Shown in pieces: positions 1 through 64,000 of a stretch of 64,000 nucleotides of DNA. How positions within the stretch are numbered: position 1 is the first letter of the stretch; every line of letters begins with the position of its first letter. A model generated the notes under the pieces. That model was not told the DNA's origin, made no database searches, and saw nothing but the letters and a program-made list of their open reading frames with translations. The translations under genes and the position numbers were made by a program. The stretch is taken from positions 248,001 to 312,000 of IMG/VR virus record IMGVR_UViG_3300017917_001342. One strand, written 5' to 3'.

Positions 1-1
1 T

Positions 2-298
2 GTTGATACTGTTACTTTAGTAATAACATGGCAGATCGGTTGGCAATTTGTAGGCGGCGGTGTACGTTCAACATGGCTAACTGTAAACGGTGATATTGGC
101 AACAGATATGGTTATAGTACTGTTAACAGTACCGCAGTTGCAACTTTCCAATCTCCTAACACAGTGATATTGTTAAGTAATAATGATTATTTTGAAATCT
201 ACTGTTATCAAACTGCCACTAGCAGTGTTACACTTGGTGGTAACATAGGTAATACTACAGGTAATCGCAGTGTTCGCATACAAGTTACACAGATATAA
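2..298 (+). CDS. 3' end of virion/tail fibre protein (partial, beta-rich C-terminal domain)
   Basis: Open frame from window edge, VDTVTLVITWQIGW...DYFEIYCYQ...RIQVTQI, stop TAA 296-298; directly upstream of collagen gene. Confidence 0.6.
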   Translation, partial: VDTVTLVITWQIGWQFVGGGVRSTWLTVNGDIGNRYGYSTVNSTAVATFQSPNTVILLSNNDYFEIYCYQTATSSVTLGGNIGNTTGNRSVRIQVTQI

Positions 299-310
299 GG
301 CTTATAGTTT

Positions 311-3232
311 ATGGTATACCAACTTATAACAGGACCAACTGGCTATACTGGCCCAACAGGTGTACCCGGTACTGCTGCAAACACTGGAGCACAAGGTGAT
401 CCTGGTCCAACTGGCCCAACTGGTTTACGAGGTATAACTGGACCTACAGGTCCGTTAGGTGGTCCAACTGGTCCGCAAGGCGGTCAAGGTGTTAAAGGCG
501 ATACTGGACCGACCGGCCCGGCAGGCAATGATGGTGTAACAGGTCCGCAAGGTGAACCGGGCACTGCTGCAAACACTGGACCTCAAGGCGATGCTGGACC
601 AACTGGTCCTACAGGGTTGCGTGGTACTACAGGTCCTACTGGACCGTTAGGTGGTCCAACTGGTCCACAAGGTACAAGAGGAGTTACAGGTCCTCAGGGA
701 TTAACTGGTGCAACTGGTGCAACTGGTAATATAGGTCCTACAGGGCCGTTAGGTGGTCCTACTGGTCCGCAAGGATTGCAGGGTGCAACTGGGCCTAGAG
801 GATTTCAAGGATATACTGGGCCTACTGGATTAGGATATACAGGTGCAACTGGCTCAACCGGACCTATAGGATTAACGGGTCCTATTGGTAACACAGGTCC
901 AACTGGTTATACAGGATTGCAAGGAACTACTGGCCCAACTGGCCCATTGGGCGGTCCTACAGGTCCAACTGGTACCATTGGTGATATAGGTCCAACCGGC
1001 CCAACCGGTAATGCTGGTTATACAGGCCCTACTGGTAATATTGGCCCTACTGGTGCAGCAAGCACAGTAACAGGCCCTACTGGATATACAGGCGTTACTG
1101 GACCAGCTGGTGCTGATGGTATTACTGGTTCAACTGGCCCAACAGGTGCCGCAAGTACAGTAACAGGCCCAACTGGATATACAGGTGTTACAGGTCCAGC
1201 TGGTGCAGATAGTGTAATTACTGGTCCAACTGGTGCAAATGGAAATAACGGAGCAACAGGTCCTACAGGTGCAAATGGCACTAACGGAGCAACTGGACCG
1301 ACTGGCGCAAACGGAATTAACGGATCAACTGGTCCTACAGGTGCAAATGGCACTAATGGAGCAACAGGCCCAACTGGTGCAAGCGGAGCAGATAGTACAG
1401 TAACAGGCCCTACTGGTGCTACAGGTGCAAATGGCACTAATGGAGCAACAGGCCCAACTGGTGCAAATGGCACTAATGGAGCAACAGGCCCAACTGGTGC
1501 AAGCGGAGCAGATAGTACAGTAACAGGCCCTACTGGTGCTACAGGTGCAAATGGAACTAATGGAGCAACGGGACCAACTGGTGCAGCAAGCACAGTAACA
1601 GGACCAACAGGCTATACAGGTGTTACAGGTCCAACAGGTACTAACAACCCATTTAACCAATCTCTTAATACAAGTGATGCAGTTGAATTTGCAAATTTAA
1701 TTGTTACAGGCAATGCACTTGTATTAACTAATCTTAATGTAAACGGCAATATTACTCTAAGCGGTAATGTTACACAAATATCCGGTAACAGTGGTCAATT
1801 TTTTGGTGATGTAAATGGTATAGGTGCACTGTATGCAGGTATATCGGTTGGCTATAGCACTGTTGTAAATCCTGTAATACAAAGTTCAGCTAGTATCGCA
1901 AATTATGTACAAAACAATTTCCAAAACATTAACAGTAGCAATATTGCATCAGCAGATTTAGTTGTTACAGCGGATAATGGTACTGATACTACACATTATA
2001 TAGATCTAGGTATTGCCAGTAGTGGATGGGATGGTACACAAGAAAACAGTATATCAACCGCGCTTTATCCAGACGATGGTTATCTATATGTTCAAGGACA
2101 TCCGGCATTTCCCGGAGAAGGTGGCAACCTTGTAATTGGTACCAGTATAACTGGAACGTCGTTAAAAATCATTGTAGGTGGCTCTAATTCTACAGCAATA
2201 GTTGCGCATTTTAATGCTGCAAATACTGTTACTAATAGCACAACTACAGGTGCATTAGTTGTCAATGGCGGAGTCGGTGTATCTGGTAACATATATTCTA
2301 GTGGTAATGTTGTAGCTCAAACTGTTATTGCAGATAACGTAATAGTAAATGGCCAACGTATAATATCTAGTACCGGACCAACTGGACCGACAGGCGCAGC
2401 AAGTACAATTACAGGACCAACAGGTGCTACAGGCGCAAATGGCACTAACGGAGCAACAGGCTTTACTGGTGCTACAGGTGCAAATGGTATTGATGGAGCA
2501 ACTGGACCTAACGGTATCAACGGAGCAACTGGTCCTACAGGCGCAAATGGTACTAACGGAGCAACAGGCCCTACAGGTGCTACAGGTGCAAATGGCACTA
2601 ACGGAGCAACGGGACCTACTGGTGCTACAGGTGCAAATGGCATTAACGGAGCAACGGGACCCACAGGTGCTAGCGGCGCAGATAGTACAGTAACAGGCCC
2701 TACTGGTGCTACAGGTGCAAATGGTACTAACGGGGCAACAGGCCCTACAGGTGCTAGCGGCGCAGATAGTACAGTAACAGGTCCTACTGGTGCTACAGGT
2801 GCAAATGGAACTAACGGAGCAACTGGCCCTACTGGACCAACTGGTGCAAATGGTACTGACGGAGCAACAGGTGCTACTGGTGCAAGTGGCCCAACTGGTA
2901 CATTACAGCCAAGAGTGACTCAGCTAGCTGATGCTACATCTGTTACATTTAACATTGATACTACAGATTTAGCATATCAAATTAATACTCAGGCTGTAGG
3001 AACGCTAACTATTAATGCACCAACTGGTACACCTGCGGACGGCCAAAAAATTGTATTTAGACTTAAATCTACAAATATACAGACATTTTCATGGAATGGT
3101 ATATTTGCAGGATCTATAGATTTACCGTTACCTACTGCATCAAGCGGCGGTTCTTTAACAGATTACTTGGGATTTGAATACAATGCAATCAACACCAAAT
3201 GGGATATATTAGGTAAAAACTTCGGATTTTAA
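311..3232 (+). CDS. Collagen-like (G-X-Y, GPT/GAT-rich) tail/head fibre protein
   Basis: Two long G-X-Y tracts flanking a central beta-rich domain, plus a C-terminal globular domain. Confidence 0.85.
1340..1580 (+). repeat. 120-bp near-perfect tandem duplication in collagen gene
   Basis: Lines 1381 and 1501 are identical except one base; a related 84-bp-period unit occurs at 2671/2755. Confidence 0.85.
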
Positions 3233-3234
3233 TA

Positions 3235-3429
3235 ATGATTAAAATTGATTATGAAAAAACCAATGCAGACGGCACTTTAGTTTTTAGAGATGCATTATAT
3301 TTGCCTGATGATCATACATTTTCTGATGCAGAATTAGAAGCTATGAAACAAGCAAGGTTTGATAATTGGTATGCAGCAGTTACAGCTATTCCCGACCCAG
3401 TGATTGACCCTAACACAGAACAGGTATAA
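3235..3429 (+). CDS. Small fibre-associated protein
   Basis: 64 aa, packed tightly between two fibre genes. Confidence 0.65.
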   Translation: MIKIDYEKTNADGTLVFRDALYLPDDHTFSDAELEAMKQARFDNWYAAVTAIPDPVIDPNTEQV

Positions 3430-3431
3430 CA

Positions 3432-6400
3432 ATGGCAGATAGATATTGGGTAGGTGGTACTGGCGATTGGAGCGGAACTAATACTACAAACTGGTCAACT
3501 GCTAGCGGAGGTGCCGGAGGTGCATCTGTTCCGACTATCGCAGATAACGTATTTTTTGATCAAAATAGTGATCTAGCTGGCGCAGCATTTGTAGTAACTA
3601 TAACTCAATCAGCATCTAGTTTAAATTTCACTGTTCAAAATTTAGATAGTGCTATGACATTAGCAGGGTCTAATAACTTAGAAATAGATGGTAACTTATC
3701 ATTACCTGCTACTAATTTTACTGCTACTTACACTGGAAATTTAACATTTAACAGCAGTTCACCTAGAACTGTTAATACTAATGGCGTCACACTAGCCTGT
3801 AATATTTTTATAAACATGTCACCTAGCACGTTGACTCTGCAGGCAGCACTTACGACTACCGGATCTGTTACGTTAAGTGTTGGAACTTTAATTCTAGGCG
3901 GGTTTGCGTTAACTTGCGCTAGTTTTCTTTCGTCTAACAGTGCCACTCGTTCTATAACGTTTGGTACTACAGGGTCTATCAATTTATCAGGATCCGGTAC
4001 AGTATGGAATACATCTACTACTACAGGGTTTACCTACACTGGCACAAGTAACGTAAGATTAACCAATAGCGGTTCTACTACAACTGCTATAACAACTGGT
4101 AATTTGAGTTCTTCGCAGGCTTTGAATTTTAATGTTACCGCAGGAACATATAGCTTAACACTAGGATCTACCGCAGTATTCAATAACTTGAATTTTACTG
4201 GATTTAGTGGTTCATTTGATATGGCTGCTATATCTGCTACTGTGTATGGAAATACAACTTTTTCAAACACGATGACTACATCATCTACAACTGGTGTACT
4301 AACTCTTAGTCCGAGTAGCGGTGGCAAAACTATTACATCGAATGGCAACAGTTTAGCGTTGGCATTAACACTTAGTGGCACTGGAAGTACACTGCAATTA
4401 GTAGATAATTTAACAATAACTAAAGCGTTTACGTATTCTGGTAATACTTTAGATTTAAATTCAAATTCGCTGTCAGTGCAGAGTTTTGCGTCGCCTAGTG
4501 GTACTCGTGTTATTGCATTTGGTACAGGATCTATCACTACTACTGGTACTGGTACAGTATGGAACGTAAGCGGTACAATAGGCTTATCATATACTGGTAT
4601 TTCAAATATAACAATATCAAATAACACTGCAACTGCTGTTACAATCACAAACACTGCAACCGCAGCTAGTGCAATGAACTTTAATATTGTTAATGGTACA
4701 TATGCATTAACACTGACCAGTGGTAACAGCTATAGAAATTTGAACTTTACTGGTTTCAGTGGTACTTGGTCTCCAGCTGCTACTACACATACAATGTATG
4801 GTAATTTAACGATATCTGCTACTACACAAACTATTTCGCCTGCTACAGCAGGCAATGATACAATAACGTTTGCATCCACATCTGGCACAAATATTATAAC
4901 AACCAACAATTGGGTTATAAATTGCGGTATAGCAATAAACGGTGCGGGAGGAACGGTGCAGTTTGCAGATCTTTTTGGGCAGGGTCCCAGTTACAGTCTT
5001 AAACTAACAAACGGTACACTAGATATAAATTCTCAATCTACTAGTGCGGGAATTTTTACTATACTAAGTGGTACACATGCAATCTCAAATGGCATATTAA
5101 CCTGTGCAAGTGTTACTCATACCAGTGGTGATCTAAGTATAGGTACAGGATACAATGTGGTATGTAATGGCCTATATACATTTACTGCTGGCTCTATTAC
5201 TATCAACGACGGCGTCAATCTATCCATTAACTCAATGAGTTCTTCTAATACCAATACTAGAAGTATTGCATTTGGTACTGGTTCAATTACAACTACTGGT
5301 ACTGGTACAGTATGGAGTGTAACTGGAACAACCGGTTTATCATACACTGGTATTAGTAATATCATAATCTCAAACAACACGGCAACATCGATTACTATTA
5401 CCAATACTACATCCGCTGCAAGTGCTTTGAACTTTTATTTCATCAATGGCACTTACAATCTTCTCTTAACAACTGGTAATGTCTATAATGATTTAAACTT
5501 TACTGGGTTTGCCGGCGCTGTGTTAATTGGAACTAATACTAATACATTATACGGCAATCTCATAGTTAGCAACACTGCTAGTGTCAGTGGATCTGCTGCT
5601 ACTACAAATTTTGCATTTGCTGCAACTGGCGTAACCAGAACTATCACTACCGGCAATCGCACAGTTAACTTTGGTGTTAGCTTTAACGGTGTTGGGAGTA
5701 CATTCCAACTAGCTGACAATTTTATTCAATCTGTCGGCCAATATTTTCAAATAGTAAACGGCACAATTGATTTTAATAATGTAACTTATAGTTTAGGTAC
5801 ATTGGTTTTTGTAAATGGTACAAAATCTTACATTAACTATGGTGGTACACTAGCACCAGCGGCAATTATACATACATCTGGCAATGTAACATTAGATACA
5901 GGTGCAGTAATAACAACTGCGGGATCGTATACATTTAGTGCTGGTACTATTACACTGAATAACGGTGTTAATTTATCTGTTGGATCGTTTATTTCTAGTA
6001 ACAACAACACTCGTTTAATTGCATTTGGTACCAGTGCTATCATAGTTACTGGCACAGCTACAGTGTGGAACGTAACCGGTACTACTGGATTAAGTTATAA
6101 TGGTACCAGTAACATAGTTGTATCTAACACAACAACAACTGGAATTACTATTAGTAACAACACCGGTACCGCTGCAAATGCAATGAATTTCAATTTTATC
6201 AACGGCACATACGCATTAACATTTCCAAACACTGGAGGTAACTTTAATGATTTAAACTTTACTGGATTTGCTGGGACAGCTGATTTAGTTACAACAACTC
6301 ATACAATATATGGTAACCTTATAGTTGGCTCTACTGCTACAATCACCGGCACTGGTGGTACAGGTAATTTTATATTTTCTGCAACTAGCGGAACTAGAAC

Positions 6401-8639
6401 TGTCACTACCAGTAATCGTACAGTTACCTTTGGTGTTAACTTTAACGGTCTTGGTGGCACATTTCAGTTAGCTGACAATTTTATTCAAGCAGCGGCGCAG
6501 TCATTTATAATAACCAACGGTACAGTTGATTTCAATAATGTAACTTATAGTTTAGGTGCATTGACATTTGTAACAGGTACAAAGTCTTATATTAACTACG
6601 GTGGCACACTGGCACCCGCATCAGTTCTACATACATCTGGCAATGTAATATTAGATACAGGTGCATTGATAACAACTACGGGATCTTATACATTTACTAG
6701 TGGTAATATTATATTAAATAACGGTGTTAATTTATCTGTTGGATCGTTTATTTCTAATAACAATAACACTCGTTTAATTGCGTTTGGTACTGGTTCGATT
6801 ACTGTAAACGGCACCGGTACAATATGGAACGTGGCGGGTACTACTGGATTAAGTTATACTGGTACCAGTAACATTATTATATCTAACAATACAGCAACCG
6901 CAGCTACTATTAGTAACAACACCGGTACCGCTGCAAATGCTATGAATTTCAATTTTATCAATGGCACATACACATTAACGCTTCCAGTTACTGGGGTCTT
7001 TAATAATTTAAACTTTACTGGGTTTGCCGGTATAGTTGCATTTTCAAATAGATTGCAAACATTATATGGTAATTTGATAATTGGACCTAATACTTCGTCT
7101 ACTGGAACTAGCAGTGCTAATGGTGTAACATGGACTGCTACCAGTGGCACTAGAACTATTACTACTAATGGAAGAACAATTAACTTTGGTATTACTATAA
7201 ATGGTGTAGGACAAACTGTACGATTAACTGATGCACTTGTACAAGGTTCATCTCAGTATCTATATCTAACCAATGGTACATTAGATCTAGCAGGTTATTC
7301 AAACAGCTTTGGTGTGTTAAGTCTTGCAACAGGCAATCGTTCATTTATAAACGGTAATATCAACTGTACCACAGTGAATCATGACCGTGGTGACTTAACT
7401 GTAAATCCAGCAAATACTGTAATTGCGACCGGTGCATATAATCTTACAATAGGTAATCTTACCATCAATAGCGATGCTACATTATCAGTTGGTTCAATGA
7501 TATTCGCAGTTGGTGCGAAGTCTATTGCATTTAACACAGGTCGTATTAACTTAACAGGCACAGGTACTGTTTGGAATAGCAGTCTTCTTACTACTTTTAG
7601 TTACACAGGTACTAGCAATATTAGATTAACCAATAGCGGTTCTACAGCAACAACTATAACAACTGGTGCTATGACTGCTGCACAGGCATTGAATTACTAT
7701 GTAACTGCCGGTACTTATACGCTAACACTAACTAATGGTAATGTTTATAGAGATTTAAATTTTACTGGGTTTGCCGGTACTGTTGCGTTATCTGCAACTA
7801 CCCACACAATGTATGGCAATCTTACATTGGGACCTAGTACCAACACCAGTGCTACAGCCGGTACAAATAATTTTGCATGGACATCAACTAGCGGTATCAG
7901 AACTATCACTACCAACAGTCGTACAGCTAATTTTGGTATAAACATCAACGGCGCAGGTCAAACTGTACAATTAGCCGATAACTTTACACAGGGTGCAACA
8001 CAGGTTACAACATTAACTGCCGGCACATTAGATATCAACGGTAAAACACTAACTGCTGGTGCAACATTTGCAGCACCGGGTGCAGTTGCAAAAAATATAA
8101 CATTTAATAGTGGAACACTTATTTGTACTGCATCAACAACTACTGCATTTAATGCCAGTGGTTCAAACTTAACTACCACGGCTGGTACCGGTAACGGTGT
8201 AATATCGATGTCGGGTGCAACTGCTAAAACATTTGTAGGCGGCGGTGTTAATTATGCAGCAACACTTAGCCAAGACGGTCTAGGCAATTTGACTATAACT
8301 GGTAACAATACATTTGCAAATATACGTAACACAGTACAACCAACTGCGGTATTGTTTACAGCTAATAGTACCAATACATTTAGTAATTTTTCTCTAAGCG
8401 GTACATCTAGCAATTTAGTAACTATTACTAGTCCTACTGCATTTACTCACACATTGAGTAAATCCGGAAGCGATGTTCAAGTTTCGTATTGTGCAATAAG
8501 TTATTCAAATGCCACAGGTGGTGCAACATGGCGGGCACCAGGTAACTTAGGTAACCTCAACAACAATTTCAATACTGGATGGAATTTTTCGCCCACTTCT
8601 ACTACGGTAGTTCTCAGCAACATGATAGCATTCTTTTAA
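3432..8639 (+). CDS. Large T/G/S/N-rich beta-solenoid virion/adhesin protein with about 250-aa internal repeats
   Basis: N-terminus MADRYWVGGTGDW; about 6 copies of IAFGTGSIT..GTVWN..LSYTG.SNI; DNA repeat period 759 bp (5882/6641). Confidence 0.75.
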   Translation: MADRYWVGGTGDWSGTNTTNWSTASGGAGGASVPTIADNVFFDQNSDLAGAAFVVTITQSASSLNFTVQNLDSAMTLAGSNNLEIDGNLSLPATNFTATYTGNLTFNSSSPRTVNTNGVTLACNIFINMSPSTLTLQAALTTTGSVTLSVGTLILGGFALTCASFLSSNSATRSITFGTTGSINLSGSGTVWNTSTTTGFTYTGTSNVRLTNSGSTTTAITTGNLSSSQALNFNVTAGTYSLTLGSTAVFNNLNFTGFSGSFDMAAISATVYGNTTFSNTMTTSSTTGVLTLSPSSGGKTITSNGNSLALALTLSGTGSTLQLVDNLTITKAFTYSGNTLDLNSNSLSVQSFASPSGTRVIAFGTGSITTTGTGTVWNVSGTIGLSYTGISNITISNNTATAVTITNTATAASAMNFNIVNGTYALTLTSGNSYRNLNFTGFSGTWSPAATTHTMYGNLTISATTQTISPATAGNDTITFASTSGTNIITTNNWVINCGIAINGAGGTVQFADLFGQGPSYSLKLTNGTLDINSQSTSAGIFTILSGTHAISNGILTCASVTHTSGDLSIGTGYNVVCNGLYTFTAGSITINDGVNLSINSMSSSNTNTRSIAFGTGSITTTGTGTVWSVTGTTGLSYTGISNIIISNNTATSITITNTTSAASALNFYFINGTYNLLLTTGNVYNDLNFTGFAGAVLIGTNTNTLYGNLIVSNTASVSGSAATTNFAFAATGVTRTITTGNRTVNFGVSFNGVGSTFQLADNFIQSVGQYFQIVNGTIDFNNVTYSLGTLVFVNGTKSYINYGGTLAPAAIIHTSGNVTLDTGAVITTAGSYTFSAGTITLNNGVNLSVGSFISSNNNTRLIAFGTSAIIVTGTATVWNVTGTTGLSYNGTSNIVVSNTTTTGITISNNTGTAANAMNFNFINGTYALTFPNTGGNFNDLNFTGFAGTADLVTTTHTIYGNLIVGSTATITGTGGTGNFIFSATSGTRTVTTSNRTVTFGVNFNGLGGTFQLADNFIQAAAQSFIITNGTVDFNNVTYSLGALTFVTGTKSYINYGGTLAPASVLHTSGNVILDTGALITTTGSYTFTSGNIILNNGVNLSVGSFISNNNNTRLIAFGTGSITVNGTGTIWNVAGTTGLSYTGTSNIIISNNTATAATISNNTGTAANAMNFNFINGTYTLTLPVTGVFNNLNFTGFAGIVAFSNRLQTLYGNLIIGPNTSSTGTSSANGVTWTATSGTRTITTNGRTINFGITINGVGQTVRLTDALVQGSSQYLYLTNGTLDLAGYSNSFGVLSLATGNRSFINGNINCTTVNHDRGDLTVNPANTVIATGAYNLTIGNLTINSDATLSVGSMIFAVGAKSIAFNTGRINLTGTGTVWNSSLLTTFSYTGTSNIRLTNSGSTATTITTGAMTAAQALNYYVTAGTYTLTLTNGNVYRDLNFTGFAGTVALSATTHTMYGNLTLGPSTNTSATAGTNNFAWTSTSGIRTITTNSRTANFGININGAGQTVQLADNFTQGATQVTTLTAGTLDINGKTLTAGATFAAPGAVAKNITFNSGTLICTASTTTAFNASGSNLTTTAGTGNGVISMSGATAKTFVGGGVNYAATLSQDGLGNLTITGNNTFANIRNTVQPTAVLFTANSTNTFSNFSLSGTSSNLVTITSPTAFTHTLSKSGSDVQVSYCAISYSNATGGATWRAPGNLGNLNNNFNTGWNFSPTSTTVVLSNMIAFF

Positions 8640-8709
8640 AATTGATCAATTATTGTTGTGACTATAACATAGTTTAGTTGTAACATGTGTAACAATAAAG
8701 GAGTACAAC

Positions 8710-8832
8710 ATGGCAGATCCAAGAACTAAACTTAAACCTAAAAAAGTAAAACTCAAGGAATCAGTTGCAAATCCGCCGAGAGATCAAAAAGCTGCTGCAC
8801 AACAAACTCCAGCCAAAACTAATAAAAAGTAA
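8710..8832 (+). CDS. 40-aa basic peptide (not in ORF track)
   Basis: AAAGGAG SD, then MADPRTKLKPKKVKLKESVANPPRDQKAAAQQTPAKTNKK, then a terminator. Confidence 0.55.
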   Translation: MADPRTKLKPKKVKLKESVANPPRDQKAAAQQTPAKTNKK

Positions 8833-8839
8833 ATAAATC

Positions 8840-8873
8840 AATGCTGGTATAATTAAGTTATGCCAGCATTTTT
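8840..8873 (+). terminator. Rho-independent terminator
   Basis: aatgctggtataa..ttatgccagcatt hairpin followed by a T run. Confidence 0.6.
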
Positions 8874-8938
8874 CTATCATTCTGTTGGTATTTTTTGTTT
8901 ACAATATAGGTAAATAATACCGACTACGGCGAGGAATT

Positions 8939-9151
8939 ATGGTTACTGCTATACCAGCAACAGGCACGTCTATTAGAATGGGCGGTGTTTATAACGCTTA
9001 TTATGTACCAGGTGCCACCGGTGCACCCGCTGCTGGTACTATCGTAACTCTCAATGTTAAGTTAGGTAGTAAAATTGGTATAGCTGCTAATAGCATTACA
9101 TTGCTCAGTACTAACTTTGGTGGTCGTGTAGGACCAAACAATTACGTGTAA
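8939..9151 (+). CDS. Small late hypothetical protein
   Basis: TAAATA at 8911, GAGG SD. Confidence 0.65.
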   Translation: MVTAIPATGTSIRMGGVYNAYYVPGATGAPAAGTIVTLNVKLGSKIGIAANSITLLSTNFGGRVGPNNYV

Positions 9152-9195
9152 TTTAATTTGATTTTTGTCTTAAGTGCGGTAAACTTTATAGCACT

Positions 9196-9936
9196 ATGGA
9201 GGCAACAATGGACCTAACTGCTACATCAAAATTACTAGACCTTATGCCCGGCACACGGTCTGAATATGAATTCAAACATATGATTGTGGAACAACAAAAT
9301 ACATTTCACAGACAACTGAAATATCTTCTTAGCGAAAAAGAAAAGTGTATTTCCTTTATACAGGAAAAGAAGGCTGCTATCAGTCTTATGAAATATAAAA
9401 CATCAATGATTGCAGACGATGTCGAACGCAACATAGTTGAAGAAATCAATAACGCTAGAGAAATTAGACTTCGTCGAGAAATTTTCGATTTAGAAGGTGA
9501 TCTTGCACAGATTGACAAATGGTTATTAAATCATTCACAAGAAGAGCTTGAAGAAGCCGCTGGTAGTTTCGAACACGGTGAACCTGAACATTGGGCAGGT
9601 ATCATGGGCCGTAAGAGCGCATTAGAAATTCTTGCAGACGATAAAGTCAGTATAGAAACCATGCTGAAAATGACACTGTTACCATTGCCTGATTATCGCC
9701 GTGCTGTACAGATTACCAGTCAGTATGCAGAGTTTATCAAGTCAACTACTGCCAAAGCAGAACAGCAACTACTACCGAATGTAGCAAAACCCACTACTGT
9801 AAACGAAGGCACAATACCTTCTTCTAAAACAGTTGCACCAGCAGCACCAACAACACCGGCTGCTAAACCAGCTATGAAAACCACAGTTGATTCAAACGTA
9901 ATTGACGACATCTTTAACAGTGTACAAGGGCTTTAA
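9196..9936 (+). CDS. Hypothetical coiled-coil protein
   Basis: 246-aa ORF; GGAGG lies before the second Met (MDLT, probable start). Confidence 0.7.
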   Translation: MEATMDLTATSKLLDLMPGTRSEYEFKHMIVEQQNTFHRQLKYLLSEKEKCISFIQEKKAAISLMKYKTSMIADDVERNIVEEINNAREIRLRREIFDLEGDLAQIDKWLLNHSQEELEEAAGSFEHGEPEHWAGIMGRKSALEILADDKVSIETMLKMTLLPLPDYRRAVQITSQYAEFIKSTTAKAEQQLLPNVAKPTTVNEGTIPSSKTVAPAAPTTPAAKPAMKTTVDSNVIDDIFNSVQGL

Positions 9937-9958
9937 TAGCCCTTTACAATTGCTCAAT

Positions 9959-9993
9959 AAAAAACAGCGAGTGGAAACACTCGCTGTTTTTTT
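9959..9993. terminator. Bidirectional terminator
   Basis: aaaaaacagcgagtg-gaaa-cactcgctgttttttt between convergent genes. Confidence 0.85.
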
Positions 9994-10011
9994 CTACAAC
10001 CCAATGTGTGA

Positions 10012-10725
10012 TCAGAGATGTGGTTGTAGCTGTGTCGCATCACCTCTAAATGTAAAGTAACCCATATGGTTTAGAGTAATAGTAAGGTCGGCCCAAATCT
10101 TACCGCCCATTGCTCTCCAACGCTTACAGAATGTGTAGTCTTCTGATAGGTACTCTTTACTGTTAGGATCAATTTCAGTATCAAACAGTGCATACTTGAA
10201 TGGATCATATTTTGGATCAAGTCCGATACTGTCCACATAGTGCAGTTCTGGATGCTTAGCAATCATCTGTTCAAGCACATGTCGTTTGATCATCATAAAG
10301 CCGGTACCAAGGTTACTTACTTCAACTAAGTTACCTTCTTTGATTGCGCCTGGTACTTTGTTAACTACGTAGTTGATAGGCAATGCTTTTTTAGGATACA
10401 AGCCACCTACAACATCTTTGTTTGAAAGTATCAGTTTGAAAATTTCTTCTGGTTCAAAACCAATGTCTGCGTCAACAAACATCAAGTGTGTACTCTTTGG
10501 TTCAAAGTACAGCATTTTTGCAACAAGACTGTTGCGAGCGCGGCAAACTAGACTTTCGTTTACCATAGTGTCAATTGTAAAGTTCAAGCCAAGGCGTTGC
10601 GCAGTTGCCATGTACTTGAGCATACTAATAAAAGTGCCTTCGTTGATCTGACCGCCGTAGCAAGGTATACAGAAATGTACCCGTGCTGCTTGCAAGGTTT
10701 TGACCATATCTTGTGTGAGTTCCAT
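10012..10725 (-). CDS. GT-A-fold glycosyltransferase-like protein
   Basis: PCYGG, RARN, FVDAD (DxD), GTGFMMI, LSEDYTFC, final H. Confidence 0.75.
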   Translation of the reverse strand: MELTQDMVKTLQAARVHFCIPCYGGQINEGTFISMLKYMATAQRLGLNFTIDTMVNESLVCRARNSLVAKMLYFEPKSTHLMFVDADIGFEPEEIFKLILSNKDVVGGLYPKKALPINYVVNKVPGAIKEGNLVEVSNLGTGFMMIKRHVLEQMIAKHPELHYVDSIGLDPKYDPFKYALFDTEIDPNSKEYLSEDYTFCKRWRAMGGKIWADLTITLNHMGYFTFRGDATQLQPHL

Positions 10726-10796
10726 AGGTATCTCCGATCTGTCACATGTTTAATTATGTGGCAAATCGGAGACTTTTTCAAAATAGCAGTAGATAA

Positions 10797-12986
10797 TTAT
10801 TGTGGTACTTCGTCATCCATACCAGCAGTAAGCATGTTAAACGTATAGGTTGTGTCTACGGCATCAATATAGTCTACCAGTGCTGAAAGTTTTTCTTCGG
10901 TCATTGATTTACTGTAATAGCTAATACCGTAGTCAATATGCTTGAGCATGGAATATTTCTTACCGATGAATTCTGCCAGTATCACACGATCGCTGTTGAA
11001 TGTGGGTTCTTCAACCTTTACGCTAAAGTATCTGCAAAGATCTGTGATCATTGATGTGTTAGACGATCGCGAACTGCGAAGATGAATTAGATCGCTGAAG
11101 AATTTAATAAAATCGCTGTCTTTGTATTTCAAACGCTGTGATAGCGAATGAAACGAACCACCAGTTAGATTGTTGACAACTGAACTACCAATGGTTTTTC
11201 CAACTACTGTTTCAATTGCAGTGAGTTCAACGTTCTTAGCAATGCTGTTTAGATATTCTGAGTCTGTCGACAACCGAACAGCATGCGATTTTAGAAAATG
11301 TCCAAGGTGTACCCAATGAGCATTGCCTTTGACATTTTCCAAGTTCTTGCCACGAATACCATAGACTTTGATATTATTGGGAATCAGCTTCAATGTTTTT
11401 GCATGTTCCAAAACACGTTGAACGCCACCAACTGATGACGGGTGTTCACGTGTTACAATCACTTCCCACCCGTGCATAGGCAAGTAATAACAAATGTTTG
11501 TTTCAGACGCGATCACTTCGCTCGCCGGCGTCCAAGCTTTTTTACCACCGTCGACTTTGCAGTTCATCAGCCAAACTTCTGGCGGCTTAGTTCGAGTCTT
11601 CTTTTCCGGTGCAGCAAGTTCGCTGGTCAGCATATACTTGGGATGACCAAGCAGATTCAAAATAGTGTTCATGTCATCGTTATGCTTGAACACAACAATG
11701 TGATTTTTCAACAGTTTGGCAACATGATATTCTTTGACACGAGTGTGACTACCGCGTTTGGTATCATCAAACATAATAACAGTGTTTTCGGAACAGTTGA
11801 TATGCGGTTTAAGTGTTGCGTTTGCTGACTTTTTATCAATTGAAAATACACGGACCCCAAGCGAATCGTTTGAAATTCGATTAGCTGTTGCCAAATCTGC
11901 CAGATTAAGAATAAAGCTTTGGCTTTTGATTACTTCACCGCTGTGAACCGGCTTGTCATAGTCGTTATAGATTTTGCTAAACACAGAACCAAGGTCTTTG
12001 TCGTTAAACACTGCACCGTAGGCCTTACGTGCTTCCCAACGTGTGGGTTTGGATTCAACTGCATCCCACAGTGTGTGTTTGAGATCATTAACAACTGAAA
12101 TCAAACGATTGACAATGTTTGTGCTAGTGCGAGCATCATAGCCAATGCTTTCACGGCTAGCAGCCACTTCAAGATCGCCGATGTCAAATTCAATAACCAA
12201 CGGCAATTCGTTCATAGAATAGATAATGTCGATTTGATCCTGTGCAATAGCAGCCAAATCAATGCTATAGACATTGATTGGATATAGCACACCGCCCATC
12301 AGTGCCTGGAGAGATTCACCGTTCCAAAACCGCTTGCTCCAGATACGCCATCCTTTACCTGTGTAAGCAGCCGGTGTCATGAGTACATAGCTGATAGCAG
12401 TACCAGTTTGCACAGGCTTTTGATCAAACCATTGCAGAACTTCGACGGCTTTTGCTGCCCAGCGATTGATATCGCCGTACTTTACGTTGAATTTAACCGT
12501 AACACCGCTGTCGCTGCTAAACCCGCTGCCGACTGTTTCTACTCGCGGTGTATCTGTTGCGTCAAAATACATACGGTATTGAGTTGCAATACCTTTGTGC
12601 CGGCTGGTAACAAAAAACTCATTGGTATAGCTGAACGGACTCTTGCTGCCAAGTCCAAGCTGACCTACGTAGTCATTGCTAGAAGTTTTGGTGCTGGCGA
12701 AATACCGAGTGTAGATAGCATGTACATCTGCGTCGCTCATGCCAGTACCGTAATCAGTGATACTAAACCACTGTTCGTCAACAGTTGGCAAATGCATTTC
12801 CCAGGGATTTGTGTTTTTAGCTGCAACATGACTGTCGCGAGCATTACAGCTCAGTTCTCGAATCACTGCGCGAATCTTGTCGCTATACAAGCCGTCGCTA
12901 AGAATGCGGAAAGCTTTGCCTGTAGCAGCAATAGTAAATGCATCACCTTTGCCGGCAACGGTTGCAACGGTATCATTGATCTTCAT
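10797..12986 (-). CDS. rIIA: rIIA-like protein (N-terminal GHKL ATPase)
   Basis: LYSDKIRAVIRELSCNARDSH, DYGTGMS, STK, GQLGLGSKSPFSY. Confidence 0.8.
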   Translation of the reverse strand: MKINDTVATVAGKGDAFTIAATGKAFRILSDGLYSDKIRAVIRELSCNARDSHVAAKNTNPWEMHLPTVDEQWFSITDYGTGMSDADVHAIYTRYFASTKTSSNDYVGQLGLGSKSPFSYTNEFFVTSRHKGIATQYRMYFDATDTPRVETVGSGFSSDSGVTVKFNVKYGDINRWAAKAVEVLQWFDQKPVQTGTAISYVLMTPAAYTGKGWRIWSKRFWNGESLQALMGGVLYPINVYSIDLAAIAQDQIDIIYSMNELPLVIEFDIGDLEVAASRESIGYDARTSTNIVNRLISVVNDLKHTLWDAVESKPTRWEARKAYGAVFNDKDLGSVFSKIYNDYDKPVHSGEVIKSQSFILNLADLATANRISNDSLGVRVFSIDKKSANATLKPHINCSENTVIMFDDTKRGSHTRVKEYHVAKLLKNHIVVFKHNDDMNTILNLLGHPKYMLTSELAAPEKKTRTKPPEVWLMNCKVDGGKKAWTPASEVIASETNICYYLPMHGWEVIVTREHPSSVGGVQRVLEHAKTLKLIPNNIKVYGIRGKNLENVKGNAHWVHLGHFLKSHAVRLSTDSEYLNSIAKNVELTAIETVVGKTIGSSVVNNLTGGSFHSLSQRLKYKDSDFIKFFSDLIHLRSSRSSNTSMITDLCRYFSVKVEEPTFNSDRVILAEFIGKKYSMLKHIDYGISYYSKSMTEEKLSALVDYIDAVDTTYTFNMLTAGMDDEVPQ

Positions 12987-13013
12987 GGGTATCTCCAGCG
13001 ATGTTATGCCTGT

Positions 13014-13042
13014 TACATAACATACATTACGTTGGTTGTCAA
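13014..13042 (-). promoter_or_regulatory. Sigma70-type early promoter
   Basis: TTGACA-17-TATGTA. Confidence 0.65.
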
Positions 13043-13088
13043 CACAAAATCTATATTGTAATCAATTGATTTTACTTGAAACTTTAAA

Positions 13089-13658
13089 TTAAAACGGTGG
13101 TTTTGTTACTGGTCCGTGCCACACACACTGTTCTTTACTGTTAGCTAAGGTGTTACATTCGGACTGATAATAAGTTCTAACATATGCTGCACTACCGCCG
13201 GGAAAGTATTGGATAATTCCAATTACATAAAGATACAGCGGCAAGGTGAAAATCGGTGTCCAAAACCAAAACAAACCTTTTTTCCATCGTGATCCAAACG
13301 ACATAAATCCAATTGCAGACACAATTGCAATACCAAACATTGCAAACAGTACAAAACCAAAGACTGTATCATGTGTTGCAGCACCGTCAAACACCATGTG
13401 AATTCCGGTGTCGGTTGAATTAGTTGGTACATAATAATGGCCGGCATTAAACTCTTGTGTATAATTGAGTTTATAGTGACCAAGTTTCAAATAGATAAGG
13501 CCCCAGCCTACCCATAGCCAAATGCCTAGTGCAGCACCTATTGCCTCAGTGATAGTAAGCACTGTTGTAATAATGACAACAGTAATAATAAATTTCAAAA
13601 TTGAGTCTAGAGTGCTGTCTTTTTCTTGAGACATGATGCAGTCCTTTTGTTTCGGCAT
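13089..13658 (-). CDS. Membrane protein
   Basis: Four hydrophobic segments. Confidence 0.65.
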   Translation of the reverse strand: MPKQKDCIMSQEKDSTLDSILKFIITVVIITTVLTITEAIGAALGIWLWVGWGLIYLKLGHYKLNYTQEFNAGHYYVPTNSTDTGIHMVFDGAATHDTVFGFVLFAMFGIAIVSAIGFMSFGSRWKKGLFWFWTPIFTLPLYLYVIGIIQYFPGGSAAYVRTYYQSECNTLANSKEQCVWHGPVTKPPF

Positions 13659-13662
13659 ACAT

Positions 13663-13691
13663 CACATAGCACCAAGCTAAGAAGCTGTCAA
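13663..13691 (-). promoter_or_regulatory. Sigma70-type early promoter
   Basis: TTGACA-17-TATGTG, TG extended -10. Confidence 0.65.
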
Positions 13692-13695
13692 GGTG

Positions 13696-13983
13696 TTATT
13701 GGTATTCTTCCCAACATTGTTGTTGTTGACCTGCGTAGTAGCCCCACTGATCATATACAGCAACCCATCTGCAAACAGTGATTATGCGATATGTTCGAAC
13801 TGGGGGCTCATAGTAACGCGGTGCTGGCTGGTACCGCGGTTGCTGACTCAGTGCATTGCCGATAATGATACCACTAACCAGAGGTAGTACCCAATCATTT
13901 CGATGATTATGATTGCCGCCGTCTGCCTGTGCAGCAGTTGCAATACTCAATGCAATTAACAGTGATGTAATAAATCTACGCAT
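13696..13983 (-). CDS. Small exported protein
   Basis: Signal peptide ending AQA; AGGA SD. Confidence 0.65.
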   Translation of the reverse strand: MRRFITSLLIALSIATAAQADGGNHNHRNDWVLPLVSGIIIGNALSQQPRYQPAPRYYEPPVRTYRIITVCRWVAVYDQWGYYAGQQQQCWEEYQ

Positions 13984-14002
13984 GATAGTTCCTTTATTGT
14001 AA

Positions 14003-14365
14003 TTAGTCTTGATTGCGGTTTAGGTGACTTAGCCATACCATTTCAAAAAGCATTCTGTCATCGTTAGTTAGTTTGACAAAAAATTTACCAAATGATTCAT
14101 TAGCTTCGCCGTTTTCGGAGTGTCTATATTTCCAATCCGTTGCATTGTCAAGACAACCACCCGCTATCAACTGATGTGTTTCTTTACAAAATATAAAATT
14201 TCTAGTGCAATTATGGCATAACCATGTGTCCATAGCATACTCTTCATCTTGAGACCAATTTTGGTCAAATGTGTATTGTATGTCAAATAGACCAATAATC
14301 CTGTGATCAGTTGTAACACCGGGATATTCTGTTATGAAAAATGGGAACAGTTTTTCGTTACTCAT
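14003..14365 (-). CDS. Paralogue-family small protein
   Basis: WLCHNC...DDRMLFEMVW. Confidence 0.65.
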   Translation of the reverse strand: MSNEKLFPFFITEYPGVTTDHRIIGLFDIQYTFDQNWSQDEEYAMDTWLCHNCTRNFIFCKETHQLIAGGCLDNATDWKYRHSENGEANESFGKFFVKLTNDDRMLFEMVWLSHLNRNQD

Positions 14366-14370
14366 TGCAC

Positions 14371-14640
14371 TTACCCCCAAGTTAATTTGAACAGTGCTGC
14401 ATCATCTTTGTCGTAGATACCTATATAAAATGCAGGATCACCAGAGTTTAGTCTAAACTCGCAATATGACGGTTCTTTGATATTTTCATCAAACCATGCT
14501 TGTAATGCATCTAGTTCTTTGTTAGTGCAATGCCTAGCATATATGATACAGTTCCACGATGGATCCCTTGCCTCGGTCCATTGGTTAATAGCCGACATGT
14601 AGTGCGGTTTACCATCGTCGTATCTGTATTCCCATTTCAT
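14371..14640 (-). CDS. Paralogue-family small protein
   Basis: WFDENI...DKDDAALFKLTWG. Confidence 0.7.
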   Translation of the reverse strand: MKWEYRYDDGKPHYMSAINQWTEARDPSWNCIIYARHCTNKELDALQAWFDENIKEPSYCEFRLNSGDPAFYIGIYDKDDAALFKLTWG

Positions 14641-14642
14641 AG

Positions 14643-15056
14643 TCAATCTCGTGTTAGCCTATAGTGCATCCATGCGCTGTTGAGTTCGTCTATCAGTGCA
14701 ATACCATCGTCGTCACATTCTAAAGTACAGCGTTCTAGTTTGAAACTGCTGCCTATTTGTTTAGATATAGTTTCCCTAAACTGTATTACATAGCTGGTAT
14801 AATTTTCTAACGTGTTGTCACTTAGCATTTCAGTCAACCAGTCCGGGTAATAGGTAGTAGACATTTGATCACCACGTGATGTGTTCGACTGCCATTTTAA
14901 TGTTATAGGGTTTTGTATCGCAGCAGATTCAAAAGCCAGTATGGGTATAAAATACTGCAACCACAGTTGATTAACGTCTGCTGACCATTTGATCCACGGC
15001 TTACCTTCGCCGACTGCATGTAATCTAAAAGGACCTACTTGATCAATCACGGACAT
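14643..15056 (-). CDS. Hypothetical protein (divergent family member)
   Basis: Ends WMHYRLTRD; overlaps neighbours. Confidence 0.6.
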   Translation of the reverse strand: MSVIDQVGPFRLHAVGEGKPWIKWSADVNQLWLQYFIPILAFESAAIQNPITLKWQSNTSRGDQMSTTYYPDWLTEMLSDNTLENYTSYVIQFRETISKQIGSSFKLERCTLECDDDGIALIDELNSAWMHYRLTRD

Positions 15057-15291
15057 TGTTATTCCACACTAGTTTGAACATGAACACATCGTTATTGTCG
15101 ATGAATTCTATGTTGGTTTGATTTTTTAATATACCAGTTTCGCTACCTGGTTCCACTTCTATTAGCGTAGATCTAAGTGTCCATCGCTGCGGTTCCGGTA
15201 ACGGTGGATTTGGCATCATAGCATCTAACCACTCGCCTATTTCACCTAGAGGTATAGTGCCGCCTAGTTTTACAACTTTTATATCTGTCAT
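15043..15291 (-). CDS. Paralogue-family small protein
   Basis: EWLDA...FIDNNDVFMFKLVW; ATGA overlap with upstream gene. Confidence 0.7.
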   Translation of the reverse strand: MTDIKVVKLGGTIPLGEIGEWLDAMMPNPPLPEPQRWTLRSTLIEVEPGSETGILKNQTNIEFIDNNDVFMFKLVWNNNVRD

Positions 15292-15626
15292 GCCCACCTC
15301 ATTAAAAATGCCATTGCATCAGCACGACTGCGAAATCTAAATTCGCCATGCAATTCACTAACAACTGTGAGATTGTGCGGCTTAGTTAAACGATAGGTCT
15401 TAACAGTGCAGTTTACCCACACTGTTTTTTTAAAATTAGGTATGTTGTCTTTGATCCATTCATACCTATCTCTATAATCGTTAACGTATTTGATACCAAC
15501 AGTTTCAGTCTTAACTGCATGCCGATTAAAAATTAAACTATACGTGTATCTCAACGGCCTGAATAGCCGATGTAACGCAGATGGTGCATTAGCCAGTGAT
15601 GTCACGATAGTCGAAATTTTCATCAT
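15288..15626 (-). CDS. Paralogue-family small protein
   Basis: EWIKDNI...FRFRSRADAMAFLMRWA; start uncertain. Confidence 0.7.
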   Translation of the reverse strand: MMKISTIVTSLANAPSALHRLFRPLRYTYSLIFNRHAVKTETVGIKYVNDYRDRYEWIKDNIPNFKKTVWVNCTVKTYRLTKPHNLTVVSELHGEFRFRSRADAMAFLMRWA

Positions 15627-15912
15627 ACTTTTCCCAGGTGTTGTTTTCGTAGTCCCAGTGTCGGTTATCATGAAAGTCGATGACCAATCCATACCCAAGA
15701 ATATCTAGATGCAGTCTAACACCGGCATGGTCTTGACCTCTAATAGCAGTGTCAAGAGTGATAGCAAACAGATCTGTCATTTGACCCCAGCGGCTAAATT
15801 GAACCTCTAGGTATTTGTGACCAAACAGATGTTTGTTGTAAACTATGTAATCTTTTTGTGGTTTGGGTTTTGATTTAAAATAGTTGATTATGGAGAAATG
15901 GATGTGAAACAT
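15589..15912 (-). CDS. Hypothetical phage protein
   Basis: DHAG...HDNRHWDYENNTW. Confidence 0.65.
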   Translation of the reverse strand: MFHIHFSIINYFKSKPKPQKDYIVYNKHLFGHKYLEVQFSRWGQMTDLFAITLDTAIRGQDHAGVRLHLDILGYGLVIDFHDNRHWDYENNTWEKYDENFDYRDITG

Positions 15913-15961
15913 GATAGCCGGCCATTATGCTGAATGTTTATTGAGTGTACAGTACGGGTTC

Positions 15962-16264
15962 TTATACGTCAAGTTTTATAGTAGTTGCGGGCCAATTCAT
16001 ACGAAACCACATTATGTCTTCTTGATTTTCAAACAGTACAAACCAATGGTCGCTAGGTGATGTTCTCACTGTGCTCATAAACCATCGCTTTGGCAAATTT
16101 TCAAGTGACAGGTCTTTTAGATCTGGTAAGTACCCAAGATTGGTTTCGCACCATTCAAATACATCATCTACATCACCTTGCGGTATGTTTAACAAGTGCC
16201 AACCGTTGTCTAACAATCGGTGCATTATTTTTTGTCGTAGCTGTATCAATGTGCCTATTCCCAT
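15962..16264 (-). CDS. Paralogue-family small protein
   Basis: EWCETNLG...FENQEDIMWFRMNW. Confidence 0.7.
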   Translation of the reverse strand: MGIGTLIQLRQKIMHRLLDNGWHLLNIPQGDVDDVFEWCETNLGYLPDLKDLSLENLPKRWFMSTVRTSPSDHWFVLFENQEDIMWFRMNWPATTIKLDV

Positions 16265-16680
16265 TAGTCTACCTGATACCATCCCAGTTCATACAGGTCT
16301 GAACGAATTTCGTCTGTGACTGTGCCTAGTTCCACTGTGTTGTTGTCGTTCATATAGAAGTCAAGATAACCTCCATATTCTCGCATATCTGCAACAACAC
16401 CACCGGCATAGCGCCAGCTACAACACCAAGTGTCGTTTTTCAAAATTGTTAACATATCTCTGCGTTGCCAAGTAGTATTACACAATGCTGCATAGAGATT
16501 CTGTGCATAGACATCATTCTTGACTTTTTCGCAAAGCGTATCGCTGGTACGCAGGTCGTACTCGAGATTATTCTCTTGCCATTCTGGATCAGTTTCGCGT
16601 TTACGAGTTGCTAAATTGATTTCCTTGTATATTTCAGTCAGCACATCGTATCGCTGTTCACTTGTGCGCAACTTGGTCAT
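16264..16680 (-). CDS. Hypothetical phage protein
   Basis: YAQNLYAALCN...SWRYAGGVVADMR; ATGA overlap. Confidence 0.7.
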   Translation of the reverse strand: MTKLRTSEQRYDVLTEIYKEINLATRKRETDPEWQENNLEYDLRTSDTLCEKVKNDVYAQNLYAALCNTTWQRRDMLTILKNDTWCCSWRYAGGVVADMREYGGYLDFYMNDNNTVELGTVTDEIRSDLYELGWYQVD

Positions 16681-16919
16681 TTCCATGTTAACCTATATTC
16701 AACCCAGGTAGGTTCATCCATAAATGCAATTATAACATCTACATACGAATAAGTTGTAGCTTCTGCGTAATGTTCGAATTCAATTTTACACCCACGGTCT
16801 TCTAGCCATTCTATTATATCTAGATACGGGCCGTATATTTCCTGCATCTTAGGTATGGTTAGATACTCGTGCTTATCTCGTGTAATTTTACCTATGTTTA
16901 CTCGTATCAATGTGTTCAT
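16677..16919 (-). CDS. Paralogue-family small protein (YRLxW subtype)
   Basis: WLEDRG...DEPTWVEYRLTWK; similar to 54312-54566. Confidence 0.7.
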   Translation of the reverse strand: MNTLIRVNIGKITRDKHEYLTIPKMQEIYGPYLDIIEWLEDRGCKIEFEHYAEATTYSYVDVIIAFMDEPTWVEYRLTWK

Positions 16920-17164
16920 GACCATGTTAATGTAAACAGTGCAAAATCTTCACGGTGTTTAAAATAAAAGTTAGAACCATCTTCCATCCAACGTATGGTT
17001 TTTGCCTTAGCAGTCATACTGGAGTAGTATTCTTTTTTACTCGAACCTTCTATACCAAAGTGTTCGTTGCACCAAGCAAGTACTATACTGTATGGAGTAT
17101 CTAACCGTTTAAAGCTAGCTACATAAAAAGAAACACCTGCAAAAATTGTTACAGTCTCGGCCAT
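16916..17164 (-). CDS. Paralogue-family small protein
   Basis: WCNEHFG...FKHREDFALFTLTWS; start uncertain. Confidence 0.65.
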   Translation of the reverse strand: MAETVTIFAGVSFYVASFKRLDTPYSIVLAWCNEHFGIEGSSKKEYYSSMTAKAKTIRWMEDGSNFYFKHREDFALFTLTWS

Positions 17165-17397
17165 CCGGTTAGATCTTCTGCACTTAGTATTATAAGCATA
17201 AGCTCTTCTTGACTAATGTCATTATCTTTACGACGATAGCTGCGATCTTTAACCCACTTTTTGTTATTGCCTTCAATTGTCAATACATAATCGCATTTTT
17301 GCATTAGTTTATGATCGTTATCACCAAATATCACGTACTTTGGTAAGTCGTAGTATTCAGCTACATGATCGTTTAAGATACCATAAAACTTTGTCAT
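17149..17397 (-). CDS. Hypothetical protein
   Basis: ATGA overlap, GAGGTG SD. Confidence 0.6.
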   Translation of the reverse strand: MTKFYGILNDHVAEYYDLPKYVIFGDNDHKLMQKCDYVLTIEGNNKKWVKDRSYRRKDNDISQEELMLIILSAEDLTGWPRL

Positions 17398-17555
17398 AGC
17401 CACCTCAATCTAAAAAACGTCCATGCTGCGTCTGTGTAAAACATAATAGTTTCCCAACCATTGTAAGACCAATCCGCTGGCTCTAAACTGTTGTCGCACC
17501 AAGATATAATTGTATACATAGGTGCTGCACCGTTGTATTGCCATTCAACTGTCAT
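17394..17555 (-). CDS. 53-aa minimal paralogue-family protein (not in ORF track)
   Basis: MTVEWQY...SWCDNSL...FYTDAAWTFFRLRWL; ATGA overlaps at both ends. Confidence 0.7.
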   Translation of the reverse strand: MTVEWQYNGAAPMYTIISWCDNSLEPADWSYNGWETIMFYTDAAWTFFRLRWL

Positions 17556-17932
17556 TGCCAACACATTTTAAATGCCAGTGCGTCTTCATTATTTGCAAAC
17601 CAAAAATCTGTATGACTGCATACCCAACTGCCGTTTTTAAGATTGTCGTAACACCAATCGAGTGCCTGCGAATACAAATCGTCTCGTCTACTTACTTTAA
17701 CGTGCAAATATCCGAGACTCGTTAGATATTCTGGATGATGGTAAACACGACGATTATATACTCGCAAGAAATATCTGTAATGGTCTTTGGTAAGTTTAAC
17801 ACGCCCGCGCCAGCCATTTTTTAACCCAAAAATACCAGCTGCTGGCCCAACCATTGGTTGAACACCTATAATTTCATGTGCAATGAGTGTTGGTAAAACA
17901 CGGCGAATTATTGGTAACAGTACAGAGTTCAT
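17552..17932 (-). CDS. Fusion of a major-capsid (gp23 Gol-region-like) fragment and the paralogue-family domain
   Basis: VLLPIIRRVLPTLIAHEIIGVQPMVGPAAGIF plus WCYDNL...FANNEDALAFKMCW. Confidence 0.75.
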   Translation of the reverse strand: MNSVLLPIIRRVLPTLIAHEIIGVQPMVGPAAGIFGLKNGWRGRVKLTKDHYRYFLRVYNRRVYHHPEYLTSLGYLHVKVSRRDDLYSQALDWCYDNLKNGSWVCSHTDFWFANNEDALAFKMCWQ

Positions 17933-18165
17933 TCCCACCTCAGAATCATATACATGCGATCTTCTTCATGCAAGAAGTTAAACTGTAGATCATTGGCATA
18001 CCATCTACGTGGCGGAATAGTATCGCAGAGACTTGGATCGCCGAACTGTTCAACTGCCCAGAGGTACATAGCTTTCCATTTCTCTTTGCGTTTGCTGTAC
18101 AGGCCCAAATCCGGCCTATACCGATAGTACGTATCGCCGTGCCTCTGAATTTCACCCGTTTGCAT
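17929..18165 (-). CDS. Paralogue-family small protein
   Basis: WAVEQFG...FLHEEDRMYMILRWE. Confidence 0.7.
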   Translation of the reverse strand: MQTGEIQRHGDTYYRYRPDLGLYSKRKEKWKAMYLWAVEQFGDPSLCDTIPPRRWYANDLQFNFLHEEDRMYMILRWE

Positions 18166-18166
18166 T

Positions 18167-18427
18167 TTATAGCCATATCAGTTTAAACAACACTACATCT
18201 TCGTCAAGTTCAAGTCGCACAAATCCCATACCAACCCAATAGCGACCGTGGCAGTTGAGTTCACACCAGTCAAACAGTCTAGCACGAGTCTCTTCTCTCA
18301 AAACTTTGCCATTGTCAATGGGATCTCGAATGAAGATCTGTGTACCAAGGGATTGATCAAACAGCAGTTTCTCCTTTGTAACAGTAGGTTCAACTGTGAG
18401 CAATCTTTTACTGTCAGTGTTTGTCAT
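18167..18427 (-). CDS. Paralogue-family small protein
   Basis: WCELNC...LELDEDVVLFKLIWL. Confidence 0.7.
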   Translation of the reverse strand: MTNTDSKRLLTVEPTVTKEKLLFDQSLGTQIFIRDPIDNGKVLREETRARLFDWCELNCHGRYWVGMGFVRLELDEDVVLFKLIWL

Positions 18428-18645
18428 TTAGACCACGTTAATGTAAATGCCAGTCGCTGTTCTTCTGTAACCCAATCCTCAAATTCGACCCAGAACGTAG
18501 TGCGACGACGAGCTCTAAAATTGAAATTGTTAGCAATTACCCAACCATTTCCGGCCATTCTACTTCTAGCTGTGCCTATGTTGGTGTCTAACCATGCAAT
18601 TAACTCGTCTTTGTCGCAATCGTTATTAAAGATATATTTGATCAT
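18424..18645 (-). CDS. Paralogue-family small protein
   Basis: WLDTNIG...EEQRLAFTLTWSK. Confidence 0.7.
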   Translation of the reverse strand: MIKYIFNNDCDKDELIAWLDTNIGTARSRMAGNGWVIANNFNFRARRRTTFWVEFEDWVTEEQRLAFTLTWSK

Positions 18646-18866
18646 CCCCAACGCATCCTGAACCACAGTGTGTCATCAGCTGATTCAAAGCAGAATTCAT
18701 TGTGATTTCGCGGCCATGCACTGATTGTACGAACATAGTATTGACCTAACATTTCATTGTCAACCCAATCTAAAACAGCAGTTAGCTCTGTTCTTGAACT
18801 CAGTGTAATTCTAACTGCGTTCCAATCTGCAATGTTGTCAGGCGGTAGAATTACACGTTTAGCCAT
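18642..18866 (-). CDS. Paralogue-family small protein
   Basis: WVDNEM...FESADDTLWFRMRWG. Confidence 0.7.
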   Translation of the reverse strand: MAKRVILPPDNIADWNAVRITLSSRTELTAVLDWVDNEMLGQYYVRTISAWPRNHNEFCFESADDTLWFRMRWG

Positions 18867-18869
18867 AGC

Positions 18870-19241
18870 TTACCAAGTTCTGTGTTGTTCTCGGATTGTT
18901 TCAATGCCATCATATTCGTCAATGTACCATTTGACATCATCTGGCACATCTGCAATACGCAGTTCTGCGTAATTGCCGCCCGCAGCAGCGCCTAGTTCTT
19001 CAACAGTTTGAACCAATGCAGGATCATCGCGATCAATATCGTAATAGGAGAAATAACGCTCATCTTCATCGGCAATATCGGCACGTTCCCAATGCGCACT
19101 GTGGTATTCCCATTCCTCTTTACCATACTGAGTCTGAGGTACCCAGATCAGTTCAATGCCTTTGATTTCGGCATAGCGTTTGACAGCAGCATCGCTGAGT
19201 CCAAAACCGCCAAAGCAGGAGTTTACAACAATTTTAGGCAT
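18870..19241 (-). CDS. Conserved hypothetical phage protein
   Basis: KIVVNSCFGGFGLS...RDDPALVQTVEELG...IDEYDGIE. Confidence 0.75.
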   Translation of the reverse strand: MPKIVVNSCFGGFGLSDAAVKRYAEIKGIELIWVPQTQYGKEEWEYHSAHWERADIADEDERYFSYYDIDRDDPALVQTVEELGAAAGGNYAELRIADVPDDVKWYIDEYDGIETIREQHRTW

Positions 19242-19253
19242 AGATACGTCCTT

Positions 19254-19643
19254 TCAAAGTTTTCTAAAATCAACACGTTCGCTGTAGTAGCCATTGCTAG
19301 TACCATACCAACGCAGATGCACACCACCTTTGATAGTGTGCAGTTTGTAATAGGTCCAAGTGTAGCTTTCGTCGTATTCGTTGCGAGGACCGTCGTGCTT
19401 TATCTGATGTTCAAGATTAGTAACTTCATCTGCAATCAGTATCGGCGAACCAACAAGATCGTCAAAATCACCGTTGTAATCTTCAAGCCATACAGATTCG
19501 CAGCAGCTTTGATCGTGGTACAACTGATAACGGTCACCGTCAACAGTTTCAAATTCGAGAATTTCTCGATCACTAGACAGTTCAACTCGTGACAAAGTTT
19601 TACCTACTAATTCGGAAATGTTGTGTTCGTCGTACCAGCCCAT
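19254..19643 (-). CDS. Conserved hypothetical phage protein
   Basis: HDQSCCESV, WTYY, WYGTSNGYYSE; AGGA SD. Confidence 0.75.
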   Translation of the reverse strand: MGWYDEHNISELVGKTLSRVELSSDREILEFETVDGDRYQLYHDQSCCESVWLEDYNGDFDDLVGSPILIADEVTNLEHQIKHDGPRNEYDESYTWTYYKLHTIKGGVHLRWYGTSNGYYSERVDFRKL

Positions 19644-19653
19644 GATTATTCCT

Positions 19654-19851
19654 TTACCAACTGTCGTAATCTGTAAAATCTTTCCATACACCAGACCCTT
19701 CATCTGTTTCTGCAAATGCAATAACAGTCTGTCCGATGTTTGTCTGTGTGACTTTTATTTCTATAGGAATGTTTCGAGGCCCGAGCGTATCAGCCCAGGC
19801 CGCCAAACGTCTAATGTCTTCAAGTCGCAATTTAACACTAGTATCTGTCAT
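19654..19851 (-). CDS. Hypothetical protein
   Basis: Fits operon packing; ends DFTDYDSW. Confidence 0.6.
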   Translation of the reverse strand: MTDTSVKLRLEDIRRLAAWADTLGPRNIPIEIKVTQTNIGQTVIAFAETDEGSGVWKDFTDYDSW

Positions 19852-19853
19852 AG

Positions 19854-20585
19854 TCAATCCCACAGTGCCATATAATATTTGCCAAACAGTTTGAAGCCAT
19901 TTTGCATGCGGTTGTAGTGTGCAGTATAACCTTCCTTGTCGAACACATGAGTGTCATTTGGTCCGCGATCCATACGGAACAGATCAGCACTGTCTCGTTG
20001 ATCAGCTGGCAACTCATTGCCATCTTTGTCAACTGGCACACTGACAAAATCAATCTTGCCTTTGTGGAATTGATCTTCCCAATCACCTTTTTCAACCTGT
20101 TCAAATGCCCAGATCATTTCGTTGAGAACCCAATCCCAACGTTTAAAGTGAAATTCGTCGGGCGCATGGTAATGCTTTTCTTCTTCAGTGAGCTCGCGTG
20201 CCGCAGTGCTGCGAAGATGTTCAGGAACATCATCATCGTAGACATGCGGCGCCCCGTGTTTGTTTTCACGCAGTTTGCGCAGCATTGGTGCAACAATGTA
20301 AGCAATAGTATCGTATGCACTCCAGATATCGTAGTTGTCGATTCGTACTTTGACTTTGCGATTGCCGTTGCGTTGAAAACGCTTGTGATACCATTGACAT
20401 ACGGTGGTAATCCAACTGTCGTTGCCGTGACGATCTTCGCTCAGCCAGCGTCCAAAATTGTGAACCCAGTCAGGTTTGCTTTTAATACCATATTTGTCAA
20501 CTTCAGGTTTAGCCCAAAAGCAGAGCATTTCTGCAATTTGATAGGGCCCAACCCAACGAGGATATTTTCCCATGTATACTTTCAT
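19854..20585 (-). CDS. Conserved hypothetical phage protein
   Basis: Trp-rich; RWDWVLNEMIWAFE, GFKLFGKYY. Confidence 0.75.
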   Translation of the reverse strand: MKVYMGKYPRWVGPYQIAEMLCFWAKPEVDKYGIKSKPDWVHNFGRWLSEDRHGNDSWITTVCQWYHKRFQRNGNRKVKVRIDNYDIWSAYDTIAYIVAPMLRKLRENKHGAPHVYDDDVPEHLRSTAARELTEEEKHYHAPDEFHFKRWDWVLNEMIWAFEQVEKGDWEDQFHKGKIDFVSVPVDKDGNELPADQRDSADLFRMDRGPNDTHVFDKEGYTAHYNRMQNGFKLFGKYYMALWD

Positions 20586-20621
20586 AGTGTTATGCCTTTA
20601 CTGCATATTGCGTTTGATATT

Positions 20622-21308
20622 TTATGTTGTTCGTGCAACAATTAAATCTCTGTATCTTCCGTCGTCGTAGATAGCGTTCATCATTTTAAGGCCTGGCCAG
20701 TCGTCGGCAAACATTTTAACATCGTATTCGTAAATATTCTTGCCGCGTCCACCACCGGTGCCAGTATTAATACCAACCCCAGTATTAAACACATCGCTAC
20801 CACTAATATCGTGACTAAGTTCAAACTTAATGTGTCCGCCCCAGCCTGGATATCCACGAGGACGGCCGTCCTTAGACTCCCAACTGCTCCAACAGGTAAC
20901 ACCGCCGCGAGGGCAACTGTGACTGTTACTCAGCATATGAGTGTAACTAACATCAATGTAATGGATTTTGATCCAAAAATCTTCGCGAAACTTTTCACGC
21001 CGATGGCGCCAACCTGCGCGGCCCTGTGCAATCATGCGATCAAAAAAGAATTCAGGATGCAGTTCGATCCAGTTAACAATAGATTCGAGATCGGGCTGAT
21101 GAATAAATTCGTCAAACAGTGCATTTTGCCTACGATTACGAATACGCTTAAACGTGCGATCAGCACGAAGTTTAGCAAGATAATTTACATAGCTGGCTTT
21201 GGTACTAAAGATACGCTTAGTCCATGGACATTGATATGCCGTGACGATTTTAACGTCCTTAACAGGAACCAATGCGCCGTCGCACTTATATGCTTTGATC
21301 TTTCCCAT
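20622..21308 (-). CDS. Hypothetical protein
   Basis: 228-aa ORF; SNSHSCP...GYPGW. Confidence 0.7.
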   Translation of the reverse strand: MGKIKAYKCDGALVPVKDVKIVTAYQCPWTKRIFSTKASYVNYLAKLRADRTFKRIRNRRQNALFDEFIHQPDLESIVNWIELHPEFFFDRMIAQGRAGWRHRREKFREDFWIKIHYIDVSYTHMLSNSHSCPRGGVTCWSSWESKDGRPRGYPGWGGHIKFELSHDISGSDVFNTGVGINTGTGGGRGKNIYEYDVKMFADDWPGLKMMNAIYDDGRYRDLIVARTT

Positions 21309-21315
21309 TAGGTCC

Positions 21316-21528
21316 TCACATCACTGCACTGTCATCAAACGACCGCGGATTTGGTGTTTGCAGATTCTTCCAGTCTTTGTCATTTGCAAACACCACAACA
21401 TCGGTGTCTTGCACTTCTTGTGCAGCACGAACATCCCAGTAGCGGTGGATAAAATGCGGACGGCCCCACACACGAACAGCGCGGTTGTATGCGTCGTCTT
21501 TGAAACCAACAAAGTGAACATGTGCCAT
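21316..21528 (-). CDS. Hypothetical protein
   Basis: AGGAGG SD; promoter at 21551-21579. Confidence 0.7.
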   Translation of the reverse strand: MAHVHFVGFKDDAYNRAVRVWGRPHFIHRYWDVRAAQEVQDTDVVVFANDKDWKNLQTPNPRSFDDSAVM

Positions 21529-21550
21529 GTGTGTGCCTCCTGTTAAGATA

Positions 21551-21579
21551 CAGTTACACTATCTATCGATGCATGTCAA
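21551..21579 (-). promoter_or_regulatory. Sigma70-type early promoter
   Basis: TTGACA-17-TAACTG. Confidence 0.55.
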
Positions 21580-21583
21580 CTGT

Positions 21584-21739
21584 TTATTCGTTGACTGCAA
21601 CAAAAATAACTGTTTCTCTGAAATTTAGATAGGTTTCGGCACTGTTAAATGCAGCCCATGCTGACTCTTCGGTATCGCCCTTGGCAAGCACTGTGCCGAT
21701 GATTTTACCAGATTTTGTTTTACGTTTGATATACCACAT
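21584..21739 (-). CDS. 51-aa hypothetical protein (not in ORF track)
   Basis: MWYIKRKTKSGKIIG...; fills gap between genes. Confidence 0.5.
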   Translation of the reverse strand: MWYIKRKTKSGKIIGTVLAKGDTEESAWAAFNSAETYLNFRETVIFVAVNE

Positions 21740-21741
21740 TG

Positions 21742-22137
21742 TTATGCTACCTTCAATTCAACGTCATCAATCATCAATTGCCGAACATAGTATTCAATCG
21801 GCTTCGGTGGCACTGCCATGTAGATCCTGGGATCGAACGTCATACCAACAGCGTCATACGCCGAAATCACAAATTCAATCAACGCCAACGATGGTGCAGT
21901 GTTGCCCTTTTTGCAGTTACAAGGATGGCATGCGGGCATTGCGTTACACACAATCGAATAACCGTGCGATTTAGGAAACACATGATCAGCAGTCATCACA
22001 TTGAACGGCATTTCACATCCACACAAATAACAACGCTTGCCAATTTGGTTGTAGAGTGCTTTGATTACCTGACGAGTGCATTGCTTTTTAGGGACACGCA
22101 TTTTAGTTACCGTTGTGTGGTTGCTGTGTAAATGCAC
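21742..22137 (-). CDS. HNH endonuclease
   Basis: CYLC...TADHVFPKSHG...NAMPACHPCNCKK; probable start about 22101. Confidence 0.8.
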   Translation of the reverse strand: MHLHSNHTTVTKMRVPKKQCTRQVIKALYNQIGKRCYLCGCEMPFNVMTADHVFPKSHGYSIVCNAMPACHPCNCKKGNTAPSLALIEFVISAYDAVGMTFDPRIYMAVPPKPIEYYVRQLMIDDVELKVA

Positions 22138-22187
22138 AGATATAACAATCTAATTAGATTGTCAACTGTTGCAGTTAGATTTTTTGA

Positions 22188-22457
22188 TTATCTAATCTCA
22201 GCGTAGTCCCGTGCATCTTCTTCGTCAAACCCTTTTAGCATAAGGAAAAAATATCGCAGGCTCCAATCGTACCCTTGTTCTACCTCATCGATATAAATGG
22301 TATCATCGGTTTTAGCTTCTTCTTTAAGAGCATCGACATTTGCAATCATGTCGTTGATCTCAATCGACAATTCTTCGTTTTTATGCATATTTTTGAACAC
22401 CCATTTCTTAACAGAATTGGTGTCCATTTTGTGAAGCCGCTCGATCACATTAGTCAT
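22188..22457 (-). CDS. Hypothetical acidic protein
   Basis: GGAG SD before MTNVIE. Confidence 0.6.
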   Translation of the reverse strand: MTNVIERLHKMDTNSVKKWVFKNMHKNEELSIEINDMIANVDALKEEAKTDDTIYIDEVEQGYDWSLRYFFLMLKGFDEEDARDYAEIR

Positions 22458-22533
22458 TTCTATCTCCGATTTAGTTGATTGCGTTGTTTGTATAGTTGAT
22501 ATAGCAGGCTCACTATCAACGGTCAACCAAAAA

Positions 22534-22911
22534 CTAGAGATAGTTTCCAGTAAACCCACACTGTTCACAGTAGAATTGTTTGTTGACTTTGTCTTGTTTT
22601 ATATTTTCACAGCTTAGCTGATCGGGTGCATTACAGGGAATGCGTTTAAACTTTTCTTTGAACGCAACAGCATGTGTTTCTTCAGTAAAATGAATAGTTA
22701 CCCATGCAGGACCTTCACCAAAATCTCCTTTGTCAAATACTATTCGACATGCTGGATCATTAGCTGCTAGCCATGTGTTTAACTCATCACTTAAAAATGT
22801 GTCCCAGTTTTCATTTTTAATGTAATCATTGTAAATGCTGCCTTCGTCAAACCTAACAGTGTATTCTGCAGGCTTGACTATCACTTCTTTGTGTTTGATA
22901 TTAAGTTTCAT
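22534..22911 (-). CDS. Paralogue-family domain plus Cys-rich tail
   Basis: WLAAN...FTEETHAVAFKEKF, then CEQC. Confidence 0.6.
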   Translation of the reverse strand: MKLNIKHKEVIVKPAEYTVRFDEGSIYNDYIKNENWDTFLSDELNTWLAANDPACRIVFDKGDFGEGPAWVTIHFTEETHAVAFKEKFKRIPCNAPDQLSCENIKQDKVNKQFYCEQCGFTGNYL

Positions 22912-23269
22912 TGGTCTGTGATTCCGTATGCAAAAGATTCATATATGCGCGAAGACCTTCAAACTTTTCATTGAACCGTTGTTCTTTAGTTTTTAGATCA
23001 ATACGTTGTCTTTTTAGTACGTCTTCTTCGTCGCGCATTTTTTGCCGATGCGCAAACCATTCGGTATTTTTCTCTCGATTCAACTCGTTACAGGTTTGAT
23101 TTGCACGATTTAGTTTGTCTTTCAATTCGTTGATTCGTGCAACTGCTTCCTTAAGCAAGCTACATTCTTTCATCTTGCCACGTTCAACAATCCACATACC
23201 ATCCTCGCCCATATAGGCAGAGACAATGCGTTCTTCAACTGATTTGACTTCTTTAGCCATATTAGACAT
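22901..23269 (-). CDS. Hypothetical coiled-coil protein
   Basis: ORF packing. Confidence 0.6.
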   Translation of the reverse strand: MSNMAKEVKSVEERIVSAYMGEDGMWIVERGKMKECSLLKEAVARINELKDKLNRANQTCNELNREKNTEWFAHRQKMRDEEDVLKRQRIDLKTKEQRFNEKFEGLRAYMNLLHTESQTNET

Positions 23270-23594
23270 CCAATGTAGTTAATATACGTTTATTATGAAC
23301 TTCAGTTGCTTTGTTTTTCCATTTGGCAAGTTTAGGCAATGCAAGACGAATAAGGTCTTCTTCTGTTAGTTCGGGTGCATGTACACGGATAATATCAACT
23401 GCACAGGCAATTACATCAATTGCTTCGCCAACGATGCCATCCTTACCTGGCTGCTTATAGCTTTTGCCCTGTTCAATGATCACTTCCATTGCAAGTTCGC
23501 CTAGTTCTGTAACTGTATGGTTAAGAACGTCTTGAACTGTGCGATTGTTTTCAATTGCATCTGATGCAGAGAAGATTTCGCTAATCAGTGTCAT
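23262..23594 (-). CDS. MazG-like nucleotide pyrophosphohydrolase
   Basis: ELGELA...GEAIDV all-alpha NTP-PPase motif. Confidence 0.65.
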   Translation of the reverse strand: MTLISEIFSASDAIENNRTVQDVLNHTVTELGELAMEVIIEQGKSYKQPGKDGIVGEAIDVIACAVDIIRVHAPELTEEDLIRLALPKLAKWKNKATEVHNKRILTTLDV

Positions 23595-23758
23595 GATAAA
23601 AACACTCCTGTATAACCCCAGCTGACTTCGGTTGATCGTCTAGCAATCTCAACCTGTCGCACTTCTCGCCAATCATCTTTGTAATCGCCGCCCTCGTAGA
23701 AAACTTCATACTCGGGCGGCATTTTTTGTAACTGTTCAATTAAGTCTTTAACATTCAT
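23591..23758 (-). CDS. 55-aa hypothetical protein (not in ORF track)
   Basis: MNVKDLIEQLQKMPPEYEV; ATGA overlaps at both ends. Confidence 0.6.
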   Translation of the reverse strand: MNVKDLIEQLQKMPPEYEVFYEGGDYKDDWREVRQVEIARRSTEVSWGYTGVFLS

Positions 23759-24825
23759 GCTTGCACTCCATTAACTTCGTGTTGACGACCTGCACCATAC
23801 ATCCAATGCTTTTGCGTTGCAACGTGATTTGCACGAACAAACTTTGCAACGCTGGTCTTGAAGTCTTTGTATGCAAATGCATCTGCAACTCGCACTACAT
23901 AGCCTTCGTGAACATCACGATCAGTTTTTTCGTTGTACAGCGTCTTGATTGCTGCTTCATCCCAGATACCATCATAGATAACCGGAACCGTCGGCATATC
24001 AAGCAGTGCAAACCATTCTACAGTTTCGTCCCAGCTAAGACATTCGTTGCGATCAGTCCAGATGCTAAACCCAAGCAGGTAACCAGGCAAGTTATCATAG
24101 CGGATGCTATGCACAGCATAGAGGTTTTCTGCACATACACGCCAACCTTCTGGCAACTCATAGCTGCGTTGCATCCAAAAGTTCTTTGCCCAATCTCTAG
24201 TATAATGGCTACGACCGTCAACACTGCGAGCATGACAGTAGTCGCGATAACCACTGAAATTCTCACCGTCCATCTTGCGAGTAACAATCACACGGCGCCC
24301 CGCAAATACACCAGTGTCTTTCATAACACGGTCATCATCGGTTGCACCGGGGCTCCACGGCAAGTGATAGGTACGAGGATACTTAACGTATTCTACAAAC
24401 AGTGTGTCAAAGTCGGGATGATAACGAAGAATCTTTTGTACAGATTCGTCGTAGAACAACGGACCTTTGGTACGCTTGCCGTTGTCAAGAATCACATTGC
24501 CCCACTTATCGTAAACATGATCGTGGTACATGTCCTCAGGCAGCACGATTTTCTCGATCTTAGCAGCAATACGAATGTCTTCGACACTCAGGGTAGTAAC
24601 TTCTGCATTGCTGTGGCAACCCATTGGAAAACCATTGCTGTTACCATGATCGCACAGTGTTGCACCATTGTCAAGATAATAGCCACCATCTGTCCAAAGA
24701 CGGCGTTCGATAATGTGATGTGCATCAAGCCGAACACCATCGCGTGCTTCGTTACCGCAGATCACACAGCGATGGCCATCACGCTCAAAAACAGCGTTTC
24801 TAAATTGTTCGCGTGTGAGTAGCAT
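23755..24825 (-). CDS. HNH domain fused to ATP-dependent RNA ligase
   Basis: CVICG..DAHHI..NGATLC..CH; KYPRTYHLPWS, KMDGEN (motif I), EGYVVR, AKFVR. Confidence 0.8.
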   Translation of the reverse strand: MLLTREQFRNAVFERDGHRCVICGNEARDGVRLDAHHIIERRLWTDGGYYLDNGATLCDHGNSNGFPMGCHSNAEVTTLSVEDIRIAAKIEKIVLPEDMYHDHVYDKWGNVILDNGKRTKGPLFYDESVQKILRYHPDFDTLFVEYVKYPRTYHLPWSPGATDDDRVMKDTGVFAGRRVIVTRKMDGENFSGYRDYCHARSVDGRSHYTRDWAKNFWMQRSYELPEGWRVCAENLYAVHSIRYDNLPGYLLGFSIWTDRNECLSWDETVEWFALLDMPTVPVIYDGIWDEAAIKTLYNEKTDRDVHEGYVVRVADAFAYKDFKTSVAKFVRANHVATQKHWMYGAGRQHEVNGVQA

Positions 24826-24855
24826 GATAGCACCTTGATATTTGTTTACATGCTT

Positions 24856-24884
24856 ACACTACACAGTTTAATCTACAGTGTCAA
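24856..24884 (-). promoter_or_regulatory. Sigma70-type early promoter
   Basis: TTGACA-17-TAGTGT. Confidence 0.65.
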
Positions 24885-24892
24885 GCACTTTG

Positions 24893-25090
24893 TCAGTCAT
24901 CGTCTCGATTTGAATTAATTACTGCATTGCGTTGTGCTGCAATGCATTGCTCAAGAGTCACATCAGTGTAGCCAAGATGTCGCATATTTGAGTATTGAAT
25001 ACCACCTAGCACTCGACTCAATCTATCAAGTGCAGCTTCTGCTTCTGCTTGTTCATAATCAAGCATTTCGGGTGAACAGTATGTGGTCAT
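24893..25090 (-). CDS. Hypothetical protein
   Basis: ATGA overlap. Confidence 0.55.
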   Translation of the reverse strand: MTTYCSPEMLDYEQAEAEAALDRLSRVLGGIQYSNMRHLGYTDVTLEQCIAAQRNAVINSNRDDD

Positions 25091-25863
25091 TTCTTAAGAC
25101 CTTCCAACATAGCAATAGTCTCTGTAATAAATGTACGAATCTTATCGTGTTCTTTTTGCCAGCGACGTTGCAGGAAATCCAGCGTATCGCCGCGATATTC
25201 GCATTGCCAGTTTTCAGTAATAGCTGCCCAAAATTCGGATTCGCTTGCAGTTTCTTTTTTGTACTTCTCAAAGAACTGCTCTTGATCTTTGATACGGCGT
25301 TCCAATTTTTTTGGATCAGTTGTTACTGCACGATGGTATTCGTGTGCATCGGGTCCGTCAAAGAAATCTTCGCACTTGCGATAAAACCAAATGATTTCCT
25401 CAATCCAGTCCATTGTAAGCAACGCAGTGTCGATCTGCCAAACAGTACTGTATTCTTTTTGAAAGTTGGGATATGGGATGAATTTGCTAGAAACATTGAA
25501 GCCTAGCCAATACTTTACTTCAGGATGATCAGCTTTTTCTGCTTCGGTAAAAACTTCATCTAAGCTAGAGCCATGTTTCGGCATAGAAAACTTACAATCG
25601 CCTTCTCCAAAATCTTCAGTTTCCGTATAAGCATAATGCAGACGTTCTCCACTAAGATATTTTGCAGGCGGAGTTTGTACACCTTTACGTCGGTCGCGCA
25701 GGCAGTCAACGAACTCGTCTGAATCTCGGATGCCGTTGCCAATCACATTAAAAATGTGATCATACACACGAAGTTTTGCAATTTCAATGCCAGCAGACGC
25801 ATACAAACTGGGATGCATATTAATGTTGAAATTTACAGCTTTGACTGGTGTCATCAGTTTCAT
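25087..25863 (-). CDS. Hypothetical protein
   Basis: 258-aa ORF, AGGA SD. Confidence 0.7.
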   Translation of the reverse strand: MKLMTPVKAVNFNINMHPSLYASAGIEIAKLRVYDHIFNVIGNGIRDSDEFVDCLRDRRKGVQTPPAKYLSGERLHYAYTETEDFGEGDCKFSMPKHGSSLDEVFTEAEKADHPEVKYWLGFNVSSKFIPYPNFQKEYSTVWQIDTALLTMDWIEEIIWFYRKCEDFFDGPDAHEYHRAVTTDPKKLERRIKDQEQFFEKYKKETASESEFWAAITENWQCEYRGDTLDFLQRRWQKEHDKIRTFITETIAMLEGLKK

Positions 25864-25874
25864 AGTCGAAATCC

Positions 25875-26108
25875 TTATTCTGTTAGGATTGTGCCAGTTC
25901 TGATCTCATACATAGCAAGCTCTGCTAGCTTTGTCAATGCCATTTTTAACTCGGGATAGAGAATATCCCAATTGTTATGTGTGTTTTCATTTTGTGTAAA
26001 CCATGCGCGAGCCATAGTCTCTGCATCGTCAAAGGTCTGGTCTGCTAGCACAGATTTCATATCTGCGATAGCATCCATAACTAATTCTTTAGTGAGTTCA
26101 GTCGCCAT
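25875..26108 (-). CDS. Hypothetical protein
   Basis: ORF packing. Confidence 0.55.
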   Translation of the reverse strand: MATELTKELVMDAIADMKSVLADQTFDDAETMARAWFTQNENTHNNWDILYPELKMALTKLAELAMYEIRTGTILTE

Positions 26109-26310
26109 GTGTTAATTTCCACAATGTGATGTAATCATCCCAAGCACGTTGCAGTGCAGGGGTTTTTGCATGCCTAATTTCTTGATCTGCTGTAACTGCA
26201 TCAGGATCAAACTTTTTCTTTGCTTCATGCTTTTCTAAAATGTTGTTAATCAAATCAGTATAATCATGTCGCAATTCCCATGATACTGCTTTATATTCAT
26301 CTGGTTCCAT
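26098..26310 (-). CDS. Hypothetical protein
   Basis: GAGG SD; PALQRAWDDY. Confidence 0.6.
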   Translation of the reverse strand: MEPDEYKAVSWELRHDYTDLINNILEKHEAKKKFDPDAVTADQEIRHAKTPALQRAWDDYITLWKLTHGD

Positions 26311-26319
26311 TGTTACCTC

Positions 26320-26721
26320 TTAAAACTGTTGTTGGGCACGATTCATTTCAAACCATTCATCGAGTGTATAAACCTCTGGCATTCCGATCAATTGCATAAC
26401 ACCGTGCTTGTCAGTGTCGTAATCTTGAAAATACCAGAACTCTACACCATCTACAATTAGACTGCTGTAATAGTTGTTAGACTCTGTGTATGACAGTAGA
26501 TCTGCTAACGCCTTGGCAATTTTCTTTTCATTCTGGCTTGCTCGTGCGGCAGCAAGCCGACGCTCCAGCTCGCGACGTCCATTCTTTGAAACAGCCCAGG
26601 CTTCAAATGCATCAATAAAAGCCACAAGGAAATGATCCTTAGACTCGTATTCAACACAGATGTTCTCATGCCAAGTACCAGATCCTTCTGATCCGTGGCT
26701 ATAGCATACTACCAGTTTCAT
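26320..26721 (-). CDS. Hypothetical protein (paralogue of 27787-28182)
   Basis: MKLVV..EYESKDHFL..PEVYTLDEWFE. Confidence 0.65.
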   Translation of the reverse strand: MKLVVCYSHGSEGSGTWHENICVEYESKDHFLVAFIDAFEAWAVSKNGRRELERRLAAARASQNEKKIAKALADLLSYTESNNYYSSLIVDGVEFWYFQDYDTDKHGVMQLIGMPEVYTLDEWFEMNRAQQQF

Positions 26722-26722
26722 T

Positions 26723-27016
26723 TTAGAATTCCTTTTCTAGGAATTGCAACATACGCTCTTGTTGTCGTTTGTCAAGTCGGTCATTGGTTTTACTACGATC
26801 TACTGCGCCGACTAGCAGCATTGGTACATATATCAGCACAGATACTGCAATACCAACAATTATAGCAACTGTACCCTTGCTTGCTACACCTAGCATAGTT
26901 ATTAGTGTCAACACTGCTACTGCACGAATACCTGGATGTGGGCCAACATGCTCAAGAGTAGTTAAACCCCTGAACATGTGTTGGAATAGATTACGTTTTG
27001 GTAACGCTATGGTCAT
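26723..27016 (-). CDS. Small membrane protein
   Basis: Two TM segments. Confidence 0.6.
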   Translation of the reverse strand: MTIALPKRNLFQHMFRGLTTLEHVGPHPGIRAVAVLTLITMLGVASKGTVAIIVGIAVSVLIYVPMLLVGAVDRSKTNDRLDKRQQERMLQFLEKEF

Positions 27017-27249
27017 TTTTGGACATTACCGTAGACTGCTTGATAGCAGGCAAGCTCTTGTTCAAATGTAGCACGAAACGGTGTACACAAATCTACTGCC
27101 AAGCGCAAGTCGGCCCCGTCGACTCCTTTTGGTGCATCTGATGCGCTGCCTTTGCTGATAGCAACTACAAGTGCAAACAATGCAATTACACAAGCAAGCA
27201 CAGCAAAGCCGCCTACTGTTGCAACATCAGTTTGATTATCGTTAGCCAT
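27013..27249 (-). CDS. Small membrane-anchored protein
   Basis: GGAGG SD, one TM segment. Confidence 0.55.
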   Translation of the reverse strand: MANDNQTDVATVGGFAVLACVIALFALVVAISKGSASDAPKGVDGADLRLAVDLCTPFRATFEQELACYQAVYGNVQK

Positions 27250-27730
27250 GTGCAGCCTCCAGCGCCATTTCCAGTTGCATAGCATGCTTGTAGGCACGCT
27301 CTTCTGCCGCAGCTTCCAGCGCAGCAAAATCATTCTTCCATTTAACGTGTTCGTAAAATTCTTCGATCACGGCATCATCTTCGGCTTTCTGTGCTTGCAG
27401 TGCAGCAAGTACTTTGGCCTGTGCTTTAGCAACAGCTTCTTCAAGCAGTTGACGGGAGTAGATCTCAATACGGCTGTTGCCGTCCTTCATCGGAGCACGC
27501 CAGTACGCAACCTGCTTGGGCGACAAATAACCTTTGCGCTCAAAAAAGTCTGCCATGTTAGTACCCATACGTGCATGCGCCGGACGGAACCCACGACCGT
27601 TTTGATGTTTGGTAGTTTCGCTGACTTTCTCATCAGCAGTTTGACGATTGCGCAGAACAATCAGCGCACGCCCAACAGCTTTGTCGTTGGTTGCAAGCAG
27701 GCTCTTGATGTTTTCGATCGACAGTTGCAT
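27242..27730 (-). CDS. Conserved hypothetical phage protein
   Basis: NDKAVGRAL..QTADE..NGRGF..LSPKQ; GGAG SD and promoter. Confidence 0.7.
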   Translation of the reverse strand: MQLSIENIKSLLATNDKAVGRALIVLRNRQTADEKVSETTKHQNGRGFRPAHARMGTNMADFFERKGYLSPKQVAYWRAPMKDGNSRIEIYSRQLLEEAVAKAQAKVLAALQAQKAEDDAVIEEFYEHVKWKNDFAALEAAAEERAYKHAMQLEMALEAAHG

Positions 27731-27761
27731 GATATGCTCCGTTGCGTTGCTGTTGCATTAG

Positions 27762-27790
27762 CAAATAACAGATTAAAAATAGCTTGTCAA
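27762..27790 (-). promoter_or_regulatory. Sigma70-type early promoter
   Basis: TTGACA-17-TATTTG. Confidence 0.6.
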
Positions 27791-28182
27791 TGGTGGCCGA
27801 GCACCGAAAATGTCTTTTTGCAATTATTTTCGTACCACTCGTCAACAGTATAAACAGTTGGTAATCTAATCGGGTTACACTCTGTACCATTATGCGTAAT
27901 ATACAACGGATAACCTACACCATCAACAACTGCACCAGGTTGCCGTGTGCGATGTGCATTGCTAAATTCTTCATATGCAATACGTGCATTTTCAATTAAC
28001 CTTGGTTCTTTTGATTCCGACGCTGTTTTGATATTGTCGGTTAGTTGTTTGAACATTGCGTAATGTGCATAGTATTCTTCTACGCTTTTAGAAAAATCCA
28101 GCAGGAATTCTTCTTTAGATGGATATTCAATGAACGTAATAGTATCTGGTCCACACTGTGCGGATACAACTACCAATTTCAT
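27787..28182 (-). CDS. Hypothetical protein (paralogue of 26320-26721)
   Basis: MKLVV..EYPSKEEFL..PTVYTVDEWYE. Confidence 0.65.
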   Translation of the reverse strand: MKLVVVSAQCGPDTITFIEYPSKEEFLLDFSKSVEEYYAHYAMFKQLTDNIKTASESKEPRLIENARIAYEEFSNAHRTRQPGAVVDGVGYPLYITHNGTECNPIRLPTVYTVDEWYENNCKKTFSVLGHH

Positions 28183-28190
28183 AATATGCC

Positions 28191-28325
28191 TCATTTAGTA
28201 AGGAACATACAGTATCCAATGTGATCTGGTGCAAGCCATTCACACTTTTTGTATTTGAGCCAAATACCACCGGTTGCAAGCAACACAAACAGCAGAATGG
28301 CACCAACGATTTGATAAGCACGCAT
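28191..28325 (-). CDS. 44-aa membrane peptide (not in ORF track)
   Basis: AAGGAG SD; MRAYQIVGAILLFVLLATGGIW. Confidence 0.55.
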   Translation of the reverse strand: MRAYQIVGAILLFVLLATGGIWLKYKKCEWLAPDHIGYCMFLTK

Positions 28326-28337
28326 TTCAAGTTCTCC

Positions 28338-28577
28338 TTAGTGTGTTGTGTAGATACTGTGCTGGTATTCGGTTGCCCAATATAACACAGTACCATCTGC
28401 TAGCGTAATTTTGATGAGAGGCGTACCTGCTACGTAGCTAGTCTTCGGATTGTCGCCTGCTTTAAGACCAGTATCGCTCATGTTGTAAACATGATCATAA
28501 CCTGGCACATTACCCGGTCTATAAAGATCATATGGACCTTTAATGTACAAACCTTTTTCGTCTTGACGGATTTTCAT
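28338..28577 (-). CDS. Hypothetical protein
   Basis: ATGA overlap. Confidence 0.6.
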   Translation of the reverse strand: MKIRQDEKGLYIKGPYDLYRPGNVPGYDHVYNMSDTGLKAGDNPKTSYVAGTPLIKITLADGTVLYWATEYQHSIYTTH

Positions 28578-28759
28578 TGCTCAGCAACCACTTCAAAGTC
28601 AGCCATACTCATGTTGCTTTTGAAATCACGGAACCGACGTTTAAACGACACACCAATTTCTTCAGTGTGTTGATAAGGATGTGCTTTATGACCGCTGCCG
28701 TGACCATTAGTAGTAATGGTATAAAGCAACCCGTTTTTCTTGTAGCGGAACAGTGTCAT
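28574..28759 (-). CDS. Hypothetical protein
   Basis: GAGGTG SD. Confidence 0.6.
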   Translation of the reverse strand: MTLFRYKKNGLLYTITTNGHGSGHKAHPYQHTEEIGVSFKRRFRDFKSNMSMADFEVVAEQ

Positions 28760-28768
28760 TCTTGCACC

Positions 28769-29029
28769 TCAGAATTCATAAAATTCGATGTTGTTGATCA
28801 TTGCAACATACTCGCTTTTGGCTTTTTTCAGCGCAGTGCGAGCATATTCAATCATACTGTCGGCTTCGTTTTTGCGAGCAATCAGCTCATCGCTGGGAAT
28901 TTCTTTACGCAGAGCAACTTGCACAAGTTCTTCACAGACCTTGGTCAAATCGCGCTTGCCTTCGGCAAAATCACGAAATGCCTGAGCAATATCAAACTCG
29001 AGCTGTTCACGTTTACGAGTGTCGATCAT
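28769..29029 (-). CDS. Hypothetical protein
   Basis: GGAG SD; promoter TTGACC-17-TAAACA at 29062-29090. Confidence 0.6.
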   Translation of the reverse strand: MIDTRKREQLEFDIAQAFRDFAEGKRDLTKVCEELVQVALRKEIPSDELIARKNEADSMIEYARTALKKAKSEYVAMINNIEFYEF

Positions 29030-29109
29030 TTTGTGCTCCCACAAAAAAGTGCCTATGCTGTTGTTTAGCATAGGCACCGATGTTGGTCAACCAAAATTTG
29101 AAGATTTAA

Positions 29110-29457
29110 TTAGTATTCTGCCATTTCGTACTGCACATCGTAGGTATTGACGATATTGTCGAACGCATTGGGGTTGTTGAAACGATCTGCATCGAAGAAC
29201 CAAAAGTCTACGGAATCTTCGTTACGAATAGCATAGGCTTCAATCAAACCTTGCCATACCAGTTCACACACAGCATCGTTAGTTGCTTCACTGGTTGCAT
29301 CGTTGCGGCTGAGAATCTCTAGCCTGCTATATGCATATTCCCAGACTTCAGTGTCTGTAAGGTCGGCTGCAAGTTCAAGACAGCGATCAAAAATGTCTTG
29401 AACCAGTGCGTTACCTTTGTCTGAAAACATGCCCCAGTGGAATTCGGTATCGATCAT
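29110..29457 (-). CDS. Hypothetical acidic protein
   Basis: GMFSDKGNALV; GGAG SD. Confidence 0.65.
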   Translation of the reverse strand: MIDTEFHWGMFSDKGNALVQDIFDRCLELAADLTDTEVWEYAYSRLEILSRNDATSEATNDAVCELVWQGLIEAYAIRNEDSVDFWFFDADRFNNPNAFDNIVNTYDVQYEMAEY

Positions 29458-29488
29458 TTTACTTCTCCGAGTTTTGCCCTGTTTAAAT

Positions 29489-29517
29489 TACATAGCACTG
29501 CTATGTTTTGTAGTCAA
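29489..29517 (-). promoter_or_regulatory. Sigma70-type early promoter with palindrome
   Basis: TTGACT-17-TATGTA; ACATAGCA-c-TGCTATGT. Confidence 0.65.
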
Positions 29518-29523
29518 TGGTGT

Positions 29524-29703
29524 TTAATCGTCAAATGATGCATCGTCCCAGCCTTGCTGCCATGCATCATATTCTGTCGACTCCCCTTGTATATCGCCAG
29601 TTCTATATGGATTATCAGGTCTTGCACCGCCGCCCCAACTCCAGGATTGGTATGCTTTATAACCTTCTCGATAAGCATCTGATTTTGGATTTGTGTAATA
29701 CAT
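29524..29703 (-). CDS. Small protein (Rmf/CrpP-like pattern)
   Basis: AYREGYKA...NPY...AWQQGWDDA. Confidence 0.5.
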   Translation of the reverse strand: MYYTNPKSDAYREGYKAYQSWSWGGGARPDNPYRTGDIQGESTEYDAWQQGWDDASFDD

Positions 29704-29764
29704 TAGCATCTCCAATTTGACGTACATAGTACTAATTATACACGATATAACGTCACTCACAAGA

Positions 29765-29795
29765 ACAGGGCCCGTAGGCCCTGTGCTTTTATTTT
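29765..29795. terminator. Terminator hairpin
   Basis: acagggcc-cgta-ggccctgt. Confidence 0.65.
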
Positions 29796-29804
29796 ACTGT
29801 GTTA

Positions 29805-30374
29805 TTAGGCTTCCAGTGCATCAAAGTCAGGCAGGTCAACACCCAGATCGTTCAGATCCACCAAGTCTTCGGCATCAACATCGAGCAGTTCAACGTCTGC
29901 GACCTGTTCAGCTTGCATACGCTCATGCACAGCTTTGATCAGCTTGCGATTCTTAGCTTTGATTGCAGCAGCTTCTTCCGGAGTACGCTTGGTACGCTTG
30001 GCCTTAGCAGCCATTTCAGCCAGCCGAGCCAGCAGCATTTCTTCGCGGGTAGCACGCTTCAGGAAGTGACCTTTTTCGTCACGCTTGGGCATGTCGTCCA
30101 GCGTCAGCTTAGGCGCCTTTGCAGCCTTGACCGGCTTTTCATCTTCGCCGTAGGCTTTCAGCACAGCCTGCGCATCAGCGTCTTGGAAGTCCGCATGTGC
30201 CAGCAGCGCAGCAACCGCAGCTTCTTTGGTCATCGGCTCAGCCAGCATCACCAGCCGGATTGCAGTGTGACCGTTCTTTTCCAGAATCTTTGCACGAGCA
30301 AGCTCGTTAGCAAAGCGCACCTTGGTCTTGCCTTCCAGGGTCGACAGTCCGGCAACAGCAAACATCTTTTCCAT
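29805..30374 (-). CDS. Early protein with basic K/A/R region and acidic tail
   Basis: Start MEKMFAVAG after GGAG SD; own promoter and terminator; GC-rich codons. Confidence 0.75.
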   Translation of the reverse strand: MEKMFAVAGLSTLEGKTKVRFANELARAKILEKNGHTAIRLVMLAEPMTKEAAVAALLAHADFQDADAQAVLKAYGEDEKPVKAAKAPKLTLDDMPKRDEKGHFLKRATREEMLLARLAEMAAKAKRTKRTPEEAAAIKAKNRKLIKAVHERMQAEQVADVELLDVDAEDLVDLNDLGVDLPDFDALEA

Positions 30375-30437
30375 TTTGTAGTCTCCTATGTGTGTTACAG
30401 TCTTGCTTACGAGCGTTTTGTTTTGCTCTATGCCATA

Positions 30438-30466
30438 TACATAGCAGTACTGAAAACCACTGTCAA
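30438..30466 (-). promoter_or_regulatory. Sigma70-type early promoter with A-tract UP region
   Basis: TTGACA-17-TATGTA, A-tracts upstream. Confidence 0.7.
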
Positions 30467-30552
30467 CAGTGTTTTGGATCTTTTTTGTCTTTTTTTCAAA
30501 AAAATAAGCAGTGGTTTCCCACTGCTTATGTCTAACCAATAAATTCAATGCG

Positions 30553-30759
30553 TTACGCAGTTTCTGTGGGTGCGTCACTGTTATTTGCGGGTACTGTGTC
30601 TTTTGTACGCAGTGCCTGCAACGCATTGCCAACTACTACAATACCAATACATGCCCACCAGTAGATTGAAGTCATGCCGCCTTCGAACACCTGTCCTGCA
30701 AGAATGCCGACTAGTGCAGCATTAATTGTACTACCGAGGATGTTTAGGAATTTCTTCAT
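30553..30759 (-). CDS. Small 2-TM protein
   Basis: Hydrophobic; TAATG overlap. Confidence 0.6.
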   Translation of the reverse strand: MKKFLNILGSTINAALVGILAGQVFEGGMTSIYWWACIGIVVVGNALQALRTKDTVPANNSDAPTETA

Positions 30760-31046
30760 TAATGTGTCCTGTGTTTGTTAAGTTGTTGATAAAGTTCTTC
30801 TGGATTTTCTGCCGACAGTTTAAATTCGCCGCGCTGTTCGGCTAGTTTACGTTCCAACCTAACGTATTCTTGTATGCCTTTTATAGCCTTAAACAGACTA
30901 AATGCTGTAAACACAACTAAACAGATCATAACAAACAACATTATATTATTGAATAGTTGTTCAGCTTGATGCCGCTGTTGTGCTGCGGTGTGTACATAAC
31001 TTACAACTTTAGACACAGTGTATGTTAGTACGATTAAAAAATCCAT
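30759..31046 (-). CDS. Small membrane protein
   Basis: One TM segment. Confidence 0.5.
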   Translation of the reverse strand: MDFLIVLTYTVSKVVSYVHTAAQQRHQAEQLFNNIMLFVMICLVVFTAFSLFKAIKGIQEYVRLERKLAEQRGEFKLSAENPEELYQQLNKHRTH

Positions 31047-31230
31047 AGCAAACCTGTAGTAAATGCGAGCAGTTGTTATGACATGCTCAGGTCATTGTCT
31101 CTGTAGTAAAAACTTGCCACCCCTATTACGGGACAAACGTATGGTCGGCCATAATAAATTAGTCTATGTCAATAAAATTAAAATATAAAACCTCTAGGAC
31201 CGTCTCGTGTATTTTGCATTTTAATACCTT

Positions 31231-32088
31231 TTACTTTACGCCAATGAACGGAGTAGCTTCGCCCGGGATCATAGTAGTAGGCAGTTTGCCATCCCAGACT
31301 TCTAGTGCTTTGTACTGCATCAGTTCAGCAGTAAGAGACTCGGCTAGCAGCTTGTTAGCTTTGGCCTGTGCCTCAGCAACCTTTAGAATACTGTTAGCCT
31401 GACCTTCTGCTTCTGCTACTTTTTTCTTAGCTTCTGCTTCTGCTTGTGCAATTTCATTCTGACGTTGCTGCGCCTTCTGTGTAGAAGCGTTTTTAGCATT
31501 GATGCTTGCAACCACATCGTCAGGTAGACGGATTTCGCTTAGCCAAGAAATAGATTCGATCTTAATACCGATTGGTGCAACCTGTGCCGCAACATCTTCT
31601 TGTACCGCAGCCAACAGTTGTGCTTTGCCTTCGCCGTAGACACTGTCTACAGTACGAGTACTAGCCTGTTTGTTCAAGCTGTCGCGAACCATGTTGTAAA
31701 GGAACGTGTCGGTAATTTCTTCAACACCGCGACGATACTTTTGGAACACAGTGCTGACCTTAGTCGGATCAATGCTGTAAGCAATACCAATGTCGGCGTT
31801 TGCAATGTTACCATCGCGAGTTTGGAAACTGATGCTTTCGTCGTTTGGTGAACCACAGCTTCCATCGTCGCCCGCAGTCCAGCAGTAGTTCTGCACAAAC
31901 GTAGGGAACAGATACAGTTCTTCGTTCCAACCAATCCAATAGCGACCAACACCTAGTTCTTCACTATCGATACCCTTTTCGCCACCAAGCAAGTAGACTT
32001 TAACACCTACGTGACCCGCTGGCACTGTGCTACATGCTGCTAGAGACCCTAGCAGCATGGTAAGCATAAAACCCTTACGAAAATTCAT
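31231..32088 (-). CDS. SPFH/band 7 (prohibitin-like) lipoprotein
   Basis: Lipobox LAAC; VPAGHVGVKV; AEAEA coiled coil; WDGKLP. Confidence 0.85.
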   Translation of the reverse strand: MNFRKGFMLTMLLGSLAACSTVPAGHVGVKVYLLGGEKGIDSEELGVGRYWIGWNEELYLFPTFVQNYCWTAGDDGSCGSPNDESISFQTRDGNIANADIGIAYSIDPTKVSTVFQKYRRGVEEITDTFLYNMVRDSLNKQASTRTVDSVYGEGKAQLLAAVQEDVAAQVAPIGIKIESISWLSEIRLPDDVVASINAKNASTQKAQQRQNEIAQAEAEAKKKVAEAEGQANSILKVAEAQAKANKLLAESLTAELMQYKALEVWDGKLPTTMIPGEATPFIGVK

Positions 32089-32099
32089 CTGTGTAATCC

Positions 32100-33026
32100 T
32101 TATTCAAGTTCGCCAAAGGTATTCTTGATCGCAGGCTTAGCCTTAGCAGTAGCAGTGATCAGCTCTTCAAGCGCCTTTTGATTGTCGTTGAAGTATTGCT
32201 TGTTCACATATACGCCTGCTTGCCATGCAACTGTGTCAACACTAGTAAACCAGCCGCTTTGGAAGTTGCTTGGATAGCTACCCGACGGAATAGCTTGCCA
32301 CTTGTACAGCGGCTTACCGTCAATGTTTGCAGCATCGTTGAAGTCCTTGTCGTTTGCACCAACCAGGTTGATAGCATCGCCAAAGTCAGTATCAGCAGCA
32401 AGCACAGTGGCATTTACCACAGCAGCAGGAACCAATGCGCAGGTAGTAGTGTTGCTAGCAACAGAACTCATTGCAATCGGACCATCTTCGTTGGTAACCT
32501 GCACTTCTTCATAGCTCTTGTCTTCGTTGATGAAGTTTTGCCAAATCAACCAAGCGCCGGAACCGTTCGGACCAAGTGCAACGCTCTTAGTATTGTCACC
32601 TGCAATATCGCTCAGATCTTCAACACCGGATTCTTTGCTGCACAGCACATGCAGGAATTCGCGTGGACCCTGACCGATAATGCGCAGATTGTCAGCAGCA
32701 GCAGGATTCTTACGCTTGAGAACCACAGCACCGTCTGGCTGACCAATAAACGCTTGGCAGGACGATTCGTTTGCAATGTTTTCAGGTGTAGCCGGAGTCA
32801 GCACAGTGCGTTCGATGTTGTCCCAGGTGCCTTTGGTAAGGACAACATGCACATCAATATTCTTGGAATCGGTTAGGAAACCTTGAATATATTGACCAGT
32901 GAGGTTGTAGGGTTTGCCCTCGCCGCCAGTGCAAATATTAACACGGACACGTTCTGCATGAGCAGTGCCTGCAAGTGCAGTAGTACCGATCAGTGCAGCA
33001 GCAGTAAGAGTAAGGAAGCGTTTCAT
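32100..33026 (-). CDS. TAXI-type periplasmic solute-binding protein
   Basis: Signal peptide; ICTGGEGKPYN, TKGTWDN, QPD, EFLH, GPNGSGA. Confidence 0.7.
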   Translation of the reverse strand: MKRFLTLTAAALIGTTALAGTAHAERVRVNICTGGEGKPYNLTGQYIQGFLTDSKNIDVHVVLTKGTWDNIERTVLTPATPENIANESSCQAFIGQPDGAVVLKRKNPAAADNLRIIGQGPREFLHVLCSKESGVEDLSDIAGDNTKSVALGPNGSGAWLIWQNFINEDKSYEEVQVTNEDGPIAMSSVASNTTTCALVPAAVVNATVLAADTDFGDAINLVGANDKDFNDAANIDGKPLYKWQAIPSGSYPSNFQSGWFTSVDTVAWQAGVYVNKQYFNDNQKALEELITATAKAKPAIKNTFGELE

Positions 33027-33232
33027 TGTGCATTCTCCTTGAAAGAGTTGATTAGTTTGTTGATGTGTTTGCGATTGAGGTAGTATAGCGTAACTGGAAG
33101 TAACAGTACACCGTAGATGACGCCTGCAATAACCAATGCAGTGTCAGGGTATGAAATCAGCCACGGTAGGATGATTCCAAAACTGACCACTATCAGCAGT
33201 AAGTCAGTAACCAATAGTAGATAAGTTTTCAT
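33023..33232 (-). CDS. Small 2-TM protein
   Basis: Hydrophobic; ATGA overlap with TAXI gene. Confidence 0.65.
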   Translation of the reverse strand: MKTYLLLVTDLLLIVVSFGIILPWLISYPDTALVIAGVIYGVLLLPVTLYYLNRKHINKLINSFKENAQ

Positions 33233-33263
33233 GCATACTCCAATTTCAGTTTGTTGAGTCGTA

Positions 33264-33301
33264 ATAATAGCACCTAACTAAAGTATGTCAAGTGCTATTA
33301 T
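33264..33301 (-). promoter_or_regulatory. Promoter inside a 10-bp inverted repeat
   Basis: TTGACA-16-TATTAT; ATAATAGCAC...GTGCTATTAT. Confidence 0.6.
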
Positions 33302-33303
33302 GA

Positions 33304-33717
33304 TCAGATACCAAGTTCTTCTGTGGCAATGGTGCCAGCACGCTTCATGTCAACAAGCGAACCAAACTTTGCACGAAGACCTTTCATCACTTCACCTTTG
33401 TTTGCAGGCACAGTGAATGTTTCGCGCAGATATGTGCGAACAGCGTCGTCCGATGCCATCTGTGGCAGTACAGACATCAGCACAGCCTTTTCCTGTTCAA
33501 TTACAGCAGTGTCGGCAGCAACTTTGAGATTTTCATCAAGTGTTGCAACAATCTTTTGCAGCACTTTGATAGCTTCGTCTTCTGTAGTTGCACGGTTGCC
33601 TGCGTTTTTACCAACCTTTTCAATTTCGCTAAGTGCGAAAGTGATCGAAGGTGCAATTGGATTGCGTTCTTTGCGGAGACGCAACGATTCAGTTTTGAGT
33701 TTTTCGATAACAGACAT
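33304..33717 (-). CDS. GatB/YqeY domain protein
   Basis: EKAVLMSVLPQM, KGEVMKGL, DMK. Confidence 0.7.
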   Translation of the reverse strand: MSVIEKLKTESLRLRKERNPIAPSITFALSEIEKVGKNAGNRATTEDEAIKVLQKIVATLDENLKVAADTAVIEQEKAVLMSVLPQMASDDAVRTYLRETFTVPANKGEVMKGLRAKFGSLVDMKRAGTIATEELGI

Positions 33718-33862
33718 CGTCTTCTTCCTTTATATTTCTAGTTGTATTACAGCGAGTACATGTGTACTCGTCTGCAAATGGTATAGTAAGCGAACCGCCC
33801 CATTTAGACACGTACCAATTGTGACCAAACAAGTTACATATCAACTGGTTCAATCGTATCAT
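33689..33862 (-). CDS. Small Cys/His protein
   Basis: ICNLFGHNW...CTRC. Confidence 0.55.
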   Translation of the reverse strand: MIRLNQLICNLFGHNWYVSKWGGSLTIPFADEYTCTRCNTTRNIKEEDDVCYRKTQN

Positions 33863-33873
33863 AACGTGTCCTC

Positions 33874-34338
33874 TCAAGAAATAGTAGTTACATCTTCGGT
33901 GGTTACACGTTCGTATTGATAGTCAACACGTTCTTTAACAAATGACATTGCAGCAAGATAGTTTTCAGTGCGCACAATTTCATCAGTAATGGCTTTATCA
34001 GCAGTTGCCCAATAAAACCCGTTATCCTTGTTGGTTTTTAGGATTTCAAAGTATACCTTCGGTACTGCATCAACTGTGCTGGCCATAAAATGCTCATTGC
34101 CATATTTGGCTTCTAGCACATACAGCATTGGATAGCGGCTGTGCTTGCGCTGTTCTTCGTTGCGCTTGAGATAAAACATTTCACGTTGGCCAAGTTTGGT
34201 CAGTCGTGCAAGGTCTTTTTCCAAGTCGTATTCGTTTTCTTTACGCCACTGTGCATCAGCCTTTTCGGCATCAGCTAGTTTATCGTAAACATACCCGTCT
34301 AGCGATTTGTAGCGTTCAACAGTGACTACTTCGACCAT
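33874..34338 (-). CDS. Hypothetical protein
   Basis: 154-aa ORF. Confidence 0.65.
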   Translation of the reverse strand: MVEVVTVERYKSLDGYVYDKLADAEKADAQWRKENEYDLEKDLARLTKLGQREMFYLKRNEEQRKHSRYPMLYVLEAKYGNEHFMASTVDAVPKVYFEILKTNKDNGFYWATADKAITDEIVRTENYLAAMSFVKERVDYQYERVTTEDVTTIS

Positions 34339-34352
34339 GATCTTGACCTATA

Positions 34353-34604
34353 TCAAAGGTTGGTGTTGGGTTTGGTTTCAGTTGAACGAATCTTACGTTC
34401 ATTCATGTGTTGGATTTGCAGTGCAAAACTTTCGGGGGTGCTTTCATACTCCCAGGCGTGCTTAGCAGCAAGTTTAGTAACTTTGCTACCGTCAATTTTG
34501 CGACGCTTGATTTCTGCAATTGCCAGCTTGCACCAATCTTCGAGACTGGTATTGTGCCGGGTGTGTAGTGTACGAAGCTTAGACTCTTGCACGTTCTCTG
34601 TCAT
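34353..34604 (-). CDS. Hypothetical protein
   Basis: Promoter TTGACA-17-TAGTGT at 34647-34675. Confidence 0.6.
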   Translation of the reverse strand: MTENVQESKLRTLHTRHNTSLEDWCKLAIAEIKRRKIDGSKVTKLAAKHAWEYESTPESFALQIQHMNERKIRSTETKPNTNL

Positions 34605-34671
34605 TTTAACTGCCTATATTCAAGTTGGTTGTTTAACACTGTGTTGACACTAGCATGCTGTATTGAAGTTG

Positions 34672-34983
34672 TCAAGCAGCTACGGGCCATTTAGATTTAA
34701 ATTCTTCTAGTTGGAGGTCGGTTGATAGATACAGTATACCACTGTCTACAGCAGAACCTCTGTACTTCATACAGTCCCAGGCCCACGGCATCTTTTTACC
34801 AGTGTATTCGTAATAGTTTATCCAATGCATAGATTCAATGCCAGAGCCCCATTGTGACCAACACCAGTCTCTTGCATCAAAAAATTCCAGAATTCCCCAA
34901 CTGATTTGATGCATCATATAACCGTGTAGTTGATTTCGATTACCAACTGGCTTAACAGTCCAATCCATTAATATTTTCCCCAT
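34672..34983 (-). CDS. Paralogue-family small protein
   Basis: WCWSQWG...LYLSTDLQLEEFKSKW. Confidence 0.65.
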   Translation of the reverse strand: MGKILMDWTVKPVGNRNQLHGYMMHQISWGILEFFDARDWCWSQWGSGIESMHWINYYEYTGKKMPWAWDCMKYRGSAVDSGILYLSTDLQLEEFKSKWPVAA

Positions 34984-35285
34984 GTAAATCTAAACAGCAT
35001 AGCATCTTCTTCTGTGAGAAACCATACATGGCTTTCAACCCAAGCGTAGTTTGAGCCATAGGCATCATAGCACCATTGCATGATAGCAGGTGCATCTTTT
35101 GCTGCGGCTTTGTCAAGTTTGATTCCGTAATATCCTGCGTCTTTAAATGCAGCAGACGACACTATGCGTTTAGGATCAAGCTTGGTAAACACTAGACGAT
35201 ATCGATCGCGCGAAGGTACGGCATTGCGACCAACATCACGATGCTTTGAAAACCGAGCAGGTGTTCTAAGATTCTTATTGATCAT
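34968..35285 (-). CDS. Paralogue-family small protein
   Basis: WCYDAYG...FLTEEDAMLFRFTWG. Confidence 0.7.
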   Translation of the reverse strand: MINKNLRTPARFSKHRDVGRNAVPSRDRYRLVFTKLDPKRIVSSAAFKDAGYYGIKLDKAAAKDAPAIMQWCYDAYGSNYAWVESHVWFLTEEDAMLFRFTWGKY

Positions 35286-35294
35286 GTAGAGTCC

Positions 35295-35339
35295 TGTAGA
35301 TGCTATGCTACACTATAGCATCTACATAAACACAGTCAA
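35295..35339 (-). promoter_or_regulatory. Promoter overlapped by a 12-bp inverted repeat
   Basis: TTGACT-16-TATAGT; TGTAGATGCTAT-8-ATAGCATCTACA. Confidence 0.6.
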
Positions 35340-35349
35340 TACAGTATTA

Positions 35350-36186
35350 TCAGACTTCTAACACTAGTTTCGGATCAAACGCACCCTGTGGACGTTCTTT
35401 TGGATAACCTCTGGGATTGCAAACTACTCTGGTATTGCCAATCATGTAATCGTGACTGTCGTGTACATGTCCATGTATCCACAGCTTGAGATGATCATGA
35501 CTGACCATTAACCAATCTAAGTTGCTGACAAATGCACCATTCATATGCAGTTGATGTGCATACTTTGGATGAATACTACGAAAGCTCGGTGCATGATGAC
35601 CTACAACAACAGTGTTGCGCTTGTCTAGTTCAAGTTGTGTTTTTAGCCATTCAACAGTTTTACGATGTGTATCAGCAGTTACACTCGGTGGTAGTTTATA
35701 ATACAAATCACCTACATTGTAGGTAATTGATTTATAATCATTCATCATATCCTTAACAACCATTTCAGTCATAGGATCATAGTTGTTGAGGCTGCTCCAA
35801 ACTGTTGCACCAAGAAACACGGTATCGTTGATAACCATCTTGTCTTGTTCTAGAAGATGGATGTTACCGTGCCGAGCAGCTTCTGTACGAAGTATGTCAG
35901 CAGTGCGATCCCAACGTCCGCTGTAGTGTTCATGGTTGCCCATCACATAGAGCACAGTGTCAAACTCTTGACTTACCTGATGAAAAAAGCTTCGATATCT
36001 GATAGCATCGTCTGCATACCAGCCCTTTTGAATATAAGTGTAATCAATACCTGCGCTGGGATTTCTATGCATGTGTTCTGCAACACAGATGTCGCCTGCA
36101 AGTACCAGTACATCTGCACCTGCATTTTCTACTCGTATGTCTTCTGCAAATTCCAAATGCAGGTCACTGATCAACTGTATTTTCAT
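35350..36186 (-). CDS. Calcineurin-like metallophosphoesterase
   Basis: SDLH, AGD, GNHE, HH, HGHVH. Confidence 0.85.
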   Translation of the reverse strand: MKIQLISDLHLEFAEDIRVENAGADVLVLAGDICVAEHMHRNPSAGIDYTYIQKGWYADDAIRYRSFFHQVSQEFDTVLYVMGNHEHYSGRWDRTADILRTEAARHGNIHLLEQDKMVINDTVFLGATVWSSLNNYDPMTEMVVKDMMNDYKSITYNVGDLYYKLPPSVTADTHRKTVEWLKTQLELDKRNTVVVGHHAPSFRSIHPKYAHQLHMNGAFVSNLDWLMVSHDHLKLWIHGHVHDSHDYMIGNTRVVCNPRGYPKERPQGAFDPKLVLEV

Positions 36187-36241
36187 TTTTAACTCACTGT
36201 GTTAAGACATTAACTTAGCATCATACTGTGTTGATGTAAAG

Positions 36242-36694
36242 TTATCTAGCAGACTTTTTAGATTCCTCAGAATCGTGTACACGTTTGCGCAGATCGCTGC
36301 TGCTGAATCTATGATCTCGCTTGTTGAAATACAGTTGTATTCCGCGACGTCTGCAAATATCTTTGCCAGTGAAATCTTTGTCTTTGTATTCCACACCTAA
36401 TATACGAACGTCTATGCGATACATTTCCAATATATCTTCAAGATCTTTTTCTGTAGCATAGGGTATGATCTCGTCAACATACTTTACGCCTTTTAACTGT
36501 GTGTATCGTTCAACTATGGTTTGTACAGGTGTGTTTTTGTCTTTGCGATCAGCACTGGGATCCGTTTGCAATGCACAGATAAGATAGTCACACTGTTCTT
36601 TAGCTTCTCTTAGCATTTGAACATGTCCGGCATGCAATAGATCAAACGCAGATGCAGTAAATCCAATCTTTACAGTTTTTGTTATATCGTTCAT
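36242..36694 (-). CDS. tagD: Glycerol-3-phosphate cytidylyltransferase-like protein
   Basis: FDLLHAGH (HxGH), SSSDLR. Confidence 0.8.
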   Translation of the reverse strand: MNDITKTVKIGFTASAFDLLHAGHVQMLREAKEQCDYLICALQTDPSADRKDKNTPVQTIVERYTQLKGVKYVDEIIPYATEKDLEDILEMYRIDVRILGVEYKDKDFTGKDICRRRGIQLYFNKRDHRFSSSDLRKRVHDSEESKKSAR

Positions 36695-36768
36695 TTTTTA
36701 TCTTTGTTTATAATTGGTTGCACTTAGTAAAATGCTGCTGCACATATCGTGTACAGCAGCATTGATTT

Positions 36769-38622
36769 TTACACTGGATCAGCTTTTACATCGATTGGGC
36801 CATCATCGGGCGGCGATGATTGCGACTTGTAAATTATTTCACCCATTTTCATTAGGCTGTCACCTAGTGATTGCAATGCGGACTGCATTTCTTCAACAGT
36901 GTCTTTAGACAATGCTTCGCGTGTAGTAACAAGCTTTTCTTCTATTTCACTTTTCAGTTCTGCAGGAAGTTTGTCTTCATGTTCCTTGAGTTGCTTTTCA
37001 GCCTGATGGATCTGTGCTTCGCCTTGGTTACGAGTTTCAATTACAGCACGCTTCTTTTTGTCAGCTTCGGCATTTTCCTCAGCTTCTTTAACCATGCGAT
37101 TAATATCGTCCTCGCTAAGGCCGCCGCTGCTTTGAATTGTAACTTTTTGTTCTTTACCAGTTGCTACATCTTTTGCGCTTACATTTACGATACCGTTTGC
37201 GTCAATGTCAAATGTAACTTCGATCTGCGGAACGCCTCTAGGTGCTGGTGGGATGCCTTCAAGATTAAATGTAGCTAGAAGTTTGTTATCACGAGCAAGT
37301 TCGCGTTCACCTTGGCAAACCACAATCTGTACACCCGGCTGATTGTCTTGTGCAGTACTAAAGACCTGACTCTTCTTAGTAGGAATAGTAGTGTTGCGTT
37401 CAATCAGTTTGGTAAACACGCCACCGAGTGTTTCAATGCCCAGGCTAAGAGGTGTAACGTCTAGCAGTAGAACGTCTTTAACGTCGCCTTGTAGAACGCC
37501 ACCTTGAATAGCAGCACCCATAGCAACTACTTCATCTGGGTTAACACCCTGACTTGGGTCACGCTTGAACAGTTCTTTGACTGTTTGCTGTACCTTAGGC
37601 ATACGTGTTTGACCACCGACAAGAATTACTTCTGTAATATCTTCTGGCTTTAGCTTAGCATCAGCAAGTGCTTTACGGCAAGGTTCTTTAGTGCGTTCAA
37701 CTAGTTTTTCAACTAGACTTTCTAGTTTAGCACGAGTGAGTTTTACAGTAAGGTGCTTAGGACCTTCTGCCCCTGCGGTAATATATGGCAAGTTGATTTC
37801 AGTCTGCGAACTGCTACTAAGTTCAATTTTGGCTTTTTCAGCAGCTTCTTTGAGACGCTGTAGAGCCATGCCATCTTTGCGAAGGTCAACACCCTGTTCT
37901 TTTTTGAATTCGTCTGCAAGATAATCAACGATCTGCAAGTCGAAATCTTCACCGCCTAGCTGTGTATCGCCGTTGGTACTGAGAACTTCAAATACACCGT
38001 CGCCTAGTTCTAGAATACTGATATCAAATGTACCACCACCGAGGTCATAGACTGCAATCTTGCCACTGCCCTTTTTGTCAAGACCGTATGCTAGTGCAGC
38101 AGCAGTCGGTTCGTTGATAATACGTAGTACTTCTAGTCCGGCAATTTTACCTGCGTCTTTAGTAGCCTGACGCTGTGCATCGTTAAAGTATGCAGGTACA
38201 GTAATAACAGCCTGTGTTACTGCGGTACCGAGATAGCGTTCAGCAGTTTCTTTCATCTTGACAAGAATCTTTGCAGATACTTCTGCAGGACTCATTGCTT
38301 TGCCGTCAACTGAAACATATGCGTCGCCATTTGGTGCAGCTACAATTTCGTAAGGCAATAGTTTGCTGTCTTTTTGAACAGATGAATCTGTAAAACTACG
38401 ACCAATTAGTCGCTTTACAGCATGTAGTGTATTTTTTGGGTTTGTAACGCTTTGACGTTTTGCAGCAGCACCGACTAGCTGTTCACCGTCTTTTGCAAAT
38501 GCAACAATACTAGGTGTGGTGCGAGCACCTTCTGAATTTTCAATTACTTTGGCAGTTCCGCCATCCATGATACTTACACAACTGTTTGTTGTACCAAGGT
38601 CAATACCAATTACTTTGCTCAT
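36769..38622 (-). CDS. dnaK: Hsp70 chaperone DnaK
   Basis: [36 protein letters not shown]. Confidence 0.97.
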
Positions 38623-38680
38623 TTTATCTCCTCATAAAGCAAGATATGCAACATCTGCCTAAGGCCAGACACTGCATGTC
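38620..38680 (-). promoter_or_regulatory. ROSE-like RNA thermometer in dnaK 5' UTR
   Basis: UCUUGCU-uuaug-AGGAGA SD hairpin with bulged G, preceded by a second hairpin. Confidence 0.6.
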
Positions 38681-38702
38681 TAATATATATATTTTTTCTT
38701 AA

Positions 38703-39233
38703 TTAGTCAAGAGTTTGCTCAAGATATTGTGCCAGTTGAAATATATTAAGCTTATCTTCATTTACTTCTACCCAACCGACAACACTTATGCCTGCTTCTT
38801 TAACTGTATCTCTGCTACCACTTACTAGATGATGCCACCAGTGCAAAGGCTTATTGTGTTTCAACAATTTATATGCGCAGGTATCTGGCAATAGTCCGGG
38901 GGTGTCTATCACGTCTAGCGTAACTTTCATACAGTTACTTACACGCTGTTGACGATTGATATAGTCTGTGCATTTTGCAGTTTTAACATCAAGCAGTTTA
39001 CAGGCGATTTTACAACTTTTGACTTCATAGCCTTTCCAAGCTTTTACTAAACAGCAGCGCCCGCACCCATCGCAGAGTTCGTCCCACTGCTGCGTTGTCA
39101 TTGATTCAAGTGGAATAGTTTCCCACCATTTATCAACTGTAGCTGCTAAGGTCGACTGGTCGCATTCTAACGATCGGTGTTGGTTCTGCTGGTGGTTCGC
39201 CTCTGTTGATGCCGTGTACATGTTCCATACCAT
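38703..39233 (-). CDS. YcgN/UPF0260 (CxxCxxCC) cysteine-cluster protein
   Basis: WDELCDGCGRCC, LPDTCAY, WHHLVSG; start uncertain. Confidence 0.8.
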   Translation of the reverse strand: MVWNMYTASTEANHQQNQHRSLECDQSTLAATVDKWWETIPLESMTTQQWDELCDGCGRCCLVKAWKGYEVKSCKIACKLLDVKTAKCTDYINRQQRVSNCMKVTLDVIDTPGLLPDTCAYKLLKHNKPLHWWHHLVSGSRDTVKEAGISVVGWVEVNEDKLNIFQLAQYLEQTLD

Positions 39234-39582
39234 ATATGACTTTGCCCCACACAGTATATTGTCTATCTAAGAAACGTGCATCACCAAAACAGATAAAAAA
39301 TTGATCGCTAGCACTGTTTGGATCAGGAGTTCTTGCCATACTGCAAATACCTTCTGTGTGTGGTACATCATTAAATTCTGCTACAAGTTGCGGCAATGTT
39401 TTTTGTGTCCAACCGCCCTGTGCCATAAAGCCTTCTATAACACGATGAAACACTGTACCATCATAAAGTCCTTGTTCAGCTTGTGACAAAATCTGTGCAA
39501 CGTGGTTTGGTGCTTTATCTGGATAGCATTCTATCAAAACTACACCGGCTGGCAAATGCATTTTTAAAACTGGATTACTCAA
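39133..39582 (-). CDS. Cyclophilin-type peptidyl-prolyl isomerase
   Basis: FHRVIEGFMAQGG, SMART, QFFI, LDRQYTVWG. Confidence 0.92.
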   Translation of the reverse strand: MSNPVLKMHLPAGVVLIECYPDKAPNHVAQILSQAEQGLYDGTVFHRVIEGFMAQGGWTQKTLPQLVAEFNDVPHTEGICSMARTPDPNSASDQFFICFGDARFLDRQYTVWGKVIYGMEHVHGINRGEPPAEPTPIVRMRPVDLSSYS

Positions 39583-39657
39583 CGTAATAGATCCTTATAA
39601 TATAATAATAAGATTATAACTCAAAAGTTTAACATTGCAAAAATGGTAAATAACTCC

Positions 39658-40548
39658 ATGTGTATAATAGCTGCAAAATATTTCGATGGTGTCGGCTGGG
39701 TCGGTGTAAAAAACCGAGATAGAAATTATATACCGGAGATCAGCTTTAAACGTCAAAAGAAAAATGGCGTTGAAATCATGTTATTTTGGGATGACATTAC
39801 ACAATATTGCGAAGGTATGAACTCCGGTGGTGTTTGCATATTATCTGCAAGCCTTATGGTGTTAGATGACGAAAAAGAAATAACCAAACGTTCTAAAACA
39901 CCTAGCAAAGATGGCATTAAGATTAAAAAAGCACTGCAATATCCCAATGTCAAAGCCGTTGCAATGAGTTTAATCAAAAGCAAGCTGACCGGTAACACCA
40001 TCATTTTTGACAAAGACACCTGTTATCTGTTAGAAGGTGCGTGGCGCAGAGGCGGATATAGCGATAGAGATTATCGTTATAAAATACACGAAATACCTCG
40101 TGACAAGTTTGTTGCTAGAACCAATCACGGTGTATGGATAAAAGATGCAGGGTATCAACGCAATCCAGAGAATGATGCCGAAACACTCAGTCGTGTAAGC
40201 AGCGAAAGTCGCAAGGCAATCGGAGATCATGTTACTAAACGTGCTAATACTCCGGAAGAATTGATAGACGGTTTAGCAGGCACATGGACCAATAATCCGC
40301 AGTTAAACGGTTTGCGAACTGCTAAAGGCAAAAAGCAAATGCGTACTACAAGTCAAATCATGCTTATACCTAGTGAAGATACAATGTTTGTCAGACCAGT
40401 TCAAAGTCATATGACTTTTAACTTCTGGGATCTAAATAAACCTGACAATGATCTATGGGTAGAAATACTAAGTAACAGAGTATTACATCAGCATAAAAAG
40501 GAAGGTGGCGAACCACCGTTCCCTAAAATGAATCATTCTACAAAATAA
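39658..40548 (+). CDS. Ntn-hydrolase (NRDE/C45-like)
   Basis: Start MCIIA (Cys2 nucleophile), KNRD, EGMN, RTNHG; TAAATA just upstream. Confidence 0.65.
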   Translation: MCIIAAKYFDGVGWVGVKNRDRNYIPEISFKRQKKNGVEIMLFWDDITQYCEGMNSGGVCILSASLMVLDDEKEITKRSKTPSKDGIKIKKALQYPNVKAVAMSLIKSKLTGNTIIFDKDTCYLLEGAWRRGGYSDRDYRYKIHEIPRDKFVARTNHGVWIKDAGYQRNPENDAETLSRVSSESRKAIGDHVTKRANTPEELIDGLAGTWTNNPQLNGLRTAKGKKQMRTTSQIMLIPSEDTMFVRPVQSHMTFNFWDLNKPDNDLWVEILSNRVLHQHKKEGGEPPFPKMNHSTK

Positions 40549-41247
40549 ATGATATCAAATAAAAAAGTTCTACTATTTGGTGATAGCTTTGCAGATAAAA
40601 ATTCAGTCGGCGAATATGTGGGCTGGCCTGGTTTGCTAGAAAGCTATTATAAAGTTACAAATTTTGCAGTTTCTGGATCTAGTCCGGATCATCAATTAAA
40701 ATTGATGTTGGATTTTATAGAAAACACTGACAGTCACAGCTTCAAAGACACTGTGGTAATATTTTTAATATCCAGTCCAAATAGATTTGTTTTCAACTTT
40801 TATAAGAATCCGTCTGATCATCATTTATCAATTCATCTAGCTTATTACGAATCTGCAGACCTGTCATATCACGATGAATTGTCGCCGTATTTAAAATACA
40901 AAAAATTTGTAGAAGATTTTTACAAATATTATGCACTTAATGACGAATTTCAACTTACTCATGTGTTGAAAATATTAGGTATGCTGAATTTGTATTCAAC
41001 TCTGTTTGATAAAGTATTAGTTTGGCCTATATTTGAAAATTTGCCGTACAAATTACCAACGATGTCTGACAAAATGACATTTGTCAGTACACCGTTATTC
41101 AATATAGAGGGTAACCCTTACTGTAATGATGATAAACGACCAAACCATTTAATTAAAGAAAACCATCATATTATGGTATCGCAATTAATAGAATGGATAG
41201 AAACTAATCGATCAATTGATCTTGATCAGTTCAAATGGACCAAATAA
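40549..41247 (+). CDS. SGNH/GDSL-like protein
   Basis: FGDSF, N.AVSGSS, C-terminal NH. Confidence 0.55.
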   Translation: MISNKKVLLFGDSFADKNSVGEYVGWPGLLESYYKVTNFAVSGSSPDHQLKLMLDFIENTDSHSFKDTVVIFLISSPNRFVFNFYKNPSDHHLSIHLAYYESADLSYHDELSPYLKYKKFVEDFYKYYALNDEFQLTHVLKILGMLNLYSTLFDKVLVWPIFENLPYKLPTMSDKMTFVSTPLFNIEGNPYCNDDKRPNHLIKENHHIMVSQLIEWIETNRSIDLDQFKWTK

Positions 41248-41265
41248 AGTCTTAAAACTTTGGAT

Positions 41266-41577
41266 TTATTCTACAGGTGTAATATCTGCCTGCAACGGAA
41301 ATCCACTTTGTCTAGCAATTGTAACGGTTTCGTCACGTTTCTGAGATGCAACTTCGTGACTGTAAGTACCTGCAATACCTTTGTCATTGTTATGAATGTG
41401 CATCATAATATCCTGCGCTTCTTCAAAGGTCTTATGAAAAATTTGCATAAGAACAAGCACAACAAATTCCATACTGGTTTGATCATCATTGTATAACCAA
41501 ACATTCCACATTCTAGGTGGGGTAAGTGTAACTTTATCTACTACAGTGACAACAGTGCCTGTTTTAGTATTAGCCAA
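41266..41577 (-). CDS. clpS: Clp protease adaptor ClpS
   Basis: NDDQTSMEFVV, MMHIH, GFPL; TTG start with AGGAG SD. Confidence 0.9.
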   Translation of the reverse strand: MANTKTGTVVTVVDKVTLTPPRMWNVWLYNDDQTSMEFVVLVLMQIFHKTFEEAQDIMMHIHNNDKGIAGTYSHEVASQKRDETVTIARQSGFPLQADITPVE

Positions 41578-41603
41578 AATAATCTCCTAAGTTCTTTGTA
41601 AGT

Positions 41604-41635
41604 ATGCGGTTGACCGCTAGTGCAGTCAACCGCAT
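41604..41635. terminator. Hairpin after hsp20
   Basis: atgcggttgac..gtcaaccgcat. Confidence 0.5.
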
Positions 41636-41642
41636 GTTAAAT

Positions 41643-42119
41643 TTAGTTGTTGTCTGTACTTACTTTGACATCGACGATATTACCGTTTGTAATAGGAATA
41701 CTACGACCCTTAGCTGGTTCGGGTATTTCTCGCAGTAATTCAATTACCAGTAGACCGTCTTCAAGTTTAGCAGATACGACTTTAATATGTTCTGCTAGTG
41801 TGAATTGTCGCTCAAAATCGCGTGCTGCAATACCACGATGCAGCCAATTGCGTTCTGGTTGGTCTGTGTTTTTACTGCCTTTGACGCTTAGTATGCGATC
41901 ATTTGTAATATCGATACTGAGTTCGTCTAACTTAAACCCGGCCACTGCTAGCTCAAGACGATATGTGTCACCGTCACAGTCTAGGTTGTAAGGTGGGTAA
42001 CCGTTTGCTTGTGTAACATTGATGTTGTTGATACGTGTAAGCATAGGCTCAAAACCTATAGCAAAACGATTTAGATCTCTAAAAAGATCATCGATCATGA
42101 GAGATGGTAATTGACGCAT
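41643..42119 (-). CDS. Small heat-shock protein Hsp20/IbpA
   Basis: YPPYN, LAVAGF, HRGIAARDFERQFTLAE, DGLL. Confidence 0.93.
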   Translation of the reverse strand: MRQLPSLMIDDLFRDLNRFAIGFEPMLTRINNINVTQANGYPPYNLDCDGDTYRLELAVAGFKLDELSIDITNDRILSVKGSKNTDQPERNWLHRGIAARDFERQFTLAEHIKVVSAKLEDGLLVIELLREIPEPAKGRSIPITNGNIVDVKVSTDNN

Positions 42120-42176
42120 TTATACCTCCTAATATAGCGAAGCACTACCTTAAGTGGGCCTCGAAAGCGCCCACAC
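42117..42176 (-). promoter_or_regulatory. ROSE-like RNA thermometer in hsp20 5' UTR
   Basis: CUUCGCU-auauu-AGGAGG; upstream GUGGGC/GCCCAC hairpin; promoter TTGACT-17-TAAATA at 42181-42209. Confidence 0.65.
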
Positions 42177-42212
42177 TATATATTTAATAACGTGTGAGCG
42201 CAAAGTCAAGAG

Positions 42213-43466
42213 TTAGTTGGCAGCTTCTGCGGTTTTATTGTATATTTTCAATGGGTCGCTGCGTTCGTTAACAACATCTTCTGTAACGACAATCCTACGA
42301 ATACCTTCGCCGGCCATAGACGGTAGTTCAAATTGCGAACGTAGTAGAATCTTTTCTAAAATACTACGCAGCCCTCTTGCACCAGTTTTACGTTCCATAG
42401 ACTGCTTTGCAATTGCACGGAGCGCATCAGTTTGAAATTCAAGGTCAATTCCTTCAATTTTAAACATTTTTTGGTACTGTTTAACAATTGCGTTCTTTGG
42501 TTCGGTGAGAATGTTAACTAGATCGTCTTCTTTGAGATCACAGAATGGTACCATAACTGGAATACGACCAATAAGTTCTGGGATAAGTCCGAACTTAATA
42601 AGATCTTCCTGCCTAGTTTGTGAGATCAATTCAAACGTATCTTTGTCACTGAGTGACTCACCCGGCAACGATGCACCAAAGCCAATGCCAGCACCCTTGT
42701 CTAGTCGCTTGCTGATGATATCAGTTAGCCCAACAAATGCACCACCTAGGATGAACAAGATATTCTTTGTGTTGATTAGAATATATTCACCATGTGGATT
42801 TTTACGACCGCCGGTTGGTGGTACTTTGACTTCGCAGCCTTCGATCATTTTAAGCAGTGCTTGCTGAACACCTTCACCGCTTACATCGCGTGTAATACTA
42901 GTGTTTTCGCTTTTACGGCCTTTTTTGTCAATTTCGTCAATGTACACAATACCACGTTCTGTACGCTCAACGTCTTGATCAGCAGCTTGATATAGTCGTG
43001 CAATAGCTTCTTCAACATCAAGTCCAACATATCCGCTTTCTGTAAGACTGGTAGCATCAATGATAACCATTGGAACATCAAGCAGTTTTGCAGCTTGTTG
43101 AATGATGTAGGTTTTACCAACACCAGTTGGTCCGATGAACATTAGGTTGGTTTTATCAATCTCAACATCGTCAATCACTGGATTGTTGATGCGCTTCATG
43201 TGAGAATAGATTGCAACACTCAGCATCATCTTAGCTTGGTGCTGGCCAACCATTCGTTCGTCGAGATACGCCATAATTTTATCGGGTGTAAGTACACCAA
43301 AATCTTTTGGCTGTTTGACGAATTCTTCTTTAAGAACCCCGTAACATAGTTCTACACATTCGTTACAAATGTATACATCGTTACCACTGATCAGCTTATT
43401 GACCTCTGTTTGATTCTTACCGCAGAAACTGCAAGAATATGTAGGACGTGAACTATCCCTGGCCAT
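42213..43466 (-). CDS. clpX: ATP-dependent Clp protease ATPase ClpX
   Basis: CSFC..CNEC zinc-binding domain, [30 protein letters not shown]. Confidence 0.95.
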
Positions 43467-43469
43467 AGA

Positions 43470-45221
43470 TTAATCCTCTGTTTTATTGTTTGCGTGATTT
43501 TGTAATCTCTGCTGATGCAGAGTTTTGAGTCTGTTTAAAAATTCAACGGTAGTTTGTGTATCTGTCACTATTTGTTCTACTACAGGCAATCTGTCTATCA
43601 ATTGCCATTCTAATTTGTCGTCTTTTGATACTACTTGGTTGTCGACCTGATTGTCAACAGTGGGAATGTCATCTTCAACTACAGGTGTGCGAACAATAGG
43701 TTCTTCAAAAGACATTTCATATTGTGTAGTATTTTGTTCGGCAACTATAGTTAAATCATTTGATACACCATCGAACGATATAGTATGGTTTGATGGTGTT
43801 GCTGCTGGTTCAACCACTCTAGTTGTCTCAGTTACAGCAGTAGAACTTAAAACTGTGTTTAGTTTAGATATTTCTGTTTGAAGAGTGTTTATAGCCGGTA
43901 CTAGTTGTTCAATTCCTTGAATTACAACGGGCTCTGTTGTTTTTTCAGGTTGAACACTGTGTTCTTCTTTGGGTTCAATAAACGGTTGTTCAGCAGTGAC
44001 TGATTGGATAGGCGGTGCATTTTTATTTTTGCGTAACCCATATTCTGCAAGACCTTGGTTTGCAGCTATCAACATTAATATTGCCAAAGGATCAAACACT
44101 ACAATTATAACAAGTATAACACCGCGAACTGCTTTTTCTAAAAGATTAGTGTCCGGATTATTACCGTACATCATTTCAGCGATGTATTTTAGTGGCCCGA
44201 CTTCTACTTCAAGTTTTCTATATTCAGCTTCTAAACCGAATTTCTGTTCAGTTAGTGTAGCAATTTCTTTTTCAGCAGCAGCAATTGCAGATTTTTGTTT
44301 TTCTATGTCGGCTGCAACTTGACTGTTGTCGGTTGTACCTAACTGTTGCCTTAATCGGTTAATTAATTCATTTGAGTTGGCAATTTCTTTTTCTGCAATA
44401 CTACGCAAACGTTGAATCTCTGCACGAGCAGCATCAATTGTAGGCGACGTAATTTTAGCACTTTCTGCTGCAATTGACTCAGTTAATCGTTGTTTTTCTG
44501 CTAGCTGTGCAGTTTTATATGCTTCAATTGCACGTTCTGTTGCAGGACCCAGATTGCCATCTGCCTTGACACCTACTAATGCCTGTACTGCTTTGACATT
44601 ACCTGCTGTGATATTTTCTTCTATGCTTTTGAGATTTTGATCAATTGCAGCAACTTGATCTTTATATAAATTTGCAGTAGTGCCTAGTCGTTCTTCTTCT
44701 TTTGCGATAATAGTGTTTTGTTCATCTATTGCAGGTTGAATGCGACTATATGCACTGTCAATGCGAGTTTGTTCTCTATCAATTTGTGCTTGTATTTCAG
44801 AGTCTTGGTTTACTCCGGCGGTTTCTAATTTTGCAATTTCTTTTTCTGCTTCAGATACAACAGTTTCTTGACGTTTAATCTGTGTATCTATTTGTTCAAG
44901 TCGTGCCACACCTTCTGTTGCTTTAGCTGTTTGGTCGATATGTGCTTTGGACAGATATCCAAAAATACCCATACTGGTAATGCACATGAGAATTACCACA
45001 GCCGCGCTGAGATATGCTTTCAATGCAAATGGTGTTTTATTCCAGTTATTGTATAACCAACTTGCAACAATAACTTTGCTGGCTTCCAATATACCAGCCA
45101 TGATGATAATAGGTATGAAAGCACCTGCGAAAATGCTTGCCATACCTATTACACTGTAATAACCTGCTACAGCACTAAGCCCAATTGCTGCTACAAACAT
45201 AAGCACGGTTGACAACATCAA
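43470..45221 (-). CDS. Membrane coiled-coil protein with peptidoglycan-binding-like insert
   Basis: Three N-terminal TMs; VKAVQALVGVKADGNLGPATERAI; EVGPLKY; VFDPLA TM. Confidence 0.7.
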   Translation of the reverse strand: MMLSTVLMFVAAIGLSAVAGYYSVIGMASIFAGAFIPIIIMAGILEASKVIVASWLYNNWNKTPFALKAYLSAAVVILMCITSMGIFGYLSKAHIDQTAKATEGVARLEQIDTQIKRQETVVSEAEKEIAKLETAGVNQDSEIQAQIDREQTRIDSAYSRIQPAIDEQNTIIAKEEERLGTTANLYKDQVAAIDQNLKSIEENITAGNVKAVQALVGVKADGNLGPATERAIEAYKTAQLAEKQRLTESIAAESAKITSPTIDAARAEIQRLRSIAEKEIANSNELINRLRQQLGTTDNSQVAADIEKQKSAIAAAEKEIATLTEQKFGLEAEYRKLEVEVGPLKYIAEMMYGNNPDTNLLEKAVRGVILVIIVVFDPLAILMLIAANQGLAEYGLRKNKNAPPIQSVTAEQPFIEPKEEHSVQPEKTTEPVVIQGIEQLVPAINTLQTEISKLNTVLSSTAVTETTRVVEPAATPSNHTISFDGVSNDLTIVAEQNTTQYEMSFEEPIVRTPVVEDDIPTVDNQVDNQVVSKDDKLEWQLIDRLPVVEQIVTDTQTTVEFLNRLKTLHQQRLQNHANNKTED

Positions 45222-45277
45222 ATATCCCTCACGACAATTAACTATTGTACCGAATAACTGCTATTTGTCAACGACTA

Positions 45278-46435
45278 TTAGGCGTTAGCTATTTGAGTAA
45301 CTGCTATATTTCCTTCAACTGTTTGTATGTTTGCAACTGTATCAATAGCAGCCGCAGTAACCTGTTGCACCACTGTTTGTACTGGTGTATATGCAACATT
45401 ACTGCCGCCTATTACCACATTGCTGTTCCAAATGTTTCTGTTGGTAATCCAAGTGCTAGTTAATGCTCTAGCGATTAAACGCTTGAGCGCCGCAGGACCT
45501 ACTAACTCTGTGTTTACGGTTTCCGGCTCCCCTGCAACTGTGCGAGTAACTAGCTGATCAATGTGTTCGATACCAACAGTCCATGCTACTGTGGTTGGCG
45601 GTGCATTACCAGATACTGTTGATCCGGTAAGTGCAATCGCACCGTAGACTGTGGCTGTTAAATTGCTTTCAATATAACTTGCAACACCTGTCCAACGCAT
45701 ATTACCACGTTCAATGTCCTTTGCCTGTGCAAAGGTCATGTTTGGTATATAAACTGTGCTTGCTGCAAATCCAATATCGGATGCTGCACTGCCAGTGTCT
45801 GCGCCAAAATAGATAGGTGACAAGCTTTGACTATTAAGCTGAATCTTGTTTGTATATGGTGTTGCATATACACCAGTCTGTTCACTTACTGCATTTATGG
45901 TATTGCATACGCCTGCTAGTGTTAATGCACCAGTGACAAAAGTAATTGTCACACCGTTGATAACAATAGTTTCAGCGTTGGACGGGCTACTAAATGATCC
46001 ACCATAGATTGGACTTTGGTATGTAAATGCACCAACTGGTAAACCTATTGTAGTTAAAGGTGTACCCGAGACGTTTGCAAGTACAATTGGCAATGTGCTT
46101 TGTGGCCATGCACTTTGTAATGTAATGTAGTTTGTTGCAGTTATAGATGCCATTACATTTGTATACTGGCTCATTAAATTAAAACGGTCTACAATGTCAC
46201 TTACAGTGTCGCCAGAGTCAAATGGTCCTATAATATAACCGTTGCAACTCAATGTATCACCTGTTGTCATTGTAGGCGATGCGTTGTAACTGGATACCGC
46301 AACCATTGTGTGATATTGGTTACTGGTGTACGGTGATATACCACCAGCAGTAGTATCTGAACCTGTATAATTTGTTGGACTATTAAGAGTCCATGTTACC
46401 CTGTAGTAAGTCGGTGTTGGTTTAAAAGTGGCCAT
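45278..46435 (-). CDS. Probable virion structural protein
   Basis: T/S/G-rich; repeated IVINGVTITF..IN-like units; TAAATA late motif at 46464-46469. Confidence 0.6.
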   Translation of the reverse strand: MATFKPTPTYYRVTWTLNSPTNYTGSDTTAGGISPYTSNQYHTMVAVSSYNASPTMTTGDTLSCNGYIIGPFDSGDTVSDIVDRFNLMSQYTNVMASITATNYITLQSAWPQSTLPIVLANVSGTPLTTIGLPVGAFTYQSPIYGGSFSSPSNAETIVINGVTITFVTGALTLAGVCNTINAVSEQTGVYATPYTNKIQLNSQSLSPIYFGADTGSAASDIGFAASTVYIPNMTFAQAKDIERGNMRWTGVASYIESNLTATVYGAIALTGSTVSGNAPPTTVAWTVGIEHIDQLVTRTVAGEPETVNTELVGPAALKRLIARALTSTWITNRNIWNSNVVIGGSNVAYTPVQTVVQQVTAAAIDTVANIQTVEGNIAVTQIANA

Positions 46436-46557
46436 CTAATGATTCTCCGGGCTATGCTTGGAATATTTAGTCAAAATGACTGTACAGATACCAAATCAAT
46501 AAATATCGAGTAGTTGCATATTTGCACTACATAGATTATAATTTCTTTATAAGGCAA

Positions 46558-46600
46558 AGTGGTCTAAGACGCTCATCCCACTCTAAATACTCTGCGTGTC
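46558..46600 (+). ncRNA. Candidate preQ1-I-like riboswitch
   Basis: AGUGG-UCUAAGACGCUCAUC-CCACU-CUAAAUA..GCGU pseudoknot directly upstream of queD. Confidence 0.5.
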
Positions 46601-46627
46601 GTCAAACTTACTTATGAAAGGCAAGAG

Positions 46628-47143
46628 ATGACAAAATACGAACCAGTACATTACAAGTACACCAGCACCAAAGAATACCACGACGCATTTCCCTGTGCTT
46701 ATCGACAGTGGCGTGCAGACAGTCATTGTAATCTAATTCATGGTTACAGTTTTAACATGAAATTTTACTTCGGTACCAATGATCTTGATGCTCGTAATTG
46801 GGCTGCTGATTATGGTGGACTAAAAGAACTAAAACGTTTCTTAGAAGATCAATTTGACCACACTCTGCTGGTTGCACAAGACGATCCAGAATTTGAATTC
46901 TACAAAGAAATGGAACGTCGTAAGCTGGCAAAACTCACTGTATTACCAAAACTAGGTTGTGAAGGTCTAGCAGACACACTTTACAAATATGTAAACGGTG
47001 TTTACATTCCAGACATGTGGGGTCCAGGCGAAGCTGCAAGACTGTGGTGTTACAGAGTCGAAGTTCGAGAAACACAAAGCAATATGGCTTTCCGCGAAGG
47101 TCATAGAGAATGGGAAGAAGATCTTTTTGCAGATTACAAGTAA
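46628..47143 (+). CDS. queD: 6-pyruvoyl-tetrahydropterin synthase / QueD-like protein
   Basis: SHCNLIHGYS, DYGGLK, FDH, EVRET. Confidence 0.8.
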   Translation: MTKYEPVHYKYTSTKEYHDAFPCAYRQWRADSHCNLIHGYSFNMKFYFGTNDLDARNWAADYGGLKELKRFLEDQFDHTLLVAQDDPEFEFYKEMERRKLAKLTVLPKLGCEGLADTLYKYVNGVYIPDMWGPGEAARLWCYRVEVRETQSNMAFREGHREWEEDLFADYK

Positions 47144-47146
47144 AAT

Positions 47147-47173
47147 AAAAGCCCCGCTTAGCGGGGCTTTTTT
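47147..47173. terminator. Bidirectional terminator
   Basis: aaaagccccgc-tta-gcggggctttttt. Confidence 0.85.
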
Positions 47174-47822
47174 ATGACAACAACATGCTTTTTTGATGCC
47201 CTACTCTTATAGTAGGATCAACATATATAGTTTCACCTATGTCTGCTGCACTCCAACAGAATCCCACATCTTCTGCCGTAAACTCTGAAAACACACCGTC
47301 TTCTACCCACCGTGGCCTAAACCATGGGTATTCCATACGTTCCATTACGCCTTTGGCAACTGCAACAAATCCAAAGCCAACATAGTTTGCAGTGAACAGA
47401 TTGGTTCTAGAATCGAGCTCACTGCGCTGCATAAAATCAAACTTGCCGTTTTTCAGTAGATTATTGTAATCAAGACGTTCGACTATGGGAAACTCATTGA
47501 CATTTTGTGTTGGGTAACAGCCACTAACAATGGGTTTGTTGTGCGATAACAGTTTTAGTACGTCTTCACCTTTCCATACAATATCACTGTCAATCCATAC
47601 TTGGTAATCGTAGTCAATATTGCCACCAAATGGTTTTTGTTTTCTACCGTCTACATTGTTACCACCTAGTACGCGATTTCTTGCATAGTACACAACTGGA
47701 TCATAAGCAACACTAAATGCCCATTCTATATTGTTTGCACCGCAAGTGGTAATAGTGTCTGTCCATGACCGCATCCAAAGATCACTAAATTCTCTGCCGG
47801 GTACACAAAATATTACTCTCAT
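47172..47822 (-). CDS. GT-A-fold glycosyltransferase-like protein
   Basis: YARN, WIDSD, GFGF, EDVGFC, VGHQK. Confidence 0.7.
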   Translation of the reverse strand: MRVIFCVPGREFSDLWMRSWTDTITTCGANNIEWAFSVAYDPVVYYARNRVLGGNNVDGRKQKPFGGNIDYDYQVWIDSDIVWKGEDVLKLLSHNKPIVSGCYPTQNVNEFPIVERLDYNNLLKNGKFDFMQRSELDSRTNLFTANYVGFGFVAVAKGVMERMEYPWFRPRWVEDGVFSEFTAEDVGFCWSAADIGETIYVDPTIRVGHQKSMLLS

Positions 47823-47868
47823 GTGATTTGCCTTTGTTTTTATTAAACTATAAAGACAATTGGCACGT

Positions 47869-49161
47869 TTACCAAATAGTTTCGCCGTTTCTTTTTACAA
47901 CAGCAGTGTAGGTTCCGTCAGTATTCCTAGACACATATAAGCGTTGTTTGATAAAACCGATTACATCGCCAACACTGTATTGATTTGATCTGTCTTGTAC
48001 GTCTTTTAGACTTTGTTTGTACACTTCTTCTATATTGTGTATGTCTAAAACACTGCCATCTTCTTCATTGGCTTCTTTAGCATATTCTCTAACTTCGTCC
48101 GGAGTTAGATCTATAGCATCTTCTATTGTGTCAAATATACCACGTGCTTCGTCGTTGTAAGATAGATAACTGGGTGCATCATCTGTTATTTCATCGTCGT
48201 CGTTGACATAGCCTTCGCTACGCAACCACTCGTAATAGTAGTCGTCATTGGTTTCCCAATCGCTTAGCATTTCGTATACATAATCCATCAACAGTTCTTT
48301 TATTTTTTTAGTCAATGGTACTAGTATTTCGTCGGGAGCAAATTCCAACATGCGATCGAAGTATTCTGGGTGTCGTTCTTTAAAAAAGTCAAACAGTTCA
48401 GGAAAACGTGTTCTAAGCAGCCAGGTCAATCCCACTGCATCGTCGTCTTCATTCATAAACTGTTCACTTGGAAAGTGTAGTTGATACTTTTCACCATCAT
48501 GTTCAGGGTTCTTAGGTATCAATATGTACAGCGGTCCTTGACGGTTATAACGTTCAAAGTAATTGGTACCATGAGTAGCAGCAGTACACCAGCGAGTACC
48601 TCGGCCATATCTACATGCTGCTGGTTCATCTAGTGGATGTACAATTGCAACTTCTGAGCTATCGTAGATTTTTTCTGCTCGACCCTTGTCGGCATCATCT
48701 TCAACGTCTTCGTATTCGTCCATTCTATCTAGAAATTCGTCAAATGTCTTGTAGCGATTAATGTCATTGAATGGTGCAGCTATACGCTTTTTGCGATTGA
48801 GTTTGTCAAACTTGGCAAGATATGTTGCAACAGTACTGACCATATCTTCTATCTGCGTGATTCTTGTATTTTGTGGTGATGCAAATAGTCTAGCCATCCA
48901 CTGAGTATACTTTTTATTTGGCGACGGATCAGCAGCTTCAAACTGTTCCATAGCTCGTTCTGCAAAATCATTGAGGCTGTCAGGATCTGATGCTGCATCG
49001 TGATATAATGGGCTATTTTTAAGTTTATCGGCTAATTGGTTCAAAGGTGTCGAATATAAACCAACTGCATCACGTAGTGCAGCTAATCCTAAATTTGGAC
49101 CTATCGCAGCAATAGCACGAGCGCGATCATATTCTAGTAATAGTAAAGTTTGTATTTTCAT
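47869..49161 (-). CDS. Jumbo-phage hypothetical protein, possibly internal to the virion
   Basis: MKIQTLLLLE N-terminus; DPSPNKKY, CRYGRGTRWCT, KYQLH; acidic C-terminal half. Confidence 0.7.
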   Translation of the reverse strand: MKIQTLLLLEYDRARAIAAIGPNLGLAALRDAVGLYSTPLNQLADKLKNSPLYHDAASDPDSLNDFAERAMEQFEAADPSPNKKYTQWMARLFASPQNTRITQIEDMVSTVATYLAKFDKLNRKKRIAAPFNDINRYKTFDEFLDRMDEYEDVEDDADKGRAEKIYDSSEVAIVHPLDEPAACRYGRGTRWCTAATHGTNYFERYNRQGPLYILIPKNPEHDGEKYQLHFPSEQFMNEDDDAVGLTWLLRTRFPELFDFFKERHPEYFDRMLEFAPDEILVPLTKKIKELLMDYVYEMLSDWETNDDYYYEWLRSEGYVNDDDEITDDAPSYLSYNDEARGIFDTIEDAIDLTPDEVREYAKEANEEDGSVLDIHNIEEVYKQSLKDVQDRSNQYSVGDVIGFIKQRLYVSRNTDGTYTAVVKRNGETIW

Positions 49162-50264
49162 CGTTCGAGCTCATCTGCTACTATTAGGTTGCCTTTTCTG
49201 ACAAATTTTCTCAAACCATCTGCTTGTATAAGTTCGTGAGTGCGTTCGTCAGTTGGATAGACTTTACATACTTCTAATTCATTTTCCCAGGTGTACTCTG
49301 GATTGGGATCGCCTGCTTGCCAATCGTCAAATCCCTGTTTACCATCGGCTAACGCAGTCTCAGGAGTCTGGCCGGTACCCCAAGCATAATCTTCACTGGG
49401 ATTGCCAAAGAAATACCACTCGGCTTTGGTTTGTGGTATTGGGCCAGCTTTTTCTTTTGGACGATTCATAGTAGTTTGATCGTAATAGACTTTACCGTTT
49501 GATCTATTTTCGATTCGTATAATACGAGTTTTACCTTTGAATCCTATGTTGCGTGTAACTCTAACTGTGTCAGATTCAATAGGTTTAACTGTGGCAAGTA
49601 CATTGTACATTGCGGTTTCGAACGCAGGGGTATGTCTAATGTCATTTAATATGCGAAAACTTACATAATTTCTAAATTTACTAGACGATTGCTTCTTATT
49701 GACAATATGTCGTAAAAATACAGTTGCGAGTACTCTTATTTCAAGTAGCGCATTGCGATTCAATTTGATTTTTGTAGGTCTGGCATTGTATTGGCGCAGG
49801 TTTATTTTAGTTGGATTTAAAAATGCCTGTTCAACATGCGTTAATGCGTTTTGAAAATTTTGTTTGTTTGAATAGTATGCCGAAGCGTCTTCTACAGATT
49901 CAATTGCTGCGGGTGTTGAATCTAATATAGACTCAGTTAATATTGCCATAATATCATCTTCGTCTATAGTACCTGAACTTATCACATACTGTAGAGTTAT
50001 TAAAACAGGATCACCGCCATGTGCAGTAGATGCGTTGTCTGCACCTTCTTCTGCTTTGTCTAAGTCAGAAGTTAGATACACACCGCCTTTAAATGTATCA
50101 TATCCACCAGTATCTACATTAGTCTCTCTACTGTATGTGGATTTTGGTGGATTAGCTAATAATCCGTGCTTTAGTATACTAGGTACTAGTGCGCTGCTAG
50201 TACCATGATACATGGTTTGAACACGTTGTATTTTTCGTTCGGTGAGGATGTCGTTGATTTGCAT
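49158..50264 (-). CDS. ADP-ribosyltransferase-like protein with capsid-targeting-like N-terminus
   Basis: Start MQINDILTE just after TATAAATA; MYHGTS, ILKHGL, GVYLTSD. Confidence 0.6.
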   Translation of the reverse strand: MQINDILTERKIQRVQTMYHGTSSALVPSILKHGLLANPPKSTYSRETNVDTGGYDTFKGGVYLTSDLDKAEEGADNASTAHGGDPVLITLQYVISSGTIDEDDIMAILTESILDSTPAAIESVEDASAYYSNKQNFQNALTHVEQAFLNPTKINLRQYNARPTKIKLNRNALLEIRVLATVFLRHIVNKKQSSSKFRNYVSFRILNDIRHTPAFETAMYNVLATVKPIESDTVRVTRNIGFKGKTRIIRIENRSNGKVYYDQTTMNRPKEKAGPIPQTKAEWYFFGNPSEDYAWGTGQTPETALADGKQGFDDWQAGDPNPEYTWENELEVCKVYPTDERTHELIQADGLRKFVRKGNLIVADELER

Positions 50265-50268
50265 CCAA

Positions 50269-50276
50269 TATTTATA
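50269..50276 (-). promoter_or_regulatory. T4-type late promoter
   Basis: Exact TATAAATA. Confidence 0.65.
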
Positions 50277-50523
50277 AGCAAGATAGCTTGAATAACAGTT
50301 GTTCTTCTTGACTGGCAAACCCTATGTATGCATGATTTGCATCAAACCACCACGCCCAGGGTCCTTGGCAGTTTACATCACACCATTCTATTAATTCATG
50401 TTCTATAGTTGGTATTCTGTTGTCGAAGAGCGATGTATGTTTGTAAACATACGGTACATCATTAGGCGGGAGATTATCCCGCCTAAATTTGCTTTCAACT
50501 GACTTACGCAGGGAAGAAGTCAT
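50272..50523 (-). CDS. Paralogue-family small protein
   Basis: EWCDVNCQGPW...FASQEEQLLFKL. Confidence 0.65.
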   Translation of the reverse strand: MTSSLRKSVESKFRRDNLPPNDVPYVYKHTSLFDNRIPTIEHELIEWCDVNCQGPWAWWFDANHAYIGFASQEEQLLFKLSCL

Positions 50524-51109
50524 AGATCATTACTTCTTCACGAGGCAATGATGTTTTAGGATATGGTGTACCTTGTGGAATACCAATTGCAATCAGCATA
50601 CCAACAACGTGATTTTCTGGCATGTTAATTGCTGCGCCAACTGCATCAGCATCAAACCCAATCATTGGGCTACATGCAAATCCAAGATCTGTTGCTGCTA
50701 GCATGATAGCAGATGCTGCCATACCTACGCTACGCATAGCTTCGTCACGCTGTACTTCTGGACGATCCTTATAAAATCCCACGGTCATATCTGACATGTA
50801 TTTTGCAGTTTCTTCGCCGTTTGCAACCCAATAACGAGCCGGGTCGTTTTTCCATGCATTGAGATCTGCACACACTGCGATCAACACACTGTTAACACCG
50901 ACCTGTGCTTGATCCCAAGCACTGCGCTTGATCTTTTCTTTAATGCCACGATCACGAATTGCAACAAAACGCCAATTTTGAATATTGAAACTGGTCGGCA
51001 TGCTGCGAGCAGCGTCAATAATGTAATTTAGATCTTCATCTGACATCTGATGACTGGGGTCAAAATCGCGCTGTGTTCTACGAGCCGTTACTACGTCTTT
51101 AAATTCCAT
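50504..51109 (-). CDS. Nitroreductase family protein
   Basis: RRTQRDF, PTSFNIQNWRF, PMIGFD. Confidence 0.88.
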   Translation of the reverse strand: MEFKDVVTARRTQRDFDPSHQMSDEDLNYIIDAARSMPTSFNIQNWRFVAIRDRGIKEKIKRSAWDQAQVGVNSVLIAVCADLNAWKNDPARYWVANGEETAKYMSDMTVGFYKDRPEVQRDEAMRSVGMAASAIMLAATDLGFACSPMIGFDADAVGAAINMPENHVVGMLIAIGIPQGTPYPKTSLPREEVMIYDFFPA

Positions 51110-51196
51110 TTGTTATCTCCTTAGGATATTATTATTTTATAGTCAATAGTGTGCGATTACAATGTGTAGATCTGCATAGTGTATGTGTAAAAGAAT

Positions 51197-51222
51197 AAGG
51201 GCAAGCGTAAAGCTTGCCCTTT
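51197..51222. terminator. Terminator hairpin
   Basis: aagggcaagc-gtaaa-gcttgccctt. Confidence 0.6.
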
Positions 51223-51242
51223 GAGTCACTGTGCAGTGTTGA

Positions 51243-51755
51243 TTAGACCCACTCTTGGCCCATTGCACGCATCTTAACGATGCTGTCGAGTGCGTAGGTG
51301 CGGATAACAACCTTGTTGTCAAGCCCGCCTTGACCGTTGTCGTCACGCTTTTCCGGAAGCCCTTCGATCAGTTCGGGTGCAATCGGATAGCCATCTTGCA
51401 GGTATTGCACTTCGCCTGCATTCATGAAGATCACTTCCAAATAGTGCGCACCCTTGTGTTCAACAAAGGGCGTACCGGCAATACGCTGTCCCCAGGCACG
51501 CTCACCGAGTTGGAACGATTCGGGATCTTTGCCTTCAGCAGCAAGACGACGCTTAACCATTGCATCATATGCGCTGCCATTGGTGTTAGTGAAGCACATT
51601 ACCGTAGAACCAGTAACTTCTTTGGTAATGCGACCTTGCTGCGGATTCTTTTTGCCGCCCTTGAGCACAACTTCGGTAACAGTGTCAATACCAACAAACG
51701 TACCACCTGCCAGCGTTTCGAACACTTTCTGTGCAGTTTCCAGTTTCATTTGCAT
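51243..51755 (-). CDS. Conserved hypothetical phage protein
   Basis: GGKKNP..GRITK; promoter TTGACA-17-TAGTGT at 51784-51812. Confidence 0.7.
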   Translation of the reverse strand: MQMKLETAQKVFETLAGGTFVGIDTVTEVVLKGGKKNPQQGRITKEVTGSTVMCFTNTNGSAYDAMVKRRLAAEGKDPESFQLGERAWGQRIAGTPFVEHKGAHYLEVIFMNAGEVQYLQDGYPIAPELIEGLPEKRDDNGQGGLDNKVVIRTYALDSIVKMRAMGQEWV

Positions 51756-51831
51756 AACCCTTTGTGTGTTTGCCTATGCGTTCACACTATAGATATTTGT
51801 TAACCATGTCAACTGGATATTTTGAAAAATC

Positions 51832-52218
51832 TCAATTTTTTAATGCAGCAAGTCTAGCAGCACGAGCAGCAGCTTGTTCGGCTTTGCACTTTTCTACATG
51901 TGCAAGCCCTGCATCAAGTGCAGTCTGCATTGCTTTGATACCTTTTTCATCAAGTATCACATCTGACACAAAAGTATAGTGTCCTGTAAACAGTATCTTA
52001 GCAGCAGTCTTAATGCGCCAAGGCCAGCGTTTAAAGAAGTTACCCCAACGTTCAAATGCACCGAACCGCAGTTCAACATTTAGAGAAATTTCAGTAAATT
52101 CTTTTTCTGCTTCAAAAAACATACTGACGTCGTGATCACAATCGCCGCAATCGCATGCAACTCGCCAATGGCTAGAACCATCGCAGTAGTCGTTGAGTTT
52201 CATTAGCTTTTCTTGCAT
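51832..52218 (-). CDS. Hypothetical protein
   Basis: CDCGDCDH; AGGA SD. Confidence 0.65.
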   Translation of the reverse strand: MQEKLMKLNDYCDGSSHWRVACDCGDCDHDVSMFFEAEKEFTEISLNVELRFGAFERWGNFFKRWPWRIKTAAKILFTGHYTFVSDVILDEKGIKAMQTALDAGLAHVEKCKAEQAAARAARLAALKN

Positions 52219-52235
52219 TGTGTTTCCTTGTTGTT

Positions 52236-52312
52236 TGGTAGGGGATGCAGGACTCGAACCAGCAACCTACGGATTATGAGTCCGGCGCTCTAACCAATTG
52301 AGCTAATCCCCC
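52236..52312 (-). tRNA. tRNA-Ile2 (anticodon CAT, lysidine type)
   Basis: GGGGGATTAGCTCAATTGGTTAGAGC..CTCATAA..TTCGAGT..ACCA cloverleaf; adjacent to tilS. Confidence 0.85.
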
Positions 52313-52322
52313 ATTGTAGCTA

Positions 52323-52943
52323 TTATATAGCTTCGTTGTGCTTTTCTTGCAAGCGTTTTTTAATTGTCTTGTGAATACCAGGGTTTACCTTAAGCACATG
52401 CGGCATAAGTTCTTTACGAATATAGTTACGAGTAAAATCCAAATTGGCATTGCTAGTGTCTTCAAGCCACGGCACATTATGCGATTCGCACCAAGCAACT
52501 AGATCAGCTTTGCGAGTAGTGAGAAATGGACGCACTACATTACCGCGATGCAGTTCTGGCAGCTTTGGTTGTCCGTTGATGCTGCCCCATAGCCAAGTTT
52601 CAACCGCATCGTCGAGATGATGTGCAACTACCACTGTTTCAGACAGCTTTTCAAAAAATGCATAGCGTTCTTCACGCCAGTATTCTTCAATGCTTTCGCT
52701 TTTATGACGCGGTCTTGACACAGACCCTATTACAATTGGAATGTCATGTGTAGTGCAATAATTTTCAACAAACTGCAACGACTCAGTACTGTTATCAGCA
52801 GCATGGTCAAAATATGCAACCACAACCTGATGATTCCTACGAAGGAAGTCTAGTGCAGCCATTGAGTCGGCACCGCCTGAACAGGCAATGTAAAGGTGTC
52901 TCGGGAGTTTGTTCATAAGCTTGATCATGTGTAATATATACAC
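52323..52943 (-). CDS. tilS: tRNA(Ile)-lysidine synthetase, catalytic domain only
   Basis: SGGADS, R.ERY.FF, AHHLDDAVET, RPFL, EDTSN, RNYIR. Confidence 0.88.
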   Translation of the reverse strand: MYILHMIKLMNKLPRHLYIACSGGADSMAALDFLRRNHQVVVAYFDHAADNSTESLQFVENYCTTHDIPIVIGSVSRPRHKSESIEEYWREERYAFFEKLSETVVVAHHLDDAVETWLWGSINGQPKLPELHRGNVVRPFLTTRKADLVAWCESHNVPWLEDTSNANLDFTRNYIRKELMPHVLKVNPGIHKTIKKRLQEKHNEAI

Positions 52944-52967
52944 GTTGCGATCAACAACTTCAACCGT

Positions 52968-53690
52968 TTATTTGGCTCTCCATGGGAAGTTACCACCATA
53001 GCGTTCGTACTGTATGCGGTTACCATTGTTGAAAAACTCTTGGTTAACACTGTTGGGATTGCCATCTAGTCTATAATTTAGTGTGTACTGTCCAGTGGTT
53101 CCCCATTGCGGAAAGTGTTGAGATATTGCAGCAAGAAAACGTCTGTCACCGCCCCAGCCCCAGTGCCATGCAGAACCTATCTGTGTAATAACTTCACGCT
53201 TAATGCAGAAACTGCTGGTGTCAACTAGGTGATGATTTGCACCAAGATATATAGGCCAACGACCTAGACTTTCACAGTCGTCTAGACAAAGGTAGTTACC
53301 ATCCTTGTCTACAATTTTACGTAGGCTGTGCCCCCATTGCCAGCCATTGGCTTCTATGGCAGCAATCTGTGTAGCTACGTGATCAATATCAAACCAATTG
53401 TCTTGATCCAAATACAGTATGTAATCTGTATTCACCAAGTGGCTAACTGCTGCATAGATGCGATGACCATAAAAACCATTTGCACCAGTGTTGTCGGGCA
53501 ATTGCAATATTTTTACATAGTTGCGGTACTGTTCAATGACTGTGTTTACTGCGTCAGTAAACTGCGGCCCATCTATTACTACCCAGACTTCTGTATTTGG
53601 ATGTGTTTGCAACAAAGCAGAATCAACTGCTTTGGCTAAAACTTCGTTACCAGTGGCGGCTATGACTATGGTTGCTGTACTCATACTCAA
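52968..53690 (-). CDS. GT2 glycosyltransferase
   Basis: VIDG, YLDQDNW (DxD), GDRRF. Confidence 0.8.
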   Translation of the reverse strand: MSMSTATIVIAATGNEVLAKAVDSALLQTHPNTEVWVVIDGPQFTDAVNTVIEQYRNYVKILQLPDNTGANGFYGHRIYAAVSHLVNTDYILYLDQDNWFDIDHVATQIAAIEANGWQWGHSLRKIVDKDGNYLCLDDCESLGRWPIYLGANHHLVDTSSFCIKREVITQIGSAWHWGWGGDRRFLAAISQHFPQWGTTGQYTLNYRLDGNPNSVNQEFFNNGNRIQYERYGGNFPWRAK

Positions 53691-53706
53691 GTGTGCGATC
53701 TAACAG

Positions 53707-54258
53707 TTAACCTTGCAACCATAGAGGGAACAATGCATCTTTGTTGTCAGTGCTGATAAAGTATCCGTTAAAGTCGCTGGTGTTAGGTACGATACGTACA
53801 TTGGTATCTTTCAGATACTTTTTTATTTCGCGTAACGGTATACCTTGTGCATAGCACACATGTAGTCTCGGTGGAAGCTGTCTAACCCATTCTATTGCAG
53901 AGTCTATCATTGCATCTGTTCCAATAACGCAAACTTCATTTTCAACATAGGTGCAATCAATTAAATCATCTGGTAGGTTCATAACCTGATGCACATAGCT
54001 GTTATGTAGGAAATCTTCAAACTTGCGTTTTTTTGAAATGTGTATAGCACCCTGTGCTGTGCAATAATCTACAATTTGTGAGTGTTCCCAGTCACTTATA
54101 GCAGCAACACTCATACCTTTTATACCTGGTATATTCCACCATTTTTTAAAACTGTCATCGTGTGTTAATTTCAATTCCCAGGCGGCTAATGAGAACGGAA
54201 CTTTGTCCATGCTATTAACCATTCTTCTGAACATTCTGTAACGGTGATGTGTGGTCAC
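53707..54258 (-). CDS. Hypothetical protein
   Basis: 183 aa; family-like C-terminus. Confidence 0.55.
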   Translation of the reverse strand: MTTHHRYRMFRRMVNSMDKVPFSLAAWELKLTHDDSFKKWWNIPGIKGMSVAAISDWEHSQIVDYCTAQGAIHISKKRKFEDFLHNSYVHQVMNLPDDLIDCTYVENEVCVIGTDAMIDSAIEWVRQLPPRLHVCYAQGIPLREIKKYLKDTNVRIVPNTSDFNGYFISTDNKDALFPLWLQG

Positions 54259-54311
54259 GGTAGTTGCTGTACCTTATTGTATTATTTAAGATATTTACTA
54301 TCATTTGGCAT

Positions 54312-54566
54312 TTATCCCCAGACAAGTCGGTATTCTGTCCACAACTCGTCATCTAGCCATACAAATATAGTAGTCGCAATCCACGGTTCGCTATTTCTTT
54401 TATAACGAACATGTTCAGTTCCTATGGTAATACCTCGATCTTGTAGCCAAAGATTCTGTTCAACAAGGTTAACATTCTGTAAAAGATCATCGTAATGACG
54501 GCGAGTATGATAACTGCGCCATTCCATATATTGTGGTTCTTCTAAGTGAAGCAATACTCGTTTCAT
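54312..54566 (-). CDS. Paralogue-family small protein (YRLxW subtype)
   Basis: WLQDRG...DDELWTEYRLVWG. Confidence 0.7.
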   Translation of the reverse strand: MKRVLLHLEEPQYMEWRSYHTRRHYDDLLQNVNLVEQNLWLQDRGITIGTEHVRYKRNSEPWIATTIFVWLDDELWTEYRLVWG

Positions 54567-54576
54567 ACGTAATTAC

Positions 54577-54798
54577 TTACGCACGAAGTCGTTCTTCCAA
54601 TGTAAAATGTTCTACATCAAGAACATCCAACAACCAGTTAGTCATTACATCATCTATATAGTGTTGTGATTTACCTAAAATATCACGACGTGCAACTGCA
54701 ATATCGTTTTTGTAGAATGTAATCGAGTATCCGCCCTCGATATCACTGCAAACCGAATATTTGTTATCATCTGGTATAAGGGAATAGATCTGATGCAT
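54577..54798 (-). CDS. Hypothetical protein
   Basis: TAATG overlap. Confidence 0.6.
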   Translation of the reverse strand: MHQIYSLIPDDNKYSVCSDIEGGYSITFYKNDIAVARRDILGKSQHYIDDVMTNWLLDVLDVEHFTLEERLRA

Positions 54799-55247
54799 TA
54801 GCCGGCTTTTTTAAGTTTCTCTTGAAACATTTTAAGTCTTTTTGCAGCAATGTCATTGTTTAACAGCATATCAACTGTCCACGACAACGGTCTTGGCATT
54901 TCACTGAGATCTGCCCATTTATATTCAACATGTTCCCAACTAAGCTTGGGTTCAAATTCCTTATTGATACCTATTGCAAAATTAGTGTGTATGAACTTGG
55001 GTTCTTCTGTAGTGTTTGTAGACAGTTTAACAATAGGTGCTTCTGATAGACTGCGACCTATTTCTTCAGTTAGTTCTCTGTACAGTCCTTCTAGGACTGT
55101 TTCTCCACGTTCTACATGACCACCGGGTAAACACCAATGCAGTGGATCATTTACTAGATCACTGCGCAAAATAAAGAGGACACGTTCTGTCTCTCTGGCC
55201 CATATCAGTGCAGATGCTGCCTGTTTGATTAGTTCATCATATCTCAT
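54798..55247 (-). CDS. Nudix hydrolase
   Basis: PGGHVERGETVLEGLYRELTEEIG. Confidence 0.9.
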   Translation of the reverse strand: MRYDELIKQAASALIWARETERVLFILRSDLVNDPLHWCLPGGHVERGETVLEGLYRELTEEIGRSLSEAPIVKLSTNTTEEPKFIHTNFAIGINKEFEPKLSWEHVEYKWADLSEMPRPLSWTVDMLLNNDIAAKRLKMFQEKLKKAG

Positions 55248-55255
55248 ATACTAAT

Positions 55256-55810
55256 TTATCCAAAATTCTCAATTGCCAACACTGTGTCATGATGTTGTAA
55301 TATTTCGTAATGATTAGCTTGAACTCTAACAAATTCGCCGCAACTCCAACCAGTTTGTATTTTAACTGGTAATACACCATCGTTGTCTTCGTAGATAAAT
55401 GGGTTAAAACCGGTGCCAGCAACAATATGCCGGACCGGTTTAGTGTAGGTTGCACGTTTCATATCTTTTATAACATGACTGTCTTTTGCGATCTGTCCTA
55501 TTAGCCTACTGCGACTGAAATACAACTGTATGAGATTCAGTTCAAGTCCTGCTAATGGCGATGCTAGTGTGATAATGCGATTGACCAGTGGATGATCGTG
55601 TAAATGCAGTGCAACTATACCACCTAGACTGTGTCCTATAACTGTGCAGGGTTCGGTGATACTATCGTTTGCACGCTGTATTATATCTCGCATTCCGTCA
55701 GCAGCGTGATCATAGGATAACATAGTCCAGTTAGCAGTTATCTGTGAACGCAAATAGTTAAAACTAACCGGACTGCTCCATGCGCCGTGTATTGCAAATA
55801 TATTAGTCAA
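55256..55810 (-). CDS. Alpha/beta hydrolase
   Basis: IHGAW, GHSLGG, NDG, NH. Confidence 0.85.
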   Translation of the reverse strand: MTNIFAIHGAWSSPVSFNYLRSQITANWTMLSYDHAADGMRDIIQRANDSITEPCTVIGHSLGGIVALHLHDHPLVNRIITLASPLAGLELNLIQLYFSRSRLIGQIAKDSHVIKDMKRATYTKPVRHIVAGTGFNPFIYEDNDGVLPVKIQTGWSCGEFVRVQANHYEILQHHDTVLAIENFG

Positions 55811-55857
55811 TGCGTAAACTCTCTAATAAGAGTATTATTTACGCTGCTATTGCATGG

Positions 55858-56028
55858 TTAACCCCAAGTTAGTTTAAACAGAACAGCGTCATCGAGATTT
55901 TTGAAATACCAATAATGGCCATAGCATTTGTACTTGCCAATGTTTTCGTTTAACCATGGCACAGGTATACCTTTCCATGTAGGTACAAAAACCATATGCC
56001 ATGATTTATCAAGATGACGTTTATTCAT
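55858..56028 (-). CDS. 56-aa minimal paralogue-family protein (not in ORF track)
   Basis: WLNENIG...YFKNLDDAVLFKLTWG. Confidence 0.7.
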   Translation of the reverse strand: MNKRHLDKSWHMVFVPTWKGIPVPWLNENIGKYKCYGHYWYFKNLDDAVLFKLTWG

Positions 56029-56213
56029 CAATCCAGCGATGGACCAGTGTCGTGATCAAGCTCGTAGAACCGAGCATCATCAAGAGTTTTCAGCCAACGA
56101 CCGGTTTCAAACGGATGAGTGATAACATAGATGCTGAGTACAAAAATGTACAAGCCAAGCACAGAAAGAACAACGTCGCGAATAGTTTTAGTAACGTACA
56201 TGTGATGCCCCAA
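56028..56213 (-). CDS. Small membrane protein
   Basis: One TM segment. Confidence 0.5.
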   Translation of the reverse strand: MGHHMYVTKTIRDVVLSVLGLYIFVLSIYVITHPFETGRWLKTLDDARFYELDHDTGPSLD

Positions 56214-56273
56214 ATATCAAAGTAGAACAGATTGTCTACCAAAACAATTTAACACAACTTATAGCGTTGTCAA

Positions 56274-56570
56274 TCAATAGTCGCCATCTTGTAGTACAAT
56301 TGCACTAGGTGTAGTTGTATCAATCAGTTTCATAGTGCCTCTGTATGCAAGTCCACGTTTTTGCAATTCTTCTGTTAATAATTCAATGGCTTGCGTTTCC
56401 GATTCTGCAACTACTACCGCGCTTACACCAACTGGCCATAATCCTTCGAAATCAGTATTGTAGTAGACTTTTAGTTGTTTTGAAATTGTTGCATTGGCAG
56501 TGTCTAACTGCATTTGCAATGTTTCTAATTTAGCCTGTGCGTATGTTGCTTCGTATAGCCAGTCTGACAT
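56274..56570 (-). CDS. Hypothetical protein
   Basis: FEGLWPVGVSAVVVAE; GGAG SD. Confidence 0.65.
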   Translation of the reverse strand: MSDWLYEATYAQAKLETLQMQLDTANATISKQLKVYYNTDFEGLWPVGVSAVVVAESETQAIELLTEELQKRGLAYRGTMKLIDTTTPSAIVLQDGDY

Positions 56571-56628
56571 GTTGACACTCCATGGATAATTTTCATTATA
56601 TGGTAATATATCTCAAAGAATAAAATTC

Positions 56629-57306
56629 TTGAGAATAAATACTGTTACAGCGAGGTGCATCACTATGGAAATGGATTATAGAGATATAATGAAAGCAGTG
56701 TTGAGAAGCCAACATTGCCAGCGCAATTTTGATTTGTCTAAGACAATACCAGACGAAGATTTGGATCTGATGATAAATGCAGCAACAAATTGCCCCAGTA
56801 AACAAAACATTTCATTTTATGATTTGTATGTAATTAGAGACCAAGATCTCATTGCTAAGATACACAAGCTGTCTACTGGTGTTACTGCACACAATACCAT
56901 AACTGGCGAGCGCGACACACCAACTACAAACAGTCAAACACTGGCAAACGTTTTGTTCTTGTATATACATAAAGATCTCGACGAAGTTACTCCCAGTGCA
57001 TTTGAAAAATGGAGTCGTGCAGACGAAGCAGAACTCAAAGTATTCGAACGCGATGTTAACACTGCAATAGGTATATCTGCCGGATATGTTAACTTTGCTG
57101 CAAGCCTGCTCGGATATGCAACTGGTTGTTGCCAGTGTTTCCAAAAAGAAGAAATTAGAAAACTTCTAGGTCTTAAGAAGGGTCCAGACTTGCTTATGGG
57201 TATTGGATATTCAGACGAAACAAGAAATCGTAGAGTACATGCTACACAGCCTGAGTTGATGTTCCCAACTAGAGCTAAAGAAGATATTGCTGTACATTAT
57301 ATGTAA
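56629..57306 (+). CDS. Nitroreductase family protein
   Basis: SQHCQRNFD, CPSKQN, GYATGCC, MGIG; start probably MEMDY. Confidence 0.75.
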   Translation: MRINTVTARCITMEMDYRDIMKAVLRSQHCQRNFDLSKTIPDEDLDLMINAATNCPSKQNISFYDLYVIRDQDLIAKIHKLSTGVTAHNTITGERDTPTTNSQTLANVLFLYIHKDLDEVTPSAFEKWSRADEAELKVFERDVNTAIGISAGYVNFAASLLGYATGCCQCFQKEEIRKLLGLKKGPDLLMGIGYSDETRNRRVHATQPELMFPTRAKEDIAVHYM

Positions 57307-57334
57307 AAAAAGCCGCGCTTAGCGCGGCTTTTTT
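57305..57334. terminator. Bidirectional terminator
   Basis: aaaaaaagccgcgc-tta-gcgcggctttttt. Confidence 0.85.
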
Positions 57335-57344
57335 ATTTCAACTG

Positions 57345-58037
57345 TTACTTGCGTTGTCCGAGCAGCTTGAGCAAGTACAACATTAGGTTTACAAAGTCTA
57401 GGTATAGACTCAATGCACCCATGATACCAGCTTTTGCACGTTCTTCGCCACTGGTAAGGTAATAGACTTCTTTGACTTTCTGTGTGTCATATGCAGTCAA
57501 CCCCACAAAGATCAACACACCGATTACACTGATCGCAAAGTCAAATGCAGCACTTTGCATAAAAAGGTTGACAATGCTTGCTACGATCAATCCGATTAGA
57601 CCCATTAGCAGGAACCCACCAAGACTGGTTAGATCCTTTTTAGTAGTATAACCGTAGATACTCATAGAAAGAAACATCACAGCAGTAATACCAAATACTT
57701 GGAATACAGATCCCAGTTGGTACATAAGGAACACTGTGCTAAGGCTAACGCCCATAACAGCAGCGTATGCATAGAACATTGTTTGTAGTGCAGATGCACT
57801 AAACTTTTCAAATCCAAAGCTCATCACCAGCACCATTGCCAACGGTGCAAAGACAAACAGGAATGCCTGCGGTCCGCCTAGGAACAGTGCGGTAAGTTCC
57901 GGCACAGTTGCAACTAGATACGCAACAACACCGCTGACTACAAGACCAATGCCCATGTTGTTGTAAACACTGAGCATATGTTCACGCAACCCGTTATCAA
58001 TTACAGCAGTTGCAGTATGACCATTTAGTTTTTCCAT
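57345..58037 (-). CDS. Bax inhibitor-1/YccA family membrane protein
   Basis: Seven TMs; GYTTKKDL, AYDTQK, ALSLYLDFVNL. Confidence 0.9.
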   Translation of the reverse strand: MEKLNGHTATAVIDNGLREHMLSVYNNMGIGLVVSGVVAYLVATVPELTALFLGGPQAFLFVFAPLAMVLVMSFGFEKFSASALQTMFYAYAAVMGVSLSTVFLMYQLGSVFQVFGITAVMFLSMSIYGYTTKKDLTSLGGFLLMGLIGLIVASIVNLFMQSAAFDFAISVIGVLIFVGLTAYDTQKVKEVYYLTSGEERAKAGIMGALSLYLDFVNLMLYLLKLLGQRK

Positions 58038-58108
58038 TAACAGTACCCTTTCTTAAGGTTATATGAAAAACAGTTATAATATAGTACAGTGTTTGATTAT
58101 TTACAAGA

Positions 58109-58405
58109 TCATCTATTATTTTTTAGATGTTGTTCGTACCATTCTTCTAGTCTAGGTACAATACTATGACTATCCATAGTTAATTTAAACAAAAATGCGT
58201 CGTCTGCAGATTGAAAACAGATTGTAACAGGCTGATTTGCTACAACACGGCCTTCTTGGTTTTTTACAAAACTCAGTTTGAATTTCGCAGTACCGTCGCG
58301 GTTAGTACCGTATTCGGCTTTAATCCACTCTATTAAACGACCACCATGGCCAGTCCATATTTCAGTTGGTATACTAACATGGTAAGGTGTGGGGAGATAC
58401 GTCAC
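58109..58405 (-). CDS. Paralogue-family small protein
   Basis: EWIKAEYG...FQSADDAFLFKLT. Confidence 0.65.
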   Translation of the reverse strand: MTYLPTPYHVSIPTEIWTGHGGRLIEWIKAEYGTNRDGTAKFKLSFVKNQEGRVVANQPVTICFQSADDAFLFKLTMDSHSIVPRLEEWYEQHLKNNR

Positions 58406-59571
58406 AGTACCACCCCACTCAGCAGTTCTTCTTTGGTAGCAACATAGCCGCTATCTGCCCAGGCATTTTTCAGCCGGTTCAGCATTGCACCCAGGTCTTT
58501 ACCCGGCTTCATACCCATAGCAATCAGATCCTTACCTGTAACAGGAAACGGATCAAATTCCCAATGAACCAGAGCATTCTGACTCCATGCATCGCGCTCT
58601 TCGATTGCAGCCAGTTCAGCAACCCATTTGCGTGGTGCACCATCAACAGCAATCAGACGACGCAGGTCATCGTTACGCTTGTAATGCTTGCACAGCCACA
58701 GTGCATGATCACGTTCTTCGCTGCTCCATTTCAGGTCAACGGCAATACGTGCAACGTCATCGTAGTCCCAAAATTGCCATGCTGCCATAACAACCTCGGG
58801 ATCTTGCGAAAATTGCAAAATTGCTTTTGCAAAAGCTGGCATGTGATCAGCAAACACTGCAACATTGGTCGAAATGTAGCTGCCCATACCAATTTCGTGC
58901 ATTGCAGCAAACAGCGCAGAACCACGAGGATGAACAACGATCTTTTTCAGTTCGCTCCAAACACGCTCTCTGCTGATCTGATTCAGACCTTTGTAGTTGT
59001 CCAGGATAGCCTGCCAAGCAGCGGGATCAATGCGGCCCGGCTTGCCGAACCGTGCTTGAAAACGGAACCAGCGCAGGATACGCAGGTAGTCTTCTTTAAC
59101 ACGAGTATCAGCATCACCAACAAAGCGAACCAGTTGGTCCTGCAGATCCTGTTGACCATTGAACGGATCAATCAGCACACCATCGAACGTCATTGCCATA
59201 GCATTGAACGTAAAGTCCCTACGGCTCAGGTCTTCGATCCAATCGCGAGTGTAAGCAACTTTTGCATGACGACCATCGTGATCGGTTTCAGTACGCAAGC
59301 TGGTGATTTCATAACCAACATGGTCAATTACCACAGTGATAGTACCGTGTTGCAGACCAGTTTCTACATACCGGTAACCAAATGCACGGTAGATTTCCAG
59401 TTGTTCTGTGGGATCAGCATCAGTGCAGAAGTCCATATCCTTGGGTTCAACACCTGCAACAATGTCACGAACTGCACCACCAACTAGACGGATATCAAAC
59501 CCACGGCTTTGAAATGCAGCACGCAGCGTTTTCAGTTCTTCTGTGAAGTATTTGTCGAACACAGTTGACAC
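58402..59571 (-). CDS. cca: CCA-adding tRNA nucleotidyltransferase (class II)
   Basis: VGGAVRD, DMDF, HGT, RRDFTFNAM, EDYLRILR. Confidence 0.9.
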   Translation of the reverse strand: MSTVFDKYFTEELKTLRAAFQSRGFDIRLVGGAVRDIVAGVEPKDMDFCTDADPTEQLEIYRAFGYRYVETGLQHGTITVVIDHVGYEITSLRTETDHDGRHAKVAYTRDWIEDLSRRDFTFNAMAMTFDGVLIDPFNGQQDLQDQLVRFVGDADTRVKEDYLRILRWFRFQARFGKPGRIDPAAWQAILDNYKGLNQISRERVWSELKKIVVHPRGSALFAAMHEIGMGSYISTNVAVFADHMPAFAKAILQFSQDPEVVMAAWQFWDYDDVARIAVDLKWSSEERDHALWLCKHYKRNDDLRRLIAVDGAPRKWVAELAAIEERDAWSQNALVHWEFDPFPVTGKDLIAMGMKPGKDLGAMLNRLKNAWADSGYVATKEELLSGVVL

Positions 59572-59626
59572 CCTTTTTTGTATGTAGCCATAATAGCATA
59601 ATACACTAGGGTGTCAACCGTTTAGA

Positions 59627-59887
59627 TCAAAGTTTATTGACCGCAGTGACGTTCGCAACTCTGAAACTGCGCCATTCGTTTTTGTCAGTACACCATGCTA
59701 CCATAACAGCTTCGTTGAGTTCTCTGACTCGCTTTTGACTGATAGCATCTGATTTAGTAGGTGCAGGAATCAGTGTTTCTTTAAGTGTACAGGACATGGT
59801 TCTAACCTCACCACTGACTTTGGTAAACGTTATTTCGCAAACACCCTCTTTGAGTGCGGCATGTAGTTCTTCTCTGGTAATAGTCAT
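59627..59887 (-). CDS. WYL-like/Sm-like SH3 barrel protein
   Basis: FTKVSGEVRTM.CTL...WRSFR. Confidence 0.7.
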   Translation of the reverse strand: MTITREELHAALKEGVCEITFTKVSGEVRTMSCTLKETLIPAPTKSDAISQKRVRELNEAVMVAWCTDKNEWRSFRVANVTAVNKL

Positions 59888-59896
59888 CTGTGCCTC

Positions 59897-61261
59897 TTAT
59901 CTATCAACTTTAGCTAGCTTTTTAAGTGCTAGAACTTCTTTGCGGTAAATGTCTTTTTGTTTCTTTGGATCTGCTAACAGTGTTTGATGCTCTGCAATTC
60001 TAGCACTGAGATCTGCAATCTTAGCAACGATTTCGCTGTATGCATCTTTAGCCCAGCGATAACTTGGTAGGCTTGCAATGCGATCTGTTTGATCTTCGTC
60101 TATATCAATGCCTTTACACAGGGTTTGTACTTTTGCGACAACATCGGATTTGTCTGCGGCTTTGGGTAAGAACTCAGGTAGCTTACCATCTATACAGGCT
60201 TTGAGTGCTAGGTTCCAATTCAATTGATAGGTCAAATCTGCAATGATTTTTTCAAAGCGTACTTTGTACCAACCTAGACGCCACTGCACAAATTCTGTAA
60301 TCAACTGGTCAGCAGTTTCAAACTGACGAACACTGTTGCCGTTCCAGTCTAGCACAACCAGTCGTTCTGTTACACGACTACGCAGTTTAAAGAAATCAAT
60401 TGCAGTTTCTTCAGTCCAATCTGCAATTGTACCGCGCTTGAAACGCACTTCAATTTTGATAGTTTTTGTGCTGCGGTCGATATAGGTCTGAATCTTATCA
60501 TCGTCTTCAAGACCATTGAGACGTTCTTTGAATTTCTCAAGGCTAAGGTTAGGCGGAAGTTCTTCGATCCAAACAGTGCTACCATCTATTCTTGCACGAC
60601 CTGTAAACTCCCAGGCATTGCCTGCAATGTTTCGCACGTTGCAATCAAGATAGTCATACTTGGGTGCCAGTGTTTTAATAGGCTTACCATCAATTGCTGC
60701 AACAGTGGCTTCGATTAGATCTTCAAGACTGCGAGGAAGAATGTCGGTACTCCATCCGACTGCAATACCACTGATACCATTTAGCAAAACCATTGGTATT
60801 AAAGGCAAGTAATTCTTTGGCTCCATTACACTGCCGTCATAGTTTTCTTTCAATGGCACAATGTCGTAATCTGTAAACACCAACGCATCTGTATTGGCAT
60901 TGCGCTTCAAATACGTATAACGAGGTGCACCCCAGTCAGTTGGTCCAATTTTAGTACCAAACGCACCGATACCTTGCAGCAACGGCACGTTGTTGCAGTA
61001 GGGTGCAGCCATTAGACTCAGTGTTTCTGCCGCACTGGCATCACCGTGCAGGTATACGTTTTGACTGATCATTTCGCCTGCAAGCGAAATAGTCTTGATC
61101 TTATCGCTTTTAGGTTTGATTACAAACAGTGCTTTGCGCTGTGCATCTTTAAGTCCGTCGCACACACTGGGAATACCGCGTGTTTGACACACATAGATAC
61201 TGTAGTCACGACTGGTACTTTTGATGTAATCAGTTGTAGTAGTGTTCTGTGTATCAAGCAT
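59897..61261 (-). CDS. Type II topoisomerase DNA-cleavage subunit (gp52/GyrA-like)
   Basis: DGLKDAQRK, YLHGDAS, APRY, NGISGIAVGW. Confidence 0.93.
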   Translation of the reverse strand: MLDTQNTTTTDYIKSTSRDYSIYVCQTRGIPSVCDGLKDAQRKALFVIKPKSDKIKTISLAGEMISQNVYLHGDASAAETLSLMAAPYCNNVPLLQGIGAFGTKIGPTDWGAPRYTYLKRNANTDALVFTDYDIVPLKENYDGSVMEPKNYLPLIPMVLLNGISGIAVGWSTDILPRSLEDLIEATVAAIDGKPIKTLAPKYDYLDCNVRNIAGNAWEFTGRARIDGSTVWIEELPPNLSLEKFKERLNGLEDDDKIQTYIDRSTKTIKIEVRFKRGTIADWTEETAIDFFKLRSRVTERLVVLDWNGNSVRQFETADQLITEFVQWRLGWYKVRFEKIIADLTYQLNWNLALKACIDGKLPEFLPKAADKSDVVAKVQTLCKGIDIDEDQTDRIASLPSYRWAKDAYSEIVAKIADLSARIAEHQTLLADPKKQKDIYRKEVLALKKLAKVDR

Positions 61262-63131
61262 CTAATGCAATCCATTCTTTACGTGCATCTGCACCTTTGG
61301 GGTCGAATATCAATTTAAGTGCTTCACTTAGATTACCATCATCTATCAGCGGAACCAATTTAGGTTTAACCAAACTGTGACGCCAATCTGCTTCTTCTAG
61401 ACTACCAAGACCTTTTGCACGAGTTGGCTTTGGACAGTTTTTCCAATCTTTAGGATCGTATGTGTGATAGTCGTCTGCATACCAATAGTGCCGTGTTTTG
61501 CCTTTTTCTTGAATGATAAAAGGTGTTTGGAATGCATAGAAGAATGGTTCAAGTTTTGAATCAAACAGTTCTGGCCAATGTAGATAAAAGAAGTTAACCA
61601 GCAATGCTGTGATGTTTGCACCGTCAGGGTCTTGGTCAGCAGCTAGATAAACTCTGCCATAGCGTAGATCTGCACGATTAGCCTTTTGACCTAGCGCACA
61701 ACCAATACTGGTCATTATGTCAGTTAGAATCTGATTGTCTAGCAGTGTCTTAGGTGCTTCACCGCGCACATTGAGTATTTTACCACGCAGTGGCAACGCA
61801 CCGTGTATCTCCGGATCACGTACAGCACTGACCATGGTCTTAGCACTGTCCCCTTCTGTGATAAGCAGTATGCACTTTGTACGATCTTTACCATTGGCAT
61901 CTAGTAGTTTAGGTACCTTGGTACGCATCATCTTGCGAGTAGCTTTGGCTAGCTCTGCATCGTCTTTTTTCTGTGTACGAGCAGCACACCTTGCATAGAT
62001 TTCATCAATCCATTCTTTATTGGTTTTGATAATGCTTTTGAAGGTGTTTTCATCTTCTAGCGTTTTACGAATATACACATCTACATCGTCATTGATCAGT
62101 CGAGTTTTGCTCTGACTGTCAAAGTTAGGTGCATGCATTACAGTTACGTTGTATATCAGTAAACCGTCAGCTACGTCACTGCGGTTAGGTGTTAGCCCGC
62201 GGCGTTTGCTTTCGCGCTCTAGTCCTTTGATAAGACCGCTGTAAAACAATCGTTTGAATGTGTCAATGTGCTGTCCGCCGTTGAATGCAGGAATGTCATT
62301 AACAGTAGTATGCAGATATTCACCATCGTCTGCAAAATTTGGTACCAAGTAGTAGCTGCTGTTGAAGTTTTTGTCCTTAACAACAATTTCAATCACACGC
62401 TTGTTATCAAAGAATGTTTTTGCAACAGTTGGTTTGACTACTATGCGACTGTCGTTGAAATAAAACTTGATCTTAGGATGGTTAGCAGCAATCTCGGTTA
62501 TACGAGCCTTGACAAATGCCAATGGCAAATTGATCTTCTTGAACACAGTTTTGCTGAGTTTAAAAGTCACAGTAGTACCGCTTTTCGCAGCACTTTTTGT
62601 AATCTTAGGTTCGCGAATATCAAGTTCGTCAATTGCAGCATTGCCTTCGTTAAACGTCTGTTGGAAACGCTGTCCGTCTCTAACAATGTCTAACATGAAG
62701 TATTCGCTACAACTTACCACTGTGCTGGCACCGATACCGTTGGTGCCGCGCACTTCTTCTCTTACACCAAAGTTACGTCCAGCTCTTGCCTGTGTAAGAG
62801 CGATCGTTGCTTTGTGCATACGTTCGTTTTCATCCCAGTCAATTGGAATACCGCGACCATCATCGGACACTGTGAATTCCATAGTTTTGGGATCATACTT
62901 TACATCAACGCGACTGCCATGCCCATGACCAATGACTTCGTCAAGTGCGTTGTCGAGTATTTCGCGGAATGCGCAATACACAGCAGGGGTCCATGTCATT
63001 TCAACTGGCTTGAGTTCTTTGCCATCCCAATTGACAATGGTCTGCGTATGCGGACTGCGACTACCCAAGTACATTTCTGTACGTAGTCTATGATGTTGAT
63101 AATCTGTGAGTTTTTGAATATTTTCTGTCAT
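61254..63131 (-). CDS. Type II topoisomerase ATPase/TOPRIM subunit (gp39+60/GyrB-like)
   Basis: EILDNALDE, DDGRGIP, EGDSA, PLRGK, DQDPDG, KGLGS. Confidence 0.93.
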   Translation of the reverse strand: MTENIQKLTDYQHHRLRTEMYLGSRSPHTQTIVNWDGKELKPVEMTWTPAVYCAFREILDNALDEVIGHGHGSRVDVKYDPKTMEFTVSDDGRGIPIDWDENERMHKATIALTQARAGRNFGVREEVRGTNGIGASTVVSCSEYFMLDIVRDGQRFQQTFNEGNAAIDELDIREPKITKSAAKSGTTVTFKLSKTVFKKINLPLAFVKARITEIAANHPKIKFYFNDSRIVVKPTVAKTFFDNKRVIEIVVKDKNFNSSYYLVPNFADDGEYLHTTVNDIPAFNGGQHIDTFKRLFYSGLIKGLERESKRRGLTPNRSDVADGLLIYNVTVMHAPNFDSQSKTRLINDDVDVYIRKTLEDENTFKSIIKTNKEWIDEIYARCAARTQKKDDAELAKATRKMMRTKVPKLLDANGKDRTKCILLITEGDSAKTMVSAVRDPEIHGALPLRGKILNVRGEAPKTLLDNQILTDIMTSIGCALGQKANRADLRYGRVYLAADQDPDGANITALLVNFFYLHWPELFDSKLEPFFYAFQTPFIIQEKGKTRHYWYADDYHTYDPKDWKNCPKPTRAKGLGSLEEADWRHSLVKPKLVPLIDDGNLSEALKLIFDPKGADARKEWIALDA

Positions 63132-63384
63132 CGTGTGTTAGTTATACAAGAAACGACTGCGTTGAACAAGAGTTTTTATTTTCATATGCTTAAAACAATG
63201 AAATCGGAATGTATTTTTACATCCCGACTCACTGTATTCGTTTATAATATAATAATTTAGAGTCTGACAAATTCAACGCCTTCGGCGTGGCTTGGCAGTA
63301 ATATAATAATTTATCTTGACGGGTACTTTATATTTACTAGTCTTGATAGGTATGTAGTTAATATGTTATCATCATTGGTGTAGT

Positions 63385-63718
63385 AAAACGGCAGTTTGAT
63401 TCTGTTTCCAAGTCCAAACTGCCAAAAACTCATTTACGCTGCGAGAGCGTAAGAAGGTGCAACGTTATCGTTTGCAACTGTTGATTTTCTTGCGTTAACC
63501 GAGCTTGCGCCGGGCAACTCCACTCACATAGTCCGCCTGTCGATCCTATTTCGAGCCCATCAAGAATACACACCGTGATCTAAGGCCGGAATTCCCGCCC
63601 CTTGACGTATCGAAGTCGCTGTCCAGTTTCCCGAACTATTTCGATACATGTGTACTCTTGGTGGACCCGCTGGGTACCGCCCCCAGGTCCAGAACGTGTT
63701 CCGTTTGCTTCAACGTTA
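63385..63718 (-). ncRNA. ssrA: Two-piece (circularly permuted) tmRNA
   Basis: Acceptor piece ending GGACCTGGGGGCGGTACCCAGCGGGTCCACCA (63659); coding piece starting GGGCTCGAAATAGGATCGAC (63558); G3.U70 pair; tag ANDNVAPSYALAA* at 63434-63475; terminal hairpin 63390-63423. Confidence 0.9.
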
Positions 63719-63723
63719 CAGTG

Positions 63724-63754
63724 TATTTATAGCTTCACTTTTTTGGTTTGTCAA
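63724..63754 (-). promoter_or_regulatory. tmRNA promoter (sigma70 with overlapping late motif)
   Basis: TTGACA-17-TATAAATA. Confidence 0.7.
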
Positions 63755-63866
63755 CTGGTGTTTTTTCTAACTTCTTGTCTTGCTTAGTCTGTTCTTCTAA
63801 ACATTCTGGACAAAATTCTGAACCGTATTCTGCACAATCTTTACAATGGTCTTTTTCTTTTTTCAT
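63735..63866 (-). CDS. 43-aa CxxC..CxxC peptide (not in ORF track)
   Basis: MKKEKDHCKDCAEYGSEFCPECL; ATGA overlap. Confidence 0.5.
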   Translation of the reverse strand: MKKEKDHCKDCAEYGSEFCPECLEEQTKQDKKLEKTPVDKPKK

Positions 63867-64000
63867 AGTGCGGCCTTACGCTTTTCTATCATAAATGCAG
63901 TTGCACAAGCAGGACCACAAAATCCTGCTTGATACTCAGTTAAATGGTATAATGGCGCATAATAAGATCGTTTACTAACATCGAATGTATGTAACATTGT
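63863..64000 (-). CDS. 3' end of hypothetical gene (partial)
   Basis: ...FCGPACATAFMIEKRKAAL*. Confidence 0.4.
   Translation of the reverse strand, partial: TMLHTFDVSKRSYYAPLYHLTEYQAGFCGPACATAFMIEKRKAAL

What the first reader, a model, noticed from the sequence alone, without database searches (positions are those of the whole stretch)
36769..43466. Phage proteostasis cluster
Seen within 7 kb: DnaK, YcgN, cyclophilin, Ntn-hydrolase, ClpS, Hsp20 and ClpX. tmRNA, YccA and SPFH lie elsewhere in the window. No ClpP, ClpA, DnaJ or GrpE is present here. Inference: the phage supplies the specificity parts (tag, adaptor, unfoldase) and redirects host proteases. In Caulobacter-type hosts ClpXP controls the cell cycle.
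Basis: partly seen in the sequence, partly recalled or inferred. Interest (0 to 1): 0.6.

Follow-up and report, generated by a model that had tools for sequence, protein, structure and literature searches.

The report
Megaphage chaperone and Clp protease cluster
A 519-kb freshwater megaphage really does carry a tight cluster of protein-folding and protein-degradation genes, but the rest of its genome also encodes the protease core (ClpP), ClpA, a DnaJ-like protein and GroEL/ES, so it brings a nearly complete protein-quality-control kit rather than only adaptors for host proteases; phages with such kits are already known.

Summary
The window is part of a 518,643-bp virus record with terminal repeats, 55 tRNAs, RIIA and tail-fibre genes. 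It is not host contamination.

Outside the window the same genome encodes a bona fide ClpP, a ClpA with a ClpP-docking loop, a J-domain protein, a ClpB-like ATPase, peptide deformylase and GroEL/GroES. Absent are GrpE, SmpB, SspB, Lon and FtsH.

ClpX-Hsp20-ClpS, with a membrane coiled-coil gene upstream, is an old viral module. It is syntenic in most of 80 IMG/VR contigs, usually as ClpX-IF3-S21-Hsp20-ClpS, and this phage has lost IF3 and S21.

Viral ClpX sequences lie outside a single clade of 58 cellular ClpX. DnaK, in contrast, is a later capture from Alphaproteobacteria (72-75% identity).

All catalytic and docking motifs are intact.

The closest known cases are Agrobacterium phage Atu_ph07 (seven Clp-family genes, DnaJ, Hsp20) and phage G (ClpXP, tmRNA).

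Verdict: a real feature and a new, unusually complete member of a known kind. The function is inferred, not shown.

The parts
36769..38622 (-). DnaK (Hsp70), 617 aa
   Evidence: NF001413 1019 bits (cut-off 648) and Pfam HSP70 901 bits. Nearest named relatives are Alphaproteobacteria at 72-75% identity; unnamed metagenome relatives reach 77-96%. Found only in the nearest relatives: 3 of 19 larger records.
38703..39233 (-). YcgN-family cysteine-cluster protein. The start is uncertain: the ORF overlaps the cyclophilin ORF by 101 nt.
   Evidence: NCBIfam YcgN models, best 151 bits (cut-off 167), and PHROG 33999. Overlap seen. Function unknown; no known link to proteostasis.
39133..39582 (-). Cyclophilin-type peptidyl-prolyl isomerase, 149 aa, TTG start
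   Evidence: Pfam Pro_isomerase 119.5 bits. Relatives L007-L014 are 70-83% identical.
39643..40548 (+). Cys-Ntn amidohydrolase of the AAT / bile-salt hydrolase / NAAA fold. The likely start is at 39658, giving a Met-Cys N-terminus.
   Evidence: Invariant M6-C7, D26, N161 and R225 in 9 homologues. AF2 pLDDT 74. Foldseek best hits 2x1c, 3hbc and 6dxw. Atlas neighbours carry PF03417 or PF02275. Absent from the nearest relative, L007.
40549..41247 (+). orf232, a strain-variable insertion; weak GDSL-like match only
   Evidence: Pfam GDSL E 0.006, below cut-off. GC 0.31. Skipped (40535 to 41265) in contigs of three DNA runs from three studies. No homologue in the related loci.
41266..41577 (-). ClpS, the N-degron adaptor of ClpAP, 103 aa, TTG start
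   Evidence: Pfam ClpS 96 bits. Best solved relative is Caulobacter ClpS 3dnj, with the pocket residues N-D-D-x-T-x-M and His conserved. Predicted to bind the phage ClpA N-domain: ipSAE 0.83 against a best control of 0.12.
41643..42119 (-). Small heat-shock protein (Hsp20 / IbpA-like), 158 aa
   Evidence: Pfam HSP20 62 bits, PHROG 432 116 bits, IbpA model 122 bits below its cut-off. Syntenic with ClpX and ClpS in most related loci.
42213..43466 (-). ClpX unfoldase, 417 aa
   Evidence: NF003745 551 bits (cut-off 359). Zinc-finger cysteines, Walker A/B, GYVG, pore-2, IGF and sensor-2 motifs are all present; the RKH loop reads RKN. Member of a viral clade outside all 58 cellular ClpX.
43470..45221 (-). 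orf583, a conserved membrane plus coiled-coil protein. Its stop lies 3 nt before the ClpX start. Function unknown.
   Evidence: A match lies just upstream of ClpX in nearly all 80 related loci. The consensus shows N-terminal hydrophobic helices, a long helix and a C-terminal hydrophobic helix. Homologues occur in Pelagibacter phage Mosig, XacN1, SCTP-2 and RsoM2USA.
31231..32088 (-). SPFH/Band-7 protein
   Evidence: Pfam Band_7 101 bits; PHROG 200 275 bits.
57345..58037 (-). YccA / Bax-inhibitor-1 family membrane protein
   Evidence: Pfam Bax1-I 202 bits.
63343..63751 (-). Permuted (two-piece) alphaproteobacterial-type tmRNA, tag ANDNVAPSYALAA
   Evidence: ARAGORN. Rfam RF01849 97 bits and RF04321 101 bits, both above gathering score. 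No SmpB in the genome.

Best explanation
The region is the main protein-quality-control locus of a 519-kb freshwater megaphage that is a distant relative of Agrobacterium phage Atu_ph07. The phage probably infects an alphaproteobacterium.

Together with genes elsewhere in the genome, the locus gives the phage a nearly self-sufficient chaperone and protease network. The elements outside the window are:
- ClpP at C1:54544-55152
- ClpB-like ATPase at C1:186238-188370
- GroES/GroEL at C1:345319-347180
- DnaJ-like protein, peptide deformylase and ClpA, contiguous at C1:485366-489044

Shown by sequence: every component keeps its catalytic and docking motifs.

Inferred mechanism:
- ClpX hexamers dock through their IGF loops on phage (or host) ClpP. 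They degrade proteins that end in the LAA-type tag written by the phage tmRNA, along with other substrates.
- ClpS binds the N-domain of the phage ClpA and feeds N-degron substrates to ClpAP.
- Hsp20 holds unfolding proteins. DnaK refolds them with the phage J-protein, the ClpB-like ATPase and the host's GrpE.
- Cyclophilin and GroEL/ES assist folding.

Inferred purpose: to keep folding, disaggregation and clearance capacity high while a very large phage proteome and virion are made, at a time when host chaperone synthesis may fall away. GrpE, SmpB and FtsH have to come from the host.

History:
- ClpX-(IF3-S21)-Hsp20-ClpS is an ancient viral module linked to translation genes.
- This lineage lost IF3 and S21.
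- It added DnaK from Alphaproteobacteria, with YcgN and cyclophilin beside it. Where those two came from was not traced.
For: - Identities and scores.
- Motifs: ClpX, ClpA IGF loop, ClpP triad and N-terminal loops, DnaJ-like HPD, ClpS pocket.
- The ClpS-ClpA N-domain model passes the mark: ipSAE 0.83, best control 0.12, runs agree in at least 87% of contacts, partner pLDDT at least 84. That mark was reached by 51 of 78 solved complexes and 2 of 108 mismatched pairs.
- Whole-genome inventory.
- Viral nature and completeness.
- Synteny in 80 viral loci, with IF3-S21 in most of them.
- All cellular ClpX form one side of a branch (SH-aLRT 99.9). Phage-to-alphaproteobacterial identity is 50-57%, against a median of 81% among Alphaproteobacteria.
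- DnaK is 72-75% identical to Alphaproteobacteria.
- The same gene order appears on a 9.2-kb contig from an independent freshwater metagenome, and short contigs of an RNA-seq library lie on DnaK, YcgN/cyclophilin, Hsp20 and ClpX.
- Precedents: Atu_ph07 (PMC6102473), phage G ClpXP found in particles (PMC12484599), bS21 phages with Hsp20 and Clp nearby (PMC9723584).
Against: - No experiment shows that any of these proteins is made or active.
- The RNA-library contigs are short, 2-8% divergent, and could be DNA carry-over.
- The purpose is inference.
- ClpX reads RKN where cellular ClpX reads RKH, so its substrate choice may differ from the textbook one.
- NBD1 of the ClpB-like protein has lost the Walker A lysine, so disaggregase activity is uncertain.
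- YcgN, the Ntn hydrolase and orf232 have no known proteostasis role and may be bystanders.
- The complex prediction may pass from memory of solved ClpS-ClpA structures, and it cannot tell phage ClpA from host ClpA.
Confidence: 0.7

Rival explanations
1. One reading: the phage supplies only the specificity parts (tag, ClpS, ClpX) and redirects the host's ClpP and ClpA, and with them host regulated proteolysis such as cell-cycle control.
For: - The window itself holds no ClpP, ClpA, DnaJ or GrpE.
- G003, a relative rated 100% complete, keeps ClpX-Hsp20-ClpS with no ClpA or ClpB and only a divergent ClpP-like protein. The core can therefore work with host parts.
- Iyer et al. proposed that phage ClpS feeds the host ClpAP (PMC7824862).
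- IGF loops and ClpP pockets are conserved enough for mixed complexes.
Against: - This genome has its own ClpP above the curated cut-off, a ClpA with a docking loop, and a J-protein.
- ClpS pocket residues are canonical.
- Nothing ties the system to cell-cycle substrates.
- The host is unknown beyond a probable alphaproteobacterium.
Confidence: 0.15
2. A host-takeover or counter-defence device: the phage Clp machines mainly destroy host proteins, such as defence proteins, regulators or antitoxins, or recycle host protein into amino acids. In this view they do not look after phage proteins.
For: - The viral ClpX lineage is old and distinct from cellular ClpX.
- It carries a clade-specific RKN change in a loop that, in E. 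coli, contributes to substrate choice (the role of the loop is from my own knowledge of the ClpX literature).
- The module sits next to phage translation factors in relatives, which fits a takeover of gene expression.
Against: - No candidate adaptor or substrate was found.
- Holdase and foldase genes (Hsp20, DnaK, GroEL/ES, cyclophilin) in the same genome point to folding support rather than destruction only.
Confidence: 0.12
3. ClpX acts mainly without a protease, as a remodelling chaperone for phage replication or assembly complexes (as with MuA or lambda O in E. coli). The neighbours are unrelated cargo.
For: - In Atu_ph07, Phosso and AP-J-162, clpX lies beside topoisomerase genes, and the authors suggested a replication role.
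- Topoisomerase genes lie 17 kb away in this window.
Against: - The IGF loop is conserved in nearly all viral ClpX, which argues for ClpP docking.
- The conserved neighbours are Hsp20, ClpS, IF3 and S21, not replication genes.
Confidence: 0.08
4. The cluster is host DNA: contamination or a chimeric assembly.
For: DnaK is 72-75% identical to alphaproteobacterial DnaK.
Against: - GC of the genes (0.38-0.44) equals that of the phage (0.41).
- The flanks are phage-specific genes.
- The same order is found in IMG/VR relatives and on an independent 9.2-kb contig.
- ClpX is only 50-57% identical to any sampled cellular ClpX.
Confidence: 0.01

Closest known systems
Agrobacterium phage Atu_ph07 (490 kb) and Sinorhizobium phages Phosso and AP-J-162
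   Same: - Huge phages of alphaproteobacteria that encode ClpX, ClpA, ClpB, ClpP, ClpS, DnaJ and Hsp20 (PMC6102473; PMC11242549).
- ClpA lies next to DnaJ, as here.
- Their ClpX is placed next to the window's clade in the tree, with weak support (80).
   Different: - Their Clp genes are scattered. ClpX sits beside IF3 and topoisomerase, without Hsp20 or ClpS next to it.
- They have no DnaK.
- Here IF3 and S21 are lost and DnaK, YcgN and cyclophilin lie beside the module.
Bacillus megaphage G
   Same: It encodes adjacent ClpP and ClpX and a tmRNA. Both Clp proteins were detected by mass spectrometry of particles (PMC12484599).
   Different: - Gram-positive host.
- ClpP and ClpX form one pair.
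- No ClpS, ClpA or DnaK is reported in the passages read.
- Its ClpX is 52% identical to this one.
bS21-encoding phages of Chen et al. 2022
   Same: Hsp20 (n=127) and Clp protease families (n=50 and 47) were counted within ten genes of phage bS21. The authors suggested control of the proteostasis network (PMC9723584). This matches the ClpX-IF3-S21-Hsp20-ClpS order seen here in relatives.
   Different: - The fixed five-gene order and its span across the viral ClpX clades are not stated in the passages I read.
- This phage has lost S21 and IF3.
Huge phages with DnaK (moraphages, Lak phages, Al-Shayeb huge phages)
   Same: Phage DnaK acquired from the host lineage. Moraphage DnaK is nested in Flavobacteriaceae (PMC12619734). 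DnaK is also present in Lak and LR7565xx records.
   Different: Here the donor lineage is alphaproteobacterial, and DnaK sits beside the Clp/Hsp20 module. Identity to those phage DnaKs is only 50-57%, so this was an independent capture.
Bacterial ClpXP / ClpAPS, DnaK-DnaJ-GrpE-ClpB, IbpAB and tmRNA-SmpB systems
   Same: Same components, same motifs, presumably the same mechanics.
   Different: - GrpE, SmpB, SspB, Lon and FtsH are missing.
- ClpX belongs to a separate viral clade and carries RKN.
- The ClpB-like protein lacks the N-domain and an intact NBD1.
- The gene order differs from the bacterial clpP-clpX arrangement (that bacterial order is from my own knowledge; not tested here).

Membership tests
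ClpX (AAA+ unfoldase of ClpXP) | Scores above the curated equivalog cut-off | tested here: met
   NF003745 550.8 bits against 359; TIGR00382 519.5 against 370.75.
ClpX (AAA+ unfoldase of ClpXP) | N-terminal C4 zinc finger, Walker A/B, GYVG pore-1 loop, sensor-2 | tested here: met
   Pfam zf-C4_ClpX 67 bits. Alignment to E. coli ClpX 8e91. Motif table across 85 viral, 30 alphaproteobacterial and 41 other bacterial sequences.
ClpX (AAA+ unfoldase of ClpXP) | IGF loop that docks on ClpP | tested here: met
   GIGFGA aligned to E. coli GIGFGA. Actual binding to ClpP was not tested.
ClpX (AAA+ unfoldase of ClpXP) | RKH loop | tested here: not met
   It reads RKN here and in all 17 members of the window's clade. 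It reads RKH in 30 of 30 alphaproteobacterial and 40 of 41 other bacterial ClpX.
ClpX (AAA+ unfoldase of ClpXP) | Groups with cellular ClpX in a tree | tested here: not met
   The 58 cellular sequences form one side of a branch (SH-aLRT 99.9), and all viral rows are on the other side. This is a quick tree with no root.
ClpS adaptor | ClpS domain with N-degron pocket residues | tested here: met
   Pfam 96 bits against 23. NCBIfam equivalogs score below their cut-offs (86.9 against 112). N-D-D-x-T-x-M and His are conserved against Caulobacter ClpS 3dnj.
ClpS adaptor | Binds the N-domain of ClpA | tested here: met
   Prediction only: ipSAE 0.83, best control 0.12. Like complexes are solved, so the pass may reflect likeness rather than show binding.
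ClpP (self-compartmentalised serine protease) | Curated score and Ser-His-Asp triad | tested here: met
   NF001368 277.6 bits against 249. The head-maturation model scores only 101 against 120. The triad is aligned to solved ClpP 7m1m. The gene lies outside the window, at C1:54544-55152.
DnaK-DnaJ-GrpE system | DnaK equivalog score | tested here: met
   NF001413 1019 bits against 648; TIGR02350 967.7 against 822.55.
DnaK-DnaJ-GrpE system | J-domain partner with an HPD motif in the same genome | tested here: met
   A 290-aa protein at C1:488172-489044, with an HPD motif and C-terminal domains but no zinc-finger region. Its best solved match is Thermus DnaJ2. All DnaJ equivalogs score below their cut-offs.
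DnaK-DnaJ-GrpE system | GrpE nucleotide-exchange factor in the same genome | tested here: not met
   No PF01025 match in the 518,643-bp record, while the control genomes ring.
tmRNA-SmpB trans-translation | tmRNA model above the gathering score, with a tag ending in LAA | tested here: met
   RF01849 97.2 bits against 50; RF04321 101.2 against 47. ARAGORN tag ANDNVAPSYALAA.
tmRNA-SmpB trans-translation | SmpB in the same genome | tested here: not met
   No PF01668 match.
Cys-Ntn hydrolases (AAT / choloylglycine hydrolase / NAAA clan) | Four-layer Ntn fold with an N-terminal Cys nucleophile | tested here: met
   Foldseek hits to 2x1c, 3hbc and 6dxw at probability 1.00 and TM 0.42-0.53. The Met-Cys start is invariant in 9 homologues. 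No Pfam family reaches threshold, and the substrate is unknown.
Atu_ph07-like megaphage Clp set | ClpX directly followed by IF3 | tested here: not met
   IF3 and S21 are absent from the whole genome (tblastn). They are present after ClpX in most relatives and in Atu_ph07 and Phosso.
Atu_ph07-like megaphage Clp set | ClpA next to DnaJ; ClpB, ClpP, ClpS and Hsp20 also present | tested here: met
   The DnaJ-like protein, PDF and ClpA are contiguous at C1:485366-489044. Compare gp292 and gp293 of Atu_ph07.

The most novel reading that the evidence does not exclude
ClpX-IF3-S21-Hsp20-ClpS may be one ancient, virus-specific functional unit. In this reading the phage pairs its own translation-initiation parts with its own unfoldase, holdase and N-degron adaptor. 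ClpX in this unit belongs to a lineage that split from all cellular ClpX, and in this sub-clade (RKN loop) it has a changed substrate preference. The module would then set which nascent or tagged proteins survive during infection, rather than merely adding capacity. This phage would be the variant that swapped the translation half for a DnaK-cyclophilin folding half.
Probability: 0.2. Interest if true: 0.65.

Novelty: new member of a known kind. Interest (0 to 1): 0.42.

Why it matters
Very large phages are known to carry pieces of the cell's protein-quality-control machinery. How complete and how independent these sets are, and whether they serve folding of phage proteins or attack on the host, remains open.

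This genome is one of the fuller sets seen here. It holds two Clp proteases with an adaptor, Hsp70/Hsp40, a ClpB-like ATPase, a small heat-shock protein, GroEL/ES, a prolyl isomerase, a deformylase and a tmRNA.

Comparison with relatives gives three testable points:
- An old viral ClpX lineage.
- A fixed ClpX-IF3-S21-Hsp20-ClpS gene order.
- A clear list of what is still borrowed from the host (GrpE, SmpB, FtsH).

These make reconstitution experiments with phage and host parts straightforward to design.

Tried and rejected
- Megablast of 10 kb against 50,697 phage records found nothing beyond a conserved DnaK stretch in mislabelled host contigs.
- Sigma-70-like promoter and terminator scans of 35000-47000 gave counts no higher than shuffles (38 against 35.7; 13 against 8.7). 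No operon structure is claimed.
- The T4 late-promoter word TATAAATA is not enriched (2 found, 4.3 expected).
- A shared word, CTCTTGNCTTT, upstream of Hsp20 and orf385 has only two exact copies, which is too few to interpret.
- orf583 could not be assigned. It has no Pfam or PHROG family beyond a sub-threshold PG_binding_3 hit. The Atlas and AF2 models are all-helical with pTM 0.32, so no fold search was run on it.
- The search for related loci in bacterial genomes returned a haphazard set of phyla, because it is driven by peptide patterns. I therefore added 41 evenly drawn alphaproteobacterial genomes. One of them, G050, is unpublished. It contributes only one identity value (52%) to the 50-57% range and no sequence to the tree.
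- The ClpP homologue search returned only unnamed metagenome proteins at 76-100% identity, so the origin of ClpP was not resolved.
- The large representative-protein search was not used, because no claim here rests on absence of relatives.

Full report
**What is there**

The window is bases 248001-312000 of a 518,643-bp IMG/VR virus record. The record has an 89-bp terminal repeat, 40.7% GC, 55 tRNA genes and one tmRNA. The window also holds T4-type RIIA, a collagen-like tail-fibre gene, type II topoisomerase subunits, an RNA ligase and a CCA-adding enzyme. It is phage DNA.

- DnaK: 1019 bits against a curated cut-off of 648.
- A YcgN-family protein.
- A cyclophilin.
- ClpS.
- An IbpA-like Hsp20.
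- ClpX: 551 bits against 359.

The 'Ntn hydrolase' (39643-40548, +) has no family hit. Three results support it:
- Nine homologues share an invariant Met-Cys N-terminus.
- An AlphaFold model (pLDDT 74, pTM 0.79) matches isopenicillin-N acyltransferase, bile-salt hydrolases and NAAA.
- Atlas neighbours carry PF03417 or PF02275.

It is a Cys-Ntn amidohydrolase, not a proteasome-like protease, and nothing links it to proteostasis.

SPFH (31231-32088), YccA/Bax-inhibitor-1 (57345-58037) and a permuted alphaproteobacterial-type tmRNA (63343-63751, tag ANDNVAPSYALAA) are also confirmed.

Five of the genome's 14 proteostasis genes within 6.7 kb is rare by chance: 49 of 200,000 random placements.

**The rest of the genome changes the reading**

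Elsewhere the same record encodes:
- A ClpP above the curated subfamily cut-off (277.6 against 249). It scores far better than against the ClpP-related head-maturation model, and Ser, His and Asp align to solved ClpP.
- A 764-aa ClpA (889 bits on the ClpA equivalog, a little under its cut-off). It has both AAA modules, an N-domain, and IGF where E. coli ClpA has its IGL ClpP-docking loop.
- A 290-aa J-protein with HPD and C-terminal substrate-binding domains but no zinc-finger region. It is contiguous with peptide deformylase and ClpA.
- A 710-aa ClpB-like protein without an N-domain, whose first Walker A lysine is replaced.
- GroES-GroEL.

GrpE, SmpB, SspB, Lon and FtsH were not found, although each search rang in control genomes.

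So the phage carries both Clp proteases whole. It has to borrow only the nucleotide-exchange factor of DnaK, the protein partner of its tmRNA, and the membrane protease that YccA and SPFH proteins modulate in E. coli. That last link is from general knowledge, not tested here.

**Are the parts intact?**
- ClpX keeps the four zinc-finger cysteines, Walker A and B, the GYVG and pore-2 loops, the IGF loop and sensor-2.
- The one departure is RKN in place of RKH. All 17 members of the window's clade share it. It is found in none of 30 alphaproteobacterial ClpX and none of the 41 other bacterial ClpX, where 40 read RKH and one reads neither.
- ClpS keeps the N-degron pocket residues of Caulobacter and E. 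coli ClpS.
- A complex prediction of ClpS with residues 1-150 of the phage ClpA scored ipSAE 0.83 against a best control of 0.12. The three runs agreed in at least 87% of contacts, and partner pLDDT was at least 84. That mark was reached by 51 of 78 solved complexes and 2 of 108 mismatched pairs.
- Because ClpS-ClpA complexes are solved, this pass shows likeness. It does not prove binding, and it cannot separate phage ClpA from host ClpA.

**Relatives and history**

A scan of IMG/VR with ClpX gave 80 loci at 48-85% identity.
- In most of them the order is orf583, ClpX, then Hsp20 and ClpS.
- In most, translation initiation factor IF3 and ribosomal protein S21 lie between ClpX and Hsp20.
- Cultured Atu_ph07 and Phosso share ClpX-IF3.
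- The window's genome has no IF3 or S21 anywhere, and the fetched locus of its nearest relative L007 has none either.
- DnaK, YcgN and cyclophilin occur only in the nearest relatives.
- In L007 the Ntn gene and orf232 are absent, so ClpX, Hsp20, ClpS, cyclophilin, YcgN and DnaK follow each other on one strand.

In trees, 36 and then 58 cellular ClpX form one side of a branch (SH-aLRT 99 and 99.9). The second set includes 22 ClpX drawn evenly from Alphaproteobacteria.
- All viral sequences lie on the other side, in several deep clades.
- The window sits in a well-supported viral clade placed next to Atu_ph07 and Phosso, with weak support (80).
- Alphaproteobacterial ClpX are 71-91% identical to each other (median 81%) but only 50-57% identical to the phage protein.
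- These are quick, unrooted trees, so 'one ancient origin' is not proven. Recent capture from a host is excluded.

DnaK is the opposite case. After a group of unnamed metagenome proteins at 77-96%, the nearest named proteins are all alphaproteobacterial at 72-75%. Other huge-phage DnaKs are only 50-57% identical.

Among 17 larger related records, a high-scoring ClpP was seen in six.
- G003 (452,799 bp, rated 100% complete) has ClpX, Hsp20 and ClpS with no ClpA, ClpB or DnaK.
- Its only ClpP relative is a divergent 184-aa ClpP-like protein below all cut-offs.
- The conserved core can therefore live without a phage ClpA, and probably uses host partners there.

**Environmental data**

Near-identical sequence occurs in pond, lake and other aquatic metagenomes of 15 studies.
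- A 9.2-kb contig of an independent run carries the same order, apart from a clean absence of orf232.
- Two further studies show the same 729-nt gap.
- orf232 also has the lowest GC (0.31), so it is a recent insertion.
- One freshwater RNA-seq library has short contigs (160-350 nt, 92-98% identical) on DnaK, YcgN/cyclophilin, Hsp20 and ClpX, and none on the Ntn gene, orf232 or ClpS.
- This is a weak hint of transcription in a close relative, since DNA carry-over cannot be excluded.

**How it most likely works**

Shown: the components exist, are intact, are viral, and are partly ancient.

Inferred from what the families are known to do:
- ClpX with ClpP clears tmRNA-tagged and other substrates.
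- ClpS with ClpA and ClpP clears N-degron substrates.
- Hsp20, DnaK, the J-protein, the ClpB-like ATPase and host GrpE handle aggregates.
- Cyclophilin, deformylase and GroEL/ES support maturation and folding.

The purpose I think most likely (0.7) is to secure folding and clearance capacity for a very large phage proteome and virion during infection. It remains plausible for the core module in relatives, and for the host-dependent parts.

**Comparison with what is known, and novelty**

Phage-borne Clp and chaperone sets are already described:
- Atu_ph07 has seven Clp-family genes, DnaJ and Hsp20 (PMC6102473).
- AP-J-162 has clpX beside IF3 and topoisomerase (PMC11242549).
- Phage G has ClpP-ClpX and a tmRNA, with both proteins found in particles (PMC12484599).
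- Jumbo-phage surveys list ClpS, ClpP, ClpX, ClpA, Hsp20 and DnaJ, and proposed that phage ClpS feeds host ClpAP (PMC7824862).
- bS21 phages have Hsp20 and Clp genes nearby (PMC9723584).
- DnaK and DnaJ occur in moraphages (PMC12619734).

I therefore rate this a new member of a known kind. It is notable for its completeness and for the tight DnaK-to-ClpX cluster.

Three things are not stated in the passages I read:
- The fixed ClpX-IF3-S21-Hsp20-ClpS order across many viral clades.
- The separation of viral ClpX from all sampled cellular ClpX.
- The clade-specific RKN loop.

These are leads, not established findings.

Noticed in passing
window 40549-41247 (+): orf232 (GC 0.31, sub-threshold GDSL match) is cleanly absent in close strains (about 2-10% divergent). 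Contigs of three DNA runs from three studies join 40535 to 41265 with 25 other letters in between.
   Followed up: partly
related loci L013-L086; e.g. L021:11236-12181 and L052:11256-12060: IF3 and ribosomal protein S21 genes sit between ClpX and Hsp20 in most related viral contigs. The window's genome has lost both, and neither was found in the fetched L007 locus.
   Followed up: yes
window 43470-45221 (-): A conserved membrane plus coiled-coil protein of unknown function always lies directly upstream of ClpX; here it ends 3 nt before the ClpX start. Homologues are 'hypothetical' in Pelagibacter phage Mosig, XacN1, SCTP-2 and RsoM2USA.
   Followed up: partly
G000:C1:129519-129593 (outside the window): One of the 55 phage tRNAs has the anticodon CTA, which would read the TAG stop codon. 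The genes studied here read open under table 11.
   Followed up: no
G000:C1:186238-188370 (outside the window; L003:166-2298): The ClpB-like ATPase lacks the N-domain. Its first nucleotide-binding domain has Val for the Walker A lysine and ED for the Walker B DE, while the second domain is intact.
   Followed up: partly
window 38703-39233 and 39133-39582 (-): The YcgN ORF overlaps the end of the cyclophilin ORF by 101 nt in another frame. Homology to YcgN begins at residue 34, so the true start is unclear.
   Followed up: no
L114 and L128 (contigs of bacterial MAGs): Contigs filed under a Chitinophagales MAG and a Gammaproteobacteria MAG carry viral-type ClpX, and L114 has S21 right after it. 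They are probably phage contigs binned into the MAGs.
   Followed up: partly
window 42202-42212 and 46617-46627 (-): The word CTCTTGNCTTT occurs exactly only twice in the window. Both copies are intergenic and upstream of minus-strand genes (Hsp20 and orf385). This is too few to call a motif.
   Followed up: partly
window 3432-8639 (+): A 1735-aa ORF with no Pfam or PHROG match lies next to a 973-aa collagen-repeat tail-fibre gene.
   Followed up: no
window 46628-47143, 50504-51109, 52323-52943, 56629-57306, 58402-59571: Other auxiliary genes lie near the cluster: a QueD-like 6-pyruvoyl-tetrahydropterin synthase, two nitroreductases, a PP-loop ATPase beside tRNA-Met, and a CCA-adding / poly(A) polymerase family enzyme.
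   Followed up: no
L149 (G018:C28:45613-46810): An alphaproteobacterial MAG holds, besides its normal ClpX, a second ClpX-like gene split into two pieces. It is 57% identical to the phage ClpX. Its origin was not examined.
   Followed up: no

Follow-up and report, generated by a model that had tools for sequence, protein, structure and literature searches.

The analysed stretch (hereafter designated the window) comprises 64,000 nucleotides, corresponding to bases 248001-312000 of a 518,643-bp IMG/VR virus record with direct terminal repeats. Within it, a 192-nt gap (46436-46627) separates two divergent genes, that is, a 385-aa ORF with a flagellin IN motif on the - strand and a 171-aa ORF (46628-47143) of the PTPS/QueD family on the + strand, the latter being assigned by Pfam PF01242 (3e-15) and phrog_2389 'QueD-like' (2e-35), whereas TIGR03367 scored below its threshold. 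The features of the gap and its surroundings, with the pairings in the register supported by the family described below, are as follows.

46514-46542 (+), promoter-like TTGCAT, 17-nt spacer and a perfect TATAAT (46537-46542), with the predicted transcript start a few bases before P1
46558-46562 (+), P1 5' strand, AGUGG, pairing with 46578-46582
46563-46567 (+), L1, UCUAA, whose second base, C, is invariant in the family
46568-46572 (+), P2 5' strand, GACGC, pairing with GUGUC at 46596-46600
46574-46575 (+), P2a 5' strand, CA, pairing with UG at 46593-46594; the preceding U46573 lies opposite C46595
46576-46577 (+), L2, UC, whose C is invariant
46578-46582 (+), P1 3' strand, CCACU
46583-46592 (+), L3, CUAAAUACUC, A-rich and near-invariant
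46593-46600 (+), P2a 3' strand UG, then C, then P2 3' strand GUGUC
46597-46603 (+), UGUCGUC, 5' arm of the predicted alternative helix, overlapping the P2 3' strand by 4 nt
46617-46621 (+), Shine-Dalgarno (SD)-like AAAGG inside the predicted alternative hairpin, aligning with AAGGAG in relatives
46627-46633 (+), GAUGACA, 3' arm of the predicted alternative helix, including the start codon at 46628-46630
46628-47143 (+), phage-type QueD-like gene (171 aa, T-fold, with a CxxxHGY motif)
47147-47177 (no strand assigned), G+C-rich hairpin followed by a T run

The -35 element was too weak to be detected in a consensus promoter scan. The hairpin behind the gene was listed by the scan on the - strand but is followed by TTTTTT on the + strand, and could serve as a terminator for both convergent genes, which would make queD monocistronic here.

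The preliminary description had proposed a preQ1-I-like pseudoknot in this leader, and every feature listed there is present in the sequence: AGUGG (46558-46562) pairs with CCACU (46578-46582), the 15-nt loop UCUAAGACGCUCAUC starts with U and ends in CAUC, the tail CUAAAUAC follows, and ACGC (46569-46572) can pair with GCGU (46594-46597). On this sequence alone, however, these features were no better than chance. The region did not fold better than shuffled sequences (RNAfold z-score, 0.08), no Rfam 15 family matched at the gathering score, and the PreQ1 model (RF00522) gave only 11.2 bits against a cut-off of 39 (E about 5 for the genome), one of five similar sub-threshold hits in the genome, covering only model positions 6-32, that is, the P1 hairpin. 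Searches at E up to 10 of the window and of six relatives returned no family other than this chance-level hairpin hit, and the six relatives themselves gave no PreQ1 hit.

Comparison with relatives changed the picture. A scan of IMG/VR for relatives of the QueD-like protein gave 588 stretches, of which 80 were kept. Their aligned upstream regions differ in the promoter part and become nearly identical from the first base of P1, whereas blastn homology begins only at 46573. Pattern scans added more than 120 contigs of the AGCGG/CCGCU form, at least 119 of the window's own AGUGG/CCACU form, and two sets of rarer variants. In all, more than 300 IMG/VR phage contigs carry the element, with 227 distinct sequences. 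A covariance model built from 114 of them found the element in all 77 protein-anchored loci having enough upstream DNA and exactly one copy in the window's own genome, in front of its only PTPS gene, although the window was in the training set. Thus, the observation made in the preliminary description is confirmed, by comparison with relatives rather than by the sequence itself.

The conserved fold is an H-type pseudoknot. P1 (5 bp) is 100% paired in 101 model-aligned sequences, with its top two G-C pairs invariant and compensatory changes at three positions (A-U/U-A, G-C/C-G, and C-G/U-A). The variable part of P2 (4-7 bp), whose 3' strand follows directly after the conserved UCUGC, covaries at every position, for example GGCAU:AUGCC, GGCG:CGCC, GGUG:CACC, GGCU:AGCC, AUGC:GCAU, and GACGC:GUGUC. 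Two sequences suggested a further pair between the C of L2 and the G of UCUGC, and scans aimed at variants confirmed a conserved 2-bp extension, CA:UG (P2a): about 7 distinct UCUAC sequences all have UUA in L2, and about 35 distinct UCCGC sequences all have UCG, so that C-G becomes U-A in the former and A-U becomes G-C in the latter, with no unpaired case. On the 101 sequences, 96.6% of cells are paired and 10 of 12 pairs have changes on both sides; no shuffle (0/500) reached the observed values, and slid controls paired at 52% or less. P1 and P2a were not in the model's structure, and hence their counts, with no unpaired cell, are not fitted to it. On a MAFFT-only alignment of 114 sequences, covariation likewise exceeded all 500 shuffles and all slid controls. 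The frequent G-U pairs fit an RNA read from the + strand.

Several alternative pairings were considered and dropped. The ACGC/GCGU register of the preliminary description is possible in this one sequence, but is contradicted by the UCCGC and UCUAC variants, which are compensated in L2 and not in the P2 5' strand. A local hairpin between GNC after P1 and the P2 5' strand is inconsistent across sequences. AUGCU as the P2 partner in type iii leaders (see below) was rejected because true Watson-Crick covariation is with the segment directly after UCUGC, and pairing of UCUGC with the P1 5' strand shows no covariation.

In the protein-anchored set, the unpaired bases at the junction are invariant or nearly so, namely the second base of L1, the last C of L2, the adenines of L3, and the UC before P2a. 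Because most of the other sequences were collected with patterns that fix parts of L3, L3 conservation is unbiased only in this set. Two L3 positions (4 and 6; 46586 and 46588 in the window) correlate with the third P1 pair (46560/46580): leaders with C-G at this pair have L3 UA(U/C)AAAY, or rarely UAAAAAY, whereas those with U-A have UAAA(U/A/C/G)AY, the one exception seen being the leader at position 4108 of contig L301, with UACAAAC. This may reflect a base triple between L3 and P1, or shared descent.

The element is linked almost exclusively to phage-type QueD genes. Of 247 distinct leaders, 236 lie directly before a QueD-like ORF; of the other 11, five are start-calling errors, and the five examined of the remaining six have a QueD-like gene next. 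One contig has two copies about 800 nt apart (L301:4108-4157 and L301:4901-4950), the first preceding a 236-aa gene with no Pfam match and the second preceding QueD. Other downstream genes vary widely, although some loci also carry QueE-like genes and, at L113:4820-5458 and four similar loci, a Vut_1 gene (YhhQ-like queuosine-precursor transporter family) directly follows QueD. As QueD is the only gene shared by all loci, it is the obvious candidate if the leader were instead bound by a protein, that is, QueD itself or a phage or host translational regulator recognizing the pseudoknot, much as T4 gp32 uses the 5' pseudoknot of its own mRNA. This possibility is considered unlikely, because the element is small, with invariant junction bases, and is reused modularly with different platforms and promoter classes, which is the riboswitch pattern; moreover, T-fold enzymes are not known to bind RNA.

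In 198 of 272 related leaders, a -10-like or T4-late-like box ends 5-14 nt before P1, indicating that the element begins at the predicted transcript start. Many leaders follow T4-late-like promoters, which would also be compatible with protein-mediated control. The 5'-terminal position further raises the possibility of a structural element needing no ligand, such as a cap-like pseudoknot that stabilizes the mRNA, sets a fixed translation level, or senses temperature, and the energy gap between the two alternative folds is indeed modest. However, a stabilizer would need neither about 15 invariant unpaired bases, nor a partner-swapping design kept across platform types, nor restriction to a single gene family, and we regard this reading as the least likely. 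In public sequencing runs, the phage was found in many freshwater metagenomes, but the one run labelled RNA looked like DNA and gave no transcript ends. In one pond metagenome, summed contig depth over 46572-46605 was 489 against 14.7 in the flanks (33 times), showing that many co-occurring related phages share the core.

The element is joined to at least three types of expression platform with one shared logic. In each type, RNAalifold predicts a helix whose 5' arm overlaps the P2 3' strand: in type i (the window), UGUCGUC with GAUGACA (GAUGGCA in relatives), which covers the start codon and is also found in the MFE fold of the window; in type ii, UGCCAUUG with CAAUGGCA, which also covers the start codon; and in type iii, CCUAUG with CAUAGG, which covers the SD. 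Covariation within each platform helix is slight. In type iii leaders (e.g., L011:2862-2960, a stretch of a related contig), the loop of the SD-hiding hairpin is itself conserved as UGCUAUAAU, which reads on DNA as an extended -10 box (TGnTATAAT) and could be an internal promoter giving a transcript that lacks the element. In a partition-function model, blocking the P2 3' strand raised the accessibility of SD plus AUG from 0.34 to 0.55, with a rise in 93% of 252 leaders, whereas shuffling only the anti-start segment raised it only to 0.38. Formation of the pseudoknot is therefore predicted to free the ribosome site, although this direction is an inference resting on nearest-neighbour models without pseudoknot energies.

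These results bear on the proposal in the preliminary description that the leader is a preQ1-type switch giving feedback on deazaguanine or pterin synthesis. All known preQ1 classes are OFF switches on Q-pathway genes (PMC11625349), the P1, UC, and tail of the window match the RF00522 consensus, and some loci carry the QueE-like and YhhQ-like genes mentioned above. However, the SD is 15-40 nt downstream of P2 and is not part of it, and in every platform type forming P2 removes a partner of the SD or start codon. Feedback repression is thus not supported, and a divergent preQ1-I aptamer in which ligand lowers translation remains an unlikely alternative. On the other hand, an ON switch in front of a biosynthetic gene is unusual, and no natural ON-type preQ1 riboswitch is known.

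The pathway context was examined in the window's own genome. It encodes FolE and, nearby, a QueE-like radical-SAM protein (phrog_2076, 1e-47; TIGR04322, 1e-20, sub-threshold), but only a weak QueC-like hit was obtained, and searches with Pfam and with proteins of Pseudomonas phage Iggy gave no TGT/DpdA match. The link to phage DNA modification is therefore not supported for this genome. Of 232 putatively regulated proteins, 224 carry CxxxHGY instead of the canonical CxxxHGH, as does the QueD of phage Iggy, which lies in a QueE-QueC-QueD-FolE-DpdA cluster; hence, the protein looks like the usual phage QueD. The genome also gave 24 matches to the radical-SAM domain, 19 of them above the Pfam cut-off, with clusters at about 87-101 kb, 144-151 kb, 376-387 kb, and 453-457 kb, many in arrays of adjacent genes and at least one of the B12-binding methyltransferase type. 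At 63390-63758 (-) and 52239-52312 (-) of the window, it carries a two-piece (permuted, alphaproteobacterial-type) tmRNA gene, at 101 and 97 bits, well above gathering, and also a tRNA gene. A 386-aa ORF at 49158-50318 (-) has a weak, sub-threshold match to the PARP catalytic domain (E 7.6e-4, 19.5 bits against a cut-off of 26.7).

The family appears to be undescribed and is found almost only in uncultured phages. Searches by blastn of the locus and of two of the elements against GenBank phages gave only chance matches inside coding regions. Among 185,579 bacterial and archaeal species genomes, one pattern, which misses the UACAAAY forms, gave four true hits, all on MAG contigs of 8 kb or less, and 7 chance hits. 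Full-text literature searches, in an incomplete collection, found no paper describing the element.

Collectively, the 5' leader of the queD-like mRNA has the hallmarks of a small-molecule aptamer, namely a conserved, covarying 5' UTR fold with invariant unpaired bases, a consistent gene association, and variable expression platforms, and it most likely acts as a translational ON riboswitch (estimated probability, about 0.55). What the analysis establishes is the fold with P1, P2, and P2a, the near-invariant unpaired bases around the P1/P2a junction, the almost exclusive link to phage QueD genes, the attachment of one element to several platforms, and the dual use of the P2 3' strand, which in the predicted folds of every platform type is also one arm of a helix covering the start codon or the SD. 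Ligand binding and its effect on expression, by contrast, are inferred. Presumably, a ligand with a guanine-like face docks between P1 and P2a against the invariant C46577, as in preQ1-I, candidates being a 7-deazaguanine such as preQ0, CDG, or preQ1, or a pterin such as the QueD substrate H2NTP or its product CPH4. In this view, binding would lock P2, keep the anti-start segment occupied, and open the ribosome site, whereas without ligand strand exchange would close it. The interpretation given in the preliminary description is accordingly only partly supported: a pseudoknot before a phage queD gene, resembling preQ1-I but with a longer loop, holds, whereas membership of RF00522, the pairing register, feedback repression, and, for this genome, DNA modification do not find support.

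A bolder possibility, which we hold only doubtfully, is a new riboswitch class confined to phages that reuses the preQ1-I pocket architecture but senses a different molecule, for example H2NTP or another pterin or 7-deazapurine intermediate, and turns translation ON, which would give phages feed-forward control of 7-deazaguanine synthesis. New riboswitch classes are now rare finds, and a phage-only class with hundreds of members would be unusual. The element sits on the first committed enzyme of 7-deazaguanine synthesis, a pathway that phages use for DNA modification and possibly to change host tRNA modification, and it could reveal which pathway metabolite phages monitor during infection. An ON-type relative of preQ1-I would show how one small pocket can be rewired, and the element is also a compact part of about 50 nt for engineering.

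Among known systems, THF-II (folE motif) and other pterin- or purine-sensing riboswitches control the neighbouring steps of GTP-to-pterin metabolism and recognize the 2-amino-4-oxo face of the ligand, but their fold is different, and no Rfam model for them matched here, even at E up to 10. The T4 gene 32 mRNA leader is likewise a compact H-type pseudoknot at the 5' end of a phage mRNA that governs translation of the gene downstream; that one is a nucleation site for its own protein product (gp32), whereas here the junction bases are invariant across many phage lineages and the predicted platform swaps pairing partners. The closest known system is the preQ1-I riboswitch (RF00522, types I-III), which is also an H-type pseudoknot with a 5-bp P1 closed by G-C, located upstream of queuosine-pathway genes. 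The RF00522 consensus aGuGGUUCG...UCCCaCuAUAAA aligns with AGUGGU...UCCCACUCUAAA of the window, and the P1 sequence is close to the consensus aGuGG/CCaCu. The element differs from preQ1-I in length (43-50 nt instead of about 34), in its P2 of 7-10 layers instead of 3-4 bp (a conserved CA:UG, a U-C mismatch, then 4-7 variable bp), and in L1, which begins N-C (the first base being A, U, or C) and lacks the conserved U (UU in types I and III) on top of the P1 5' strand. It differs also in the P2 3' strand, which is an anti-start or anti-SD segment, and in the predicted ON logic, and its true examples found here are IMG/VR phage contigs or small MAG contigs. In preQ1-I, which binds preQ1 (and preQ0), the P2 3' strand contains the SD, or the aptamer controls a terminator, and ligand turns expression off. 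L3, which is 10 nt long, is A-rich (UAYAAAY or UAAANAY) after P1 as in preQ1-I, but an invariant UC and the P2a strand come before the variable part of P2. The specificity cytosine directly 5' of the P1 3' strand, preceded in preQ1-I by U or A (PMC11625349), has its counterpart in the C of L2, which is preceded mostly by U, as in type I, and which the family keeps without exception.
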